A stretch of 64,000 nt of DNA from Fibrobacteria bacterium (GCA_037447435.1 JBBIGR010000004.1:128001-192000); one strand, 5' to 3'. Numbered from the stretch's first letter, positions 1-64,000 are shown. The notes: generated from the letters alone by a model not told the origin. Program-made: numbers and translations.

Positions 1-1355
1 TCCCAAAAACGAAGTACTTCCCTTGCATACGGTATCAATTTTTGCGTTGCGAAAGTATTATCTTTTGTAAAATCATAATAATCCAGCATCATAGCAAGCA
101 ATTCAAGGCTTCCGTTATAATGCAGACCTACCCAACCACTGATTGTGTTGATGCCGTCGCCGTAATCGCTATTGGCCCATAACCCGAAAAAGTGGACAGT
201 TTCAGGAACGTTCATTCCGTCGTGATTGAACAACGCCTTGGTCGCTTCTTTTCGTATCGGAATCATGTCGGTATACATTTTGAAAAACGGGTTCATAAGG
301 TCGAAATCGCCGGCTGCAAGATTGAGCCAAAACATGAGCCGGGTGTTTTGCATCCAATAGGTGCCGCCCCAGGTTCTGTTATCGGTGAAATTAAACAAAG
401 ATCCGTTGAATTTTGCCGGATACGCGCCGCGGCCTTCGCACGCATTGACAAATCGTTGCAGCAGATAGTTTTTGGTCGTTTCGGTCTGAGTATTGTCGAG
501 TTCTATCCAGCTGCGGCCCCAAAAATTAGCCCACCACTTTTCATGCGCGGCTCGCGCCTGGGAAACGCTTGTGGTATGTGCGGCAGCAACGATATTTTGA
601 ATATCGGTTGTCCAAGCAGCGACACTGGCCGCTAAACTCGTATGCGTGAATATCTCGCATACCGCAACAGTGTCATTCGCCGAAGTAACGGTAGACCCGG
701 AAGCGGTAAAACCGCTCCCCTGCATGATTCCGCCGAAGGTACGGTTCGACATCGGGTCGGTGAAATGCGTTTTATCGACTTTTTGCGTCGAGGTGGTCTG
801 GTTCCATATATAGCTTGACGAAGGATTCCGATGATAGAAAACAACGGCGTTATTGCTTACCGAAACGGTTCTGCTGACAGCGGTGCCATACGACTGGTCT
901 ACCGACACGGCCATAGTAAAAGCCTGGATTCCATGGCCTTCGATGCGCACAACCGACGCATTCGCGTCAACATACATTATTATGTCTTTCTGGGATACCC
1001 CAGTTCCGCCGATAATTTCTATCTCACCCTCTTTGAGTTTGAGTACCTGGGAAAAGCCCGAGGAGAACGGATTGGGGGTGATCGTCACATCGATTTTGGC
1101 CAATTTGGGAAGCATTGACTCGACCCAACCGTTGTCATTCGCATCATTCCACGCATCGGTGCGACCGATAAGAAAATGAATAACATTATTTTGCACCCAC
1201 ACATTGCATCCGGTTTCACCATTACCAATAGGCATGGAGCCGGTGACATCCGCACTTTGCGATGTCCAAGTCTGATTATACGTGGTCACGTTGAATGCCT
1301 GCGCCAAGGTGCAAAACAAAGCCATAATAATCAAGCCGCATTGAATTTTTCTCAT
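1..1355 (-). CDS. Secreted DUF5703-domain protein (GH95-like N-terminus, putative glycoside hydrolase); runs off the left edge
   Basis: Absent from the ORF track because it has no stop in the window. Both ends translated by hand in one frame: AAGGAG SD at 1361-1366, ATG at 1355, signal peptide MRKIQCGLIIMALFCTLAQA, then SMPIGNGETGCNVWVQ...GRTDAW...LPKLAKIDVTITPNPF; left edge reads ...TFATQKLIPYAREVLRFW. Confidence 0.8.
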   Translation of the reverse strand, partial: MRKIQCGLIIMALFCTLAQAFNVTTYNQTWTSQSADVTGSMPIGNGETGCNVWVQNNVIHFLIGRTDAWNDANDNGWVESMLPKLAKIDVTITPNPFSSGFSQVLKLKEGEIEIIGGTGVSQKDIIMYVDANASVVRIEGHGIQAFTMAVSVDQSYGTAVSRTVSVSNNAVVFYHRNPSSSYIWNQTTSTQKVDKTHFTDPMSNRTFGGIMQGSGFTASGSTVTSANDTVAVCEIFTHTSLAASVAAWTTDIQNIVAAAHTTSVSQARAAHEKWWANFWGRSWIELDNTQTETTKNYLLQRFVNACEGRGAYPAKFNGSLFNFTDNRTWGGTYWMQNTRLMFWLNLAAGDFDLMNPFFKMYTDMIPIRKEATKALFNHDGMNVPETVHFFGLWANSDYGDGINTISGWVGLHYNGSLELLAMMLDYYDFTKDNTFATQKLIPYAREVLRFW

Positions 1356-1392
1356 TGGTACTCCTTTTGCATTTCTTATCGTATGCAAGCTT

Positions 1393-3108
1393 TTACCGGT
1401 TTGAAACAGCGGTAAACCTTGCGATATAGACTCCGCCGGCGATCCCGAAATCATGTGACAAGCTCATATTGTTTTTAGTGACGGTAAAGTCTCGGATGCA
1501 TTTACCGTTAATATCGTACAGTTTTCCTTTAATCGTTTTTCCCATAAACTCATGGGGCAGCGAAATATTGTCTCCGACTATTTTGCTGCATTTATTGACC
1601 GCCAGAAATTCTGGCGCGCTTTCCCGTGTTGCGGCCGGAGTGCCGATACCCGTCGTCAAAGAATCGTAAATGCAAAAACTCGCATACGACAATGCGGGCA
1701 ATGTCGCCGTGATCATTTGAGTACCGACGCAGATTGCGACATTTTGCGGACCGTTGTTTTGATTGTTGGTGACCACGACAAGACTTCCGTCGGGATTTTT
1801 CACCGCGATTTCATTGGTATCGTACTGGCCGGTTACCTTAAGCACTTTTGATCCCGGTCTGATGTAATAGCTTAAATGCTTGAGTCCGTAATATTGTGAA
1901 TTATAAGTGATTTTTTTTCCTACGGTGTCTATGGTAATCATGGAATTCTGAGCCCAATGTCCGCTGGAACCCGTTGCCCACTGCGCACTGAAGCCTCCGT
2001 TTGCCAAAATCAAGTTCCATTGAAACGCACCGGATACGCCGTTGGCAATTCCCATTTTAATTTCCGGGAATGTCGACGATTGAATATAGTTCCATGAATT
2101 GTCCCCGCCGCCGCATTGCAATTCCGTCAAGTATTCTCTGACGTTGGGGAATTTTTTATGGATATAGTTGATTTCGTCTTCACCTTGATACTGATAGCAA
2201 ACCGTGGTGATAATGGGACCGGTATACGGGTCTCTGAGCATCGGAACAAAGGCATTCGTGTCGTTTATATTCATTGTCGGCGTCCATAATTCGACATCGG
2301 GGTGATCGGCAACCATTCGCGGACCAAGGAAATTTTTCATGAAATTCAGCATCATGGTTCCCGACGACCATCTCATGGAGGGAAAAGGCTGGCAACAGTA
2401 GGGTTCGTTCTGAAACGCCAATGCGAAAAACGGAATGCCATAGGCCTTATAGAGGGTTATGGCTTTTGAAAAATACAGAGCATATGCCGTTAATGTCGCA
2501 TTATCCTGTTTCAATGCGCAGTCTTCGGAAATGGCGGTTCCACCAAACCAATTATTATTGTTTTTCATCCATGCCGGTGCCGACCAGGGGCTTCCCCAAA
2601 CCTTTAGATTCGGGTTGCGGACAAGTGCTTTCTTGACAAAATCGAGCGTGACGAGACTGTCGCGGTTAATGCTTATTTTAGACATTGCATAGTCGCCGCT
2701 GTTATCGTTAAGAGAATACCCGTCGATCGAAAAATCGCTGCATCCGATCGGTAAGCGGATCATATTGAATTTGCAGCCGCTCACCGTATCGAACAATGCC
2801 TTTATCACGCTGTCCTGTAATGTTGAAGACAATTTATGCAATGCCAACACTCCGGATTCGTTGGGACTTCCGCCCCATCCGGTCATGGTTTGATATTTGA
2901 CCGTGGTATCGAGAATTATTTCCGTGTTCTGGGTAGTGTGGGTTACAACCGACAATGCTTGCTCCGCAGCCCAAGGACTGGCCGATGTCGAGGTACGCCA
3001 TTTCGCTTTCAATACGGCATGTGCCGGAGTATTAATCCCTCCTATCAGTATACAAAGAAACAATATCATCGCAAAACATTTGAACATGTCAATCCTCTGC
3101 TTTACCAT
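1393..3108 (-). CDS. Secreted glycoside hydrolase family 30 with C-terminal sorting-like domain
   Basis: Signal peptide; YQTMTGWGG, RLPIGCSDFS, SPWSAPAWMK, QNEP (acid/base), TELQCG (nucleophile); GH30 beta-sandwich NPDGSLVVV; CTD with YDINGK...GGVYIARF. Confidence 0.9.
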   Translation of the reverse strand: MVKQRIDMFKCFAMILFLCILIGGINTPAHAVLKAKWRTSTSASPWAAEQALSVVTHTTQNTEIILDTTVKYQTMTGWGGSPNESGVLALHKLSSTLQDSVIKALFDTVSGCKFNMIRLPIGCSDFSIDGYSLNDNSGDYAMSKISINRDSLVTLDFVKKALVRNPNLKVWGSPWSAPAWMKNNNNWFGGTAISEDCALKQDNATLTAYALYFSKAITLYKAYGIPFFALAFQNEPYCCQPFPSMRWSSGTMMLNFMKNFLGPRMVADHPDVELWTPTMNINDTNAFVPMLRDPYTGPIITTVCYQYQGEDEINYIHKKFPNVREYLTELQCGGGDNSWNYIQSSTFPEIKMGIANGVSGAFQWNLILANGGFSAQWATGSSGHWAQNSMITIDTVGKKITYNSQYYGLKHLSYYIRPGSKVLKVTGQYDTNEIAVKNPDGSLVVVTNNQNNGPQNVAICVGTQMITATLPALSYASFCIYDSLTTGIGTPAATRESAPEFLAVNKCSKIVGDNISLPHEFMGKTIKGKLYDINGKCIRDFTVTKNNMSLSHDFGIAGGVYIARFTAVSNR

Positions 3109-3132
3109 ATCAGCCCACCCTCGGAAAAATTT

Positions 3133-4536
3133 TTAAAAAGAATATTTAATTTTCAGCATCCAATACCATTGGCTGTTTTTTATCAACGCCGACTCGTAAT
3201 CCTGATATTTCTTGATATATGTTTCCGTCCTCAAATGGTCTCTGCCGATTAATCCGATTATCGACAATCCGTCATAAATGGTTTTCTTTCCATAGATGAT
3301 CCATTTCCAATCGTCGTGGGTATAATCATAGGCATTTTCATTTGCCCCCGGAGCAGACGGAGTAGCGGAAACCGCACCGGTATAATTTTGATAACTATCC
3401 GGGTATTTTGCGCCGAACCATTCGCCTTCGAGAGCGAGAACGTCTAGTTGTTTAAACGAGGGGATATTGAATCCGATCGTCACAGGCATTTTTTCCCAAA
3501 TATTATCGTATCCGTAAGGATTGCAAATATTATTAGTGTCAAGTGCATTGCTTTTGGGATAACTCGCCAAGCCCAGTACGGCGGTTTCCATATAAACCTG
3601 TCCGTCCTTTTCGCCCAAAAGCGGGAAATCGAAAAAGCGTTTCGGATCGACCATACATCGGAACATCAGCTTCGTTCCTTGATATGTATAATAGCCCGTA
3701 TCGTTTGGGGAATTTAAATAGCCGTTGGTTTGATAATCATGCGTCGATATTTCAATGTCGTTTTTTTCGTCAACCGAGAACAAACTGCCGATAGAAAGGC
3801 CGAGTCCGACATCAAACGCCTTTCCAATCGATGCATCCGCAACATAGGAAAGAGAAAAGTTATAAAACGGTTCAATGTCCGACATTGTCGTCAACAAAAG
3901 ATCCTGACACAGCCAATCGGATAATTTGTGTGAAATAATAATTCCATTGAGACGTGCCAACGGAAGATCGAAATTTGTTTCGATATACGCTGGATAGCAT
4001 CCGGTTCTGAACAAATATTCGCCGAAATCCTGTGCCTGCGGATTGTACTTGTATTCGAACCGTCCGATCCCGATAGTGAGCTCCGATTTTCCTTTATCTC
4101 CAAATGATATTATTCCTTCGGCATTTGTTATCGTTATGTCGAAGTTCTGCATAGGAGCGCCGAAGGTCGAATTATCGCGGACCGCGCTTAACGGACTCGT
4201 ATTGTACCACATTCGCGATTCGAGCGAAATAACGGCGGAAAAGATATCGTTTACTTTTGCGTGTGCGGCCAAACCGGCATATAAATGCCCTATCCATAGG
4301 TGATATAGTTCCGAATTCAAATTTCCGCCATAGTGACCATCCTCTATTTCGCCTGCTTCGATTGCCCCATATCCGGAAATGTCGATATGTTTTTGCGTCG
4401 TTTTTGCATCTGCCTTTTGGGGCGTAATTTCCAATGCGACCGAATCTGCAGACAAGGGGTCGGCATACAGACAGGCGCACAAAGAAAGTAATGCAGCCGA
4501 AGAGGCGCACAGATGTTTTAGACTAGCAGAAAGAAT
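3133..4536 (-). CDS. Uncharacterised outer-membrane beta-barrel protein (paralog 1); probable ATT start at 4536 (ORF track starts at TTG 4482)
   Basis: Alternating beta-strand pattern and C-terminal WYWMLKIKYSF (BAM-type terminal Phe). Clear paralog of 33925-35367. AAGGAGG SD at 4542-4548 lies 5 nt before an in-frame ATT that completes a signal peptide. Confidence 0.75.
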   Translation of the reverse strand: MLSASLKHLCASSAALLSLCACLYADPLSADSVALEITPQKADAKTTQKHIDISGYGAIEAGEIEDGHYGGNLNSELYHLWIGHLYAGLAAHAKVNDIFSAVISLESRMWYNTSPLSAVRDNSTFGAPMQNFDITITNAEGIISFGDKGKSELTIGIGRFEYKYNPQAQDFGEYLFRTGCYPAYIETNFDLPLARLNGIIISHKLSDWLCQDLLLTTMSDIEPFYNFSLSYVADASIGKAFDVGLGLSIGSLFSVDEKNDIEISTHDYQTNGYLNSPNDTGYYTYQGTKLMFRCMVDPKRFFDFPLLGEKDGQVYMETAVLGLASYPKSNALDTNNICNPYGYDNIWEKMPVTIGFNIPSFKQLDVLALEGEWFGAKYPDSYQNYTGAVSATPSAPGANENAYDYTHDDWKWIIYGKKTIYDGLSIIGLIGRDHLRTETYIKKYQDYESALIKNSQWYWMLKIKYSF

Positions 4537-4564
4537 AAGTTCCTCCTTTGCAAAGTATCTATTA

Positions 4565-6952
4565 TCAATTTATAAGTTGAGCAGTCAGCGATCTTTTTTC
4601 CGTCAATAGTTTTTTGGCTATTTGCACGTTTCCCGCCGCATTCCGCAAAATTATTAAATAATAACCGGAATGAATCTTTGGTAATTGAGCATTTTTCGTC
4701 AAAAGTACATTTTTGACGATGCACTTTCCATCGGCACTGAAAATCGATATTTCAAGTAACGGCGATTTTTTCGCAAACATTGCCTGCCTTGGAGCAACCG
4801 ACACCGTACCGCCGTTGGAGGTAATGAACTGCTTAAGCGTGTTATAGGATAATATGTTGATTTGGCCGATAAGCCCGAGATCGCTGGTATTTCTTGCGCA
4901 TTCCGCCAATTTAAGAAGTGCGAGATAAAACTGGTTCAGCCCGTTATTCAGGTCCAGGCATGCGGCGGATTTGCCACTCGTTTTATACGTCGCATACGAC
5001 TTATTTATATTTATTAATCCCTGGACATATAATATCCTGAAATCAAGCCTGTTGATCATGATATCGAGCCAGTATTGGCCCGATGCTAAAAGTTGCGGTC
5101 TCAAACTTTTCAAACTGGATGAATATCCCTGGTCGCGCACTACGATAGATTGTTGCTTTGTGATTAATGTCTGGCAATTGTTCAAGGTCGTTTGGTCCGT
5201 GGTGAAAGCTGAAAGCTGCAACGGCTGCCAACCTTCCGAAATGTTCATGTCCCTGTAATCGCCTGTCGTCGCGGCGGGGATCGACGCTTCGCTGCTGTCG
5301 CTTGCATTATAAAAATTCAGCATGGTCGTTGCGGCGGCGGCGCCGTACAGTTTTGTGCAATAATCGGAATAGAATTGCGCTCCGGTAAGAGAGGGGTTCC
5401 AAACAAATTCAGCAAGGTATTTGATATTGTGTTCAACGCCGGACTGCTTCCACCCGTCAAGCGTCACGCATTCCACGTTGTTCGCCGCGCAGGCTTTGTA
5501 CATTTTTTCCTGTTTTAAAACACGATATTCGGGAAACCAGACCAGTCCGTCGTATTCCCACCAATCCGTCATCCATGTTTTACGATCTGTTGTCAATTTA
5601 TACTCGTTAGTCGCCTCGTTTATCCCTTGCCGGGTGTCCCATGAATTCATACCGTGGAATATGATTTCCTTCGGGCAGTCCCGATCGAAACCGCTGAAAA
5701 GTTCCGACATATCCCATCCGCCAGTCGCAATTTTGCTTCGTTCCGCGGAAGTCAGTTTGTTGACGGTTTGCAAAAACAAATACGCGTAATCGATGTCGCC
5801 CTTTTTATTCGCGTCGGTTGCCCAATAGGAATACTGATTCCGGATTGCGGTTGCGGCAGCATCGTTGGTCACGGTTTTCCATAATGCGCCGCCTGCTTCT
5901 GCCTGCCACATCCAGTAATAATCGGATTTCGGATAAATTTGTACCAACCGTCTGTAGCGGTCGACTTCCTTGTTTACATTACTTGCGTTGAGCGGATCAG
6001 GCATCGGTTCCCAACCCCTGGAAGTTGTCAAGGCGAAATTGCCGCCTCTTGGTTGCATGAGACAAAACCCGACCACCGTGGATATTCCGCGCGTATGGGC
6101 ATAATCAATCACTCTGCGGAGCATCGCCTGACACGAATCTTGAGCAACACCATTGCCTTTACTTTTGTTCTGCCACCATTGCCTGGTACCGAATGTCGTC
6201 ATTGAACCGAAGGGCCCGCCGCCATACATTTTTGCCGGATCAAACGAGTCCTGCCAATCCGCAACATGGTCCGAAGTCGCATTGGGAGACCCGTCGGAAT
6301 AAGTGTCGTTATAATATGCCATTCCCGGATAAAAATGAAATTCTATAAAGTTAAGCCTTAACCGCGTCATCCTATCGATAAACAGCTTAAAATCTTCCTC
6401 ATTCCATCCCGACATGCCGCATAAAAAATTGTCCCAGGGAAATAGGCCGTAATATCTGAACGCCGGGGCAACGCTGATATTTAAATTTTTTATAGTAAAA
6501 GCAGCCTGAGGCGGCAGAATTTCTCCGGATATTTGAAAATATGCCCCATACTGTTGTAAAAAATCATATACGCAGGGAGAAAGCCCCGTATCGCTCTTGG
6601 CTGCGAGATAAATCGTATTGTTTATCGTCTTGATGGCATAGCCATGATCGGCGTATTTTCCTGTTGGGAAACCGATATTGCCGCTGGAAACTTGTTGAGC
6701 GATAAGAGCGTTGTTTATCGGAGTACCTATTACTATATCAAATGTCGACGGCGTTCCCGAAGTATCTATTGCATCCGAAAACATCTTGCTTAAAAATGAA
6801 ACCGCATCGCTTACGACCCAGGCTTCCAAAGCGGTTTTAGGGGAACCGGTTTTAATCTTAATGGCAGCCTCAGCCTGAAATTGACATATCAGCAACCCGG
6901 CTGTTGCCATGAAAGCGGTTAACAAGGTTTTTCCCGGAATTCGTATTTTCAT
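4565..6952 (-). CDS. Secreted putative glycoside hydrolase, family unassigned (GH20/GH67-type N-terminal domain plus probable TIM barrel plus CTD)
   Basis: Signal peptide ending AEA; GYAIKT..TIYLAAKSDTGLSPCVYDFLQQYG is the accessory-domain pattern of GH20/67/115; PAFRYYG..W, FIDRMTRLRLNFIEFH; CTD FSADGK...GYYLIIL. Confidence 0.65.
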   Translation of the reverse strand: MKIRIPGKTLLTAFMATAGLLICQFQAEAAIKIKTGSPKTALEAWVVSDAVSFLSKMFSDAIDTSGTPSTFDIVIGTPINNALIAQQVSSGNIGFPTGKYADHGYAIKTINNTIYLAAKSDTGLSPCVYDFLQQYGAYFQISGEILPPQAAFTIKNLNISVAPAFRYYGLFPWDNFLCGMSGWNEEDFKLFIDRMTRLRLNFIEFHFYPGMAYYNDTYSDGSPNATSDHVADWQDSFDPAKMYGGGPFGSMTTFGTRQWWQNKSKGNGVAQDSCQAMLRRVIDYAHTRGISTVVGFCLMQPRGGNFALTTSRGWEPMPDPLNASNVNKEVDRYRRLVQIYPKSDYYWMWQAEAGGALWKTVTNDAAATAIRNQYSYWATDANKKGDIDYAYLFLQTVNKLTSAERSKIATGGWDMSELFSGFDRDCPKEIIFHGMNSWDTRQGINEATNEYKLTTDRKTWMTDWWEYDGLVWFPEYRVLKQEKMYKACAANNVECVTLDGWKQSGVEHNIKYLAEFVWNPSLTGAQFYSDYCTKLYGAAAATTMLNFYNASDSSEASIPAATTGDYRDMNISEGWQPLQLSAFTTDQTTLNNCQTLITKQQSIVVRDQGYSSSLKSLRPQLLASGQYWLDIMINRLDFRILYVQGLININKSYATYKTSGKSAACLDLNNGLNQFYLALLKLAECARNTSDLGLIGQINILSYNTLKQFITSNGGTVSVAPRQAMFAKKSPLLEISIFSADGKCIVKNVLLTKNAQLPKIHSGYYLIILRNAAGNVQIAKKLLTEKRSLTAQLIN

Positions 6953-7123
6953 AAACCTTTTTTTCCCCGATGGAAAAATGATTTTTCGTCGTATCTATTA
7001 TACCACTTTATAGTGATTTCGTATAGAAACAAAACCCATATAAAATCGGCCATTCCCTGCTTTGAAAAAGGGTCCGTATCTCGCAAAAAACCGGTTTAAT
7101 TTCTTCACTTTCCCTATCAAAAG

Positions 7124-7210
7124 AATATAAGAAAATAAAAGTAAAACGTTCGATATTTATAAAAAAAACAGTTAACTAATTAAAAGTGTATTTTTGCAAC
7201 ATAAAACGTT
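7124..7210 (-). promoter_or_regulatory. Putative promoter/operator region of the 6952 operon
   Basis: Minus-strand -10 TATATT at 7129-7124; box variant TAGTTAACT at 7178-7170; two TAAAACGTT copies at 7142-7150 and 7202-7210. Confidence 0.4.
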
Positions 7211-7334
7211 ATAAGGCAATAATTATAATCAAGATATAATAAATATCAAGTATATATTATTATATACAAATCTAGCTTATATAATTGATAACACGATAAA
7301 TGAAAAACTGGAACTGCGGGAATATCTCTAAATA

Positions 7335-7366
7335 GCGTTCCTCCCCCAAAAAGGGGGAGGATTCGC
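7335..7366 (-). terminator. Hairpin downstream of the GH39 gene
   Basis: TCCTCCCCC (7339-7347) / GGGGGAGGA (7353-7361) inverted repeat; only a weak U-tract (TATTT) on the minus strand. Confidence 0.55.
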
Positions 7367-7388
7367 GGTTTCGCAAAAGTAGCAGTAA

Positions 7389-9344
7389 CTATTTGAGAAT
7401 CGGTAAAACGACGCTTCGTGTGCCGAAATGTTGTGCATCCAACACACACATATACGCACCGGAGCCGAGACTCGGCAACGCAAGGGTATGTTCACCTGCA
7501 GCGCCGTTTTTCATAGTTATCGGAAGCACGGTTTTTTGACCTGCAAAATTCACAATCGACAACGTTACCTTCGTGTCCTTCGGCAAGGAATAATAAAGCA
7601 TTGGTGTTTTACCGACATTGTAGGCTCTCACCATGAACGGCAAAACCTGCTTTTCAGTTTTCGCCGGCAAAAAGCCTGTTGTTGTTTCGCCTGAAAGAAC
7701 CAGGAGTGATACACCCGGTTGATATTGCGCATATGTCTTGGAAAATGTCGCATTGGTAATCGTAACCGTAGAAACGCTGTCGAGCAGTTTCAGCGTTCCA
7801 TCCGCCTGTAATTTATCCCATTGCGCAGAAGTCGGCTTCGCAGGGCGCCCTTGGCTTACCCAGGTGGTAAACGAATTGCTGTGGTCGTGATCTACGCCGT
7901 ATCGTTCTACTTTTACTTTGCTCGATTGAAACGGCAAATTCTTAACTTGTAATTTCATGGAATCTATGACCGTTGAAACCGTAGGGTTGGCACCGCTACC
8001 GTAATTGTGATCGTATATGAGGATTTGAACCTGGTTTTTATCCTTACTGACCGTTGCAATGCCGTTTAAGCCGGTAGTGGCGGTCGCCGCCGTGCCGCCC
8101 GTAAGTGACAAAACAGAATCTCCGAGCATATGGAGCATTTTAAACGCATTGAACGACGGTTTCTTTGCATCTCGTTGCCTAAGAATCATGCCCATTGCAC
8201 CGGCAAATGCTGACGTTGAGGACAAATTGGCTTCTTCAAAAATATCCGATATTACCCAAAAACTGAAAACATCGGGCGGCTGAACGCCTTGGTTCATTTC
8301 CGGAAACAGCGAATGCACCGCTTTGGCGGCAAATGATGCATTGCATTCGTCGTCAAAGTAATTATACCGGGCGCTTGCATTCCATTCGGTTTGCAGGTTC
8401 TCGAGTTTAAGCGTCGGGTATCTCTTGATAAATGCGTCAATCCCCCGTTGCCGCGGTGCAAAAGCCGTGGCATTTTGATCGCCTTCGCCCCACGGATATT
8501 GATGCCACGATATAAAATTCACCCTTGTACTTGTCTTTGCGGAGTTTGCATAGTTTTTCGAAATACAGTGGTTTAAAAATGTTTTGAGCAAACCGCCCGT
8601 ATCTGACAATGCCGATGCCGGCCCGCCTATTTTAATATTAGTATCGGCCTTTAGCGCTCCTTCGACGGCATAATCATACATATGCAAATAATCATCGTAT
8701 GTGCCGGTAAAAAACTGAGGATTAATGTCAGGTTCATTCCATACTTCCCAATGCCACGCTTCGATTTCTGAAGCACCGTATCGAGTCGCACTGTGTTTTA
8801 CGATTTCATAAATAAGATTCTGCCATTTGGTATAATCTTTTGGTTTTGTCACATTGCCCGGAACGCCGTTATACCAGCAGGTAGTGGTTGTTCCCGAAGC
8901 AAGAGCCGCCGGCATAAAGCTGAGCTCCACAATCGGTTTCCAACCAAGCGAGGTCACATAATCCATAATCGTATCGTAATTTTTCCAATTGTAAACAGGA
9001 TTGCCCGAAGCGTCTTCCTTGTAGATGCCGACATCGTCGTCCAAAATGCCGTGCGCGCGCACGCTTTTCATTCCGAGCTCGTTCTTTGCAATAGCGAATG
9101 CGGATCGGATATTCCCGCCGTAGGCCGTGTTGATAACGGTATACATATGGTCGGCACCGACGCATTTTTCCCAGAACCGGTTCAACGCCGACGTCGGCTT
9201 GCCTGCATCAACCGCTATGTTGTAGGTTGTCGCCGCAAAGGAATTATTTGACAAAACAAGCATACACCACATGCAAAAAAAAACGCTTTTTTTTACAAAT
9301 AACGGCGTTTTTTTCGCCGTTGAGAATATTTTGAAAACGTGCAT
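7389..9344 (-). CDS. Secreted glycoside hydrolase family 39 (beta-xylosidase-like) with CTD
   Basis: VRAHGILDDD, KPIVELSFMP, WEVWNEPD (acid/base), TEWN (nucleophile), FSFWVISDIFEE; CTD GAYMCVL. Confidence 0.92.
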   Translation of the reverse strand: MHVFKIFSTAKKTPLFVKKSVFFCMWCMLVLSNNSFAATTYNIAVDAGKPTSALNRFWEKCVGADHMYTVINTAYGGNIRSAFAIAKNELGMKSVRAHGILDDDVGIYKEDASGNPVYNWKNYDTIMDYVTSLGWKPIVELSFMPAALASGTTTTCWYNGVPGNVTKPKDYTKWQNLIYEIVKHSATRYGASEIEAWHWEVWNEPDINPQFFTGTYDDYLHMYDYAVEGALKADTNIKIGGPASALSDTGGLLKTFLNHCISKNYANSAKTSTRVNFISWHQYPWGEGDQNATAFAPRQRGIDAFIKRYPTLKLENLQTEWNASARYNYFDDECNASFAAKAVHSLFPEMNQGVQPPDVFSFWVISDIFEEANLSSTSAFAGAMGMILRQRDAKKPSFNAFKMLHMLGDSVLSLTGGTAATATTGLNGIATVSKDKNQVQILIYDHNYGSGANPTVSTVIDSMKLQVKNLPFQSSKVKVERYGVDHDHSNSFTTWVSQGRPAKPTSAQWDKLQADGTLKLLDSVSTVTITNATFSKTYAQYQPGVSLLVLSGETTTGFLPAKTEKQVLPFMVRAYNVGKTPMLYYSLPKDTKVTLSIVNFAGQKTVLPITMKNGAAGEHTLALPSLGSGAYMCVLDAQHFGTRSVVLPILK

Positions 9345-9599
9345 TACCCGGCCCCCTTTTTTTGAAAATTATTGGGATAAAAAACTGGTACTTCGTGTCG
9401 CAGCCAACCTCTTTGCAGCAAAACAATCGTCATAAAATACCGTCATTTCATAGGGAAAACAAGAACTCAATCACAATGTGTATACATTATGTAAACACGT
9501 GTTTACCGAATTCAAATCGCACAGGCTATTTCAGAAAAAAGCTAAGCGCATAACTACCGGATCGAAAAACACGATTTGTTTACCGTTGAATGATATAAG

Positions 9600-10844
9600 G
9601 TGCGCAAAGATTATTTTAACGCCCTATTCATGAATATCATACATTCAATCAAATCCAAATTTCCCTCGATAAATCGGGATATTGCATTATTTATTTCCAC
9701 TATCGCCGCAATCGGTTTCGGCGATAGCATATTCAATTCGATTTTCAACAATTTCCTCAACGACACTTTCAGTTTAAAAAGTCTAGACCGGACTTTTTTA
9801 GAATTTCCAAGGGAATTACCCGGATTTTCCGTCATATTTGTTTCCGCAGCGTTATTTTTCATTCGAACAAAACGATTGGCGGTAATTTCGGCGGTTTGCG
9901 GCACCATCGGTCTTATTACAATGGCGCTGTTTTCCTTCAGCTTTCATTGGATGTTTGCGTGGTTGTTTATTTTCAGTTTGGGCCAGCATTTGTTCATGCC
10001 GCTTAGTACGAGTATTGGGATGGAACTTGCCAAACAGGGAAAAACCGGTCAACGTCTCGGGCAAATAAATGCCATCCGAAATTTTGCGGTCGTGCTCGGC
10101 AGCTTTTTTGTTTTTATCGGGTTTAAATTCTTAAATTTTAATTTCAAGATATGCTTTTTTATAGCAGCATCCCTGTACGTTATTGCGGCATTATTTCTTT
10201 TTTCCATGGACCCCGGTAACGCTCACGCACCTTCTACCCATTTAAAGCTTTACAAAAAATATTCGATGTACTACTGGCTGTCTATTTTATTCGGAACAAG
10301 GAAACAGATATTCCTGACTTTCGCGCCATGGGTTCTTGTAACCGTTTTCCATGAAAAAACCGCAATGCTGGCCACGTTGCTGACTATCGCCGGAATTGCA
10401 GGCATCGTGTTCCAACCGTTTTTAGGAAAAGCAATCGATAGCCTGGGTGAAAAGAAGGTTCTAATGCTTGAGGCCTTTTTCCTCATTTTCGTTTGCATCG
10501 GATACGGTTTTTCAAAAAATTTTTTCACCGAACAAATCGCATTACTCATTGCCAGCGTCTGTTTTATTGCCGACCAATTGCTTATGTCGGTAAATATGGC
10601 CCGATCAACCTACCTGCATAAAATTGCGATCAATAAAAGCCACATCACGCCTACTCTAACCATGTCGGTTTCCATCGACCATATTTTTTCCATTACCGTT
10701 GCATTAATCGGTGGACTGATTTGGTCAAAATTTGGCTATCAATCGGTTTTTTTGCTAGGAGCTGGAATTGCTGCGGTAAATTTAATTTCAGCGTTTTTCA
10801 TTACCCTACCGAAAATTTTACCCGAGTCCCAAAAGAATATGTAA
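9600..10844 (+). CDS. MFS transporter (start may be ATG 9630)
   Basis: About 12 hydrophobic segments; motif-A-like GKAIDSLGEKK. Confidence 0.88.
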   Translation: MRKDYFNALFMNIIHSIKSKFPSINRDIALFISTIAAIGFGDSIFNSIFNNFLNDTFSLKSLDRTFLEFPRELPGFSVIFVSAALFFIRTKRLAVISAVCGTIGLITMALFSFSFHWMFAWLFIFSLGQHLFMPLSTSIGMELAKQGKTGQRLGQINAIRNFAVVLGSFFVFIGFKFLNFNFKICFFIAASLYVIAALFLFSMDPGNAHAPSTHLKLYKKYSMYYWLSILFGTRKQIFLTFAPWVLVTVFHEKTAMLATLLTIAGIAGIVFQPFLGKAIDSLGEKKVLMLEAFFLIFVCIGYGFSKNFFTEQIALLIASVCFIADQLLMSVNMARSTYLHKIAINKSHITPTLTMSVSIDHIFSITVALIGGLIWSKFGYQSVFLLGAGIAAVNLISAFFITLPKILPESQKNM

Positions 10845-10883
10845 AAAAGAAACCCTTCGGGTGCTGTGTACCGAAGGGTTTTG
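10843..10883. terminator. Bidirectional intrinsic terminator
   Basis: AAACCCTTCGG (10850-10860) / CCGAAGGGTTT (10871-10881); T-run on + after the MFS gene and TTTCTTTTTT on -. Confidence 0.85.
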
Positions 10884-10925
10884 GTAAGGTAGGCAAGGAG
10901 AGGTTAAACAACCTACCTTACAGAG
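10843..10925 (-). ncRNA. Candidate ~80-nt two-hairpin sRNA with an anti-SD loop
   Basis: Minus strand: perfect 10-bp stem GUAAGGUAGG/CCUACCUUAC enclosing UUGUUUAACCUCUCCUUG, immediately followed by the terminator and U-tract; extended -10-like TGATAAATT at 10934-10926. Confidence 0.55.
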
Positions 10926-11121
10926 AATTTATCAAAGAATTCGTTAATTTTTTTATGTCTATAAACAATCTATTTAAAAGTTGATTATATGTTTTTAAAA
11001 AACCATTTTATATATATTTTAATTAACATCGGCTCGATTTTAATTACAAGAATAAATATACCGGAATAAATCAAAAAAAAAAACGACAAAATTGTCGTTT
11101 TTTTTGTTCGCACCAAATTGT

Positions 11122-11871
11122 ATGAATCCATTATTAAAAGAAGCCTATACGTTTTTCCAAAAGATGGTAAACGTATTGATTGTGGACAACGACGAGCAAA
11201 TCCTCGAATTGCTCAAGGCTATGTTCGCTTCACCGGTTTTTAACTTCGTTTCTTCAAGCTCGCTTTCCAGTGCCATGGAATTTATAGAGAAATCACAAAT
11301 TCGATGGCATTGCTGGATACTTGATATCGATTTAGCTTCAGAAGATAACGGCTTGAGCATTCTTTCTAAAAATTCCGGTTTTCCTTTCTCCATAATTTTA
11401 TCAGGATTACGATCCATGTCCATAGCAACCGATGCCATGAAACTGGGAGCAAGGGCCGTGGTCGATAAAGATCCTTTGGGATTAAGAAGATTATATACGG
11501 AAGTATGCCAAACCGCTGCGTTGGCATTTGTGTTGCATGGAAAACAAACGCCTTTTTTAAATTCATTTCTCCATTTACAAAATAAAAACGTGGTTTCATT
11601 GGAAGATTGGGCCGAAATTTCGGCAACGCCGGTACGGCAAATCCAAAGAATGTGCGGTCTTCACAATTCATTGACACCTCATTATGCCATAGCATTATAC
11701 CGGACAATCTTCTTTTTATTATGGCATTCGGATTTTCAGGAAGAAATCATATTGAACCCGATCGATAGTCAAGACAACGAACCTCAATTTAAAGATTATC
11801 AGCAGGCCATCGACTATATCATGAGGAAACTGCCTCATAAGCAACTTCGAGAGATACAGCGTACCGTATGA
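11122..11871 (+). CDS. Response regulator (REC plus atypical output domain with a possible single HTH)
   Basis: VLIVDND, ILDIDL (phospho-acceptor Asp), IILSG, AMKLGA..VVDKD; C-terminal SLEDWAEISATPVRQIQRMC. Start uncertain (11092/11122/11164). Confidence 0.8.
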   Translation: MNPLLKEAYTFFQKMVNVLIVDNDEQILELLKAMFASPVFNFVSSSSLSSAMEFIEKSQIRWHCWILDIDLASEDNGLSILSKNSGFPFSIILSGLRSMSIATDAMKLGARAVVDKDPLGLRRLYTEVCQTAALAFVLHGKQTPFLNSFLHLQNKNVVSLEDWAEISATPVRQIQRMCGLHNSLTPHYAIALYRTIFFLLWHSDFQEEIILNPIDSQDNEPQFKDYQQAIDYIMRKLPHKQLREIQRTV

Positions 11872-11899
11872 ACGGCTTAAAAAAAAGTTTTTTTTCCGC

Positions 11900-12793
11900 A
11901 TGCATATTGTTACAATTGTCATATTTGTATTGAACATTGTTCTTTTTTATACAATCTCACATTTTAAATTACCCCCTTTTATCCCCTATCTATTGGTCGG
12001 CGGCTTTTTCATTTCATATTATATGGTATTTCTGCACTTGTTGCGCGCAAAAGAACAAACCATTCAAGACCAGCTGGACACGTTAAAAAACAATCACGGC
12101 ATGATACGCGGGCAAATGCATGATATTTCCAATTTCGTCGGCACTGCATACGGGTGGTGTCAATCGACATTCAAAACATCGGACCTTGAAAAAAAACGGG
12201 AGCATTGGCAAAAAGCAACTTATTCGTTCAATAAGGTTTCAGAACAGTTGCGAACGATTTCGACACTTTTGTCGGACACTGATACTATGGTGCAATTATC
12301 ATCGATGGCCCCGTCTACATTTATCAACGAACTTCGTTCTTTTGTAAGCCAATCATTTGCATTTGAAACGAAATTGGACGATTCGACCGCCCCGGTATTC
12401 CTTCCCCAAAGGATTTCCTTTGCAATCCCCCGTCACTTTACCGGCAAGCGACTTGCAATAGATCTGCGAGCGTTCAAAGACGTTCTACGACATCTCGTAT
12501 CGAATGCGGAAAAAGCCGATGCAACGTCCATGATCATTCTGTTCAACGAAAACATCGAAAAACAAGAATTGAACATCATCGTTAAGGACAACGGCACGGG
12601 TATTCCGCAAAGTATGCGCGGCGTTTTATTCAGGGAGAAAATCAATAGTGCCGGCGGCTCGGGAACAGGGCTGTTGCACGTACGGATGATTATAGAAAGT
12701 CATGGGGCAAAAATACGGCTCGGCTTGCCGCCTGCCGATTTGCAAGCAAAACAATGCACCGAATTTGTGATTTCGGGTTTGAAACTGGTATAG
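11900..12793 (+). CDS. Membrane histidine kinase, two TM helices, no extracytoplasmic sensor domain
   Basis: H-box MHDISN, N-box HLVSNAEKA, G1 VKDNGTGIP, G2 GSGTGL. Confidence 0.85.
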   Translation: MHIVTIVIFVLNIVLFYTISHFKLPPFIPYLLVGGFFISYYMVFLHLLRAKEQTIQDQLDTLKNNHGMIRGQMHDISNFVGTAYGWCQSTFKTSDLEKKREHWQKATYSFNKVSEQLRTISTLLSDTDTMVQLSSMAPSTFINELRSFVSQSFAFETKLDDSTAPVFLPQRISFAIPRHFTGKRLAIDLRAFKDVLRHLVSNAEKADATSMIILFNENIEKQELNIIVKDNGTGIPQSMRGVLFREKINSAGGSGTGLLHVRMIIESHGAKIRLGLPPADLQAKQCTEFVISGLKLV

Positions 12794-12842
12794 AAAAGCA
12801 AGTAAAAAACAAACAACAATCAATTCGGCACATTGCAATTAC

Positions 12843-12887
12843 AAATAAAAAAAGGAGCGATGATCGTTATCGTCCCTTTTTTTATTT
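12843..12887. terminator. Bidirectional terminator between convergent genes
   Basis: AAATAAAAAAAGG...CCTTTTTTTATTT inverted repeat with an imperfect inner stem. Confidence 0.75.
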
Positions 12888-12909
12888 AATGCCAATCGCA
12901 GACTAAAGG

Positions 12910-14727
12910 TCAATCGACATAAAACTGGCTGACATTGTCAATAATTTTTGCACGGTTTTTAATATCCAGATACCAGTCATAATAATTCTTCTGTGCAACA
13001 TCGTTGAGAATTTTTCTTTGCATTTCGGTTATTTCTGGGCTGCCCCACGGTATATCGGTAACCTTTTTATGCCACAAAGGCTTTACAATATAAAAAGAAC
13101 CGCTCGCTTCGATAAGGCCGGATACCTTGTTATCGGGCAATGCAAATGCCGCAGCAACAGGTTTATTGTTAAATCCGACTCCGGCAATATATTGTTCACG
13201 ACCGACGGTGTCTGTGGTACCGCTGACAAACAGCTGATCGAATTTGGAATATTGCGCAACTGCATTTTTATCGGGTATTGATTTCATTACTTCCTCAACA
13301 TGCGCTTTCGCTTTTGCTTTCCGCGACGCATCATTAAGGATCGTGGCGATTTTATCTCGTGCTGCAGGGAGAGGCAATATGCCCTTTTTGACTTTGAGCT
13401 TCACCTGAACGATATAATACCCATTGTCATTTTCCAAGAGATCGGAAACTTCTTTTTCCTCACGCTGGAATGCAAAGGTCGCCGCTCCCGGAACATAACC
13501 GAGTTTCGGCATCATTTCACCGCGTTTGAACAATCCGGTGGAGTCAACGATAACGGTGGTATCCCGCGGCGTCACGGATTTGATTCCGGATGCGACTATT
13601 TTCGCATGCAGGCTATCGGCCAAGCTGCTCAATTTATCTATTGTTTCCCCGGAAGGAACAATCTTCCGCAATATATGGCGAGCGCGTACCTGCTCTTTGC
13701 CGTCCTTTACCTGACGTTCATCGACGAAAATAATATGATAACCGAATCTGGTTTTCACCGGCATTGAAACCGTTTTGGGCTGAATCGAAAACGCAATTTG
13801 TTCGAATTCCGGAACCATCATGCCTTTGGAAATCCAACCAAGCTCTCCGCCTTGCGCACCGCTTCCCTCATCATCGGATTCCACGCGCGCTTCTTGGGCA
13901 AAATTCGAATCGTTATTATTGATTTTAGTTCTCAAAGCAACCAATTCGTCGTAAGTGGCTTTTTCATCTGCAGCGGTCGGCGATTTGGGAATGCGCACAA
14001 AATACAAATCCGCCTGATCGGGGGTCGTAAAAGAATCCTGATGCGCTTGATAATATTCGGATATTTTCGCATCGGTCACAGGGTCCGGTGAAAACCGGTC
14101 GCTGTTAAGAGCGGCATATTCGAAAACCGCTTTTTCTTTTTGTACTTTGTAATCGTAGGCGAGTTCCGCATTCGATTGGAAATTCTGCATAGACAATAGA
14201 AAACGAAGCGATTGCATGGGCACAAGGAAATCCCTCGTGTATTTTTCGAGCGATTGCATTCCTTCATTTTCGTAAATTGCGGGATTGTTTAAAAAAGCAA
14301 TGAATTTCGTGGTATCGAAGACGCTGTCGGTTTGGAATTGTTTTGCCTGATACACTTCCGGCGGAGGATTGCGTTTGATATATTCGAATATTTCGTCGGC
14401 AGAGGCACCGATGTTCATCTTCGCAAAAACGTCCTTGAGCAACAAGCGGCTTACTTCGGTTTCCCAGACTTGTTTCGGTACCATTCTGCTTTGTGCCGCA
14501 GGAACTTCCGCACCCTGGTATTGTTCGCGTTGCTTTTCACGTTCCGCACTCACCATTTTATCGAAATAGCGAAGGGATATATCTTTTCCATTTACCTTGC
14601 CGACGGCATCCTTCACCCGGTCGCGGCTCGAGAGGTCCATTCCCCAGGCAAAAACGATTGTCGCGACAAACGCGACAATAACGATCCACATGATAACCGC
14701 AGCATTTTTCCTCATCGACTGAATCAT
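12910..14727 (-). CDS. ppiD: PpiD/SurA-family peptidyl-prolyl isomerase (SurA-N plus parvulin domain)
   Basis: N-terminal TM anchor, VGKVNGKDIS, parvulin motif SDDEGSGAQGGELGW...MVPEFE...PVKTRFGYHII; GGAG SD before ATG 14727. Confidence 0.85.
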   Translation of the reverse strand: MIQSMRKNAAVIMWIVIVAFVATIVFAWGMDLSSRDRVKDAVGKVNGKDISLRYFDKMVSAEREKQREQYQGAEVPAAQSRMVPKQVWETEVSRLLLKDVFAKMNIGASADEIFEYIKRNPPPEVYQAKQFQTDSVFDTTKFIAFLNNPAIYENEGMQSLEKYTRDFLVPMQSLRFLLSMQNFQSNAELAYDYKVQKEKAVFEYAALNSDRFSPDPVTDAKISEYYQAHQDSFTTPDQADLYFVRIPKSPTAADEKATYDELVALRTKINNNDSNFAQEARVESDDEGSGAQGGELGWISKGMMVPEFEQIAFSIQPKTVSMPVKTRFGYHIIFVDERQVKDGKEQVRARHILRKIVPSGETIDKLSSLADSLHAKIVASGIKSVTPRDTTVIVDSTGLFKRGEMMPKLGYVPGAATFAFQREEKEVSDLLENDNGYYIVQVKLKVKKGILPLPAARDKIATILNDASRKAKAKAHVEEVMKSIPDKNAVAQYSKFDQLFVSGTTDTVGREQYIAGVGFNNKPVAAAFALPDNKVSGLIEASGSFYIVKPLWHKKVTDIPWGSPEITEMQRKILNDVAQKNYYDWYLDIKNRAKIIDNVSQFYVD

Positions 14728-14783
14728 AGCTTTTCTCCAGAACAAATGGTGTTAAATCGGGTGACACATGTAATACAAACAAA

Positions 14784-16631
14784 TCATTTCGTTTTTAATT
14801 TGAGCAAACTTTCGTACACGGCTTTATTACTGATAATCGCCAAGGCGCTTTTGAATTGCGAATCATCAAGCAGCTTCTGACGATTCACAAAATCGTTATC
14901 CTGTCCCAACTCCCGGACTAAAAACGCGTCGCGAAGATATGTTTTGATTTCCGTCTCATTTTTTGTAAACTCGCGCTTGTTTTCATCTGCCAAAATAGCT
15001 GCCAGCTGCGCACTGATTTTCTTTAAATGGTCCTGTTCCTCTTTAGTCCAATCGGGTTTGTTGCGCATTTTATTCAACGAATCGGCAACCGCTTTCTTCG
15101 TCGAATCTTTTACGGACGCCTCGTCGATGATGCCGGCACGGACCTTGAATTCGTCGAATACGATTTGCGCATAGCTTTGATAATTGAACTTTATTGAATC
15201 CAAATACGTATAGAAGTCCTTAAGTACGGCATTGTCTATTGCAAATGAATTGTCGATTTTGAGCTTCTTGGCTTTTAATTTCGGGTATTCGACATTTGCA
15301 AAGCCGAAGAACGCATCTTTAAGGAATAAAGCACGAATTAAAATTTCCGGGTATTTCTGTTGTACGACAGTGTCGGGAATGATTCCGCCTCCGCCGTGAA
15401 CAATGCGACCTTTGTTTGTTTTATACGTTGTCGTATCGGTCTTCGAAGCGCTCTTGCCCGTACTGTCTTTTTTAACAGAGTCTTTCGTCGCACCGTCTTC
15501 GGAATCCTCATCGTCCGATTTTTTCTTTCCGCGAATACCGTTTTCCGGTTTATTGATGCAACGGCCCGAAGGGGTGTAGTAAAAAGCCGTGGTTATTTTC
15601 ATATGGTTGACGTCGTCGATAGGCAGGATACTTTGCACCGAGCCTTTACCGAACGTCGTATCGCCCACGATCACTCCTCTATCCCAGTCTTGAATGGCTC
15701 CGGATACGATTTCCGAGGCGCTGGCGCTGCCGTTATTGACCAAAACGACCAACGGAATTTCGGGCGGAAGTATCGGATTGGTTGTCACATAGGATTCCTT
15801 ATTCTGGTTGGCGATTCTTCCCCGAGTATACACAACCAGCGATTTTTTTGGCAGAAATTTTTCCGAAACTTCAATTGCCTGCGGCAATAACCCGCCCGGA
15901 TTGTAGCGAAGGTCCAATATCACGCCTTTGATGTTCTTTTTAAGCAATTCTTTGAGCGCTTTTTCAACTTCGCTGCCGGCTTCTTCGGAAAATTGTTTCA
16001 AAGCGACATAACCGATACCGTTATCAAACACGCCCGAATACGGAACCGATTTGATATGAATTATTTCCCGGGTTATCGTATAATCGAGGTCTTTGGGTTC
16101 ACCGCGCCGGCGGATGGTGATGGAAACATCGGTGCCGGGTTCGCCGCGAAGTTTGCCTACTGCCTGATCGATGGTTATGCCGTCTGTTGATTTTCCGGAA
16201 ATCTTGAGGATTTGATCACCCGATTGTATTCCGGACCGTTCGGCTGGAGTACCGGGGATAGGCGTCATGACCGTCAGCACTTTGTCGCGAATGGAAATCT
16301 GAATGCCCAAGCCGCCGAATTTTCCTTCGGTTTGGATCATTAATTCTTCGTACTGTTTTTTCTCAAAGTAATTAGTGTGCGGATCGAGGATTTGCAGCAT
16401 TCCGTCTATTGCATTGTCAACCAGTTTTTTGGAATCGATGCTTTCAACGTAATTTTGATGAATTTTCGTGGCAACCCGTTCGAGTCGCATTATGTCGGCG
16501 TAAAAATTATCGTTTTCCGCTTTGGTAACGTCAAAAGCCAAGCCGGCAATAATAACGATAAGAATTGCCAGGCCAACCAAAGGTATCCGCGGGGACATGG
16601 GTTTGGGTCCGTTTCCATTTGTGCTATTCAT
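14784..16631 (-). CDS. ctpA: S41 carboxy-terminal processing protease
   Basis: LDPHT, PDZ GLGIQI, ILDLRYNPGG, SASASEIV (catalytic Ser), TFGKGSVQ, GGIIPD. Confidence 0.93.
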   Translation of the reverse strand: MNSTNGNGPKPMSPRIPLVGLAILIVIIAGLAFDVTKAENDNFYADIMRLERVATKIHQNYVESIDSKKLVDNAIDGMLQILDPHTNYFEKKQYEELMIQTEGKFGGLGIQISIRDKVLTVMTPIPGTPAERSGIQSGDQILKISGKSTDGITIDQAVGKLRGEPGTDVSITIRRRGEPKDLDYTITREIIHIKSVPYSGVFDNGIGYVALKQFSEEAGSEVEKALKELLKKNIKGVILDLRYNPGGLLPQAIEVSEKFLPKKSLVVYTRGRIANQNKESYVTTNPILPPEIPLVVLVNNGSASASEIVSGAIQDWDRGVIVGDTTFGKGSVQSILPIDDVNHMKITTAFYYTPSGRCINKPENGIRGKKKSDDEDSEDGATKDSVKKDSTGKSASKTDTTTYKTNKGRIVHGGGGIIPDTVVQQKYPEILIRALFLKDAFFGFANVEYPKLKAKKLKIDNSFAIDNAVLKDFYTYLDSIKFNYQSYAQIVFDEFKVRAGIIDEASVKDSTKKAVADSLNKMRNKPDWTKEEQDHLKKISAQLAAILADENKREFTKNETEIKTYLRDAFLVRELGQDNDFVNRQKLLDDSQFKSALAIISNKAVYESLLKLKTK

Positions 16632-16768
16632 TCGTCTGCTTCCTTTAAGCCTTGTTCAAAAGGCCTTAAAAATGTTACGCTGGGCAGCTATTCGTACCTA
16701 TAAAAGTGCAAAGTTTTTAAAATACATCAGAAACGATAAATTCCATACTATTTATTCTCATACGGGTA

Positions 16769-17392
16769 TTATTGCAAACGTCCCATGATCGAATCCAAAA
16801 CTTTTTTAGACAAACCATCCATGGTTTCACTGCCTTGCAAAAGTACGATTCTCTGCGGATTTTTTCTGGCCAAAGCCAAATATCCTTCCCTGACCCTCAT
16901 AAAAAAATCCCTGCCGCTCGACTCAAGCCGGTCGGGTAATTTATCGGACTTTTTCAACCTTTCGATCGAAACATCGACATCGACATCAAAAATAAAGGTG
17001 AGCGCCGGCTCGATACCGGACGTGGAAAACGCATTGAGTTGCAACAGCGTATCCATGGAAAATCCGCGCCCAAACCCTTGATAGGCAAATGTCGCCTCCT
17101 GAAACCGGTCGCACAGTACCACCTCGCCGCGAGCCAATGCCGGTCCGATCACTTCGCGACAATGCTGCGCACGAGCCGCAAAATACAACAGCGCTTCGCA
17201 TTCATTGCTCATTTGTGAATTGTCGGGAGATAACAGCACGGTACGGATCTGTTCGGCGATATTCGTCCCGCCCGGTTCCCGGGTGACAAGATACGGCAGT
17301 TTTTTGTTTTTTAATGCGGTTGCGGCCATTGCAACTTGCGTGCTTTTGCCGCAGCCGTCGATGCCTTCGAAGGTTACAAACAATCCGCTCAT
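16769..17392 (-). CDS. tmk: Thymidylate kinase
   Basis: [13 protein letters not shown]-loop, TREPGG, LCDRF, AYQG; ATG overlaps the secA stop (ATGA). Confidence 0.97.
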
Positions 17393-20300
17393 GTCGCACC
17401 GTGACATTTTTTGTATTTTTTCCCGCTTCCGCACGGGCACGGATCGTTTCTCCCAACCGCCAGCGCAACATTGACTACAGGGGCACGCTTGGCAGGGCCG
17501 TCACCCTGCGGCGCCCGGTTTGTCGAGGTTTGCTGCGGTTGCGGCATGGGTTGCGCCTCTCCTGCCGACGAAAATATGTCAAATGCCCCGTGAATCGTCT
17601 GGCTGCGCTGCAAGCCCATCCGGTCTTCCTCGGCAGAAACAGCTTCCAGTCTGAAAACCATGGATGCGACCTCTCGCGCAATACCGTCACGAAGCTCCTC
17701 AAACATTTTCACGCCTTCGCGTTGATATTCGTAAAGCGGGTTTTTCTGGCCAAACGCACGATATTGGACGCCGCCTTTCAAATGGTCCATTTCGTACAGA
17801 TGGTCTTTCCATAAATTGTCGATCACCATAAGGAAAACACCGCGCTCGAATTGACGCATGACATCGGCGCCAAGACGCGATTCTTTTTCTTCATACCGCG
17901 CCTTGACAAGTTTCCATATGTCGTCGAACAGTTCATCGATGGTCGACACTTTACTTTCCGGATAAATAACCCCGTACAACATCTGCAATTCTTTTTGCAG
18001 GTCTTTGAGGTTCCATGATTCCGCGGTCTTGTTCGCTCCTGCATATTTGTAAATGAGCGACTCCAGAATGGCGGCAAGTTGATCTAAAATTTCGTCCTTG
18101 ATGTCCTCGCCTTTTAATATCCTTTGGCGCAAGCCGTAAATTTCCTTGCGCTGCAAATTCATGACATCATCGTATTCTTTGAGGTGCTTGCGTATTTCGA
18201 AGTTGCGGGCCTCGACGCGTTTCTGCGCATTACCGATCGCGCCGGTCACAAAACGATGCGAAATGACTTCGCCTTCCTGCGCCCCAAGCCTGTCCATGAT
18301 ACCTGCAATGCGTTCGGACCCGAAAATGCGCATGAGGTCGTCGTCGAGCGAAAGGAAAAACTTTGACGACCCGGGGTCGCCCTGTCGTCCGGCTCGGCCG
18401 CGTAACTGATTATCGATACGGCGGGCCTCGTGACGTTCGGTACCGATGATGTGCAATCCGCCCAAACCGACGACGGTCTGGTGTTCTTCGTCGAGCTGCT
18501 TGAACAATTTTGCAAACCGTTTGCGTTTTTCATCGAGCGTCAAGTCTTCGGGCTCAATGCCTTCCTTGACAAGTTCGTTGTTTGCATGGGCTTCGAAATT
18601 TCCGCCCAAAACGATATCGGTACCGCGACCGGCCATATTGGTCGCTATGGTAACGGATTTGAGACGTCCTGCCTGCGAAATGATTTGCGCTTCCCGCGCA
18701 TGTTGTTTCGCATTAAGCACTTCGTGCTGTATTCCCGCACGCAGCAACAATTTGCTTAAGATTTCCGATTTTTCAATCGAGGTCGTCCCCACCAGCACCG
18801 GCCTGCCCTTTTCGTTCATCTCGCCGATTTCCTTGACAACGGCGGCATACTTTTCCTTGTTGGTACGGTATATTTCGTCTTCGAAATCGTTGCGGTTGAG
18901 GGGGCGATGCGAGGGAATGGTGACGACGTCTAATTTGTAAATCTCGTGAAATTCGCCCGCTTCCGTGATCGCAGTCCCGGTCATGCCCGAAAGTTTGTTA
19001 TACATCTTGAAAAAATTCTGAAATGTAATGGTGGCCAGGGTTTGATTTTCGCCGGCGACCTTGACGCCTTCCTTTGCTTCGACGGCCTGGTGCAACCCCT
19101 CGCTCCAGCGTCTCCCGTGCAAAATACGGCCGGTAAATTCGTCGACAATGAGGATTTGACCTTCTTGCACGACGTAGTCGACGTCTTTTTCGAACAGCGA
19201 ATATGCCCGCAAAAGCTGCGATACGCTATGTATACGTTCCGACCGCTCCGAATGAGCCCGATGCGCTTCTTCGCGTTTTTCGGATTTTTCAATTGGCGAC
19301 AGGGATTCGTCGGCATCGATTTTCCCGATCAGGTCGGACAAATCGGGCACCACGAAAAAATCGGGGTTCGAACCGCCGATGAGTTCCCGGCCTTTTTCGG
19401 TCATTTCGGCGCTGTGTCCCGATTCATCGATGGAATAGAACAATTCCTCATCTATTTCATGCAGTTTCCGTTCGCGCAGAAAATCGGTTTCAACCTGTTT
19501 CATGTACTGCGACACGCCCTGTTCCTTAAGGAAATTGATAAGCTTTGGATTTTTAGGCGATCCTCGTTTGACAATAAGGAGTTTTAGCCCCAGTTCGTAT
19601 TCTTTTCCTTCTTTTCCGACAAGTTGCTCTATTTCGCCGAGTACCTTTTGAATGAGTTGGACCTGGGCGTTGACCAGACGTTCGACACGCGGTTTGAGTT
19701 CTTCGTATTCCCGGTTCGATTTTGTGACCGGGCCCGAAATAATAAGCGGCGTACGCGCCTCATCGATGAGAATATTGTCGACCTCGTCGATGACGGCGAA
19801 ATTGAGTTCTCGCTGCACGAGCTGAGACGGCGACGAAGCCATATTGTCGCGCAGGTAATCGAAGCCGTATTCGTTGTTCGTGCCGTACGTAATATCGCAT
19901 AAATAGGCGTCGCGGCGTTCCTGCGTCCCGGGCTCGGTCGTGTCCAAACACCCGACGGTAAGCCCTAAAAAGGAATGAATACGGCCCATCCATTCGCTGT
20001 CGCGCCTGGAAAGATAATCGTTGACCGTAACCACATGGACACCTTTGCCCGACAACGCATTTAAATACGCGGCCATGGCGGCAACCTGGGTTTTTCCTTC
20101 CCCGGTTTTCATCTCGGAAATATTTCCCTGATGCAAGGTAATCGCACCCATGACCTGGACGTCGAAGTGGTACATGTATGGAATTTCGGTTTTGAAAACC
20201 GGATCGAAAACAGTGCGTTTTTCGCCAAGGACTCGATGCGTTGCTTCCCGAAAAACAGCAAACGCCTCGGGCAAAACGTCATCGAGCGTTGAACCGGCCG

Positions 20301-20466
20301 AAAGCCGTTGCTTAAATTCGTCCGTTTTTGCCTTGAGCTGATCATCCGTCAATGCACGGATACTGTCTTTGAAACTATTGACCGCATCGACTATGGGTTT
20401 GATGCGTTTCATGTCGCGGTCCTGCTTCGAGCCGAACATTGCACCTAAAATTTTCAACATCAGCAT
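17389..20466 (-). CDS. secA: Preprotein translocase subunit SecA
   Basis: [60 protein letters not shown]-terminal [13 protein letters not shown]. Confidence 0.99.
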
Positions 20467-20479
20467 AAAAAATTCCGCC

Positions 20480-21166
20480 TTATCTTTCTTGTTGCAACGT
20501 AAATTCCGTAAATTCTATATCTGCGATTTGACCTTTTTCGAGTAAAGAATTGAGTCCCGACCTAAGGCCTATGCGCAGCGAATCGACGACGATATCGTCG
20601 AGTGATTTTCCAGACAGTGATTTTTGAACCATGACTTTCAAATTATCGCGTTTTACAAGGATTTCCTTTTTTAAATCTTTATTGGCCGAAAACGACAGCT
20701 TAAGCGACACCTTCAACTTGGGTTGTGTTTTATCAATTAACTTACACAATATTCCCGCGAGTGCGACGGAATCTTTCGGCAAATCGGCCACAACGGGAAG
20801 GGATTCCTGTACAATTTTTTGCGTCGGTTCAACCGCTTTTTGAATCGGTTGGGGTTCGGCTTTTTTTGGCACAACCGCATTGTCTTTGGGCCTTTGTTCA
20901 ATTTTCTCCTGCGGTGCCTTGACTTCTTCGACAGCCGGTTTTTCAACGGTTGAAAAAACAGCGTCATTTTGCGGTTGAGCAGACTGTGCCGATTCCCGGG
21001 CAGCCTGTACCGGCGATTCATTTTTCTTGTTTTTCGAAAGCAATAAATCACTGTTATTGCGGATAAAAAGTCCTATTGCGAAACCGACGGCTAAGATGCC
21101 GACAATTATCCAGAGGATATTTTTAGATTGTCCGCGTTTTTTATCCGCCCATGAAGATTCAGCCAT
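20480..21166 (-). CDS. fliL: FliL-family flagellar basal-body-associated protein with long linker
   Basis: Single N-terminal TM, P/E/Q/K-rich linker, C-terminal LKVSLKL...LSGKSLDDI...[21 protein letters not shown]. Confidence 0.7.
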
Positions 21167-21255
21167 TACACACCATAAAAAACGCCGGCATCACAATTCG
21201 CAGGCAGAATAAAGGGTTATCCGAGAAATAGTTTTGAGAATACTGCCGCACAGGT

Positions 21256-21570
21256 TCATGCTTCCTCAACTTTGCAAGAAAGAGGCACGCCACGGGAAAA
21301 CTTATCAACTAAATCGCCCAAAAGCTTTTGCTGTTCGGCGTTTAGCGATTCAAAATGCATCCCGAGCCTAAAGCCTTGAACACGTTCCTGGCAATACACG
21401 ACACGTGCACTTAATTTCAGGGAATTAATCGTAATGGAAAGAACAGCGTCCTTTTCTTTTTTCTTATCGTGATGGCAGCAAACGCCTGTTTTGCTCAAAT
21501 CAAAAAGCACAGGTTCATTTTCACCGTTAAGATTAAGAAACTCAATGCGTTCGCTGGCTCTGTCCTTCAT
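21256..21570 (-). CDS. Stand-alone PilZ-domain protein
   Basis: RASER (RxxxR) and DLSKTG (DxSxxG) c-di-GMP motifs; ARVVY...LGMHF. Confidence 0.85.
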   Translation of the reverse strand: MKDRASERIEFLNLNGENEPVLFDLSKTGVCCHHDKKKEKDAVLSITINSLKLSARVVYCQERVQGFRLGMHFESLNAEQQKLLGDLVDKFSRGVPLSCKVEEA

Positions 21571-21803
21571 ACGTTTCTCCTGGTAATGGGATTAGAAGGA
21601 ACCCATAGCAAATGCTGTGGGGACCACGGCCCGGATATAAAGATATTATTATAGATATGGCTTTGTAAAAATAATTATCGTTATATGCGCATTTGGGATT
21701 TTTTTCAAAAAAAGAAGTTTTCCTCAATCCTGGCCATATCCGGCCCTTGGACATTGTTAACCCCGAGATTGTTTCTTTGTTATCGGTCCGAGAATATGCG
21801 GTT

Positions 21804-23795
21804 TTATTCGGAAGGAACGGATTGTCCGGAAAAGAGTATCCCTTTTTTTGCATCATAGGTTATTGTGAATTCACGTATTGCGGATTTTAATGTCGATACG
21901 GAGTCGCCAATTCTAACGCATAAATCCGGAAACGCCTGCTTTCGAATCACTATTTTGCACAGTTGAGGAGTTTCGCTATATGTTTTTTTTATCAATTGCG
22001 GCAATTTAGCCATAAGCGATTCCTGTTGCGAAGCGATTTCCTTAAGCGACGACAATAACGTTTTCAATTGTTGTCTATTCGGCATTGTTTTAAGTTTTTC
22101 CAGCGCATCGGGTTGCTTTAAATCAACACCGATTTCTTTTTGGATACGAATGGCTTTTTTATTGAGTATCGCAACAGATTCCTTGGTAGTCTTTAATACT
22201 TCCAAGGCATCGGGATCTACGCCGCAAAACAACCAGGTAACGTTTGCCGGAGAACCGACGGATTTTAAATCCATACCTTTCATGGACACGAGTTTACCGC
22301 CGATAACACATCCCTTTTCGTCGCTGTTGACACCGTCGCCTTTCACCGTTACCGTACCGTTGCACCATATTTTCGAATCGCTGACGAAACTTTTTACAGC
22401 CAGATTCCCCTCTACATGCAAGCATCCGTTTTGAATAAAACGAATATCGGCATTCCCTTTAACGACAATGTCCGACGTTTCGCCGAAAAGACCGTGACCG
22501 ACAGTAAGCCCTCGTCCGCATCTGATAATCGCACCGTTTTCAATGCTTCCCTTGACAACAAGGTCTTTGCCGCATTCCACTTTAAAACCCGAACGTATGT
22601 CACCGTCGACCAAAATGGAATTGCTCGAATACAAATTTCCGGTTTCCGGCCCGACATTCCCTTTTATGTGAAGCGTCTCGGTCAGGGAAACGGTATGGTC
22701 GGAAAGTGACAGTATCCCGGTTTTCTGTGCGACATATTTGGTTTTCCCGTTTTCATTCTCAACCGCAATATTGTCTCCAGCCGTAAAATCAACGTCCTTT
22801 ACCGGTATCGGAGGAATCGGTCTGCCGAAAACGTCGACGCCGGGATTTCCACAAACCGCATTGATTTTTTCCGCGACAACAGTGCCGACCTCGATTTCAA
22901 TAAAGGGCGATATTTCGTGCAAATCAATATGGCCGGTCTTGTCTTCGACGCCGCTTCGCTTTGCTTGTAAGAATACGGTGATCGTCGCATCGGTGCCGGA
23001 TGTCGGCGGTAATCCGGCCGCGATTACGTATGTCATCATAGTGCCGGCGTTCAATTTGCCGGCAATCGCGGCTTCATCATGCGGGGCATCGACGTTTTTT
23101 ACCGGCAGCGATGTCACGGCCGATGCGTAATCCTTTATCAGGAGTTCGGCGTTGTTCGACACCAGCGGAACAAACACAAAACATTTGCGCATGGAATCGG
23201 CGCTTGCGATTACGGGATCGCGTATGTCCAATCGATCGTCGGCATCGACGGTCACATACCCGTTTTTTGTTGCAATGTAGGAAACAGATACGGGTGTAGA
23301 TTCGATATGGATATTGTTTGTCGCGACAAAATGCTGCATCATCTTGGACCCGGCGCCGATTTCTTTTCCGTAAACATCAAGCGCTTTTCCGGAAATGCTT
23401 TCGCAGCATATTTTTTGTCCTTTCACCGCATAAAAGGCTTTTATACTCACGGGGGATTCGAAATTTTTATCGCAATCCTTCAATACGGTCCGAACCGACA
23501 CGAGCGACGAAAGTATTTTCCGTATATTGGCGTCCGAACCAGGCAGTGTTTCATCACCAAAAGTAATCAGGGGAACCGGAAGGAAGGCCTCTGCGGCAGG
23601 AACGTTGTTTTGTATATCACCGGTCAACACGGCCCGTTTTAAGGCGTCTTGAATTTCGTTCCATTTGATTCCGCTGACAATCCCTTGTGCCTGAAGTTCG
23701 CGGCGTACATCCTCTTCCGTCACCATACCGGTCGCAATGGTAATTGTGGCATTTTTACCGTCGGGTGAAATCCAAAATCGGATATCGTCGGCCAT
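21804..23795 (-). CDS. FapA/DUF342-family protein
   Basis: N-terminal ISPDGKNA..I, GIVSGI; GNPGVDVFGRPI; beta-helix IKGNVGPETGNL..SILVDGDIRSGFKV; C-terminal coiled coil. Confidence 0.85.
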   Translation of the reverse strand: MADDIRFWISPDGKNATITIATGMVTEEDVRRELQAQGIVSGIKWNEIQDALKRAVLTGDIQNNVPAAEAFLPVPLITFGDETLPGSDANIRKILSSLVSVRTVLKDCDKNFESPVSIKAFYAVKGQKICCESISGKALDVYGKEIGAGSKMMQHFVATNNIHIESTPVSVSYIATKNGYVTVDADDRLDIRDPVIASADSMRKCFVFVPLVSNNAELLIKDYASAVTSLPVKNVDAPHDEAAIAGKLNAGTMMTYVIAAGLPPTSGTDATITVFLQAKRSGVEDKTGHIDLHEISPFIEIEVGTVVAEKINAVCGNPGVDVFGRPIPPIPVKDVDFTAGDNIAVENENGKTKYVAQKTGILSLSDHTVSLTETLHIKGNVGPETGNLYSSNSILVDGDIRSGFKVECGKDLVVKGSIENGAIIRCGRGLTVGHGLFGETSDIVVKGNADIRFIQNGCLHVEGNLAVKSFVSDSKIWCNGTVTVKGDGVNSDEKGCVIGGKLVSMKGMDLKSVGSPANVTWLFCGVDPDALEVLKTTKESVAILNKKAIRIQKEIGVDLKQPDALEKLKTMPNRQQLKTLLSSLKEIASQQESLMAKLPQLIKKTYSETPQLCKIVIRKQAFPDLCVRIGDSVSTLKSAIREFTITYDAKKGILFSGQSVPSE

Positions 23796-24706
23796 TATAA
23801 TCCCTCGACAAGGCTGTCGATTTTTTGCGCAAGTCCCGGTGTCTGATGCATGTTATAAGCTTGGATAAGACAAAGGGTTGCTATGGATATATAGCTTCCC
23901 ATAGAATCCGCAAATCTAAAACCGCTGATGCTTCTGGTATCGGGAATCAGGATCGAACCGAGCACCGTTTCTCCCCGCGACAAGAGCAATACGGTCCCTT
24001 CGTCGCCGACTATTTCTTTTTTATCTACCATTGCTTTGGCGCCGAGCGACAATAATGCCTCAGACGGCCGTGCCCCGCAATCCGACGCGACGAGGTCAAT
24101 AAACGGTACATTGATGAAGACCGGCGAAACCTGTAACTGTTCGGCGATGGAAACGCAGATTTTTTCAACGATATGCGTATTTTCAACATCCTCGATGAGC
24201 ATTTGCAATATTTCATTTTTATTCTGCAATTGTATCGTCCGCTCACGGACCTTATCTTCCAGGAGCGCGTTTACTTCAGAGAGTTGTTTGTTTTTAACTT
24301 CCAACTTTTCCAACAAGTCTCTTTTCACTTCTCTGTATTCGTACATTTCAAGCGCATTTTGGATCGACATCCGCAAATCCTCTTTTTGCCAGGGTTTGGC
24401 AATGTATCGCCATACATGACGTTCGTTGATTGCTTGCATGATTTTTTCAATATCCGAATAAGCGGACAATACCATATACACGGAATTCGGGGAGATTTTT
24501 TGCGCTTCGGTCAAAAACGCTATTCCATCCATTTCGGGCATTCGCATGTCCGAAATAACCACGGCAGGTGCATGCAATTTCATTTTGCGCAACGCCTCTT
24601 CACCGCTCGATGCGGTTTCGATGAAAAAAGGTTCACGATGCAGTGTCCTTCGCAGCGAATCGAGCACCATGGGCTCGTCATCGACAAACAAAACAGAATA
24701 TTTCAT
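23795..24706 (-). CDS. Response regulator (REC plus coiled coil plus GAF-like tail)
   Basis: VLFVDDE, ISDMRMPEMDG, RYIAKPW; GGAGG SD before ATG 24706. Confidence 0.88.
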   Translation of the reverse strand: MKYSVLFVDDEPMVLDSLRRTLHREPFFIETASSGEEALRKMKLHAPAVVISDMRMPEMDGIAFLTEAQKISPNSVYMVLSAYSDIEKIMQAINERHVWRYIAKPWQKEDLRMSIQNALEMYEYREVKRDLLEKLEVKNKQLSEVNALLEDKVRERTIQLQNKNEILQMLIEDVENTHIVEKICVSIAEQLQVSPVFINVPFIDLVASDCGARPSEALLSLGAKAMVDKKEIVGDEGTVLLLSRGETVLGSILIPDTRSISGFRFADSMGSYISIATLCLIQAYNMHQTPGLAQKIDSLVEGL

Positions 24707-24734
24707 AGTAGCCTCCGGTAAAACTTTCCCGACA

Positions 24735-25925
24735 TTAATTTCGCTCGACATGTTCCTTCGACAATTCCACAGCAAGTCCGTCGATGTGCGCTTTTTCGGC
24801 TTTGATAATTTCGAAAACGCCTTCGCACAGCAGTGTCGATTCGACCCGTCCCACTATTTTCCAGGAATAATAATCCGCAATATGGACCAAGCAAAGTATT
24901 TCCATATTCGAAACCGAGGGATTAAGCGGTTCATGATGATACATGCATGTTTCTATTATCGATTGCGGAAGATTCCACCAATCAAGCAAATACGCACCCA
25001 TTGCCATATGCGTAACACCCAGTATTCGGGTTTCAGCTTGCTCAATGCTGCATTGCCCGGATTTGATTCGTTTCTGAATCTCCTTGTATTTATCCGGGAA
25101 ATTCCGTATGACCAACAATGTCCCCGTATCATGAAGGAGTCCGCAACACGCGTACTCGTCCGGAACGGCCGCATTATGAATGTTGCGGTACAATCCGTGG
25201 AAAATTCTGTTTGCTATACGCGAATGTTCCCATAACTGTTCCACATCCTGCTGGTTTGGACCAATTGCCGCAAACGATCTGAAAAGCTCGGTGCCGAATA
25301 TCAAATTCTTTATGGTTTCCAAGCCCAAATAAACGAGGGCCTGGGTAATCGCCCCGATTTTAATGCCGTACATCGACGAATTTGCAATATGCAATATCTT
25401 GACCGCGTATTCCGGGTCATTGGAAATGAACTGGGCGATTTCTTCCATAGACTTGTTTTGGTTTATTAAGGTGCACAAATCCTGATACATGACGGGAATG
25501 ACGGGAATGGTCTCCAAGCCATCGATAATTGCGGCGACGGTATTGGTATGTATGGAATCGTACATCATGAACAATCTATCCAAATGCGACTTTAACATAT
25601 CGTTTGAAATCGGCTTGGTCAGATACGATCGTGCGGTCCCGTTTGCTACCGCTTTTATTATGGTGTTTCTGTCGGAATCGCCGCTTAAAATGATCCGGAT
25701 GATATGCGGATACGTTTGTTTTACATACGATAACAACTCGAACCCGCTCATTTCGGGCATTCTCATATCCGAAATAATGAGGTCGAAATGCTGTTGTGCC
25801 AAGATGGTTTTAGCTTCGGCACCGCTCATGGCAATAGAGGCCGTGTAATTGCAATTTCGCAAAACCCGTCCCAAATAGCGCGTTATGCCCTCTTCGTCGT
25901 CCACCACAAGAATTCGCTTGCTCAT
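24735..25925 (-). CDS. REC-HDOD domain protein
   Basis: REC N-terminus; HDOD motifs DPEYAVKILHIANS, WEHS, GLLHDTG, HMAMGAYLLDWWNLP, HHEP. Confidence 0.92.
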   Translation of the reverse strand: MSKRILVVDDEEGITRYLGRVLRNCNYTASIAMSGAEAKTILAQQHFDLIISDMRMPEMSGFELLSYVKQTYPHIIRIILSGDSDRNTIIKAVANGTARSYLTKPISNDMLKSHLDRLFMMYDSIHTNTVAAIIDGLETIPVIPVMYQDLCTLINQNKSMEEIAQFISNDPEYAVKILHIANSSMYGIKIGAITQALVYLGLETIKNLIFGTELFRSFAAIGPNQQDVEQLWEHSRIANRIFHGLYRNIHNAAVPDEYACCGLLHDTGTLLVIRNFPDKYKEIQKRIKSGQCSIEQAETRILGVTHMAMGAYLLDWWNLPQSIIETCMYHHEPLNPSVSNMEILCLVHIADYYSWKIVGRVESTLLCEGVFEIIKAEKAHIDGLAVELSKEHVERN

Positions 25926-27635
25926 CTATTGCCTCCGCTTAGGAAGTTTAATGGTAAAACAAGTGCCCTTGCCAAGCTCGGTGTCGACCCCTATTTCACC
26001 CTTATGACGATTCACAATAATATCCCAGGCAATGTTCAACCCCAGCCCCGTGCCTTTTCCAACCGGTTTTGTCGTAAAAAAGGGTTCAAATATCTTTTTT
26101 ACATTTTCTTCCTTAATTCCCGGCCCGTCATCCGCAATGGAGCAATATACCGAATCGTCATCTTCCAGGGTGGCGACCGTGATAAGGCCTTTACTCGCCC
26201 GGTGCTGCTCAGCGATCGCTTGGGCGGCATTGACGATAATATTCAGAAAAACCTGGTTCATTTCTCCAATATTGCAATAGACGGGGGAAACATGCGAAAA
26301 GTCGGTCTTAATATCAGCATAATATTTGATTTCGTTTTTTGCAACCATAAGCGTGCTTTTGAGATGCTCTTCGATATCGGCCTCTACCTGATCGTTTTTC
26401 TGCCCCACCCTCGCAAAGTCCTTTAAATTCGCAACGATATCGACGACACGCCTAAGCCCGCCGATATTATCTTTGAGCAACCCGCCGACATCGCCGAGAA
26501 TATATTCGATATCCAATCGTTTTTTTATATCGTCAATTTGATCCGGCGTCAATTTGCTTTCATAAAATCCGATCAATTCCTTGATCGATTCAAAATATTC
26601 GGCCAACGTCTCCGAATTGCCGAGGACGTAACCGACAGGATTGTTTATTTCATGGGCAACGCCGGCGGCCAGTTGGCCGATACCTGCAAGTTTTTCGGAC
26701 TGTATCAATTGAAGATGCGCGCTTTTAACTTCCTGCTCGGCCTGTTCGCGTACCATGATTTCATACTGCATCTGCACGTTTACTTTACCGAGTTCCTCAG
26801 CGCGTTCCTCAATTTCCTGCTGGGACTTTGCCAATTTTTCCGTCATCTCGTTAAACCCTTTGGCAAGTTCGCCGATTTCATCATTCGATGAAACCGCCAC
26901 CTTCTGATCAAGTTTCCCCTCGGCAATTTCGTAGACATGATTGGTAAGCGACTTGAGCGGCTTCACAATAGTTTGCAACAAATAAATTCCGAAAAACAGA
27001 AGAATGGCCGAAACGGTCAGGATTACGATAACCGCCAATCGCAGGGAATGATGGGCAATATCGGCGGTTTCCTTGGCAGCCATCCGGATCGTATATACCG
27101 ACGATTCGAAAGCTTTATCGTATTGCATGCCCCTGCCCGAAAAATATTGACGAAGCGAAAACTGATATTTTGCCTTTTCATCGGCATAGAGTTTGCCGTC
27201 CAATATTGAAATTGCCTTTTGCGATTCTCCGTTTTTAACGCAATCAATGGACTGATGCTCAAGTTTGCATAACAGGTCGTTGCTGTTTTTTAATATCACA
27301 AAAAACGGTTTGATTTCTATTGTGCTTTCGTCAACCCCCTGGGCGATGGCATCATCGAGTTCCGCTTCATGTTCATAATACTGCTGCACCCATGCCTTAT
27401 TTCCGGTAAAGGCGTAATTTCGTGCACATTGAGTCAGAATTTCGTCGTTTAACCGGATAAGGCTTGCTAATCCGTCAATACGGAGCATTTTGCTCACAGT
27501 ATCGATGCTTTGCGGTATATCGTTTTCTATAGGATCGGATATTTTTTTAATGAGCCCGACGAAAAAAAACGTCATGCCAAGGACATTCACCAATGCCGCA
27601 AAAAAAACGATAATGAATTTTGTACGGATTTTCAT
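25926..27635 (-). CDS. HAMP-domain sensor histidine kinase (NtrB-like core)
   Basis: Two TM with periplasmic domain, HAMP (DEIGELAKGFNEM), GVAHEINNP, NQVFLNIIVNA, DDGPGI, FFTTKPVGKGTGLGL. Confidence 0.95.
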   Translation of the reverse strand: MKIRTKFIIVFFAALVNVLGMTFFFVGLIKKISDPIENDIPQSIDTVSKMLRIDGLASLIRLNDEILTQCARNYAFTGNKAWVQQYYEHEAELDDAIAQGVDESTIEIKPFFVILKNSNDLLCKLEHQSIDCVKNGESQKAISILDGKLYADEKAKYQFSLRQYFSGRGMQYDKAFESSVYTIRMAAKETADIAHHSLRLAVIVILTVSAILLFFGIYLLQTIVKPLKSLTNHVYEIAEGKLDQKVAVSSNDEIGELAKGFNEMTEKLAKSQQEIEERAEELGKVNVQMQYEIMVREQAEQEVKSAHLQLIQSEKLAGIGQLAAGVAHEINNPVGYVLGNSETLAEYFESIKELIGFYESKLTPDQIDDIKKRLDIEYILGDVGGLLKDNIGGLRRVVDIVANLKDFARVGQKNDQVEADIEEHLKSTLMVAKNEIKYYADIKTDFSHVSPVYCNIGEMNQVFLNIIVNAAQAIAEQHRASKGLITVATLEDDDSVYCSIADDGPGIKEENVKKIFEPFFTTKPVGKGTGLGLNIAWDIIVNRHKGEIGVDTELGKGTCFTIKLPKRRQ

Positions 27636-27685
27636 ACGATTCCCATGTTCACTCTCATCGGTGCCGACACGTTTAAATAATTCGT

Positions 27686-28684
27686 TTACCTGATTATTTC
27701 TTTGGCTTGACCAATAATATCGTCCGGTACAGGAACATTGAGTCGTGATGCGGTTTGAAGATTGACAATGATATAATCGTCGCGCGGACTTTCGGTTTGA
27801 AGCCAGGTCGGGTCTGCGCCGGAAAGTATCATTGCCGCTTTTTCACCGGAGATCTTGCCGAGCGAATAAAAATCCGCCACATTGCCCACTAAGGCGCCTT
27901 TTTGCACGCCGGCCTTATTACATGAAAAGGAAGGCATTGCATTTCTCCGGCAAAAGGCGATTATGATTTCTTCCCCGCCCGATTGAATTAACGTATCGCA
28001 GGCGGCATAGATCGCATCAACCTTATTTTTAATTTTACCGAGTTGTTGCGTGAGGTCGGCAGTATCCGACGCCGCGATTTCAATAATATTTATATTTCGA
28101 CCTTTTAAAAGTTTTTTAAATTCTTCGAATTGAATAGCGGAATTCGGTTCACCCTTGCGATGGACAAAGGCTATAGATTTTACATTCGGATAAATGCGTT
28201 CAAACGCATAAAATTGACGAGAAGGCGGAACGTAATTTCTGGTGCCGACGCAATTACACCCGGAGTTGGAAATCGAGGCAATAACCCCGGTTTCGACGGG
28301 GTAAGTGACAATGGAAAAAACTATGGGAATTTTTGTCACGATCTTTTTGGCAACCAAGGTGCCGGGAGTCGTTAGAGAGTATATCAAATCAACTTTTTGG
28401 TCCTTGAATTGTTTTATTACGGTTTCCTGCCTAAGCTTGTCGGCATTGCTGATCTGAATGATATATTTGACGTTATCGAATTCTTTATAGCCTCGAGCAG
28501 CCATTTCGTCCTTGAATCCGGACACATTTCTGGAATATTCATTGCTTTGAACCCATTGCGCAATGCCAATTGTATATTTTTTTTTCGAATGCCCGCACTG
28601 GCTTATTCCCGCAACAATGACGATTAAAATGACGGCAACAAATGCCAAGCCGGCTTTTTGCATTATTCTTTTGCATGCATCCAT
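27686..28684 (-). CDS. ABC-type substrate-binding protein (ABC_sub_bind/DUF534-like), probable lipoprotein
   Basis: AGISQC lipobox-like; IGIAQ, VDLIYSLTTP, IPIVFSIVTYPVETG, VNLQTASRLNVPVP. Confidence 0.85.
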   Translation of the reverse strand: MDACKRIMQKAGLAFVAVILIVIVAGISQCGHSKKKYTIGIAQWVQSNEYSRNVSGFKDEMAARGYKEFDNVKYIIQISNADKLRQETVIKQFKDQKVDLIYSLTTPGTLVAKKIVTKIPIVFSIVTYPVETGVIASISNSGCNCVGTRNYVPPSRQFYAFERIYPNVKSIAFVHRKGEPNSAIQFEEFKKLLKGRNINIIEIAASDTADLTQQLGKIKNKVDAIYAACDTLIQSGGEEIIIAFCRRNAMPSFSCNKAGVQKGALVGNVADFYSLGKISGEKAAMILSGADPTWLQTESPRDDYIIVNLQTASRLNVPVPDDIIGQAKEIIR

Positions 28685-28704
28685 AACAGCATCCTTTGCG
28701 TCGC

Positions 28705-29274
28705 CTATTCGCCTATCAATGTATGAACATGTGCAAGAAATTCATCTTGCGAAACACCTTTCATACACGCGTCGTCGGCACCGATTTTCATTGCATCGTC
28801 TATTTCCGATTTTCCAAGGGCCGATAATAAAAGAATTTTTGTATCGGTAAAATCGGGATTTTCACGTATAAACCTGACAACGTCTTTTCCGCTCATTGCC
28901 GGCATATTCAAATCCAACGTCACCAAGTCGGGTTTGAAACTTCCAAGTATTGCTCCTGCGGAAAACCCATCGGATGCGATTTTCGTTTCATACCCTTTCA
29001 TTCGAAAAGTCCTTTGAATTGATTTTGCGAATTCGATTTCGTCGTCAACGATTAATACCCGTTTTTTACCCGGTTTTAATTCTTGCGGGATTGGGAGATT
29101 ATTTGATTTTAAAAACAATAGAAAATCATTTAGTTCTATTCTGTTATCGCCTCTGGCTCCCGGTAGTTTAAACGCCTTAAGTTCTCCCCGCTCTATCCAT
29201 CGTAAAACGGTTTTCAGCGTTACGCCGCAAAATTTGGCGATTTCCCCGGTAGTAAGATTTTTTTTATTGTCCAT
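28705..29274 (-). CDS. Excisionase-type (HTH_17) DNA-binding domain plus REC response regulator
   Basis: LTTGEIAKFCGVTLKTVLRWIERGELKAFKLPG..RI; REC VLIVDDE, PDLVTLDLNMP. Confidence 0.92.
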   Translation of the reverse strand: MDNKKNLTTGEIAKFCGVTLKTVLRWIERGELKAFKLPGARGDNRIELNDFLLFLKSNNLPIPQELKPGKKRVLIVDDEIEFAKSIQRTFRMKGYETKIASDGFSAGAILGSFKPDLVTLDLNMPAMSGKDVVRFIRENPDFTDTKILLLSALGKSEIDDAMKIGADDACMKGVSQDEFLAHVHTLIGE

Positions 29275-29320
29275 TTTAACACCTTGATTTGCAACAAGTC
29301 ACAATGTGAATAATGCGTAC

Positions 29321-29347
29321 TTCGTGACTTTCATGACTTTCGTGACT
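29321..29347. repeat. Three tandem 9-bp direct repeats, putative operator
   Basis: TTCGTGACT-TTCATGACT-TTCGTGACT, beginning at the predicted +1 of the 29354-29382 promoter. Confidence 0.8.
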
Positions 29348-29353
29348 AACATA

Positions 29354-29382
29354 ATTGTATCCATTATCCTATAAAAAGTCAA
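29354..29382 (-). promoter_or_regulatory. Sigma70-type promoter of the signalling operon
   Basis: TTGACT (29382-29377), 17 bp, TACAAT (29359-29354). Confidence 0.8.
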
Positions 29383-29567
29383 GGGTTTTCCATTCAGAAC
29401 CAAGAAGTCACACCACCTCAAACCGATTCAGCCGTTATCGTGGCTTTGCAATGAATTGAAAGAAAGGGATGGCTATTGATTATTTTACCCATTCCCCAAA
29501 AGGTAAAAGGCATTTTTACTGCCGTAGCTTTCATATCATTGTCCATAGCAAAGGTATTCTATCGAAG

Positions 29568-30005
29568 ATGGCAAAAATTACCACAAAAAAAAAGCATGAT
29601 TGTCCTCAGTGCAAATCGCAATGCTGCAAAAGCGTGACCATAGAAATCGACACGCCCCGCAGCAAAAAGGATTTTGACGAAATCAAATGGTTTGTCCTGC
29701 ATGAAAATGTCATCGTGTACATCGATTTCGACAGAAAATGGAATCTCGAATTTATTTCTCCATGCAAGTCACTTGACAAAAACGGCTTATGCACCATATA
29801 CAAAGACCGGCCGATCATTTGTCGCTTATATCCCAAAGACGACGAATCTTGTGTGTTCGAAGATAATCCGTGCAAGAAAATATTTACAAAAGTGGAAGAG
29901 GTAACCGCCTATTTCGATAAAAAAGTGGAGCGCCGAAGAAAAAAAAGGGCGGCAAAAAAAGAAAATGCAAAACCGGGGGTTTTACATAAGCATGCGAAAA
30001 AATAA
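29568..30005 (+). CDS. YkgJ-family cysteine-cluster protein
   Basis: CPQCKSQCC ... CKSL...CTIYKDRPIICRLYP. Confidence 0.88.
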   Translation: MAKITTKKKHDCPQCKSQCCKSVTIEIDTPRSKKDFDEIKWFVLHENVIVYIDFDRKWNLEFISPCKSLDKNGLCTIYKDRPIICRLYPKDDESCVFEDNPCKKIFTKVEEVTAYFDKKVERRRKKRAAKKENAKPGVLHKHAKK

Positions 30006-30025
30006 TCTCACCGATTACGGTGCAA

Positions 30026-31687
30026 TTATTTGATTAAAACATTATTCTGCTTTTGGTTCATATAGCAGAGTTTTATCCATGCTTTGCTTCTGGCAATACT
30101 GCTTATGCAGAGTTCGTCGATAGCGCCGCGAAAATAGCAAAATCCTTCATTCGCACTTGCGGTTATCGATTGAATATACCTGCCGACTGTCACATCGTTG
30201 CCTACCTCGCGCGGAAGTACGCCGTTCATTACCGTAACACCGGAATCGGCAAGCGTTCCGTCGACATACAGATATTGCTTATCGTTGCTTCGAACGCCAA
30301 CGACATAATGCCAGTCTCCGTTCGAAGCAGGAGCTTGAGAGAACTCCCAAATCTGTGATGAATTGTATTGAGCGAATTGCCAAAACGGAGTCTTTAAAAG
30401 CGAATCATATTTGACCTTGAGGAAATACTGTTCATTTCCTTTCGACATGACCACATGGTTTGTCGTATCAAGCGAATCGATTCGTACCCAGGCTGAAACC
30501 GAATAATTTCCGTTTTGAGGAAAATTTAATGTGCTGGATGCAGATCCGTGCATCTGGAAATAACTGGAAATCCCGTCGTAGATCCTGCATTTACCAATAA
30601 TACCTTGTTGTGAATTGGCAGTAGCCATACCATAGCAAGTTCCCGAATGATTATTGATTGTCGCGTCGATACAAGGAGCGTCGCCGGCTTCCTCAAAATG
30701 CCATACGCCCTGAAATCCGGTTGCGGTATCGAATACCTTTTCCGAGGAATTTTCACCCGGAACGGCACTGTTTCCCCAGAGCATTCTCAGCACTTGCGAA
30801 TTACTGTTCCCCAGGATTGTGTCGAGCCGTACCCAAATCTGGGCTTGTTGCTTTTGAACGTCCCACTGGTCGATGGCGTAAGCGAGCCGACGATTTCCGC
30901 GGACAAAAACAATATCGGAGCCGCTTGCGCTTGCGGTAGTAAAATCAAAATCCGGGGCAGTCAACCTGATAAGCAACGGAAAATCAAGCACCGCTTCGCC
31001 GACATCTGCTCCGGCTGGCGTCGTATTAAGGGTAAACATCTTGCTGTATGTAAAAACGGCGATATCGGACAATACGGTCGTATCGCCCGAAATGATTTCA
31101 AAGCTGTCGATCAAACTAGACACGGATGCAAGCGAATCCGTTGCAAAACTCAAGGCGAATTTTCCCGTAGGCAAATCGTTGAAAATGAAACTGCCGCTAT
31201 CGACCAGGGCAATACGCTCAAGGCCTTTTATTTGAGCAAACAGCAAAGTCTTGGAAGTTCCGGGAACAATCCCCCGCAAAACGCCCGATTTCCGGATAGT
31301 GCAGGCCCCCAAAGGAATCGTATCGTTTTCATTCTTCACAACGACCGGCAATGCCGAAACATTTCCGCGATTATCGTTTACTTCAATAAAATAGCTGCCG
31401 GTGTCCAATGTTGTTATATGGAAATAGCCGTTATTGTCCGTGAGCGAGTCAAGCCTTCGCACTGCGGTTTTTTCGGCATTTTTTGGAGGCATAGCGACAT
31501 AATCCTGACGCCTGATTCGTACCGTTGCGCCGCCACAGGCCGAACTGTCGGAATAAACAATTCGAGCGGTAATCCCGTTGGTTGTTTCCGAGGCACCGCC
31601 GTCGGCAATCCTTGACTTTGAACAAAAACAAAAAATGCTTACGCAACCAAGAATTGCCGATCCAAACAATCGAATCAGAGGTTTCAT
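30026..31687 (-). CDS. Lipoprotein with DUF2341 and LamG/concanavalin-like domains
   Basis: Lipoprotein-type signal (IFCFC-SKS..GGASETTNG); FPLLIRL..FDF..GSDIVF..LAYAIDQWD..AQIWV (DUF2341); GVWHF, SVSAWV, WHYVVGV..LYVDG, GAIDEL (LamG). ATG overlaps the upstream TAA. Confidence 0.88.
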   Translation of the reverse strand: MKPLIRLFGSAILGCVSIFCFCSKSRIADGGASETTNGITARIVYSDSSACGGATVRIRRQDYVAMPPKNAEKTAVRRLDSLTDNNGYFHITTLDTGSYFIEVNDNRGNVSALPVVVKNENDTIPLGACTIRKSGVLRGIVPGTSKTLLFAQIKGLERIALVDSGSFIFNDLPTGKFALSFATDSLASVSSLIDSFEIISGDTTVLSDIAVFTYSKMFTLNTTPAGADVGEAVLDFPLLIRLTAPDFDFTTASASGSDIVFVRGNRRLAYAIDQWDVQKQQAQIWVRLDTILGNSNSQVLRMLWGNSAVPGENSSEKVFDTATGFQGVWHFEEAGDAPCIDATINNHSGTCYGMATANSQQGIIGKCRIYDGISSYFQMHGSASSTLNFPQNGNYSVSAWVRIDSLDTTNHVVMSKGNEQYFLKVKYDSLLKTPFWQFAQYNSSQIWEFSQAPASNGDWHYVVGVRSNDKQYLYVDGTLADSGVTVMNGVLPREVGNDVTVGRYIQSITASANEGFCYFRGAIDELCISSIARSKAWIKLCYMNQKQNNVLIK

Positions 31688-32514
31688 TACTCGCGTTCCT
31701 TGTTTGAAAGCGGGAATAATGCAAGAGCAAGTTGATAGACGCCGGTAGGTTCGGTATCGGACGTCGCCAAGGAAATCAGTTCGTTTCTAAACTGTTTTAT
31801 TCGTTGACATATCTGATTAAACCGCTCCTCGGAAATACTCATGGTGATTGTGGAAATATCCCGTTGCTTTGCATCAACGCTGTTGAGCGCTCCTTTAGCA
31901 AGGTCAAGAGAATCCATCTGGAATTGCCGTACGGCAACAGAATGCCATATATCGCCGGTGGAAATCGCCTGCTTTACTTGTTTGTATAAGCCGTCCTTGT
32001 TTTTTTCAATAAGACCAAGCCGGCATAAAAGCTCTATTGACTGTTGAGCCTCTTTAGGCGTTATCGCGGGCTGCAGCAAATGCGCTATTCTGCGGAAATC
32101 GTCGTTTATTTTTTTGACAGCCACAAGTTCGCGAATAGCGGAATGATACCATTTTGAATAAAATTCATACGATGCAGGCTGGACAATTGCTTTTTGAGGT
32201 TCTTGAAGACGCACCAAGGCATCAAGAAACTGCTTCTTTTCAACATGGGTTTTGGCCTGATTGAAATGGACAAGTCCTATGAAAAACTCGGTTTCTTTAG
32301 CATCGAGGCCAATTATTTGGGCAAAAAGCGGTATTTTCTTTTTGGAAAGATTTCGTTTGCCCTGAATAATCCAGGTGATATGCCCCGGCGATTTCATGCC
32401 GACACGTTCTGCAATATAACGGTAGGTAAAACAAGGTTTTTTCGCTTTTATCGCTTTTTGTGCATCGGCAATAAAAACCCGGAAATCCAGATAATCAAAT
32501 ACGCTTGGTGTCAT
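31687..32514 (-). CDS. TIGR02147-family (DUF4423) protein
   Basis: SVFDYLDFR, FTYRYIAERVGMKSPGHI..IIQGKRNLS (HTH-like), WYHSAIREL, RDISTITM, VYQLALALFPLS. Confidence 0.9.
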   Translation of the reverse strand: MTPSVFDYLDFRVFIADAQKAIKAKKPCFTYRYIAERVGMKSPGHITWIIQGKRNLSKKKIPLFAQIIGLDAKETEFFIGLVHFNQAKTHVEKKQFLDALVRLQEPQKAIVQPASYEFYSKWYHSAIRELVAVKKINDDFRRIAHLLQPAITPKEAQQSIELLCRLGLIEKNKDGLYKQVKQAISTGDIWHSVAVRQFQMDSLDLAKGALNSVDAKQRDISTITMSISEERFNQICQRIKQFRNELISLATSDTEPTGVYQLALALFPLSNKERE

Positions 32515-32544
32515 ATGCGTCCTTATGCTTTGGCCCCAACCTAT

Positions 32545-32667
32545 AATATACCACAATCTCTACAATAATTCATCAACTATTTCAATAAAAATGTAAACAA
32601 ATATTAGGTTTTTTAGGGTAAAAAACCGATTTTTTCCAATTCAAAACGGTAGTAATTTTGTGAACAA
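32545..32667 (-). promoter_or_regulatory. Promoter of the TIGR02147 operon with paired boxes
   Basis: TTGTTCACA (32667-32659), TTGTTTACA (32600-32592), -10 TATATT (32550-32545). Confidence 0.6.
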
Positions 32668-32683
32668 TAAAATACAGGGAGGA

Positions 32684-32709
32684 GTAGAGACGCAGCATGC
32701 TGCGTCTCT
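32684..32709. repeat. GTAG-type REP-like palindrome
   Basis: GTAG head; AGAGACGCAGCATGCTGCGTCTCT (32686-32709) is a perfect 24-bp palindrome downstream of galM. Confidence 0.7.
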
Positions 32710-32738
32710 CGAAAACCCGCGCAGTGTAAATACAACAA

Positions 32739-33905
<1,167 letters not shown>

Positions 33906-33924
33906 GGGAACACTTCCTTTTACG

Positions 33925-35367
33925 TTAGAAGCCATATGCCAATTTGATCATAAAATACCAATCTTTATCCGATGTCAAGTTGTCACCGTAATCGCCGTAA
34001 CGCGGATCCGACAAATTGATAATCGCATGCCGGTGATCGCGGGCAACCTGGGCGATTACCTGGACATTGTTTCCAATTGATTTTTTGGCATAAACCGACC
34101 ATTTCACATAATGGACATAGGAGCTGTCCATACCGGTACGCTCGCCGACAGCCGGAGAATACGGAATGGGTAAACGACTCCCCTTACCGAGAATTTGATT
34201 ATAATAATCGTTATAGTAGCGGTTTTTGAAATATTCAAACTCCAGCGACAAAACGTCGAGGAACTTGAAGGTCGGAACATTGAAACCGAGCATAATGGGC
34301 ATTCGCTCAAAGAAAAGATCGTAGCGAATGGTCGAGTCTTTATATATAGGATAATCTTTTAATCCAAGAACAGCCAGTTCACCGTATACCTTGCAATCCT
34401 CGGAACCGAACAGGTGAAACGGAATCAACGGCTTCGGATCAAAAGTACCGTGCACCATGATTTTTGTCCCGGCAAAAGAATAAAAGGTCGTGTCCCCCAC
34501 GGTGATTGGAATGCCATTTTTGTCAACGCCATCCCTGATGTTTTTAATTTCGGATATGGTTCTGCTGTCATGGGGCGTCGTATTGTTTTCATCGACCGAA
34601 AACATCCGTTGCCCGCTTATCCCGCCGCCCAATGTAAAAACGGATTTCCAAATGTTCATAGAAAACAGATAAGATAGAGATATGTCCTCATAAGGAAAGA
34701 TTTCGGTTTCGCTGGTCAACAGCAAATTATGGGTGAAAGAAAAATCGGCGTTATTTTTCAAAATGGAATTTTCAATATTGAAACCGAGCAACCGATTCAT
34801 CGGGAAATCGAAATTATTCGTTATGATTGTGGGGTAACATTGACTTCGGAACATATATTCGCCAAGGTTCATTGCCTCCTGATTGTATTTGAACTTAAAA
34901 TACCCGGCTTGTAAAGTCAGGGGAAATGCGCCTTTCAACGGATTATACGTCAAATCCGCCCGGTCGATAATCATATTGATACCGGGTAAATACGAAGGAC
35001 CGTTGTTCTGAGCTACCGTTGTCGAATATTGATACCAAATCTCGGTCCCGACATCGATATGAAGCCGATCATTGACAGGCGCGCTCAAATCGAGCCGGGT
35101 TTCGAATCGTTCCTGCCACCGGTGGTCGAGTTCTTCCGGACCGTAATACCCGTGCATTATTTCTCCGAATTCCATCCAGCCGAATCCGGAAATCTTCAGG
35201 TCGCTTAACGATACCGGTTTTTCTATATTTGGTTTGACCGTGTCGGCAATATCAACGCGGCTATAAGAAGGTTTGACCGTGTCGACAGTATCGGACTGGG
35301 CAAATGATCTCAAAGAAAATAAAAGAATGAGACTTGCGGACAGGGTGATGAAAAACGTTTTCTTCAT
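33925..35367 (-). CDS. Uncharacterised outer-membrane beta-barrel protein (paralog 2)
   Basis: Signal peptide ending SFA; C-terminal DWYFMIKLAYGF; shares G.F..KYN..A...GEY.FR..CYP..I..NFD.P..RL.G with paralog 1. Confidence 0.78.
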   Translation of the reverse strand: MKKTFFITLSASLILLFSLRSFAQSDTVDTVKPSYSRVDIADTVKPNIEKPVSLSDLKISGFGWMEFGEIMHGYYGPEELDHRWQERFETRLDLSAPVNDRLHIDVGTEIWYQYSTTVAQNNGPSYLPGINMIIDRADLTYNPLKGAFPLTLQAGYFKFKYNQEAMNLGEYMFRSQCYPTIITNNFDFPMNRLLGFNIENSILKNNADFSFTHNLLLTSETEIFPYEDISLSYLFSMNIWKSVFTLGGGISGQRMFSVDENNTTPHDSRTISEIKNIRDGVDKNGIPITVGDTTFYSFAGTKIMVHGTFDPKPLIPFHLFGSEDCKVYGELAVLGLKDYPIYKDSTIRYDLFFERMPIMLGFNVPTFKFLDVLSLEFEYFKNRYYNDYYNQILGKGSRLPIPYSPAVGERTGMDSSYVHYVKWSVYAKKSIGNNVQVIAQVARDHRHAIINLSDPRYGDYGDNLTSDKDWYFMIKLAYGF

Positions 35368-35437
35368 GTAAGCGCCTCCTCAGCAGAGATTTTTTAAATT
35401 CATGGAATTCAACAAAATGCAAACCGGTTTAGAGATC

Positions 35438-35478
35438 CGGAATTACATGTTTTCCTGTTGGCAAAGCATGTAATTCCG
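35438..35478. other. Intergenic stem-loop between GH31 and the barrel gene
   Basis: CGGAATTACATG (35438-35449) / CATGTAATTCCG (35467-35478); the T-run follows only on the + (antisense) strand. Confidence 0.7.
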
Positions 35479-35497
35479 TTTTTTGATCGGATCGGTA

Positions 35498-38221
35498 CTA
35501 TCTCACGACAAGGATTTTTTTCAAAACCGTACAATCGCCGCTCGAAAGACGGACAAAACAAACACCCTGCGCAAGATTACCCGTAGTCAATGAAAGTGTC
35601 TGTTCGCCCTGGGAAAGCGCCGACAATTTGAATTCCTTTACGACAGCACCTGAACCTGCAATCAATTTGACCGACAGCCCGTTATTTCCGGAAAAGGAAA
35701 TGGGAATGAGCAGACGCCCCGCATTCAACCGTATATTGGTCGATTTAAGAAAAACAGAGGACGGTCTCCGGACAACGCCGGTTGTTGAGGAAATTCTGAC
35801 CGTACCGGCGGCAAAAGGAGACACGACCTTGACAAGCACCTGTTTTGCGACGTTGTCCCAGGCCCAGGCCGGTGCAGCCGCAGATGCCAACGCCGAAACG
35901 ACAACTTTATTAGGAGAAATGTCGCCCGATTGCACGGACACCGACACAGGAGTCCATGAAATAGTATGGAATACGAAGGTACCGTTGCTGTCGGCAGCCG
36001 GCGTATAGGATCCTTGTTTGGCACCTACGGTTACTTGTTCGTCGGCATTTGTAGACATATGCGTATACACGATGTCGCGGTATTGGCCTTTTTCGTAATC
36101 ATACGTCACACCGTCGTCGTCGAAATATTCAAAGGTTCCGTTTGCGCCGCCATAGACATGAAACGACACGGGAACAATGGCATTATTCGTGTTTTGAGTT
36201 ATCGGATAATTATTCAGGTACGACACGACTTTCTGGGTCGGAATGATCGCACCTTGCTTTACCAGCACCGGAATCGTATCGGTATTGACCCCAATCGCAG
36301 TGGCCGCGCCGCCGACGTATGTTGCATCAGTCCAGTAATTCACCCAATTTCCCTGGGGCAAATATACCGATTTTGTTGTCGCGGTATAACCGGATACTAC
36401 CGGGCTGACAAGAAAATTATCGCCGAACATCCAAGAGTCTATGCTTTGGGCAACGGTATTATCCGCCGGATAATCCATGACAAGCGGCCGGACAAGGGGA
36501 ATGCCGTCGCGATGAAGTTTCCAATATGCCGAATAGATATAGGGAATCAAGGCATATCTGAGTTTTATGTATTTGGTCGCCACCCGTTCGGCGACGCCGC
36601 CGTCGGCAGGATTATTGGAATATTTCGACGTATATCCGCTCGTGTAAACCCAAGGTTGTCTCTGACAACCTTCGTTACCATGAACGCGGTATATGGGCGT
36701 GAAGGCCCCGAATTGCATCCAATGGAGGTAATCGGCAGAAGACGGATCGGTTTTGAACCCGCCGATATCCTGTCCCCACCAAGCTCCGCCGACATTGACA
36801 CTCGACAGCATGAACAAACGGTTATCCTGCAATGACTGGTTTGAGCATTCGATATCGCCGGACCAATTGCCAAACGCGTATTTTTGGGCTCCGGCAAAAT
36901 ACGATCTGTTAAGGGACCAAACCCGGTTATTATGGTATTGCGGCAAACCGGCAGTCGAATCGTACCGTTGACCCATATAGAGACTTTTTTGCATATTCAA
37001 GGGCTCGAACGGATCGCTTATATTATTGCAGGCTTCAGCCTCGTCGTTCCAATACGCAATCATACCTCTGCCGTAAGAATCCCAGGCAGGATTGACAAAT
37101 TTTTCCCAATACGTTTTACGAATCGCAGGATCGGCAAAATTGCCGCAATTTCCCCATTGTTTACTTCCGGCCCAAATACCGTGCGGTTTTCTGATTCCGA
37201 TGAATTTTACGCCTTGCCCATCCGCCCACCGCTTAAGATCGCCACCTGTCGAAGCATTGTAATTGGCAGACGCGGAAGGAAAAGCCTTGGTCACTTCCCA
37301 TTGAAAATCACCGTCTGTCCCGCCAAGGGCATTATTATAATTAAACCAGTCGTAATCAAAAATGAAACCGTCGAGCGGAATATTTTTAGATCGATATGTT
37401 TGAACAATTGTTTTTAATTCTGTTTCGTCGAGTCCCCATTCCGAATTCATAAATCCGCATGTCCAACGGGGCGGAACCGGATACGAACCCGAGGCTTTAT
37501 AATAACCGGACATGATCTGAAGCGGAGTTCCTGCCATAAGGAAGAAAAGGCAGTTTGTGTTTGCGCATGCAGGGCTCGTACTGCTTCTTGTTATATTTAA
37601 AGTCGTCGCATTTGCAAAATTAAAGTCGCCGCGTTCCGCATCAACAAAAATTCCGAAACCTTTCGTCGTCCAGGTAAACGGAGACGTACCTCGTCCTTCA
37701 TTTGTCGCGGTACTGTTAAACAACGTAACGTCGCCCGACTGAACAAGTCCTTTACTTGGGTCGTAATCATCGTCGTAGGTGACATTGTTAAGTCCATAAT
37801 AATTTCCCGCTATTATTGTTCCTTTCAGGGAATATTGACCTATCGAGGTCGAACTGAACAAAATTGTTCCGGCATTATTTTTGAAAACAATACCAAAAGC
37901 AGCTTTTGCGATAGTTACCGAATAATTCGGTCCCGTCAATATTATAGGGTCGCCAGCCTGATTAATATTAGTAAATGATAAGGTTGAACTGTAATTGGCA
38001 TCCATGATATCGCTGACATTCGAACCGGCGTTGGATTGGCGATATTCCACCCGCACCATATTCTCGGTAGCAGGCGAAAAATCCACGGCACTCCCATTAG
38101 ACAACATGCAACGCACGGTATTGCCGGTAACGGTTACCGTTGATACGGATTGTGCATGTACCCAACCGGCACAAACACCAAAAAGAAATGCAAAAAGCAT
38201 TATTCGATTCAGCTTCATCAT
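35498..38221 (-). CDS. Secreted glycoside hydrolase family 31 (alpha-glucosidase/transglucosidase-like) with DUF5110 and CTD
   Basis: IPLDGFIFDYDW, YWNDE (nucleophile), WSGDI (acid/base), GQDIGGF, WMQFGAFTPIYRVHG, YFDDDGVTYDYEKG; CTD GVCFVRL. Confidence 0.93.
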   Translation of the reverse strand: MMKLNRIMLFAFLFGVCAGWVHAQSVSTVTVTGNTVRCMLSNGSAVDFSPATENMVRVEYRQSNAGSNVSDIMDANYSSTLSFTNINQAGDPIILTGPNYSVTIAKAAFGIVFKNNAGTILFSSTSIGQYSLKGTIIAGNYYGLNNVTYDDDYDPSKGLVQSGDVTLFNSTATNEGRGTSPFTWTTKGFGIFVDAERGDFNFANATTLNITRSSTSPACANTNCLFFLMAGTPLQIMSGYYKASGSYPVPPRWTCGFMNSEWGLDETELKTIVQTYRSKNIPLDGFIFDYDWFNYNNALGGTDGDFQWEVTKAFPSASANYNASTGGDLKRWADGQGVKFIGIRKPHGIWAGSKQWGNCGNFADPAIRKTYWEKFVNPAWDSYGRGMIAYWNDEAEACNNISDPFEPLNMQKSLYMGQRYDSTAGLPQYHNNRVWSLNRSYFAGAQKYAFGNWSGDIECSNQSLQDNRLFMLSSVNVGGAWWGQDIGGFKTDPSSADYLHWMQFGAFTPIYRVHGNEGCQRQPWVYTSGYTSKYSNNPADGGVAERVATKYIKLRYALIPYIYSAYWKLHRDGIPLVRPLVMDYPADNTVAQSIDSWMFGDNFLVSPVVSGYTATTKSVYLPQGNWVNYWTDATYVGGAATAIGVNTDTIPVLVKQGAIIPTQKVVSYLNNYPITQNTNNAIVPVSFHVYGGANGTFEYFDDDGVTYDYEKGQYRDIVYTHMSTNADEQVTVGAKQGSYTPAADSNGTFVFHTISWTPVSVSVQSGDISPNKVVVSALASAAAPAWAWDNVAKQVLVKVVSPFAAGTVRISSTTGVVRRPSSVFLKSTNIRLNAGRLLIPISFSGNNGLSVKLIAGSGAVVKEFKLSALSQGEQTLSLTTGNLAQGVCFVRLSSGDCTVLKKILVVR

Positions 38222-38323
38222 ATACCACCTCTCTTGAATTGGTTGAATCTGTAAAAAGATTGGCTAATAGATTTATGGCTTTCCAAGGGTATCGATTGCC
38301 ATTCAATGGAAACAGCTTTGAAA

Positions 38324-38452
38324 AATATACGAATTTTTTTTTAACAAACCATCATTTTTTGACTAATTATGTGAACAGAATTTTCATTTAAACCTTAAAA
38401 TGACAGATATTATCGATTTTTAAACATTTTAAACATTTCATTTTGTGAACAA
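38324..38452 (-). promoter_or_regulatory. Promoter of the GH31-barrel-galM operon with paired boxes
   Basis: TTGTTCACA (38452-38444), CTGTTCACA (38378-38370), -10 TATATT (38329-38324). Confidence 0.65.
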
Positions 38453-38493
38453 AAAGTGAAAACAGGAAATATCGAGACGGAATTGCGATTAAT

Positions 38494-38623
38494 TTGTTCA
38501 CTTATTTTAATTGGATTATCATAATAACAAACTTAAAAAACGATATATTAGCATATTAATCGGTATATTAGTTCACATTTTTTTATAATTATTAATGCTT
38601 TATTTATTTTTTTTTGGTATATT
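38494..38623 (+). promoter_or_regulatory. Promoter of the GH71/99-like-GH87 operon with paired boxes
   Basis: TTGTTCACT (38494-38502), TAGTTCACA (38569-38577), -10 TATATT (38618-38623). Confidence 0.65.
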
Positions 38624-38739
38624 TACCAGTATCTCATTGAAAGTTTGGAAGATTGCGGTTATCATAATACAGCACAAGGATGTTTACGCGATTAAATGAG
38701 GTAGGTTTAAAGTTTGATTTTTGAAAGGATGGCTTCCGT

Positions 38740-40056
38740 ATGAAGCTTACAAAAAGTATTAAAAAAATTAGTATAATTCAATTTTTTCTGCTTATAACTG
38801 CAGTCTCAGTTCCGGCAAAATCCCTTTATGTCCACTATATGCCCTGGTTTCAAAGCAAAGGCATAAGTGGCAATTGGACTCATTGGGGTGACACGATTCC
38901 AAATCAAACATCCCATCTTACTCCATTAATTGGACTATATGATTCTCGAGACCCTGATGTTTTGGAATATCAGGTTCTTTTAATGAAATATGCCGGTTTA
39001 GACGGCTTATTTATGGACTGGTATGGTTCAACCGGCAATGGCCCCGAATATGGAACGCAACCAATATTTCAAATTTTAGCAAAGGCAGGATTGAAATATG
39101 CAATTGTATGGGAAGACAGGTGGGTGAACAATCAGGGTGGGGCAACTCCGGTATTACAATTTATGGAAAACAATTTTTTCAAAACAGCCAATTACGTAAA
39201 GATTTCAAACCGGCCCCTCTTGCTTGTTTGGCAAATAACCTACACAACTGGCGCACAATGGACATCGAACATGAATTCCACTTCATTTCAAAACAAACCA
39301 ATTCTTATTACCCGAGATAATCCATTGACACCTGCGGCTGAAGGTGCATATAGTTGGATAGATGCCGGCGGCGGTACGGCAAAAGCAGTATCCAACCTTG
39401 ACGCCTTCATAGGAAATACCTGGACCTATGTAATACCGACTGCACTTCCCCGCTTTTGGGATGATTATGCCGGATTTTCCTACGGCACCATTGATGATCA
39501 GTCTGGTAAAATGTTCGTGAATACCCTCACCGATTGCATGGAAAGCGGCAAAGATATATCCCAAATAGCAACATGGAACGACTGGCAGGAAGGAACTGTC
39601 ATAGAACCTTCAACTTTGTATGGATATCGCGACCTTGAAGTGATTCAAACAATGCGAAAAAAATATATCGACCCCAACTTTTCTTTTCTGCCAACCGATT
39701 TGCGTTTGCCCGATACGCTTTTCCGATTGCGAAGGCAATTCAAGGGAAATGCTGGAAAAACAGCCCATTTGGACAGCGCTGCAAATGCCCTTTTTCAGGG
39801 TAACCCTGTGAATGGGCGGAAAATCCTCCAAAATTTGCCCCCGGTTTCTGCAATAGAAAACAGTGGTTCTCATACAAAAATTCCGATTGGTTCTTCTACG
39901 GCAACCGTTTTTGATATACAAGGAAGAAAAATCTTAAGCCCCGATTTGCAGCAAGCGAATGCAGGGCTTTTAATAAAGCGGTTACCCTCCGGCGTATACA
40001 TAATGAAAAAAAACCAAAATGCGTCTATGAGGAGATTTATAACAGCCGATCGATAA
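38740..40056 (+). CDS. Secreted GH71/GH99-like glycoside hydrolase with CTD
   Basis: HYMPWF, PLIGLYDSRDPDVLEYQ..LMKYAGLDG..DWYG, ATWNDWQEGTVIEP; CTD FDIQGR...GVYIMK. Confidence 0.88.
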   Translation: MKLTKSIKKISIIQFFLLITAVSVPAKSLYVHYMPWFQSKGISGNWTHWGDTIPNQTSHLTPLIGLYDSRDPDVLEYQVLLMKYAGLDGLFMDWYGSTGNGPEYGTQPIFQILAKAGLKYAIVWEDRWVNNQGGATPVLQFMENNFFKTANYVKISNRPLLLVWQITYTTGAQWTSNMNSTSFQNKPILITRDNPLTPAAEGAYSWIDAGGGTAKAVSNLDAFIGNTWTYVIPTALPRFWDDYAGFSYGTIDDQSGKMFVNTLTDCMESGKDISQIATWNDWQEGTVIEPSTLYGYRDLEVIQTMRKKYIDPNFSFLPTDLRLPDTLFRLRRQFKGNAGKTAHLDSAANALFQGNPVNGRKILQNLPPVSAIENSGSHTKIPIGSSTATVFDIQGRKILSPDLQQANAGLLIKRLPSGVYIMKKNQNASMRRFITADR

Positions 40057-40110
40057 TTGAAAACGTATGTTCCGATTTCACACGCTAACCGATATTCATG
40101 GGAGATAAAA

Positions 40111-43100
40111 ATGAGAATCAATTTCCGGATTAAGCCTTTGGCCTTTGCCGCAGCGACATTCGTTTCCCTCTTTGTCTATGGTCAAATTATGGCCGCAACG
40201 GATTATGAAGCTGAAAATGCCGTCCTCGCGGGTGGGGCAAACGTGAGCACCGAACATACGGGTTTTAGCGGAACCGGATATGTTCAGGGCTATGACCTTG
40301 GAAACGTCAGTGCCTCCACTGTCTTTTCGGTCAATGCCGATGCCGCCGGATATTACGACATCACGCTTCGCTATGGAAACGGCTATGGCGCAAGCTCCCT
40401 TTCGGTGTATGTTAATAACGTAAAAGCTGTTGTCACCCAACTCGCCTCAACCGGATCATGGACGGATTGGAGCACAAAAAAAGAAACGTTTCTATTAAAA
40501 AGCGGCGCAAATACGATTACCTATAAATACGATACCGGCGATCTGGCCCGGATCAATCTTGACAAAATTACAGTGCAACCGACAACGGATCTAAAGCCGG
40601 ACTTGTTGATCAGCGATATTTCATGGACGCCCTCAGCTCCCAAGGAAGGCGATGCAGTAACCTTTACGGCAACAATTCAAAACAGCGGGAACGCGCCTTC
40701 ACCCGCAATCTTGCATAAGGTCCTTTTCAAAATCAATAATCAGAACATAGCGACGGCAACCGATCAAACTAAAGCGATAGCAGTTGGCACCAGCGCAACG
40801 GCAACGGCAACAACCACGTGGACAGCCGCCCATGGAAGTTATTCCGTCATGGCCATTGCCGATCCCGATACGACAATCGCCGAGTTCAATGAAAGCAATA
40901 ATTCATTTACCAAGATAATTACCCTTAGTCAACTCCAAGGGCCCGACCTTTTGATCCAGTCGATTTCCTGGTCCCCGTCAAATCCCGCTGCCGGAAGTCC
41001 GGTGAGCTTTAAAGTTATCATTCAAAATCAAGGTCTCGACGCAACTTCAGCCAATGCCGTATCCGTAAACCTGAGTATCAATTCATCCCAAACGCTGACC
41101 GGTACGTTAACCGGCCAGCTCGCCGCCGGCGCAAGCGCAACGGTCGCTATGACAGGGACTTGGACTGCGGTAAAAGGAACCGTTGTTCTCGTCGCCACCG
41201 TTGACCCGCAAAACGCAATTTCCGAATCATTTGAAGGGAACAATTCCCTTACCCAGAAATTTTTCATCGGACGCGGAGCTCAAGTGCCCTGGATAGAATA
41301 TCAAGCGGAAGACGGAATATTGGCCGGAGGCGCCAAAGTTGTCGGACCGTCACGCGTCTATGGAACGCCGGCAGGAGAAGCTTCCGGGCGTAAAGCAGTA
41401 TTGCTAGACCAAACCAATGCTTCGGTTTCCTGGATAGCAAGCGCCTCTGCGAACTCCATCGTGATTCGCAACTGCATTCCGGACGCTCACGGCGGCGGGG
41501 GCATCACGACGCCGATAGGCTTGTATATCAACGGGCAACATAAGGCCGATATAACACTTTCGTCCGAGCACAGTTGGCTTTACGGGAAAGATAATGATCC
41601 GCAAACCGAGAACCCCTCAAACGGCCAGGCCAGAAAAATTTATGATGAATCCCGGATGCTGTTCAAGGATTTCAGTATCTCGGTCGGGGATACCGTGATG
41701 CTTCGGAAAGACGCCTCGGACAACGCGGCGTACAACTACATTGATTTTATAGATCTTGAGCAGGTTGCCCCGCCCATTCCTATTCCAACGGGCTACATTT
41801 CGATCACCGATGCAAACCAGACATGGAAACCCGCGGTCCCCGACGACAGCAGCGGCTGCGACAATGCGCTATACATGTGCATGACCCAGGCGCAAAACGG
41901 TAAATATGCCGGCGTGTACATTCCGCCAGGCACGTTTATCCAAAAGCAAAAACAGCAGGCTGCCGGCGTGAAGATCCAGGGAGCGGGAATGTGGTATTCA
42001 ATGCTGTATTGTCCGGACAAAAATGAGGGAGATTGGGGTACGACTGGATTTATCATTACCGGTGACAATAACGAATTCCGCGACTTTTCTCTTTACGGTT
42101 GGGGCGGCGCCCGTACCGTAGGCGGTAAGGCGTTTTGCAGCAATTCCCATAAAAATATGGTCCTGGAACGGATGTGGATTGAGCACGTAACCTGCGCCTA
42201 CTGGGTCGGCGGCGGCGGCGAATCGACCAACCTGCATGTCAAGGACTGTCGAATCCGGAACACCGGTGCAGACGGCATCAACCTGTGCAACGGCAGCCTG
42301 AATTGCCTGATTGAAAATTGTCATGCAAGAAACACCGGGGACGATGGATTTGCAATATGGTCGGCCACGGATGGTTATGGACACCCTTGCACCAATAACA
42401 TTATTCGAAATTGCACCGTCGAATTTCCATGGCGAGCTGCCTGTTTTGCGATTTACGGCGGCGACGGAAACCGCATTGAGAATTGCCTCGGCATTGACGC
42501 GCTTACCTATCCCGGTTTAACAGTCAGTAGTGAATTCAATCCGCATCCCATGGACTCGGCAACGGTAGACGGCATCACGCTGATCCGATGCGGAGCGCAT
42601 TATTTCATCGGTTACGATTACGAAGGATATTTCGGTGCAATTTGGCTGAGGGCCGATTTACCGAATACGAACGGAATAACGATCAGAAATGCCGACGTCA
42701 TTGACCCGTCTTATTCGGGAATCCAATTCCAAGGAGCAGGTACTTTTAGCAATTTACTTTTAGAAAACGTCACCGTTTCCAACCCAACTACCGACTGCAT
42801 TGAAGTAAAAGCGGGAACAACCGGGAGCGCTACTCTGCGCAATGTGCAATTGGTAAGCGATGCGAATAATGTTCCGCGAACGGTCAATAATGCCAGTGCA
42901 ACTTTTAAAATTACCGAAGAGGGCGTCGGCGTTTTATCACCGTACGCATTTTCCAAATTTGCAAATCCGATAGTTTCCCAACGAGGAGCAAAAATAATTA
43001 TAGAATTCACGGTTCCTCAGGGTGCTGCGATAGGAAAATCCGTAAAAATTTCCATGTTCCAGGTAAATGGGAAACGCCTCTGTCTGTACGACCAGCAATT

Positions 43101-43221
43101 CTCTTCCGGAAATCACCGGTTGATCGTAGACCGCAACTCAATCGGTAAATCTGCGGGGTTTTATATTTTGAGCATCGAACAGAACGGAAACAAGCAATTG
43201 TTCCCGGTTATTTTCAAGTAA
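40111..43221 (+). CDS. Secreted GH87 alpha-1,3-glucanase/mycodextranase-like enzyme (CBM35/6, two CARDB, GH87, CTD)
   Basis: YEAENA..EHTGFSGTGYV (CBM); two PDLLI..ISW.PS.P..G (CARDB); GAQVPW.EYQAEDG..GEASGRKAV..IPDA.GGG..RKIYDE; beta-helix RIRNTGADGIN, RNTGDDGFA; GGAG SD before ATG 40111. Confidence 0.88.
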   Translation: MRINFRIKPLAFAAATFVSLFVYGQIMAATDYEAENAVLAGGANVSTEHTGFSGTGYVQGYDLGNVSASTVFSVNADAAGYYDITLRYGNGYGASSLSVYVNNVKAVVTQLASTGSWTDWSTKKETFLLKSGANTITYKYDTGDLARINLDKITVQPTTDLKPDLLISDISWTPSAPKEGDAVTFTATIQNSGNAPSPAILHKVLFKINNQNIATATDQTKAIAVGTSATATATTTWTAAHGSYSVMAIADPDTTIAEFNESNNSFTKIITLSQLQGPDLLIQSISWSPSNPAAGSPVSFKVIIQNQGLDATSANAVSVNLSINSSQTLTGTLTGQLAAGASATVAMTGTWTAVKGTVVLVATVDPQNAISESFEGNNSLTQKFFIGRGAQVPWIEYQAEDGILAGGAKVVGPSRVYGTPAGEASGRKAVLLDQTNASVSWIASASANSIVIRNCIPDAHGGGGITTPIGLYINGQHKADITLSSEHSWLYGKDNDPQTENPSNGQARKIYDESRMLFKDFSISVGDTVMLRKDASDNAAYNYIDFIDLEQVAPPIPIPTGYISITDANQTWKPAVPDDSSGCDNALYMCMTQAQNGKYAGVYIPPGTFIQKQKQQAAGVKIQGAGMWYSMLYCPDKNEGDWGTTGFIITGDNNEFRDFSLYGWGGARTVGGKAFCSNSHKNMVLERMWIEHVTCAYWVGGGGESTNLHVKDCRIRNTGADGINLCNGSLNCLIENCHARNTGDDGFAIWSATDGYGHPCTNNIIRNCTVEFPWRAACFAIYGGDGNRIENCLGIDALTYPGLTVSSEFNPHPMDSATVDGITLIRCGAHYFIGYDYEGYFGAIWLRADLPNTNGITIRNADVIDPSYSGIQFQGAGTFSNLLLENVTVSNPTTDCIEVKAGTTGSATLRNVQLVSDANNVPRTVNNASATFKITEEGVGVLSPYAFSKFANPIVSQRGAKIIIEFTVPQGAAIGKSVKISMFQVNGKRLCLYDQQFSSGNHRLIVDRNSIGKSAGFYILSIEQNGNKQLFPVIFK

Positions 43222-43237
43222 CGGTTCTTGTTTTACA

Positions 43238-43275
43238 AAAAGGAATATCCGCATCCAAAGCCGGATATTCCTTTT
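43238..43275 (+). terminator. Intrinsic terminator after GH87
   Basis: AAAAGGAATATCCG / CGGATATTCCTTTT 14-bp stem followed by AT-rich sequence. Confidence 0.85.
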
Positions 43276-43383
43276 ATATTATAAAAATACAATCTTTTTA
43301 CTTCGCACTTTCTTGCCGACTCCCCCTCCTCAAGTTTGAGCCAATTCATTTCTAACCGAATCGAGGTAACGGCTCCAATCTTT

Positions 43384-43513
43384 TTGTTCACTTTAATTTA
43401 CTATTACATTCTCTTTTTAATGCCTAATTTGGCTTTTTTTGTTTATTTACAGCTATTTTGTTCACTTTTTTTAAATATTTTTTCACAAATTAGCAAAATA
43501 ATTTTTGTATATT
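43384..43513 (+). promoter_or_regulatory. Promoter of the 43582 gene with paired boxes
   Basis: TTGTTCACT (43384-43392), TTGTTCACT (43458-43466), -10 TATATT (43508-43513). Confidence 0.65.
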
Positions 43514-43581
43514 AAAAATTGAATAACTGCACATTCTAAAAAAAGTCAATCAATTCACAACCATTATAAGGAGGAGAGGAT

Positions 43582-44514
43582 ATGAATAAGTTAGCGGTTT
43601 CATTGATGTCGGCATCGGTACTTTTAACGAGTGCATTTCAGATTTCAGCAGCACCCCACGCAACGGTAGCAGGTAAATATCTTGACGATTTTTCAAGGAA
43701 TTATGTGTTAACAAGTGATGCACCCAAAGATTCCACCGGCGCAGTTATGAGCACGCTTACCTCCGACGGAACGCAAATTTACTGGAATGCCATGAATGGC
43801 AATCTGACAATCAACACAGACAGCATTTTAATTGCTAAATTCCCTGACGGCGGTTATTTGCGTTTTGCTACCAGCTCCACAAAAGCGTACAAATACTGCA
43901 TTTTCCGTATGAAAGGCGATGCGACTGCTAAAAACGAGTTGATATACACCAGAATTGCACCTCAGCCGGGCAGCGATACGCTAGGCATATCCGATGCAAG
44001 TAAAGGAGGCAAAAGTGAACGGCGACTGGATTCCTTACTCGGTACCGATTCACTCCCATTGCCGAAAATTTCAAATCAATTCCAGGTTTACGTTGTCGAT
44101 CTTGCAAAAAACGGACTTCAGTTCGGAATGAGCATGGCTTCAGCTTTTCAAATAGGAACGCATGCCGCGATGGAACTTGATATAGATTACATTTTTGCCT
44201 CAAGCAATAATCCGCTTGCCCCCGACGCTATCATTGCCAACAAATCCGTCGGCAGTGATGCAAACACCAGCAATGTAAATGTAACGTTTTCCAAGGCTTT
44301 AAATTCCCTGAAAATTAAAACCAATGCCCATTTTTCACAAGGAAAATTGAACCTCTATGATCTCCAGGGCAAAATGGTGCACTCGTTTGCCATCCATGGC
44401 CAGGAAAATACCCTGGCAGTTCCTGCAGGAAGTTTTACGCCGAATACGTATCTCTATACTGTTAACGAAACTTCCGGTTCCGTGTTTGCAAAAGGCAAAA
44501 TTAGCCTTCGGTAA
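43582..44514 (+). CDS. Secreted protein of unknown function with CTD
   Basis: Strong SD (AAGGAGGAGAGG), signal peptide, ~190-aa beta-rich domain ending LDIDYIF, CTD LYDLQGK...NTYLYTV...KGKI. Confidence 0.8.
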   Translation: MNKLAVSLMSASVLLTSAFQISAAPHATVAGKYLDDFSRNYVLTSDAPKDSTGAVMSTLTSDGTQIYWNAMNGNLTINTDSILIAKFPDGGYLRFATSSTKAYKYCIFRMKGDATAKNELIYTRIAPQPGSDTLGISDASKGGKSERRLDSLLGTDSLPLPKISNQFQVYVVDLAKNGLQFGMSMASAFQIGTHAAMELDIDYIFASSNNPLAPDAIIANKSVGSDANTSNVNVTFSKALNSLKIKTNAHFSQGKLNLYDLQGKMVHSFAIHGQENTLAVPAGSFTPNTYLYTVNETSGSVFAKGKISLR

Positions 44515-44614
44515 GTATGAGTAAAACCGGCAGTTCGAAACAATTCTTTGGTCAAGCGATGTTGCAATCTCACATCGGCAGCATCGCTTCCCCCACGGCA
44601 AGGCTTGTTAATTT

Positions 44615-46408
44615 TCATATTGCATAATCCAGCAATATCTCCTGTTGCGACAACCTGCCAATAATAGCCACGACCATTGCGGATAAATTCAGTTTTTCGG
44701 ATATGATTATTTTATTTGCACTCGCCCCATCCTCATGGCCGCCTATTGACACATGAATAAATTCATTTGGAGAAGTCAAACCGGCAAGCAACTGCAAGTC
44801 ATACGTGTCGGCGTCTCCCAAGGCGGTTATAAAGAGTAAACCAGCATCGGTAAGAATTCGTGCAAGCTCGCCGAGACGCCGCATCATTTCTTCGCGGTTG
44901 TCCGTCTCATTTACAACATCAGAATCAAGGCCGTCGGCCAGACTCGATGGTCCGATGAAATATGCATTTTTAGCCGATTTAACGAGAGAACTTTCCAAAT
45001 GCTTCGCCAGGGCAATGCTTTGTTCTGCGCCGGTTATGACTATGAATTTCGCCTTATGCCCGAACACGCTCTGCCTGTCCGCAGGAGTGACGATTCCGGT
45101 GTCCCAGTGCAATTCTCTTTTATTAATTTGCCGATTTATTGCATTGTCGTTTTCATTGATTGCATGCGTTATTATTCCCCCACCGGCAATATCATAATTG
45201 TCTACTATCACAAACCGACCGGTGAACTGAATATCGTCTATGGTATCAAACGCAATTGCCCTTGTTGTTTCCAAAATGCATTCCGCAACATCGTGACGGT
45301 CTATCTGTTGCCTACCCTGAATACTGGAAAGGTCTGTTGCATCAATGCACGAAAGAACCTCTGCCAGACGAACTGTAACCCGTGCGGAGGCGATTTTAAG
45401 CTTATATTTTTTATTTTTTATCATAGGCGCCCTGGCCATCCAAAAAATATTGGCTCTGAAACGCGACCCCACCATCGGATGTCTTTCCTTACTTTTGCAC
45501 ATTATTTCGCCGCGGGGAAGATATAATTCATTTGCCAGAGTAAAACCGGTTGCATGTCCTTTACCTATAGTTTTAACTTCAGGCGAATTAAAACCTTCGA
45601 TCGTTGATATTTTTGATTTTTTGTACGACGGCAAAAAGGTTACGTCATCCCCCACAGCAACAGTCCCGGTTTCGATAGTGCCTGTAATGATACGACGTTC
45701 ATCATCCTTTTCGGTAAACTTGTAAACATCCTGTACCGGCATTCGAAACGGTTTCGCGTCATCGTCCTGCTGTTTTACAAAAGCATCAACATGGTCGAGA
45801 ACGGTTTTACCGTCGTACCATTTCATTTTATCGGATGCAAATGCCAGATTATCACCGTCCCTGGCGCTAATTGGAATGAACTCTTTTGCCGAAACGCCTA
45901 ATTGTTTTAAGAATGAGCCATAATCCGTCGCAATAGATTCGAATACTTTTTGATCGAATTTTACAAGGTCCATTTTATTGACAAGAACAACAACCTGAGG
46001 AATTCCCAACATGGCAATGAGATACCCGTGTCTCCGTGAATTTTCCCGAATCCCTTCATGTGCATCGATAACCAAAAGAGCGGCTTCCGCCCGGGCGGCC
46101 CCACTCACCATGTTTTTAAGAAATTCAACATGCCCCGGGGCATCTATGATGATATAATCGCGCTTCTTTGTTTTAAAAAAGCAACGGGCAGTGTCTATGG
46201 TTATGCCTTGTGCCTGCTCATCTTTCAACGCATCGAGTAAAAACGCATATTCGAACGGCCTCGCATTGCGCTCGCACGAAACCTTGACCTGCTCCAGCTT
46301 GCCGCTTGGCAATGAGCCGGTATCTGCAAGTAATCGGCCGATGACCGTACTTTTTCCATGATCGACATGGCCGACAACGACAATGTTCATCTGTTCACGT
46401 ATTTTCAT
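44615..46408 (-). CDS. cysN: Sulfate adenylyltransferase large subunit with degenerate APS-kinase-like C-terminal domain
   Basis: [35 protein letters not shown]; follows cysD. Confidence 0.92.
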
Positions 46409-46462
46409 ATTTACATTTCCAGTGTTTATTATTTTTGTACGCATGGCCCAAAGGCCCTGTAA

Positions 46463-47344
46463 TTACATATAGCCGTCTTTACGCAAAGTCTCTAAACCGC
46501 CGCCGTCGGCCTTGTCTTGTTCCCTGCCCGACCGCTCCGCAATATTTGCAAATTTTCCCGATCGAAGTTCTTCGATGATTTCCTGTACTGTCGAGGCTTC
46601 CGAATCGACCGGCGAGGTGCAGGGCCAGCAACCCAAAGACCGATATCGCTTTCCATTTCCCCGATTGTAATACAGAGAAACCGTGGGAATACTTTCTTTT
46701 TCGATATACTCCCAAATATTCAGTTCTGTCCAATCCAGAAGCGGGTGAATTCGTAAATGCGTTCCCGGAGCAAAATCTGTTTTAAACTGGTTCCACATCT
46801 CGGGCGGTTGATCGGCAACGTCCCATTCATTCTCCTTGTCGCGCGGAGAAAAATACCGTTCCTTCGACCTGCTGCCTTCCTCATCCGCCCGCACGCCGGC
46901 AATGACTCCGGTGTACGGTTCCTTATTTGCATCCACATCATAATTACCGGTTGCATGATTCATCCGATACCGCGGCCAATCGCCTGCCAAAGTATGTTTG
47001 AGCGCATCGGTCTTGAGGTTCTTGCAGCACCCAAGACGGTCCACCTTTCCACTTTGATATGTCAATTGCTGTCTAATTGCTTCCGTATTTTCGCCGTATA
47101 CCATATTCAAATGCCATTTCCGGGCCAAATCATCCCGGTATTGAATCATCTCAGGGATTTTGAAATGGGTGTCGATATGAACAAGAGGAATCGGCACATG
47201 CCCGAAAAAAGCTTTGCGGGCCAGCCATAACAGTACGGTGCTGTCTTTGCCGATAGACCACAGCATGCAAAGGTTTTTAAAATCGCGATATGCTTCTCTT
47301 AAAATGTAAACGCTTTTCGCTTCAAGTTTTTCAAGATGGTCCAT
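46463..47344 (-). CDS. cysD: Sulfate adenylyltransferase small subunit
   Basis: [52 protein letters not shown]. Confidence 0.96.
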
Positions 47345-47346
47345 TT

Positions 47347-48081
47347 TTAGTCCTTGCCAATGTTCGTATTGATATTTTTCGGCCTGTTATGCAATCCGCA
47401 TTCCTTATGCTCGGGTTCCTCCCACCACCACCGTCCGGCCCGCACATCGTCATCGGGGCCAATAGCCCTTGTACAGGGCGCGCATCCGATGCTTCGAAAT
47501 CCTTTTTCGTACAATACGGACACGGGCAGAGATTTTTCACGCACATAAGAAAAAACGTCTGCTTCTTTCCAATTACATAAAGGACTTATCCGGTAGATTT
47601 TATTGACATCGTCCCATTCAACGGGCGAAAGATCCGTTCTGGTAACGGATTGTTCGCTACGCAAGCCAACGATCCACGCATCGACTGTAGACAATATCTT
47701 TTGAAGCGGCCGTGTTTTTCGCACAGCACAACAGGATTTGCGGGATTCTACATTGTCGTAAAAAAGGTTTGGACCATTTTTCCGGGTAAGTCGCCCAACA
47801 TCCTCCGGATCCGGAAAGGCAACTTCATAGGAAATGTTAAAATGTTTTGTCGATTCATGCCATACATCATAGGTTTCCTGAAAATGACGCCCTGTATCAA
47901 GCGTAAATAAACGGGCACGGGGATTTTCGGAAACCAGCATATTCGTGAGAACCTGGTCTTCTGCGCTGAAACTTGAAGCCAGAGCAATATGCGTAAGCCC
48001 AAATTCATCCAAAGCCCAGGCAATTAAACAAGCAGCGCTCATATGCTGGGTTATCTCGCGATAGTCGATTGCTTTTTGCAT
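47347..48081 (-). CDS. cysH: APS/PAPS reductase, Fe-S (APS-reductase) type
   Basis: [15 protein letters not shown] and SIGCAPC (four cluster cysteines), [20 protein letters not shown] before ATG 48081. Confidence 0.95.
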
Positions 48082-48100
48082 TATTATTACCTCCTTTTCC

Positions 48101-48331
48101 CTAGATCGTATATTCGGGAGCGGTGATTTCACTGCGACCGAATTTAATACGATTCCATAATCGCTCATGAAAGTAATAAAGAGTTATCTTTGTAAATAAT
48201 TCGACAAACCCAATCGAGAGAGCCACTCTAATTTTCCCGCTTATCAAATACGAAACAATGATAGTGTCGAAGGTCCCTGTCAGTCGCCAAGAAACGGCTT
48301 TGACAACACTGCGATATTTTTTCTCAACCAT
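48101..48331 (-). CDS. DUF2061 small membrane protein
   Basis: RSVVKAVSWRLTGT.DT...YYFHERLW..IKFG. Confidence 0.9.
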   Translation of the reverse strand: MVEKKYRSVVKAVSWRLTGTFDTIIVSYLISGKIRVALSIGFVELFTKITLYYFHERLWNRIKFGRSEITAPEYTI

Positions 48332-50694
48332 TAATTTCCCTTTCTGATGCGTACAATCCAATAATCATCGATTTTTACCTGTTCGAGAACCAAATGACCT
48401 TCTTCGGTTATTGAGCGTGGGACATTATCTATCGGCGCGCCGTCATCGAGCGTAATTTCGAGAATCTGGCCCAAGGACATTTTGGCCAATTCCATTTTGG
48501 TTTTAACAAAGTTCATAGGACAGGCAACTCCGCGTAAATCCTTGACATAATCGATATTTATTTTTTCTTCGGACGTTTCTGCGGCAACAGTAACATTCAC
48601 TTGCCCTTGGACCTTGAATTGAAGGGAATTGTCCATTCCCTCATAAAGTTTTTCAACGGCCGTCGACAGCTCAAGTACTTGCTCTTGCAAAGAGGATAAA
48701 ACCGTATCCTTTCCCGCTATTGCCCTTTCAATCAGGTCCGCGAACCTTGCATCAATAAGATTTTCATTAATAAACAATGTTTTGAAAGAGCGTAATACAT
48801 CAGCATCGGTCGCTGCCTCCACACCGCGGGTAATGAGCAGCATTCGAGAGCTCACCAGTACAAGATCGTACAATTCGCTCTGAATAGAGGCACTATTATA
48901 ATTTTCGTTTATAAACGACCTGAGTTCCCGAAGCTTTGCCAAATCGATTTCTATTAAATCAAATAATCCTGCGGAGCATTCGCCGGTGCCTTTGCCGGCA
49001 AGCGAGAAAATTTCGGAATCTCCCCAATCGCGATAATAGCTCTTATCAATTTCAAACTCAGGAATGTTCCTGAACTTATCGCATAATTTTCGTATTATTT
49101 CTTTTCCTTCGGCGTTTATATATTCGCTGAAGCGGGAATAAACCGATTTTCTTTTTCCATAATGCGCCAACAATTCTTCAACAAAAAACGGCAGATCCTT
49201 TGCATTTATTTCATCTATTTTCTCCGCAAGCTGAAAAGCCCCTTCCGCATCGATACGCGCACCGGCCACAACAAAATATGAAGGAAAACTGTGCTGATTT
49301 TTACGACCGACTTTTCCGAAAAAGCCGAGATCAGCCACCGAATGCTGTCCGCAGGTATTTGAACAGCCCGAGACATGAATATGCAGATCATTGAAATCAT
49401 CAAGATTAACATCAGCAAATTTCAATTGATCGACAATACCCTGCAGAGCACCGCGAGACCGGCAAATTCCAAGCTGGCAGGTACTCGCGCCTGCGCAGGC
49501 AACGGCATTTCCAAACAATGGCGCATACGCCGATAGGTAGCTCACTTTTTTGACGAGACGGTATACGTTTGGAAGGAATGGCAAAGGAATATTCCGCAGC
49601 GCAATATTTTGATTATGCGTAAACCGTATGGTGTTTTCGCCGAAAGGGATTAAAAATTCCGCAAGTGCCAATGCCTTTTGCGCATCAATAATACCAAAGA
49701 GCAATGGAATTTTAACAAATCCCGATTCGCATTGTTTTTGTATTCCCGTATACCGTTGTTTCCAGGTTTCAAAATCAAGCGATGTGGCAGTATCCGGGGC
49801 AATTTCTTTTGGCAATGCTTTTTCATTTTTATATTCCGTAATTGTCAATACCTGCAATCCTTCTTTTAAAAGGCCGGCTTTTTCTTCGTTGTATAAACTG
49901 ACAAATTTGTCCCTGCCGAGGGAATTCCATAAAAACCTCAGTCTTGCAGCGTGCTTGTTTTTCCGGTTGCCGTATTTTGAGAAAACGCGTTTTATCGCTT
50001 CGGCAATAACGAGTATTTCGGATGCGGGAACAAATTCGTGAAGCAAATGTCCTGCTTGAGAAAGACGCCCCATTCCTCCGGCCACAAGCACTTTAAATCC
50101 GGGCTTATTGTCTTTGATTGAGGCAATAAGGCCCAAATCATTGACTGTTGCAAAGGCAGTATCTTTTTCCGAATTCGAAAAAGCTATTTTGTATTTGCGC
50201 GGCAAAAGCCATGAATCACTCCGCGCAATGAGCGATGTCGTCAATGCGGCAGCATAGGGTGTGACGTCAAATAGTTCGTCTTGGGTAATGCCGCTGTCCC
50301 AGGGCGCGGTGATGTTTCTTACCGTATTTCCACCGCCGCCCCGCGTCGACAATCCGACATCTGCCAGGCCGCGGATGATCGGCACCAAATCATCGATGCC
50401 AACGTCATGGATCTGAATCTCCTGACGCGTTGTCACGTGCAAAGATCCGGAGCCAAAGCGCTTGGAAAGCTGCGCGATAGTTTTGAGTTGAAATGGGGTT
50501 ATAATGCCTGCGGTGCATCTCACCCGCACCATGTACGTGTCTTTTTTTCGCTGTTCGTAAACGCCGAAGGGAACCCTATGGGCCTTTAATTCGGTTGGCA
50601 AAACCGATCCTGCATGGTAATTTTTTATCAGTACTTCTAATTCATCAATTTCGTTGTGTAGAGAAGCCGGTATCGAATAACCCTGTAATGACAT
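48331..50694 (-). CDS. sir: Ferredoxin-type sulfite reductase fused to a C-terminal TusA domain
   Basis: YMVRVR, HVTTRQEIQIH, TVRNI, LPRKYKIA, CAGASTC and GCSNTCG (siroheme/4Fe-4S ligands); C-terminal DLRGVACPMNFVK. Confidence 0.92.
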   Translation of the reverse strand: MSLQGYSIPASLHNEIDELEVLIKNYHAGSVLPTELKAHRVPFGVYEQRKKDTYMVRVRCTAGIITPFQLKTIAQLSKRFGSGSLHVTTRQEIQIHDVGIDDLVPIIRGLADVGLSTRGGGGNTVRNITAPWDSGITQDELFDVTPYAAALTTSLIARSDSWLLPRKYKIAFSNSEKDTAFATVNDLGLIASIKDNKPGFKVLVAGGMGRLSQAGHLLHEFVPASEILVIAEAIKRVFSKYGNRKNKHAARLRFLWNSLGRDKFVSLYNEEKAGLLKEGLQVLTITEYKNEKALPKEIAPDTATSLDFETWKQRYTGIQKQCESGFVKIPLLFGIIDAQKALALAEFLIPFGENTIRFTHNQNIALRNIPLPFLPNVYRLVKKVSYLSAYAPLFGNAVACAGASTCQLGICRSRGALQGIVDQLKFADVNLDDFNDLHIHVSGCSNTCGQHSVADLGFFGKVGRKNQHSFPSYFVVAGARIDAEGAFQLAEKIDEINAKDLPFFVEELLAHYGKRKSVYSRFSEYINAEGKEIIRKLCDKFRNIPEFEIDKSYYRDWGDSEIFSLAGKGTGECSAGLFDLIEIDLAKLRELRSFINENYNSASIQSELYDLVLVSSRMLLITRGVEAATDADVLRSFKTLFINENLIDARFADLIERAIAGKDTVLSSLQEQVLELSTAVEKLYEGMDNSLQFKVQGQVNVTVAAETSEEKINIDYVKDLRGVACPMNFVKTKMELAKMSLGQILEITLDDGAPIDNVPRSITEEGHLVLEQVKIDDYWIVRIRKGN

Positions 50695-50769
50695 TAATTT
50701 TCCTTCCTGACACTTATACCTCCCGCCGAGCCCCATCTCATCGCAGAGAGGGGAAGTTTGGAAAGCGGA

Positions 50770-50994
50770 TTAATTATTTTTCTCTATGAGGATACGGTAA
50801 TGGCTGCCTTCGTTCTTAATTTCGAGTATGCGATGTCCCTGTTCTTTGGCCGCTTTTGGAACATTGACCAACGGTTCCTCTTCGGAAAGCAGCACGTCCA
50901 ATATATCACCCGGTGAAATTTTCGAAAGCCCTAATTTGACTTTCACAAAAGTCATAGGGCAATGGTCTTTTGTTATATCGAGCGTATGTGTCAT
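50770..50994 (-). CDS. TusA-family sulfurtransferase
   Basis: LDITKDHCPMTFVKVK, GDILDVLL. Confidence 0.92.
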   Translation of the reverse strand: MTHTLDITKDHCPMTFVKVKLGLSKISPGDILDVLLSEEEPLVNVPKAAKEQGHRILEIKNEGSHYRILIEKNN

Positions 50995-51037
50995 AATTAT
51001 TCTCTTTTCCACTATATGATTATCTCACTCATTAACT

Positions 51038-51523
51038 TCATGAAATGAATATAACCTGGCCATTTTTTGAATATTCCAAAAATGTCGGTACGCCGATGAC
51101 CTCTTGTACGTCATCAATTAAATCGGATTTTTGAATTCCAAGGATATGCATCGCCATTTCGCAGGCAACCAATTTGACCTTGAGCTGTTTGGCCGATTCT
51201 ATAAGTTCGTCGAGTGTTGCGACATTGCGTTTTTTCATCATCCCGGTCATGAGTCCCGGGCTAATGCCCCCAAAATTCAAGCGGGACAGTGGTAAATTTT
51301 TACTGCCGCCCATAAGGAAATTGAAAAAACGAGCGAGAAATCCTTTACCGATAGTAGAACGCCCCTGTTTTTTCTTCAGGATATTAAGCCCCCAAAAAGT
51401 AAAGAACACATTCACTTCCCAATTGACCGCAGCAGCACCGGTTGCAAGAGTAAAAGCGGCGACCGCTTTGTCGAAATCGCCTGAAAAGCATATGATCGAT
51501 AATTTTTTTGTTTCGTTTTCCAT
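51038..51523 (-). CDS. DsrE/DsrF-like (DsrE_2) protein
   Basis: KLSIICFSGDFDK, VFFTFWGL, ACEMAM. Confidence 0.9.
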   Translation of the reverse strand: MENETKKLSIICFSGDFDKAVAAFTLATGAAAVNWEVNVFFTFWGLNILKKKQGRSTIGKGFLARFFNFLMGGSKNLPLSRLNFGGISPGLMTGMMKKRNVATLDELIESAKQLKVKLVACEMAMHILGIQKSDLIDDVQEVIGVPTFLEYSKNGQVIFIS

Positions 51524-51535
51524 AACGTCCTTCTT

Positions 51536-51931
51536 TCAAACAACAACTATTTTTTCCAGTACCACATTTCCATTTTTTATAATAAACGATTTTACGGTTT
51601 CCTGTCCGTTTTCAAGGGAAACTATGACGTAACTTATAGACGGATCATAGGCAAGCCGGATGTCTTCCTGCGAGGGCCGCGCTGGAGTCGCCGGATGGCT
51701 ATGATATACCGCGCGAAGTTTCATACCAAATCCCCGTATCCTTTTGACCGTATCAAACTGTTGTTTAGGGTCCAAGGAAAAATGCTCGGCCGAGGCATCG
51801 GTATTTGTCAAAGGATAATTTACGGTAACGACGTCATCTGTTGCAGCCAAATACCCGCACGCTTCGATCGGGGCATCTTTTTTCGCATGCGCAATCATCG
51901 AATCAATAACCTGTTTTTGAATCTTTAACAT
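51536..51931 (-). CDS. M67/JAMM metallopeptidase (Mec/HcyD-like)
   Basis: EACGYL, YHSHP...PSQED JAMM motif. Confidence 0.93.
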   Translation of the reverse strand: MLKIQKQVIDSMIAHAKKDAPIEACGYLAATDDVVTVNYPLTNTDASAEHFSLDPKQQFDTVKRIRGFGMKLRAVYHSHPATPARPSQEDIRLAYDPSISYVIVSLENGQETVKSFIIKNGNVVLEKIVVV

Positions 51932-51957
51932 ATTGACCTCTTTGTACCTATATCTGA

Positions 51958-51984
51958 ATTATCTACGCATTTTGCGTAGATAAT
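51958..51984. other. 12-bp inverted repeat inside the sulfur operon
   Basis: ATTATCTACGCA-TTT-TGCGTAGATAAT. Confidence 0.7.
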
Positions 51985-52019
51985 CGATAATATAAACTTA
52001 TCCCATGGGAAGCATGGGG

Positions 52020-52829
52020 TCAATGCTTAATATCGCAAACCGGCTGTTCCTCGTCGAAAAGTTCGGTTATGGTCGGCCTTTCTCCGCAAATCGCACAGTC
52101 TTTCCTTTTCCGCAAATTGACATTGCGAAATTCCATATCCATCGCGTTGAATGTCAGCAACTTATTGGTTAAGGGTTTGCCGACGTTGGTAACAAATTTG
52201 AGTGCTTCAGCTGCTTGTATGGTCCCCAGCATTCCGGCTATTGCCCCTAAAACCCCGGCCTGCGAACAAGTCGGCACAACATTTTTAGGAGGCGGAACAG
52301 AAAAAACGCATCGGTAGCAAGCCGAGGTTCCTGGAATTACAGTCATGGTTTGCCCGGTAAATCGCAATATGCCGCCGTGCGAATAAGGGATTTTCTCCAA
52401 AACACAGGCATCGTTTATAAGGAATTTTGCGGCAAAATTGTCTGTGCCGTCGATAATGAAATCATACCCTCTGATGATGTCCCGAATCGTGTCTGCAAAT
52501 ACATGTTCCGCAATCGCATTGACTTTCACATCAGGATTAAGTTCGGCGATTTTTTCCTGTGCCGAAAGGACCTTCGGTTTTTTAATATCTTTTGTAAAAT
52601 GTATGATCTGGCGCTGCAAATTCGAGAGATCGACACTGTCGCCGTCCACGATCCCCAACGTCCCTACTCCTGCGGCGGCAAGATAAAGCGCCGCAGGAGC
52701 TCCAAGCCCGCCGGCACCGATTATAAGGACTTTGCTTTTCATAATCTTCTCCTGGCCTTCGATGCCCACGTCCTTGAGAAGAATATGCCGGCTATACCGT
52801 TCGAGCTGGTCTTCAGTAAAGTCAATCAT
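52020..52829 (-). CDS. MoeB/ThiF-family adenylyltransferase (HcyF-like)
   Basis: RYSRHILL, GAGGLG, SNLQRQ, DGTDNF, CYRC ... CAIC. Confidence 0.94.
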   Translation of the reverse strand: MIDFTEDQLERYSRHILLKDVGIEGQEKIMKSKVLIIGAGGLGAPAALYLAAAGVGTLGIVDGDSVDLSNLQRQIIHFTKDIKKPKVLSAQEKIAELNPDVKVNAIAEHVFADTIRDIIRGYDFIIDGTDNFAAKFLINDACVLEKIPYSHGGILRFTGQTMTVIPGTSACYRCVFSVPPPKNVVPTCSQAGVLGAIAGMLGTIQAAEALKFVTNVGKPLTNKLLTFNAMDMEFRNVNLRKRKDCAICGERPTITELFDEEQPVCDIKH

Positions 52830-52920
52830 AATTTATCCAATCCTTGCTCAAAATCCTCGACTGTTGGTATCCGAGAATAGGCATGAGGCGCCCCATGAAT
52901 CGCCTTTAAAGCAAAGCCTT

Positions 52921-53130
52921 TCACCTGCCACCCCCCATAAAGTACAGAAACTCAATCTCGTCTTTTTCTTTAATAAGGGTAGAGTCAAAGTTTTTCCGGT
53001 CAACAAACTCACCGTTTAATTGAACCGAAACCATGTCCGGCGCTTCAACTTTAAACAATTTTAAGATTTCCGGAACAGCGATAGAATCGTTCGTTATTTG
53101 TTTTAGTTCACCATTCACTTTGATTTCCAT
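52921..53130 (-). CDS. ThiS-like sulfur carrier with masked C-terminus (HcyS-like)
   Basis: IKVNGE, VSVQLNGEFV, C-terminus LYFMGGGR; GAGG SD before ATG 53130. Confidence 0.92.
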   Translation of the reverse strand: MEIKVNGELKQITNDSIAVPEILKLFKVEAPDMVSVQLNGEFVDRKNFDSTLIKEKDEIEFLYFMGGGR

Positions 53131-53248
53131 ATTTTGCCTCTTTTCGAAATTCTTATTCTCAGCCATAAGTCATTTAAAGCAACTAATCAGCCAATATATT
53201 TCGAGAATTAAACGAACTTTTTGTTTACTACATTTATCAACTATAAAT

Positions 53249-53277
53249 AATATAAGCTGAAAACGAAAAAGAGTCAA
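53249..53277 (-). promoter_or_regulatory. Sigma70-type promoter of the sulfur operon
   Basis: TTGACT (53277-53272), 17 bp, TATATT (53254-53249). Confidence 0.75.
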
Positions 53278-53470
53278 GAACTTTTTTTAATTGTTTATAA
53301 ACATTGTTAACTTTGCCATTGTTTATTAATTAGCTTTGGCTTTTACAAGTAAAACGAGATAATCTTTAAGTTGTTGATTACAAATTAAAAACGAAGAAAA
53401 AATTGAGGAATAATATGGCTAAATTAAACAATCGGAACATTAAATTTTAGAAGCGGAAAATCCGTAAAAA

Positions 53471-54538
53471 TTACGTCTGTGCTTCGAACACAAAGGGGAA
53501 AACGACTTCGACCGGGCTTCCCCCGTCTACTGCAGGGAAAGTCCAACGTTTGACATATCGCACGAGGGTTTCATCAAATTCGGAATTTTTAGTTGTGGAA
53601 CTGACTATGGCGACATTTGAAACGCTGCCATCGGGCATGATGGTGAATTTTATCTTGATTTGACCGGCAAGCGATGGATCGCGTTTAAGCCACGTTTCAT
53701 AAACACGTTTCAGCCTATTGCTTTCAAGGTCAATGACCTTTTTAATTGAGGTTTGCGAACGTTCTTCGGCATTACTGGTATTGCCGGTCACTTCCGGAGC
53801 GGAAGAAGAAATTGCAACACCGCCGCCAGTAGTTATTTTTTGCGTTTTGGCTTTTCCGACACTTTCCTTTGCGATGTCGACACCCGATGTAACAGCCCCG
53901 CGCTTTGCCTTTAGGTCTGCGACATCAACATTCTTTGTTGCAAACGTGCCTTTGGAAACAGTGATATTTCCTAAATCGCCAACTCCCTCTCCTGCCGCAC
54001 CGAGCAAATCGGAAACAGGACTGTTTGATCCGCCTCCGCCTCCGCCGCCCGTGGAAGTTATTGCAGCAAAAATTCCAGCGGATTGAATGGCAGCCTTAAC
54101 CTTTTCCCTGGCAACCTGACGCTGCTCTTTCGTTGCTTCCTGGCGTTGTTGTCGCTGAACAAACGTTTCCTTTTCCCTATCGACCTTGACTTCCTCTTCC
54201 TTGGTTTCCGTTGCGGTTTCCTGTGTCTTTTGCGTTGCTTCGACCGCTTTTTCCTCTTTTTTAACTTCGGGAGGTTTTGGTTTTGGCTGATTCAACACGA
54301 GCTGTGCGTAGCGCTCCTGAATCTTGACGATTTCCTGCTCGCTTACCGTCGTATTGATCTTTCGTTGTGAGAGAATAGATACGGTGACAAATGCAAATAA
54401 AAGCAAAGAGCCGAAAATTATGGCAAAGCGCGGTTCGATGCGCGAAAGCAGGTTCCGCTTATATTCTTTTGGGAAATTCCCAAGCGGCCCTGCTTCTGCA
54501 GGATGATGCATGAAAAATATGCCCGATTGCGCAGCCAC
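53471..54538 (-). CDS. TonB-like energy transducer (AgmX/PglI/GltG-type C-terminal domain)
   Basis: Single TM, P/K/E-rich then Gly-rich linker, LKRVYETWLKRDPSLAGQIKIKFTI.PDGSV...WTFP...VVFPFVF; AAGGA SD before GTG 54538. Confidence 0.88.
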   Translation of the reverse strand: MAAQSGIFFMHHPAEAGPLGNFPKEYKRNLLSRIEPRFAIIFGSLLLFAFVTVSILSQRKINTTVSEQEIVKIQERYAQLVLNQPKPKPPEVKKEEKAVEATQKTQETATETKEEEVKVDREKETFVQRQQRQEATKEQRQVAREKVKAAIQSAGIFAAITSTGGGGGGGSNSPVSDLLGAAGEGVGDLGNITVSKGTFATKNVDVADLKAKRGAVTSGVDIAKESVGKAKTQKITTGGGVAISSSAPEVTGNTSNAEERSQTSIKKVIDLESNRLKRVYETWLKRDPSLAGQIKIKFTIMPDGSVSNVAIVSSTTKNSEFDETLVRYVKRWTFPAVDGGSPVEVVFPFVFEAQT

Positions 54539-54542
54539 GTAC

Positions 54543-55046
54543 TTATCCTTTTCTGTAAACAACAAGATTCATGGACGGATAACCGGCCTGGCCGCAGGTG
54601 TACATAATTCTCGTAAGAACATTGTACGGAATTGCGACATCTCCCTGTATGGATATCTTGCCTGAGAATTCGGTTTTGAACATTGCGGAAGATTTTTTCG
54701 CCTCGTCGGAGTATTTTTTCAAAACTTCATAGAGAGGCTGTATCATGAAATCCTTTTGCGCCATGAGATCGGAATAGGCTTTGGCATCGATGACGATTTT
54801 ATTTTCCACCATAATGGTGGATTTTGAAACCATGACATTCAGGGCCTGACCGGCATTTTTTTCAATCGACGATGTCGGCAATAGTAAATTTGTCGCAGGA
54901 GTAACGAGCTGTCCCTGCGCAGAATAATTCTGCAAAAGGAATACCACCATGAGCGTAAACATATCGATCATGGACGTGATATTGAGCCTAACGGTGCCGT
55001 CACCGCGTTTACGTCTGCGTCGTCGTATTGATTGTCCTGCCGGCAT
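54543..55046 (-). CDS. ExbD/TolR-family protein (AglS-like)
   Basis: RRRRRKR, LNITSMIDMFTLMVVFLL (conserved TM Asp), IQGD..IPY..LTRIMYT. Confidence 0.92.
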   Translation of the reverse strand: MPAGQSIRRRRRKRGDGTVRLNITSMIDMFTLMVVFLLQNYSAQGQLVTPATNLLLPTSSIEKNAGQALNVMVSKSTIMVENKIVIDAKAYSDLMAQKDFMIQPLYEVLKKYSDEAKKSSAMFKTEFSGKISIQGDVAIPYNVLTRIMYTCGQAGYPSMNLVVYRKG

Positions 55047-56356
55047 TATTGTATTATCCCTCCGGCAATGGAAACATTAGGGAACATGGTCACGTTTCCG
55101 TCGGGTGTCCGGGTGCCGCGTGCGGCATCCATGACAGCCACCACCGTTTTATAGGCGATTTTATCTTCGGCAACGATTTTTATCGCATCGTTATCGGGAA
55201 ACATTTTGCCCGGATCGATTTTTTTTGTTTCATAAGCTCTGCCCAATTGAAACAGACTTGCGTCCTGCGGAATGGAAGGATAATACGCCCGCATGATATC
55301 GTTCAGCACTTTTTTCTTTACATCAGCAAGTTTGGCATTAAGCCCGACATAATCGTATTCACCGTTTATCAATGGAATATCCGGCTGTTTTTGAGCCATG
55401 GTTGCGCCTTGCGCTGCAGATTTGTCTTCCTGCTTGAAATAATGGAATAAAGTAAATCCTTTTTGCGTGATCACGACGCCCAATTCCAATTTCGTTTCCG
55501 AAGTTGCGCCGGCTCCGCCGCCACCGCCGCCGCCTTGCGTCGCTTCAGGCAATTTCAATTCTATTGCCCCCATCTTTACGAATTCGGATGAGGTGAGCAA
55601 AAACGGGATAAGCATAACCATGAGGTTCAACATGGGCGTGACATCGGTGTCCGCCGCTTCTTCTTCATTGCCGCTTCTCCTCACCAGTGAGTTTAAAGCT
55701 TTGCTGGTGACCGTCGGTGGATTAAGATTGTTGAGAATCGCAATTGCATACCGGTCGATTTCGACCAGTGCAGTGTCGACACGCGAACGCAGGAACGAAT
55801 ACATCATGACACAAGGAATACTGATTGACAATCCAACAAGCGTCGAATTCATTGCAGCGGAAATTCCCGCAGCAAGCAAAGCCGATTTTTCTATTGCGGC
55901 AACACCGGGACGCCCAACCGCGGCAAACGACATTATCAAGCCGAAAACAGTACCGAGCAATCCCAGCAACGTCGAAACGTTTCCAAAAGCAACAAGCAAG
56001 CTAAGCCTTTTTTCCATCGAAGCGGCCATGTGTGTGGATTCTTCCCCCATTGCTCCGGCAATGAGATGCGGCTCTACTTGCGCTTTTCGTATCCCGGCTC
56101 CGAGTATGCGGGGAAGAGCCCTATGCCCGCCCGAGGCGCAGATTCGATATGCTTCGTCAAGGTTTTTATCATCGATGAGTTTTTTTATTTTTTCAAAAAA
56201 TCCGACCGCATCATAGTCGGTACGGCGGTTTATCGCAAGCCATCGCTCAACGGTAATCAAAATGGCTGCGATGCCGAGTGCGGAAAGCAGCCACATGAAG
56301 AAAAACGCTTCATGCGCAGGAAGAAAACATTTTAATAATTCGCCGAAAATGCCCAT
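55046..56356 (-). CDS. ExbB/TolQ/MotA - ExbD/TolR fusion protein
   Basis: N-half ExbB (STLLGLLGTVFGLIMSF, GISAAMNSTLVGL); C-half ExbD (DVTPMLNLMVMLIPFLL, IELKLP, IAYKTVVAVMDAAR); one uninterrupted 436-aa ORF. Confidence 0.88.
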   Translation of the reverse strand: MGIFGELLKCFLPAHEAFFFMWLLSALGIAAILITVERWLAINRRTDYDAVGFFEKIKKLIDDKNLDEAYRICASGGHRALPRILGAGIRKAQVEPHLIAGAMGEESTHMAASMEKRLSLLVAFGNVSTLLGLLGTVFGLIMSFAAVGRPGVAAIEKSALLAAGISAAMNSTLVGLSISIPCVMMYSFLRSRVDTALVEIDRYAIAILNNLNPPTVTSKALNSLVRRSGNEEEAADTDVTPMLNLMVMLIPFLLTSSEFVKMGAIELKLPEATQGGGGGGGAGATSETKLELGVVITQKGFTLFHYFKQEDKSAAQGATMAQKQPDIPLINGEYDYVGLNAKLADVKKKVLNDIMRAYYPSIPQDASLFQLGRAYETKKIDPGKMFPDNDAIKIVAEDKIAYKTVVAVMDAARGTRTPDGNVTMFPNVSIAGGIIQ

Positions 56357-57124
56357 TTAGATATTGATCTCTTTTATCAATTTATTGTCGGTAAAAATTT
56401 TAATGTTGTTGTGCGTTACGTGCAGACCAACGCCTTCCTTAAGCTGCGATGCGCTGATATGATATTTATGCGTTTTAAAAGATTTTTCAATAAGCGCATT
56501 GAGCACACGAACAGAATATTCGTCCAATTCATCGATTATTTTTTGGGTTTTGGCTTTTAAAAACGCATAAATCATGATGGAGGTAATGGCAACCGACAAC
56601 CCGGTAAACGTCGAGTTCATGGCTGTCGCGATACCAGAGGCAAGAAGTTCGGACTTTTGTGCGGCATCGATACCCGGACGACCGACCGCGGCAAACGACA
56701 TGATAAGACCGTACACGGTTCCTAAAAGTCCTAACAATGTTGCGACATTACCGATGACTGCCAGGTAACCCGTGCGTTTTTCGAGCAGCGGAATTACCTT
56801 TAGCATAGACTCGTCTATAGCATTGCGGATACGTTCGGCACCGGTATTAGCCTCTTCAAGACCGGCCTTTACTACGCCGGCCAATGCCATTCTTTTTCCA
56901 TTATCGCAAAGCTTGAGAGCGGAGGGCACATCGTCTTTTTGCAGCATTCCGAGAATTTCACGGATAAATTGGTTCGAACGGAAGCCGGACTTGCTTGTCA
57001 AGAACACAAAACGTTCTATGATTATTGCCAAGGCAAATACGCCGGTAACTAAAATTGCCCACATGAAAAGAAATGCATCTGATTGAGGGCTGAAAGCGTG
57101 AAGAAGTTTGAGAATAAACTCCAT
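56357..57124 (-). CDS. ExbB/TolQ/MotA proton-channel protein with C-terminal extension
   Basis: ATLLGLLGTVYGLIMSF, GIATAMNSTFTGL; paralogous to the N-half of the next gene. Confidence 0.93.
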   Translation of the reverse strand: MEFILKLLHAFSPQSDAFLFMWAILVTGVFALAIIIERFVFLTSKSGFRSNQFIREILGMLQKDDVPSALKLCDNGKRMALAGVVKAGLEEANTGAERIRNAIDESMLKVIPLLEKRTGYLAVIGNVATLLGLLGTVYGLIMSFAAVGRPGIDAAQKSELLASGIATAMNSTFTGLSVAITSIMIYAFLKAKTQKIIDELDEYSVRVLNALIEKSFKTHKYHISASQLKEGVGLHVTHNNIKIFTDNKLIKEINI

Positions 57125-57246
57125 GAAGTTTCCTCCGTTTAAATAGCGTAGACGAAATTGTTGATCAGCACTAATTCTAATCTATAAATAAAATATAATA
57201 TTATTCAATAAAGAAAACGATTTTATGAAAATACCTGAATTTTTTA

Positions 57247-58680
57247 TCAATTGTCTGTAGACCGATTTTTCTCATATCCGACGTTTATTCGGCCGATGAA
57301 TTTGGCCAATTCGGTCGCATGCGTTCCGTCGTCATCAATTATCAGCGGAATCCTGTCGTTCGAAACGGGAAATATGCCGAATGCCGGATCGCAAAACAAC
57401 GGTTTATTATTAACATACACGAGTACCCAGGCATGCCCGACAAATGATTTTTTCGGGGCGTAATATACCAAACCGAGAACCACTCTGGCAGGTATTTTCG
57501 CCGCGCGAAGCAGTGCGGCACATAAAACGCTGTGCTCTCCGCAATCGCCGAATCCGGCATGCAAGGTTTCTACTGCGCTTGAAAACGTGGCCGTATTTCT
57601 TTTTATCAAAGTCTTATAAACATAGGTATTGCAAGCCTCAATAATCGCTAACCGGTTAGTTGCCGCTGATTTGATTCTTTTTGACAATGAGAGTATCGAT
57701 GGGTGGTTCGATTGCATGGTCGTCGTAGGAACGGTATAACGAAGCAACTCCGATTCCGTTTTTGCTATTTTATCATGAACGGTATCCAAGACTAACTTAT
57801 TGACCAAATAGATATCGCTGCGACGGGTGTAAAACGCCAGAACCGAGGAATCAAGCCTTTCACGCCCGGGCAATTCCACGAGGATTCGGTCATCGATTTC
57901 CGGACTCCGGGCAACGGGAGCCGCAAGCAGCTCTGTAAAATCAATATCTTTTTTCGCTTCGCCGATGTTGGCTACGGGGTACGGTTTCCGTTTTTTCGCA
58001 ATAAACAAGCCTTCTATTTCCTGTTCAACGGTATTGCCGTTTGAATCCAAAATCCATTTTTGCGACCGCGCCATTCGATCGTCGACCATTTCAAAAACAA
58101 ACTGTTTGGAAACGGGGTCCATTGAAACCGCGGAATATCGCGTTGCAACCGGTTTTCCGGTAACCAGGTCAAAGGACGTATCCGAAAAAGACATACCCGT
58201 ATGATAATTCCGCTGGGCAACGGCGGCATATATGCGATCCATTGCGTTGAGATTCTCATTGACAACAACATTCTTTTTTTCCGTCTTAACGCCGCCGATG
58301 TTGAGTTCAAGATCCCATTGCGTGGCCTTTTTTTGCAAAACCCATTCGTTTGCACCGCTTTGGCTTTTTATGACTGAGGAAGCCGATACAAGATTGCCGC
58401 CGGAATCGTATTGCCTTTTTTCCTCTAAATCAACCGACATCCCCTGTTGGTTTTGCGCAACGGCAAGATGAATCGTATTATTTATCGCCCGCAAAGAATC
58501 GACAACGGTTTGGGTATGGTATAACGTTCCGACGATGCGGTCCTGGTAAAAAACATCCAAGGTTTCCGCCTTTTGGTATTGCTTCCATTGTTGCAAACCG
58601 GAAAAAGAGGTGCTGGAGTTGCCTGAAGAAAAAAACACAAGCGCCAAAAGGCAAAAAAAGATCCGACGGAAAAAAAACAT
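57247..58680 (-). CDS. Exported transglutaminase-like domain protein
   Basis: Signal peptide; GDCGEH..AALLRA.KIPARVV.G..GHAWV..DP (Cys-His-Asp triad). Confidence 0.88.
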   Translation of the reverse strand: MFFFRRIFFCLLALVFFSSGNSSTSFSGLQQWKQYQKAETLDVFYQDRIVGTLYHTQTVVDSLRAINNTIHLAVAQNQQGMSVDLEEKRQYDSGGNLVSASSVIKSQSGANEWVLQKKATQWDLELNIGGVKTEKKNVVVNENLNAMDRIYAAVAQRNYHTGMSFSDTSFDLVTGKPVATRYSAVSMDPVSKQFVFEMVDDRMARSQKWILDSNGNTVEQEIEGLFIAKKRKPYPVANIGEAKKDIDFTELLAAPVARSPEIDDRILVELPGRERLDSSVLAFYTRRSDIYLVNKLVLDTVHDKIAKTESELLRYTVPTTTMQSNHPSILSLSKRIKSAATNRLAIIEACNTYVYKTLIKRNTATFSSAVETLHAGFGDCGEHSVLCAALLRAAKIPARVVLGLVYYAPKKSFVGHAWVLVYVNNKPLFCDPAFGIFPVSNDRIPLIIDDDGTHATELAKFIGRINVGYEKNRSTDN

Positions 58681-58710
58681 GTTTCTACAATATCCTTACC
58701 CGGAACTACT

Positions 58711-59652
58711 CTATTGAACGGGATCTTTTGCGACTTGCGTTTGGAAAGAATCGAAGCGTGTACCGGTAATTCGGTGAAACGCCGCTTCAAAATCCGCTGT
58801 TTTTGCAAATCCGATTTGTTGCGACATCGATTCGGCTGTCGTCGTACCGTTCAATTCCAAAAGACGTTTTGCATTATTGATTCTAACATGCGATATAAAC
58901 TCGGAAACCGAGACGCCCAAATCTCTTTGGATAAGGGATTCGAGAAACGCTTCACCAGTCACGAGTTCTTTGCAGATCGTTTCGGTATCCAAGCCCGGAT
59001 TTGCATAATTTTTTTCTATAAACCTGCAAGCCATCTGAACCTCCTTATCCATGACGGAAAGGCGGGTCGTGGTCAGAAATCTGCCTGTCCCCTTTTGTTT
59101 CTTTAGAAATATCAGCGCTAGGGCGATACATCCCAAAGAAAAAAGCGTACCGAGCATAAGCCACAATTTCCAACCCGATTTTTGGGAACGGTTTTTAGAA
59201 GCCGGCTTTTGAAAAGATTGATTTTGAATAACGATCGGCTTTGCAATGCTGTCGGGAGCTTTTATCTGTAACTTTGAGGTGTCTTTAGCTACGACGGTAT
59301 GCACGGTTTCTGTTTGTGCGGGCGTATTTTTCACCATTGCATTTTGAGCGTTCGCCGCTGAAAGCGAATCATGATGGCGGACCGTGTCGCGGCTTGGAAC
59401 CGTTGCCGTGTCGGGTGCCAAAGCGACCGTATCGACGACGGTATCCTTTTTTACGATGTTTGCAGACGGCTTGGGTTTTGGTTTTTGCTTGGACGCAACG
59501 TCATTTGAAACAGAAAAAACCGGTTTGGCATTTTTTTTTATTGGTTTCTTTACGACAGCCGTCGAAGACGTGGCGACCGTACTTGCCAAACAAACGACTA
59601 CCAGACATATGCGAATAACGGAGTAATTGTTCTTTTTTGTTTCAAACAGCAT
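58711..59652 (-). CDS. Membrane-anchored AraC-type HTH protein
   Basis: Signal-like N-terminus, low-complexity region, TM (LWLMLGTLFSLGCIALALIFL), then FIEKNYANP.L...VRINNAKRLL...IGF...F...FHRITG. Confidence 0.82.
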   Translation of the reverse strand: MLFETKKNNYSVIRICLVVVCLASTVATSSTAVVKKPIKKNAKPVFSVSNDVASKQKPKPKPSANIVKKDTVVDTVALAPDTATVPSRDTVRHHDSLSAANAQNAMVKNTPAQTETVHTVVAKDTSKLQIKAPDSIAKPIVIQNQSFQKPASKNRSQKSGWKLWLMLGTLFSLGCIALALIFLKKQKGTGRFLTTTRLSVMDKEVQMACRFIEKNYANPGLDTETICKELVTGEAFLESLIQRDLGVSVSEFISHVRINNAKRLLELNGTTTAESMSQQIGFAKTADFEAAFHRITGTRFDSFQTQVAKDPVQ

Positions 59653-60937
59653 ACCGTTCCATTTGCTCTTTAAGCATTGCATGATAATTCGATTTTAGAG
59701 CGCCGATTTTCGCGTTCAACCGTTTACAAAAATGTCCGGCCTCGACATAGTCCCTCGATTTCATATTCTGCCACAATTCACGCAGGGTCCGGTCGTTCAG
59801 GATTTCACTGGTCGACACTTCAAAATGCATCATTTGATTTTCCGAAATCCTTTTATAGGTATCCTGAATCATTTGAAGCAACTCGGCGTACAGATTCTGG
59901 TCGGACCGGTTTTGCAACGAGGTAACGCCGAGTGATAGTTGTTCAAGGAAAAACTTGCTGTTGAAAATATAATGTCTTTTATTTTTATACGCTTTGGGGT
60001 CATAAAAATATTCTCCAATCACCCTGCCTTTCGTGGTTTTAACCACCGATTTCGGAAACGGCGGCGGCAGAGCGGGAACTTGCTGCGACTCTTTATAAAT
60101 TGTCAACAATTCATCGTCCGGATGCCCCTCCGCGGCAAGGTCTTTGATCGAATCAAGCTGCAGTACCGAAGTTTTATCTTTCGTGATATCCGGTGCCATG
60201 GATTGAATCGAGGCATTCATGCTGCTTTGCACGGAAGCGAAAATTTCCTCCTGTTTTATATCGCCTTTCGTATCGGCGTCGGTATCCTTTGAAGCGGTTT
60301 CGTCGTGCGCATGCTCGGGAACCGCAACAGCGTCCGTTTGAGCCTGAGAAGCAAGGCGTTCGGTAAATGCAGTCACCGGATTATCGCCTTCCTGTTGCGA
60401 TAGTATTATTTCGAATAAACCGTTTATGATTTCGTTTTCGTTGACCAAAAGCTCCTTCTTAAGTTGCGTATCTATCAATGTGAGCTCTTGTTCCTTTACT
60501 TTTAGTTTATCCAATTTCACCGTAAGTTCGGAAAGCTCGGAACTGCAATCGCTTATTTCCTGTTTGACTGTTGCTATTTCAGAATCACGGGTCCGTTTTT
60601 CCTCTAAAAGAGTCCGGGAATCCCTGCTAATTTTTTTTATCAATTCTTCCTTGGTACGTACGACGTCCATTTTTTTCTGGTAATACTGAATGAGCATATC
60701 GAGCGTCGAAGCTTCGCTGTTGTTTTTCTGCATGGTCCGCTTTAGCGACCATAGATGTTCCAATGCCGCTTTAGCATTTTCGGTTTCGCCCCGCAGCAGC
60801 CGTTCGGCTATATCGTAGGTGTTTTCCGAGACTGTTGTTGCCCGGGCATCCAATAAAATGGAATAAAATTTGTTCGAATCCTTCGTACTTTTCGAAAGAT
60901 TCATCGTGCTTTCCGATAATTCTTGAATGCGGTTCAT
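59642..60937 (-). CDS. Hypothetical coiled-coil protein
   Basis: 431-aa ORF with SD and its own promoter; long heptad-rich N-half; no family recognised. Confidence 0.75.
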   Translation of the reverse strand: MNRIQELSESTMNLSKSTKDSNKFYSILLDARATTVSENTYDIAERLLRGETENAKAALEHLWSLKRTMQKNNSEASTLDMLIQYYQKKMDVVRTKEELIKKISRDSRTLLEEKRTRDSEIATVKQEISDCSSELSELTVKLDKLKVKEQELTLIDTQLKKELLVNENEIINGLFEIILSQQEGDNPVTAFTERLASQAQTDAVAVPEHAHDETASKDTDADTKGDIKQEEIFASVQSSMNASIQSMAPDITKDKTSVLQLDSIKDLAAEGHPDDELLTIYKESQQVPALPPPFPKSVVKTTKGRVIGEYFYDPKAYKNKRHYIFNSKFFLEQLSLGVTSLQNRSDQNLYAELLQMIQDTYKRISENQMMHFEVSTSEILNDRTLRELWQNMKSRDYVEAGHFCKRLNAKIGALKSNYHAMLKEQMERYAV

Positions 60938-60986
60938 ACCATGTCCTTTCTCAAAGGGAAAGACGCAACCGTTTCCCTACTAAGTC

Positions 60987-61015
60987 ATTATACCGTTAAA
61001 TATAATGTGGGTCAA
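60987..61015 (-). promoter_or_regulatory. Consensus-like sigma70 promoter
   Basis: TTGACC (61015-61010), 17 bp, TATAAT (60992-60987). Confidence 0.85.
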
Positions 61016-61166
61016 TATAAAATCTACGTAACACCATGGGATAATAATGGGTTATCTATACAATGCGTATGCCCGGCAATTTATCGCAATGGGCTGTATC
61101 GGCAAAGCGGGTACATCCGTGGAAAAGCGAAGCGGCAAAGGAGTGCGGCGATTTTTATTTGTGTTA

Positions 61167-62615
61167 TTATAAAGGTTCCATACGCAAAGACAAAAATAGT
61201 TCCTGCAATTTTGGATCTCTTCCGATCCTTTCGGTGTCGGAGTATCCGGCATCCAACGCTTTTGCCAAAAACGTTCTTGCCGCATCGGTTGCGCCTTTTT
61301 CCAATTTTATTTTAGCAAGTAAGAACCAAGCCTGCGGGCAATCGTCATGGTCATTACAATAGCGTTGAATTGCGGTTTCGGCATCGTCGATATTATTTGT
61401 AAGGATCAGGCCTTCCCATCGGATGATGTCCATCGAAATACTTTCTTGCCGGCAACGCTTGGCAAAAGCAATCGCCTCGTCAATCTGTTTATTGTCATAG
61501 GAGTATTGGGCAAGACAGGATAATACATGGTCCGAGACATCGGCACTTGAGCGCAGCCTTTTAAACAACGACTTGCCGATCGGCTTGAACCGGTGAATAA
61601 GCATTCGCTCCGCATCGAGTTCATCGCCTTTCATGTCCAGCTTCTCAGCGCGGCCCAGTAAATCCAACGCTTCTTTCGTATGGTCCAACTCACGTAAAAT
61701 CATGATCGATTCCGCAACTGCCGCCGACGAAAGTCGCGTCAACACCGCGCGTGTCGACTTACAATAACTTTCGATATCGCCTTTCAAAAGCGCCAGATGC
61801 CTAAGTCCCATCCAGCCCGGCATTTCCCTTGGCGACAGGGTGACCGCTTTGGTATACCATAGTTTTGCCTGATCATAATCTTTTTGTTTCGTGGCGACAT
61901 TTCCCAAATTGACATATAATCCGGCATCGGCCTTGGCAAGTTGTACCGCCTTTGAATAGCAATCGAGCGCATTGGTCAAATCATTGATATTTTCATACGC
62001 AACGCCGATGTTTTTGAGCGCCGAAGGAAATTCGCGCTGAAGCCGAATCGCGCGCTTATAGGCTTCTATGGCCTTTTCATTGTTTTGAGACTGCAAATAC
62101 GAATTCCCCAAATTAAACCAGGCGTCGGAAAAATCGGGCTTAACGGTCGTCGCTTTTGCGAATAATGCCATTGCCTCCTCCGCTTGCCCTTCTTTGTCGT
62201 AACAATTTCCAAGGTTAAGCAAGGCGCCCGGATTGTCCGGTTCAAGCTCCAGCACCTTTTTAAAAGATTGAATAGCGGCGGCATTATTATTGGATGCAAG
62301 TTGTACGATACCCAAATTATTCCATCCCTCAATTCTTCCGGGAGAAAGAACCGTTAATTTTTTAAAAGTGCTTTGCGCTTCTTCAAGATCCTGTCGCTTA
62401 AAACTGGTATTTCCTAAAGCAAGCAATATGGAAAAATTATTGGGATTTCGCTTTGCCAGATCTCTATATACTTCTATTGCCTCATTAAACCAACCAAGGT
62501 CGGAATATTGCTGGGCGAGTTTCGTTCCCGCATCAAGATCCTGCGGGTTTTGCGCATAGGTACGGCGCAAATCGTCGAGTATTTCCTGAGGATCCTTATC
62601 TTCGTCTTGCGCCAT
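61167..62615 (-). CDS. Tetratricopeptide-repeat protein
   Basis: Multiple TPR units (WNNLG, LLNLG, WFNLG, LKNIG, YVNLG...A...Y.KA..L.P). Confidence 0.92.
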
Positions 62616-62629
62616 GATACTCTGTATCC

Positions 62630-64000
62630 TTATTTGGCAAGTATTTCTGCGGCCTTTGGCACATATTTCGAGTCCAACAACTCCTGAATATATTGCCATT
62701 GCGGATATTCACCCGACCGAGCCCAGTTCTTTTTTACGACAATATCGTACCACGCGTCAAGGTACACATTGCCGATTTCTTCGAAATGAACATCTCCGGG
62801 GATGACGGTATATTTGTTGTACATGAGCTGCCGGAACGATGTTTCGTAAATATTGGTTATCCATCCTCCGCCGAACATCATCGACATATCGCTGAGGATT
62901 TCTTTTCGGACAGGAATCATTCCGAATCTGCTGCAATCCTGTATTTGACTTTTTGTCCCCGTGACATACGATGCGAGTTCCCACGACAATCGGGGATTAG
63001 GCGTATTTACCGGAATTCCCCACCACCAACCGCCGGTAGTTACCGATTTTTTTCCTTCCCGCAATATACTCCCGTTCGCATCAAGAATTATCGAGCATCC
63101 TTGCGGCATGGTCGCTACGGCCATATCGTTCGGATCGTTTAAAAATCCGTCAAGTCCATCCTGTCCTGTTCCATGAATAAAGAAGCAATCAACCTGAGTC
63201 ATAAACGCGCAAAAAACCTCGCCCTCTTTGAATGCTTTCCATATTTCCATGCCGCCCCACGATTCTTCCCACATTCGTTTATTATAGACCGACGTCGCGT
63301 ATGCCGCCTCCCACATAAATGCATCGGCTACCGCATTGCCCTTCATGCTCAACACCTGCGAACTGTCGCCGTTGCATTGAAAAACCCTATCGATAATACG
63401 GAGCGAAGTGCCCGAATACCGTTTTCCCCTATGCCCGATTCGAGGCAAAATTTTTCCGTCGTACGGTGTATGCGCCCAAATCCACCCGACCACATAGACA
63501 TCGAAAAAGTCCCATTTATTGGGATCTTCCTCCAAAACATAGGTAGAGGGCAAGCCATAGCCGTTGATCTTTTTCATATCGGCATCTATTGCGTCTTTGA
63601 AATTTGCCCATCTGCTTATGGCATCGGCGACCTTGCTTTTGCAGTAAACCATTATCCGTGTTTCGAATTTACGGGGAACAAGGTATTGCTTGTCGTCGTA
63701 TGTTCCCAGCGACGTCAGCATATATTTGGCCCTGAAATTTTTAATTTCATCCGCGGTCAGAATGGAATCAAGAGGCATTAACAGGTGCTTTTTAATAAGC
63801 GCCTTACTTTTTTCGAACGGAATTTTTACAAGCGAAACATGCCCGGCCCGTTGGCCTAATTCGGTTTCCAGGTCCGAAGGATTTTCGTAATGGACAACCG
63901 TCGTTTTCGCATGGTTTTCGCGGTCGAACCCCGGAATAGCCTCTTTGGAGAAATAATCCTCCTGCGCTTTGATCATTTTTACAAGGACTATGGATTGTCG
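62630..64000 (-). CDS. Extracellular solute-binding protein (ABC sugar-binding type); runs off the right edge
   Basis: [54 protein letters not shown]; frame stays open upstream of 63976. Confidence 0.75.

Follow-up and report, generated by a model that had tools for sequence, protein, structure and literature searches.

Motors driven by ion flow and built with 5:2 stoichiometry consist of a pentameric ring around a dimeric axle. An operon of a Fibrobacteria bacterium raises the question of how such a motor is composed, and whether it can turn, when a covalent link ties a ring subunit to an axle subunit carrying Asn in place of the transmembrane Asp. The operon lies on a stretch of 64,000 nucleotides (GCA_037447435.1, JBBIGR010000004.1:128001-192000), hereafter the window. 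It comprises four tightly packed genes, all on the minus strand, encoding a free ring subunit (ExbB1), a fusion of a second ring subunit with an axle subunit (ExbB2::ExbD-A), a free axle subunit (ExbD-B), and a TonB/GltG-like protein (Table 1). The stop codon of exbB1 abuts the ATG of the fusion gene (TAAATG), and the stop codon of the fusion gene shares one base with the ATG of exbD-B (TAATG). The TonB-like gene is listed with a TTG start, and its start codon is provisional.

The open reading frames and the family profiles agree with the gene content proposed in the initial annotation. PF01618 matches ExbB1 with 91.3 bits and residues 82–200 of the fusion with 81.7 bits (Pfam gathering cut-off 22.9). 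PF02472 matches residues 231–415 of the fusion with 47.6 bits and ExbD-B with 52.7 bits (gathering cut-off 25.4). The TonB-like protein contains TonB_C (PF03544; 36.4 bits, cut-off 24.6), TIGR01352 (39.9 bits, cut-off 27.1), and the AgmX/PglI C-terminal domain NF033768 of NCBIfam (86.6 bits, cut-off 40). The NCBIfam equivalog profiles remain below their cut-offs, namely those of TolQ (TIGR02796; 63 and 54.5 versus 221 bits), TolR (TIGR02801; 23.1 and 17.9 versus 127.3 bits), ExbB (TIGR02797; 50.8 and 37.7 versus 206.2 bits), and GltG (NF033760; 117.7 versus 650 bits, with only profile positions 324–647 aligned). The AlphaFold2 models of ExbB1 and ExbB2 both have the three-transmembrane-helix fold of TolQ and ExbB, with three long helices in ExbB1 (pLDDT 81.9).

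Table 1 Features of the motor operon, with positions counted from the first nucleotide of the window.
Feature	Position	Strand	Basis
exbB1, free MotA/TolQ/ExbB-family ring subunit, 255 aa	56357..57124	-	ORF, PF01618, AlphaFold2
ExbB1 C-terminal tail, residues 216-255, three short predicted β-strands	56360..56479	-	conservation, AlphaFold2
exbB2::exbD-A fusion gene, 436 aa	55046..56356	-	ORF, Pfam, homologues with both domains
ExbB2 module, residues 1-211: TM1 18-46, TM2 118-147, TM3 and cytoplasmic extension 154-211	55724..56356	-	AlphaFold2
Linker, residues 212-239, 28 aa, disordered	55640..55723	-	AlphaFold2
ExbD-A transmembrane helix TPMLNLMVMLIPFLLTSSE, residues 240-258	55583..55639	-	AlphaFold2, predicted helix 240-256
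Asn codon AAC (N244, TPMLNL), in the place of the ExbD/TolR/MotB transmembrane Asp	55625..55627	-	codon read
Periplasmic disordered segment, residues 259-292, with I-x-L-x-L-P motif and Gly run	55481..55582	-	AlphaFold2
ExbD-A periplasmic domain, residues 293-436, with insertion of ~32 aa	55049..55480	-	PF02472 to residue 415, alignment
exbD-B, free ExbD/TolR-family axle subunit with transmembrane Asp, 167 aa	54543..55046	-	ORF, PF02472
Asp codon GAT (D28, TSMIDM) of ExbD-B	54963..54965	-	codon read
TonB/TolA/GltG-like output protein, 364 aa	53471..54565	-	ORF, TonB_C, NF033768

The existence of the fusion is confirmed far beyond chance or assembly error, and it is conserved in a part of the phylum Fibrobacterota. 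A full-length, stop-free fusion is present in 51 of the 201 Fibrobacterota genomes sampled; it is cut by contig ends in five further genomes and broken in one, G157. The best 120 database matches are all 401–449 aa long, contain both domains, and are 54–95% identical to the fusion. Among 1.84 billion cluster representatives, 11 are near-full-length at 36–64% identity, and the search for the fusion in other genomes suggested by the initial annotation thus extends it down to 36% identity. The order ExbB1, fusion, ExbD-B, TonB-like protein is preserved in 19/19 close and 7/7 distant loci, over whatever part of the operon each locus covers. ExbB1 was found in all 26 related loci and ExbD-B in all 25 that extend that far. 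In the seven distant loci ExbB1 has 255 aa; its reading frame is longer in six close loci and truncated in locus L018. Our literature search returned no published description of a ring-axle fusion of this kind.

The ExbB2 module has its best Foldseek match in E. coli TolQ (9ddm_E; E 1.1e-6, TM 0.71 on the target), and residues T136 and T172 are invariant in ExbB1 and ExbB2 alike. The linker, close to the length of about 30 residues estimated initially, has pLDDT values mostly below 50 (residues 217–221 and 223–236) and a sequence identity to distant loci of 16%. Between D201 and P241 there are 38–39 residues in 61 of the 64 fusions aligned and in 26 of the 27 loci. The linker pattern RRSG..EE..D.TP parallels PSLRR...E.NLTP of unfused ExbD-A, and the linker keeps the cytoplasmic N-terminal tail of the ancestral ExbD-A. 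The transmembrane helix of ExbD-A is 97% identical to close and 61% to distant loci; it ends with E258, which is invariant in 27/27 loci and in 121/121 sequences among the matches listed. Residues 258–286 have pLDDT below 50, and K268, L269, and P270 show little or no variation. The I-x-L-x-L-P motif of this segment resembles V45-V47-L49-P50, given as the signal-transduction motif of E. coli ExbD in the available text of bioRxiv 10.1101/2022.09.26.509584. ExbD-A's periplasmic domain has additional helices predicted by AlphaFold2 at residues 336–358 and 368–378.

The codons verify that the fused ExbD helix carries Asn and the free one Asp, as annotated initially. The conserved transmembrane Asp of PF02472 (Asp25 of E. 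coli ExbD, essential for activity) is missing from the fused ExbD-A and present in ExbD-B as D28. Position 244 is Asn in 121/121 sequences among the matches listed; across 27 Fibrobacterota loci it is Asn in 21, Gly in five, and Ser in one, with Gly and Ser in deeper branches of the fused clade and Asp in none. Position 28 of ExbD-B is Asp in 26/26 Fibrobacterota sequences and is invariant in a 48-row alignment.

The replacement of Asp is not peculiar to the fusion. We sampled 72 loci with unfused orthologous operons from KSB1, Calditrichota, and Gamma- and Deltaproteobacteria, which have the order of one ExbB, ExbD-A, ExbD-B, and TonB-like protein. A single ExbB reading frame lies directly upstream of ExbD-A in 69 of them, and the other three begin at a contig end; neither a fusion nor a second ExbB was found among the 72. 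The proposed survey of unfused homologues gave Asn in 50 and Asp in 20 of the 70 ExbD-A loci read, making Asn the usual residue in the first ExbD of two-ExbD operons. The second, ExbD-B, has Asp in 66 of 67 sequences picked, the 67th falling in an alignment gap and having Asp by its sequence. Loci of Anaeromyxobacter have Asp in both TolR-like proteins. The source genome contains 10 ExbD-family genes in six systems. In all four of its two-ExbD systems, the fused one and three unfused paralogues, the residue is Asn in the first ExbD and Asp in the second. Asp is also present in TolR and in a classical ExbD. Homologues of one unfused paralogue have Asn in 120/120 among the matches listed. A separate TolQ-TolR-TolA-like operon of this genome is followed by one further gene, which we take to be tolB. 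The Asn is older than the fusion.

The unfused operons of KSB1, Calditrichota, and Woeseiaceae and the three paralogous systems of the source genome share with the fused operon the gene order, the Asn/Asp pattern, and the ExbD-A subfamily, which is 39–46% identical to the fused ExbD domain. They differ in that exbB is a gene distinct from exbD-A, often with a gap of only a few bases between the two, in that ExbD-A lacks the 32-residue periplasmic insertion, and in having one ExbB, in most cases of about 216 aa (range 205–271), without the conserved ExbB1 tail. Within the module this tail is conserved best, with 88% identity to close and 78% to distant loci compared with 52% for the rest of ExbB1. 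Its strands are predicted at residues 232–237, 240–245, and 248–254 (pLDDT 57–67), and it has no match in Pfam or in the Atlas. In a tree of 55 ExbB rows, ExbB1 and ExbB2 each form one group (SH-aLRT 94 and 97), are sisters (94), and build a clade together with the KSB1-type unfused ExbB (98). The branches of ExbB2 are longer than those of ExbB1, and its identity to distant loci is 39% versus 52%. The phylogeny and gene order suggest that the fusion came along with the duplication of ExbB. The timing of the duplication is not fixed, since an AU test tolerates a tree in which ExbB1 groups with KSB1-type ExbB while ExbB2 stands outside (p-AU 0.386).

The operon shares features with three characterized motors. 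The TolQ5-TolR2(-TolA) complex of E. coli (PDB 9ddm, 9ddn, 8odt, 9kq0) likewise has a three-helix ring subunit of the fold seen in the ExbB2 module, an axle subunit with a single transmembrane helix and a periplasmic domain, and a TolA/TonB-like partner in the operon. Here, in contrast, there are two ring and two axle isoforms, one of each covalently joined, Asp is present in only one axle helix, ExbB1 has an extra conserved tail of 40 residues, and the TolQ and TolR equivalogs are missed. The ExbB5-ExbD2-TonB complex (PDB 5sv0, 6tyi, 9ddo) has the same two Pfam families, TonB_C as in the fourth gene, and an ExbD motif of the I-x-L-x-L-P type in the available preprint text; its ExbB is a weaker Foldseek match than TolQ, and its equivalog is also missed. 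In E. coli, ExbD forms a homodimer for which Asp25 is essential in both charge and position, according to the available text of bioRxiv 10.1101/2022.09.26.509584, whereas the operon encodes two ExbD forms, one of them without Asp.

A further parallel is to AglR-AglQ-AglS/GltG of Myxococcus xanthus, which the initial annotation had pointed to, and the likeness is upheld by the two different TolR-like subunits and the AgmX/PglI-type C-terminal domain of the TonB-like protein. Agl has one TolQ-like protein, as do the unfused relatives described here. The clustering of a TolQ-like, two TolR-like, and a GltG-like protein that characterizes the core complex is found both in the window and at the 26 related loci. 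In the available text of Luciano et al. 2011 (PMC3169522), the groups with a core complex include Myxococcota and Gammaproteobacteria, where unfused orthologues were also found by us, plus one member of Fibrobacteres; that text describes neither a fusion nor the function of the core complex outside gliding bacteria. A model of AglR5-AglQ-AglS-GltG with a heterodimeric axle has been predicted, according to the available text of PMC11761067. The TonB-like protein differs from GltG in having no match to its profile before position 324. No homologue of gltD, gltE, or gltC was identified adjoining the operon, where neighbors are known by family profiles alone, and no gene for a TonB-dependent transporter was found beside it among the window reading frames scanned. 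Upstream of the operon are genes for proteins of transglutaminase-like and AraC type, for one protein that matches no family, and for a TPR protein (61167-62699).

We consider it probable, with some reserve as to composition, that the four genes encode one Tol/Ton/Agl-type motor driven by the proton-motive force and having a hard-wired asymmetry. Four ExbB1 subunits would form the ring together with the fusion's ExbB2 module. The axle would be a heterodimer of the fused ExbD-A helix, whose Asn cannot carry a proton, and the ExbD-B helix with the sole Asp, which would suffice for function. Force would exit through the TonB/GltG-like protein to a periplasmic or outer-membrane partner. The ancestor was probably an unfused operon of exbB, exbD-A(Asn), exbD-B(Asp), and tonB-like gene, as in KSB1, Calditrichota, and Proteobacteria; exbB would have been duplicated in a lineage of Fibrobacterota, and the stop and start between its second copy and exbD-A then lost. 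The fusion would fix one ExbD-A per complex, and also its register relative to one ring subunit. The suggested composition of four ExbB, one fusion, and one ExbD gains indirect support, since the unfused relatives have one ExbB and the fused systems keep a free ExbB1 in 26/26 loci, with ExbB1 and ExbB2 as sisters; the numbers themselves stay conjectural. Such a 4:1:1 complex amounts to about 1620 residues.

A complex prediction of ExbD-A (residues 228–436) with ExbD-B, the one pair folded, used purpose-made alignments and gave a score of 0.35, compared with 0.00 for the best of three controls. At least 69% of the contacts are shared between the runs, and the partner has a pLDDT of at least 62. 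Of 157 solved complexes, 116 reach the mark applied, as do two of 215 mismatched pairs; 18 of the 157 solved complexes, and both passing mismatches, reach it at scores of 0.60 or lower. Because solved structures of TolR and ExbD dimers exist, the pass may be due to nothing more than likeness. The model hints at a heterodimer of ExbD-A and ExbD-B.

Could the reading frame of the fusion be an artefact of assembly or sequencing that hides a stop and a start, as had initially been feared? The assembly behind the window is of metagenome type, the only sequencing run containing it is probably its own source, and the gene is broken in G157. However, the frameshifts of G157 affect the genes of ExbB1, the fusion, and the TonB-like protein alike, all three that were checked, and thus look like an error of that assembly, and the same open frame is found in 50 other genomes and in more than 120 independent proteins from databases, the most distant at 36% identity. 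A Logan contig from a second assembler covers 53471-56901 with 0 differences from the window, including the junction (55640-55740) where a check of reads had been advised, but it is probably from the same sample, so that its reads are not independent. The open frames across genomes refute the artefact for practical purposes, and we regard it as negligibly probable. The fusion might instead exist at the gene level only, with the linker cut or ExbD-A started internally, so that the mature complex would be tetherless and equal to the unfused systems with two ExbB isoforms. A disordered linker of poorly conserved sequence would be accessible to proteases, and there is one conserved in-frame Met, M242. 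Nevertheless, the junction is open in the 51 full-length genomes and all 120 matches listed, and the held length of 38–39 residues is unexpected for a discarded stretch. Unfused ExbD-A conserves M242 to the same degree, as a part of the helix. Because it is located inside the helix, past the basic cytoplasmic residues, initiation there would yield a tail-less protein, and the linker has no conserved Met at the ancestral start of ExbD-A. We therefore judge the loss of the tether to be quite improbable.

A further alternative leaves the tether intact and assigns the work to others: five ExbB1 and an ExbD-B homodimer, with two Asp as in E. coli, would form the motor, and the fusion would be an accessory, for instance with a role in regulation or assembly or as an inactive stand-by subunit. 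ExbB1 and ExbD-B alone carry every feature of a classical 5:2 motor, ExbB2 evolves faster, as seen from its identities and branch lengths, and an Asp-less ExbD would be inactive by the standards of E. coli in the available text of bioRxiv 10.1101/2022.09.26.509584. Against this, ExbB2 retains the invariant Thr and Gly pattern of TM2/TM3 of ExbB1, ExbD-A retains the I-x-L-x-L-P motif, and no part of the fusion is better conserved than the ExbD-A transmembrane helix. Moreover, an ExbD-A of the Asn type is kept beside ExbD-B across several phyla, in hundreds of sequences, and also in four systems of the source genome, and neither partner has been lost in any lineage among the 26 loci. An accessory role of the fusion is thus unlikely in our estimate.

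Within the asymmetric motor, the initial annotation expected the tether to limit continuous rotation. This limit is not secure, because the linker is predicted by AlphaFold2 as a single disordered chain joined to the cytoplasmic end of the axle helix, and a single chain that is not wound around the axle can release twist by rotation about its backbone bonds. We think that swivelling of the linker would permit turning, with rotation constrained rather than forbidden. The fusion, put forward as a natural test of rotary versus reciprocating mechanisms, is therefore a useful probe and not a clean test. It is doubtful, yet conceivable, that the ring and axle stay joined and that the tether and the single Asp result in a back-and-forth swing over a limited angle instead of continuous turning. 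If so, 5:2 complexes of the Tol/Ton/Agl type would be able to turn proton flow into force on a TonB-like protein without free rotation, and the widespread Asn/Asp axle pairs would be half-site motors using one proton path. A ring subunit joined to an axle subunit without Asp is a natural means of probing the movement of such motors.

The module is composed of four ORFs (Table), which are spaced almost without gaps: the stop codon of ExbB1 adjoins the ATG of the fusion, and the stop codon of the fusion shares one base with the ATG of ExbD-B. ExbB1 is a free ring subunit, the fusion joins a second ring module (ExbB2) through a linker to an axle subunit (ExbD-A), ExbD-B is a free axle subunit, and the fourth gene encodes a TonB/GltG-like protein. 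The Pfam scores of all four products exceed the curated cut-offs. In NCBIfam, the TonB-like gene matches the AgmX/PglI C-terminal domain (86.6 bits versus a cut-off of 40) and, partially, GltG (117.7 bits versus 650), and none of the module proteins attains the equivalog cut-offs for TolQ, TolR or ExbB. Each part is an unremarkable member of PF01618, PF02472 or the TonB family, except that the fused ExbD lacks the transmembrane Asp, the best-known functional feature of the ExbD/TolR family. Its helix reads TPMLNL, with Asn at position 244, whereas that of ExbD-B reads TSMIDM, with Asp at position 28. The ORFs, Pfam assignments and codons agree in every particular with the genes, fusion and Asn and Asp helices described in the initial annotation.

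Features of the ion-motor module and its surroundings, with the identity of the window to seven distant fusion loci
Feature	Coordinates	Strand	Description	Identity
ExbB1	56357-57124	-	255 aa; Pfam MotA_ExbB 91.3 bits	
ExbB1 body				52%
ExbB1 tail	56360-56479	-	last 40 residues	78%
Fusion	55046-56356	-	436 aa; Pfam MotA_ExbB residues 82-200, 81.7 bits; ExbD residues 231-415, 47.6 bits	
ExbB2				39%
Linker				16%
ExbD-A helix				61%
Asn codon of ExbD-A	55627-55625	-	AAC	
E258 of ExbD-A	55583-55585	-	motif LLTSSEF	
ExbD-A periplasmic domain	55049-55480	-		34%
Gly-codon run of fusion	55500-55545		GGGGGGG in protein	
ExbD-B	54543-55046	-	167 aa; Pfam ExbD 52.7 bits	48%
Asp codon of ExbD-B	54965-54963	-	GAT	
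TonB-like	53471-54565	-	364 aa; Pfam TonB_C 36.4 bits	33%
Gly-codon run of TonB-like gene	54027-54050		GGGGGGG in protein	
Sulfur cluster	44615-53166	-	sulfur assimilation and sulfur-carrier genes	
Genes upstream of ExbB1	57247-60937	-	proteins of 477, 323 and 431 aa	
TPR protein	61167-62699		510 aa	

The fusion is real and anciently conserved, and is a variant of a known machine type. In a set of 5.8 billion clustered proteins, every one of its best 120 matches is 401-449 aa long, contains both Pfam domains and is 54-95% identical to the query; the named sources among these listed matches are Chitinispirillaceae, Chitinivibrionales and Fibrobacterota MAGs. Without filters, a search of 1.84 billion cluster representatives returned 11 near-full-length fusions (408-439 aa, 36-64% identity); its other matches were unfused ExbB proteins, unfused ExbD proteins or fragments. 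The names of the fusion clusters include one Candidatus Raymondbacteria and one labelled Proteobacteria. When the fused ExbD part served as the sole query, 53 proteins were found, nearly all of them fusion fragments on short contigs. Among 201 genomes sampled across Fibrobacterota, a stop-free match extending from query residues 1-5 to 430-436 is present in 51, including the window's own genome, and contig ends interrupt the match in five more. The largest family sampled (f10, 78 genomes) has only weak matches with stops, which are ordinary adjacent exbB-exbD genes. In these Fibrobacteraceae-like families, an ExbD-A query gave no match in two complete f10 genomes, and weak matches only in three genomes of families f15 and f20.

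The initial annotation had named a stop or start codon hidden at the junction by an assembly error as one alternative to a fusion, and had proposed looking for the fusion in other genomes. The full-length open frame in those genomes and in database proteins leads us to reject assembly error, as does a contig from a second assembler, probably of the source sample, which is identical over 53471-56901. A natural split might be read from genome G157 (locus L125, G157:C11:796500-800500), where the fusion is broken into frame pieces. There, two to five such pieces make up each of ExbB1, the fusion and the TonB-like gene, and because all three are alike frameshifted, the breaks look like indel errors of an error-rich assembly rather than a natural split.

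The gene order ExbB1, fusion, ExbD, TonB-like is the same in 19 close and seven distant loci, as far as each extends, and fusion identity in the distant loci is 36-40%. ExbB1 has a length of 255 residues in every distant locus (7/7) and in most of the close loci; an upstream start codon lengthens its ORF in six close loci, and it is cut short in L018. Position 244 of the fusion is occupied by Asn in 21, Gly in five, Ser in one and Asp in none of 27 loci, and by Asn in the query and all 120 matches listed (121/121). The free ExbD has Asp in 26/26 Fibrobacterota loci.

Conservation within the module is highest in the C-terminal 40 residues of ExbB1, FKTHKYHISASQLKEGVGLHVTHNNIKIFTDNKLIKEINI. This tail is predicted to form three short β-strands, is missing in the ExbB of unfused systems, and matches no Pfam family and no Atlas entry. 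Residue E258, at the periplasmic end of the ExbD-A helix, is invariant among the fusions (121/121 and 27/27); many unfused ExbD-A proteins have Gln at this position.

An AlphaFold2 model of the fusion was calculated from 64 aligned sequences (mean pLDDT 73.7, pTM 0.48). In the model, transmembrane helix TM1 (residues 18-46) is followed by a helical cytoplasmic part and TM2 (118-147), and TM3 continues into a cytoplasmic extension as a 58-residue helix (154-211). The linker is a disordered stretch (212-239) leading to the ExbD-A helix (240-256). A disordered Gly-rich stretch connects the helix to the periplasmic domain, which starts after residue 292 and has two extra helices. The periplasmic domain contains an insertion of ~32 residues (about 330-362) that is not in unfused relatives and falls in a stretch with helices predicted at 336-358 and 368-378. 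The Gly-codon runs of the fusion and TonB-like genes draw short spurious contig matches from unrelated metagenomes; several of the short, partly spurious matches given by two sequencing runs fall on 55500-55545. The run data compared were contigs, and no RNA run is listed for this region. The spacing from D201 to P241 is 38-39 residues in 61/64 aligned fusions and in 26/27 loci. A linker whose sequence drifts freely while its length is held is what one expects of a spacer kept in the mature protein.

Directly downstream of the module, the sulfur cluster encodes a CysN/APS-kinase-like GTPase, two PAPS-reductase-domain proteins, an 801-aa sulfite reductase that ends in a TusA domain, and also TusA, ThiF, ThiS, a DsrE-like protein and a JAB-domain protein. 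Upstream of ExbB1, one gene encodes a 477-aa transglutaminase-like protein and has an upstream place in the closest relatives (L011-L014) too; the others encode an AraC-type HTH protein of 323 aa, in which the N-terminal region is long, and a protein of 431 aa that matches no Pfam family. The TPR protein comes next. In the distant loci (L030-L036), the genes after the module are one of 100-124 aa (4/7), a membrane-protein gene of 150-200 aa (7/7) and a large gene (6/7), the product of which we take to resemble SecA at its N-terminus. A gene of 570-650 aa precedes the module in three of these loci.

The ExbD part of the fusion falls in a subfamily of its own among ExbD proteins, the nearest unfused members of which are 39-46% identical to that part. 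Unfused relatives were drawn from the cluster-representative search and from a probe of genomes, not from the search with the ExbD part. Four of the nearest unfused ExbD-A proteins, used to probe one genome per species, yielded 72 loci from candidate division KSB1, Caldithrix, MAGs labelled Cytophagia or Deferribacteres, Woeseiaceae, Steroidobacteraceae, other Gammaproteobacteria, Deltaproteobacteria, Myxococcales and Anaeromyxobacter. The unfused operon contains one ExbB of ~216 aa, then ExbD-A, ExbD-B and a TonB-like gene; its second ExbD is orthologous to the free ExbD of the window. ExbD-A is immediately preceded by an ExbB ORF in 69/72 loci, the other three beginning at a contig end, and neither a fusion nor a second ExbB gene was found among the 72.

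Of the 70 unfused ExbD-A loci read, 50 have Asn at the Asp site and 20 have Asp, counts that are not independent, as the loci are mutual relatives. They are unbiased by the residue itself, since the loci were picked via two motifs outside the transmembrane helix. The Asp-bearing proteins are from Steroidobacteraceae and kin, Anaeromyxobacter, one Deltaproteobacteria MAG and one KSB1-like subgroup. Unfused ExbD-B has Asp in 66/67 proteins picked; the 67th falls in an alignment gap, and its sequence contains Asp. Six systems of the window's genome together contain 10 ExbD-family genes. One is a TolQ-TolR-TolA-like operon, with Asp in TolR; it is followed by one further gene, presumably tolB, and a small ExbB-ExbD-TonB set also has an ExbD with Asp. 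Each of the remaining four has two ExbDs, with Asn in the first and Asp in the second. Three of them are unfused, with one ExbB each (L003, G000:C8; L004, G000:C2; L005, G000:C39). The first ExbD of C39 is longer (268 aa) and has an insertion. An unfused first-ExbD paralogue of this genome has Asn in all of 120 homologues listed. Given the Asn in unfused ExbD-A loci and in the paralogous systems, Asn is a family trait older than the fusion and common. The frequency of Asn in unfused homologues, a point raised at the outset, is thus 50/70 ExbD-A loci, to which at least 120 homologues of the paralogue are added.

An ExbB tree of 55 sequences, including 13 of ExbB1 and 13 of ExbB2, was rooted on the genome's TolQ. 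ExbB1 and ExbB2 each form one group (SH-aLRT 94 and 97), are sisters (94), and share a clade with unfused ExbB of the KSB1/Calditrichota type (98). The branches of ExbB2 are about twice as long. The tree favours a duplication of ExbB that accompanied the fusion; the order of events is not fixed, because the AU test does not reject a grouping of ExbB1 with KSB1-type ExbB to the exclusion of ExbB2 (p-AU 0.386). The linker retains the cytoplasmic tail of ExbD-A (RRSG..EE..D.TP versus PSLRR...E.NLTP of unfused proteins). The gap between exbB and exbD-A in unfused operons is often just a few bases, and therefore the loss of one stop and one start codon suffices for a fusion.

ExbB/TolQ proteins end, and ExbD/TolR proteins begin, in the cytoplasm, so the topology permits fusion. 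A ring of five fusions would supply five ExbD helices where two fit; a free ExbB would thus be required, and ExbB1 is always present. The simplest complex would contain four ExbB1, one fusion and one ExbD-B, a stoichiometry that we infer. Such a complex would have a single Asp, with the TonB/GltG-like protein as output. A complex prediction for ExbD-A (residues 228-436) with ExbD-B scored 0.35, against 0.00 for the best of three controls. The mark that it passed is attained by 116/157 solved complexes and 2/215 mismatched pairs; at scores of up to 0.60, it is attained by only 18/157 solved complexes and both passing mismatches. At least 69% of contacts agree between runs, and partner pLDDT is at least 62 with our own alignments. 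The prediction lends weak support to the pairing, and solved TolR/ExbD dimers may account for the pass. The proposed complex parallels the AglR5-AglQ-AglS-GltG model predicted for Myxococcus, as given in the available text of PMC11761067.

We do not think, on reasoning rather than computation, that a stop to rotation follows from the tether. The linker would be one disordered chain that runs from the base of a ring helix to the axle helix, which it joins at the cytoplasmic end. If the ring turned, the chain would sweep beneath the axle tip and gain one turn of twist per revolution, which a single chain could lose through rotation about the bonds of its backbone. It could wind round nothing but the free N-terminal tail of ExbD-B, which has a loose end. 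Rotation may be hindered or limited, because the constancy of the linker length points to a role for geometry. The fusion is as yet no verdict on rotary versus reciprocating action, which calls for structure and dynamics.

In a Foldseek structure comparison, the ExbB2 module is closest to E. coli TolQ (9ddm_E, E 1.1e-6, TM 0.71 on target), followed by ExbB and MotA/PomA. The organisation is closest to the Agl/Glt 'core complex', which the available text of PMC3169522 places in Delta-, Gamma- and Betaproteobacteria and one Fibrobacteres genome, with unknown function outside gliders. The module's TonB-like protein differs from GltG by equivalog score, and no gltD, gltE or gltC homologues were identified beside the operon, where neighbours were judged by Pfam families. 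According to the accessible part of a 2022 review of 5:2 motors (PMC9389320), the turning of the ring round the axle is the current model for MotAB, and rotation in ExbBD, TolQR and AglRQS is assumed by analogy, not shown. In that part, whether AglQ/AglS form hetero- or homodimers is described as not known, and the words 'fused', 'tether' and 'covalent' are missing. Neither a phrase search nor a term search judged by titles or the beginnings of abstracts gave a paper that treats a natural fusion of ExbB-ExbD, TolQ-TolR or MotA-MotB, and none on Asp-less ExbD paralogues came up, as judged by listings alone. JGI automatic names show both domains, so that, as far as we searched, the architecture is in databases and its discussion in the literature was not found.

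The interest of the module lies in a covalent ring-axle link with a length-constrained linker, and in the commonness of single-Asp axle pairs. One ring subunit is covalently tied to one axle subunit, a tie kept through deep divergence, and any mechanism proposed for the motor family must work under it. Because many systems pair an Asp-less with an Asp-bearing ExbD, one protonatable site per complex seems to be enough, which bears on models of alternating action by two Asp residues. The fusion is a ready-made complex of defined stoichiometry for structural work, and could settle whether paired TolR-like proteins such as AglQ/AglS form heterodimers, a question left open in the accessible part of the 2022 review.
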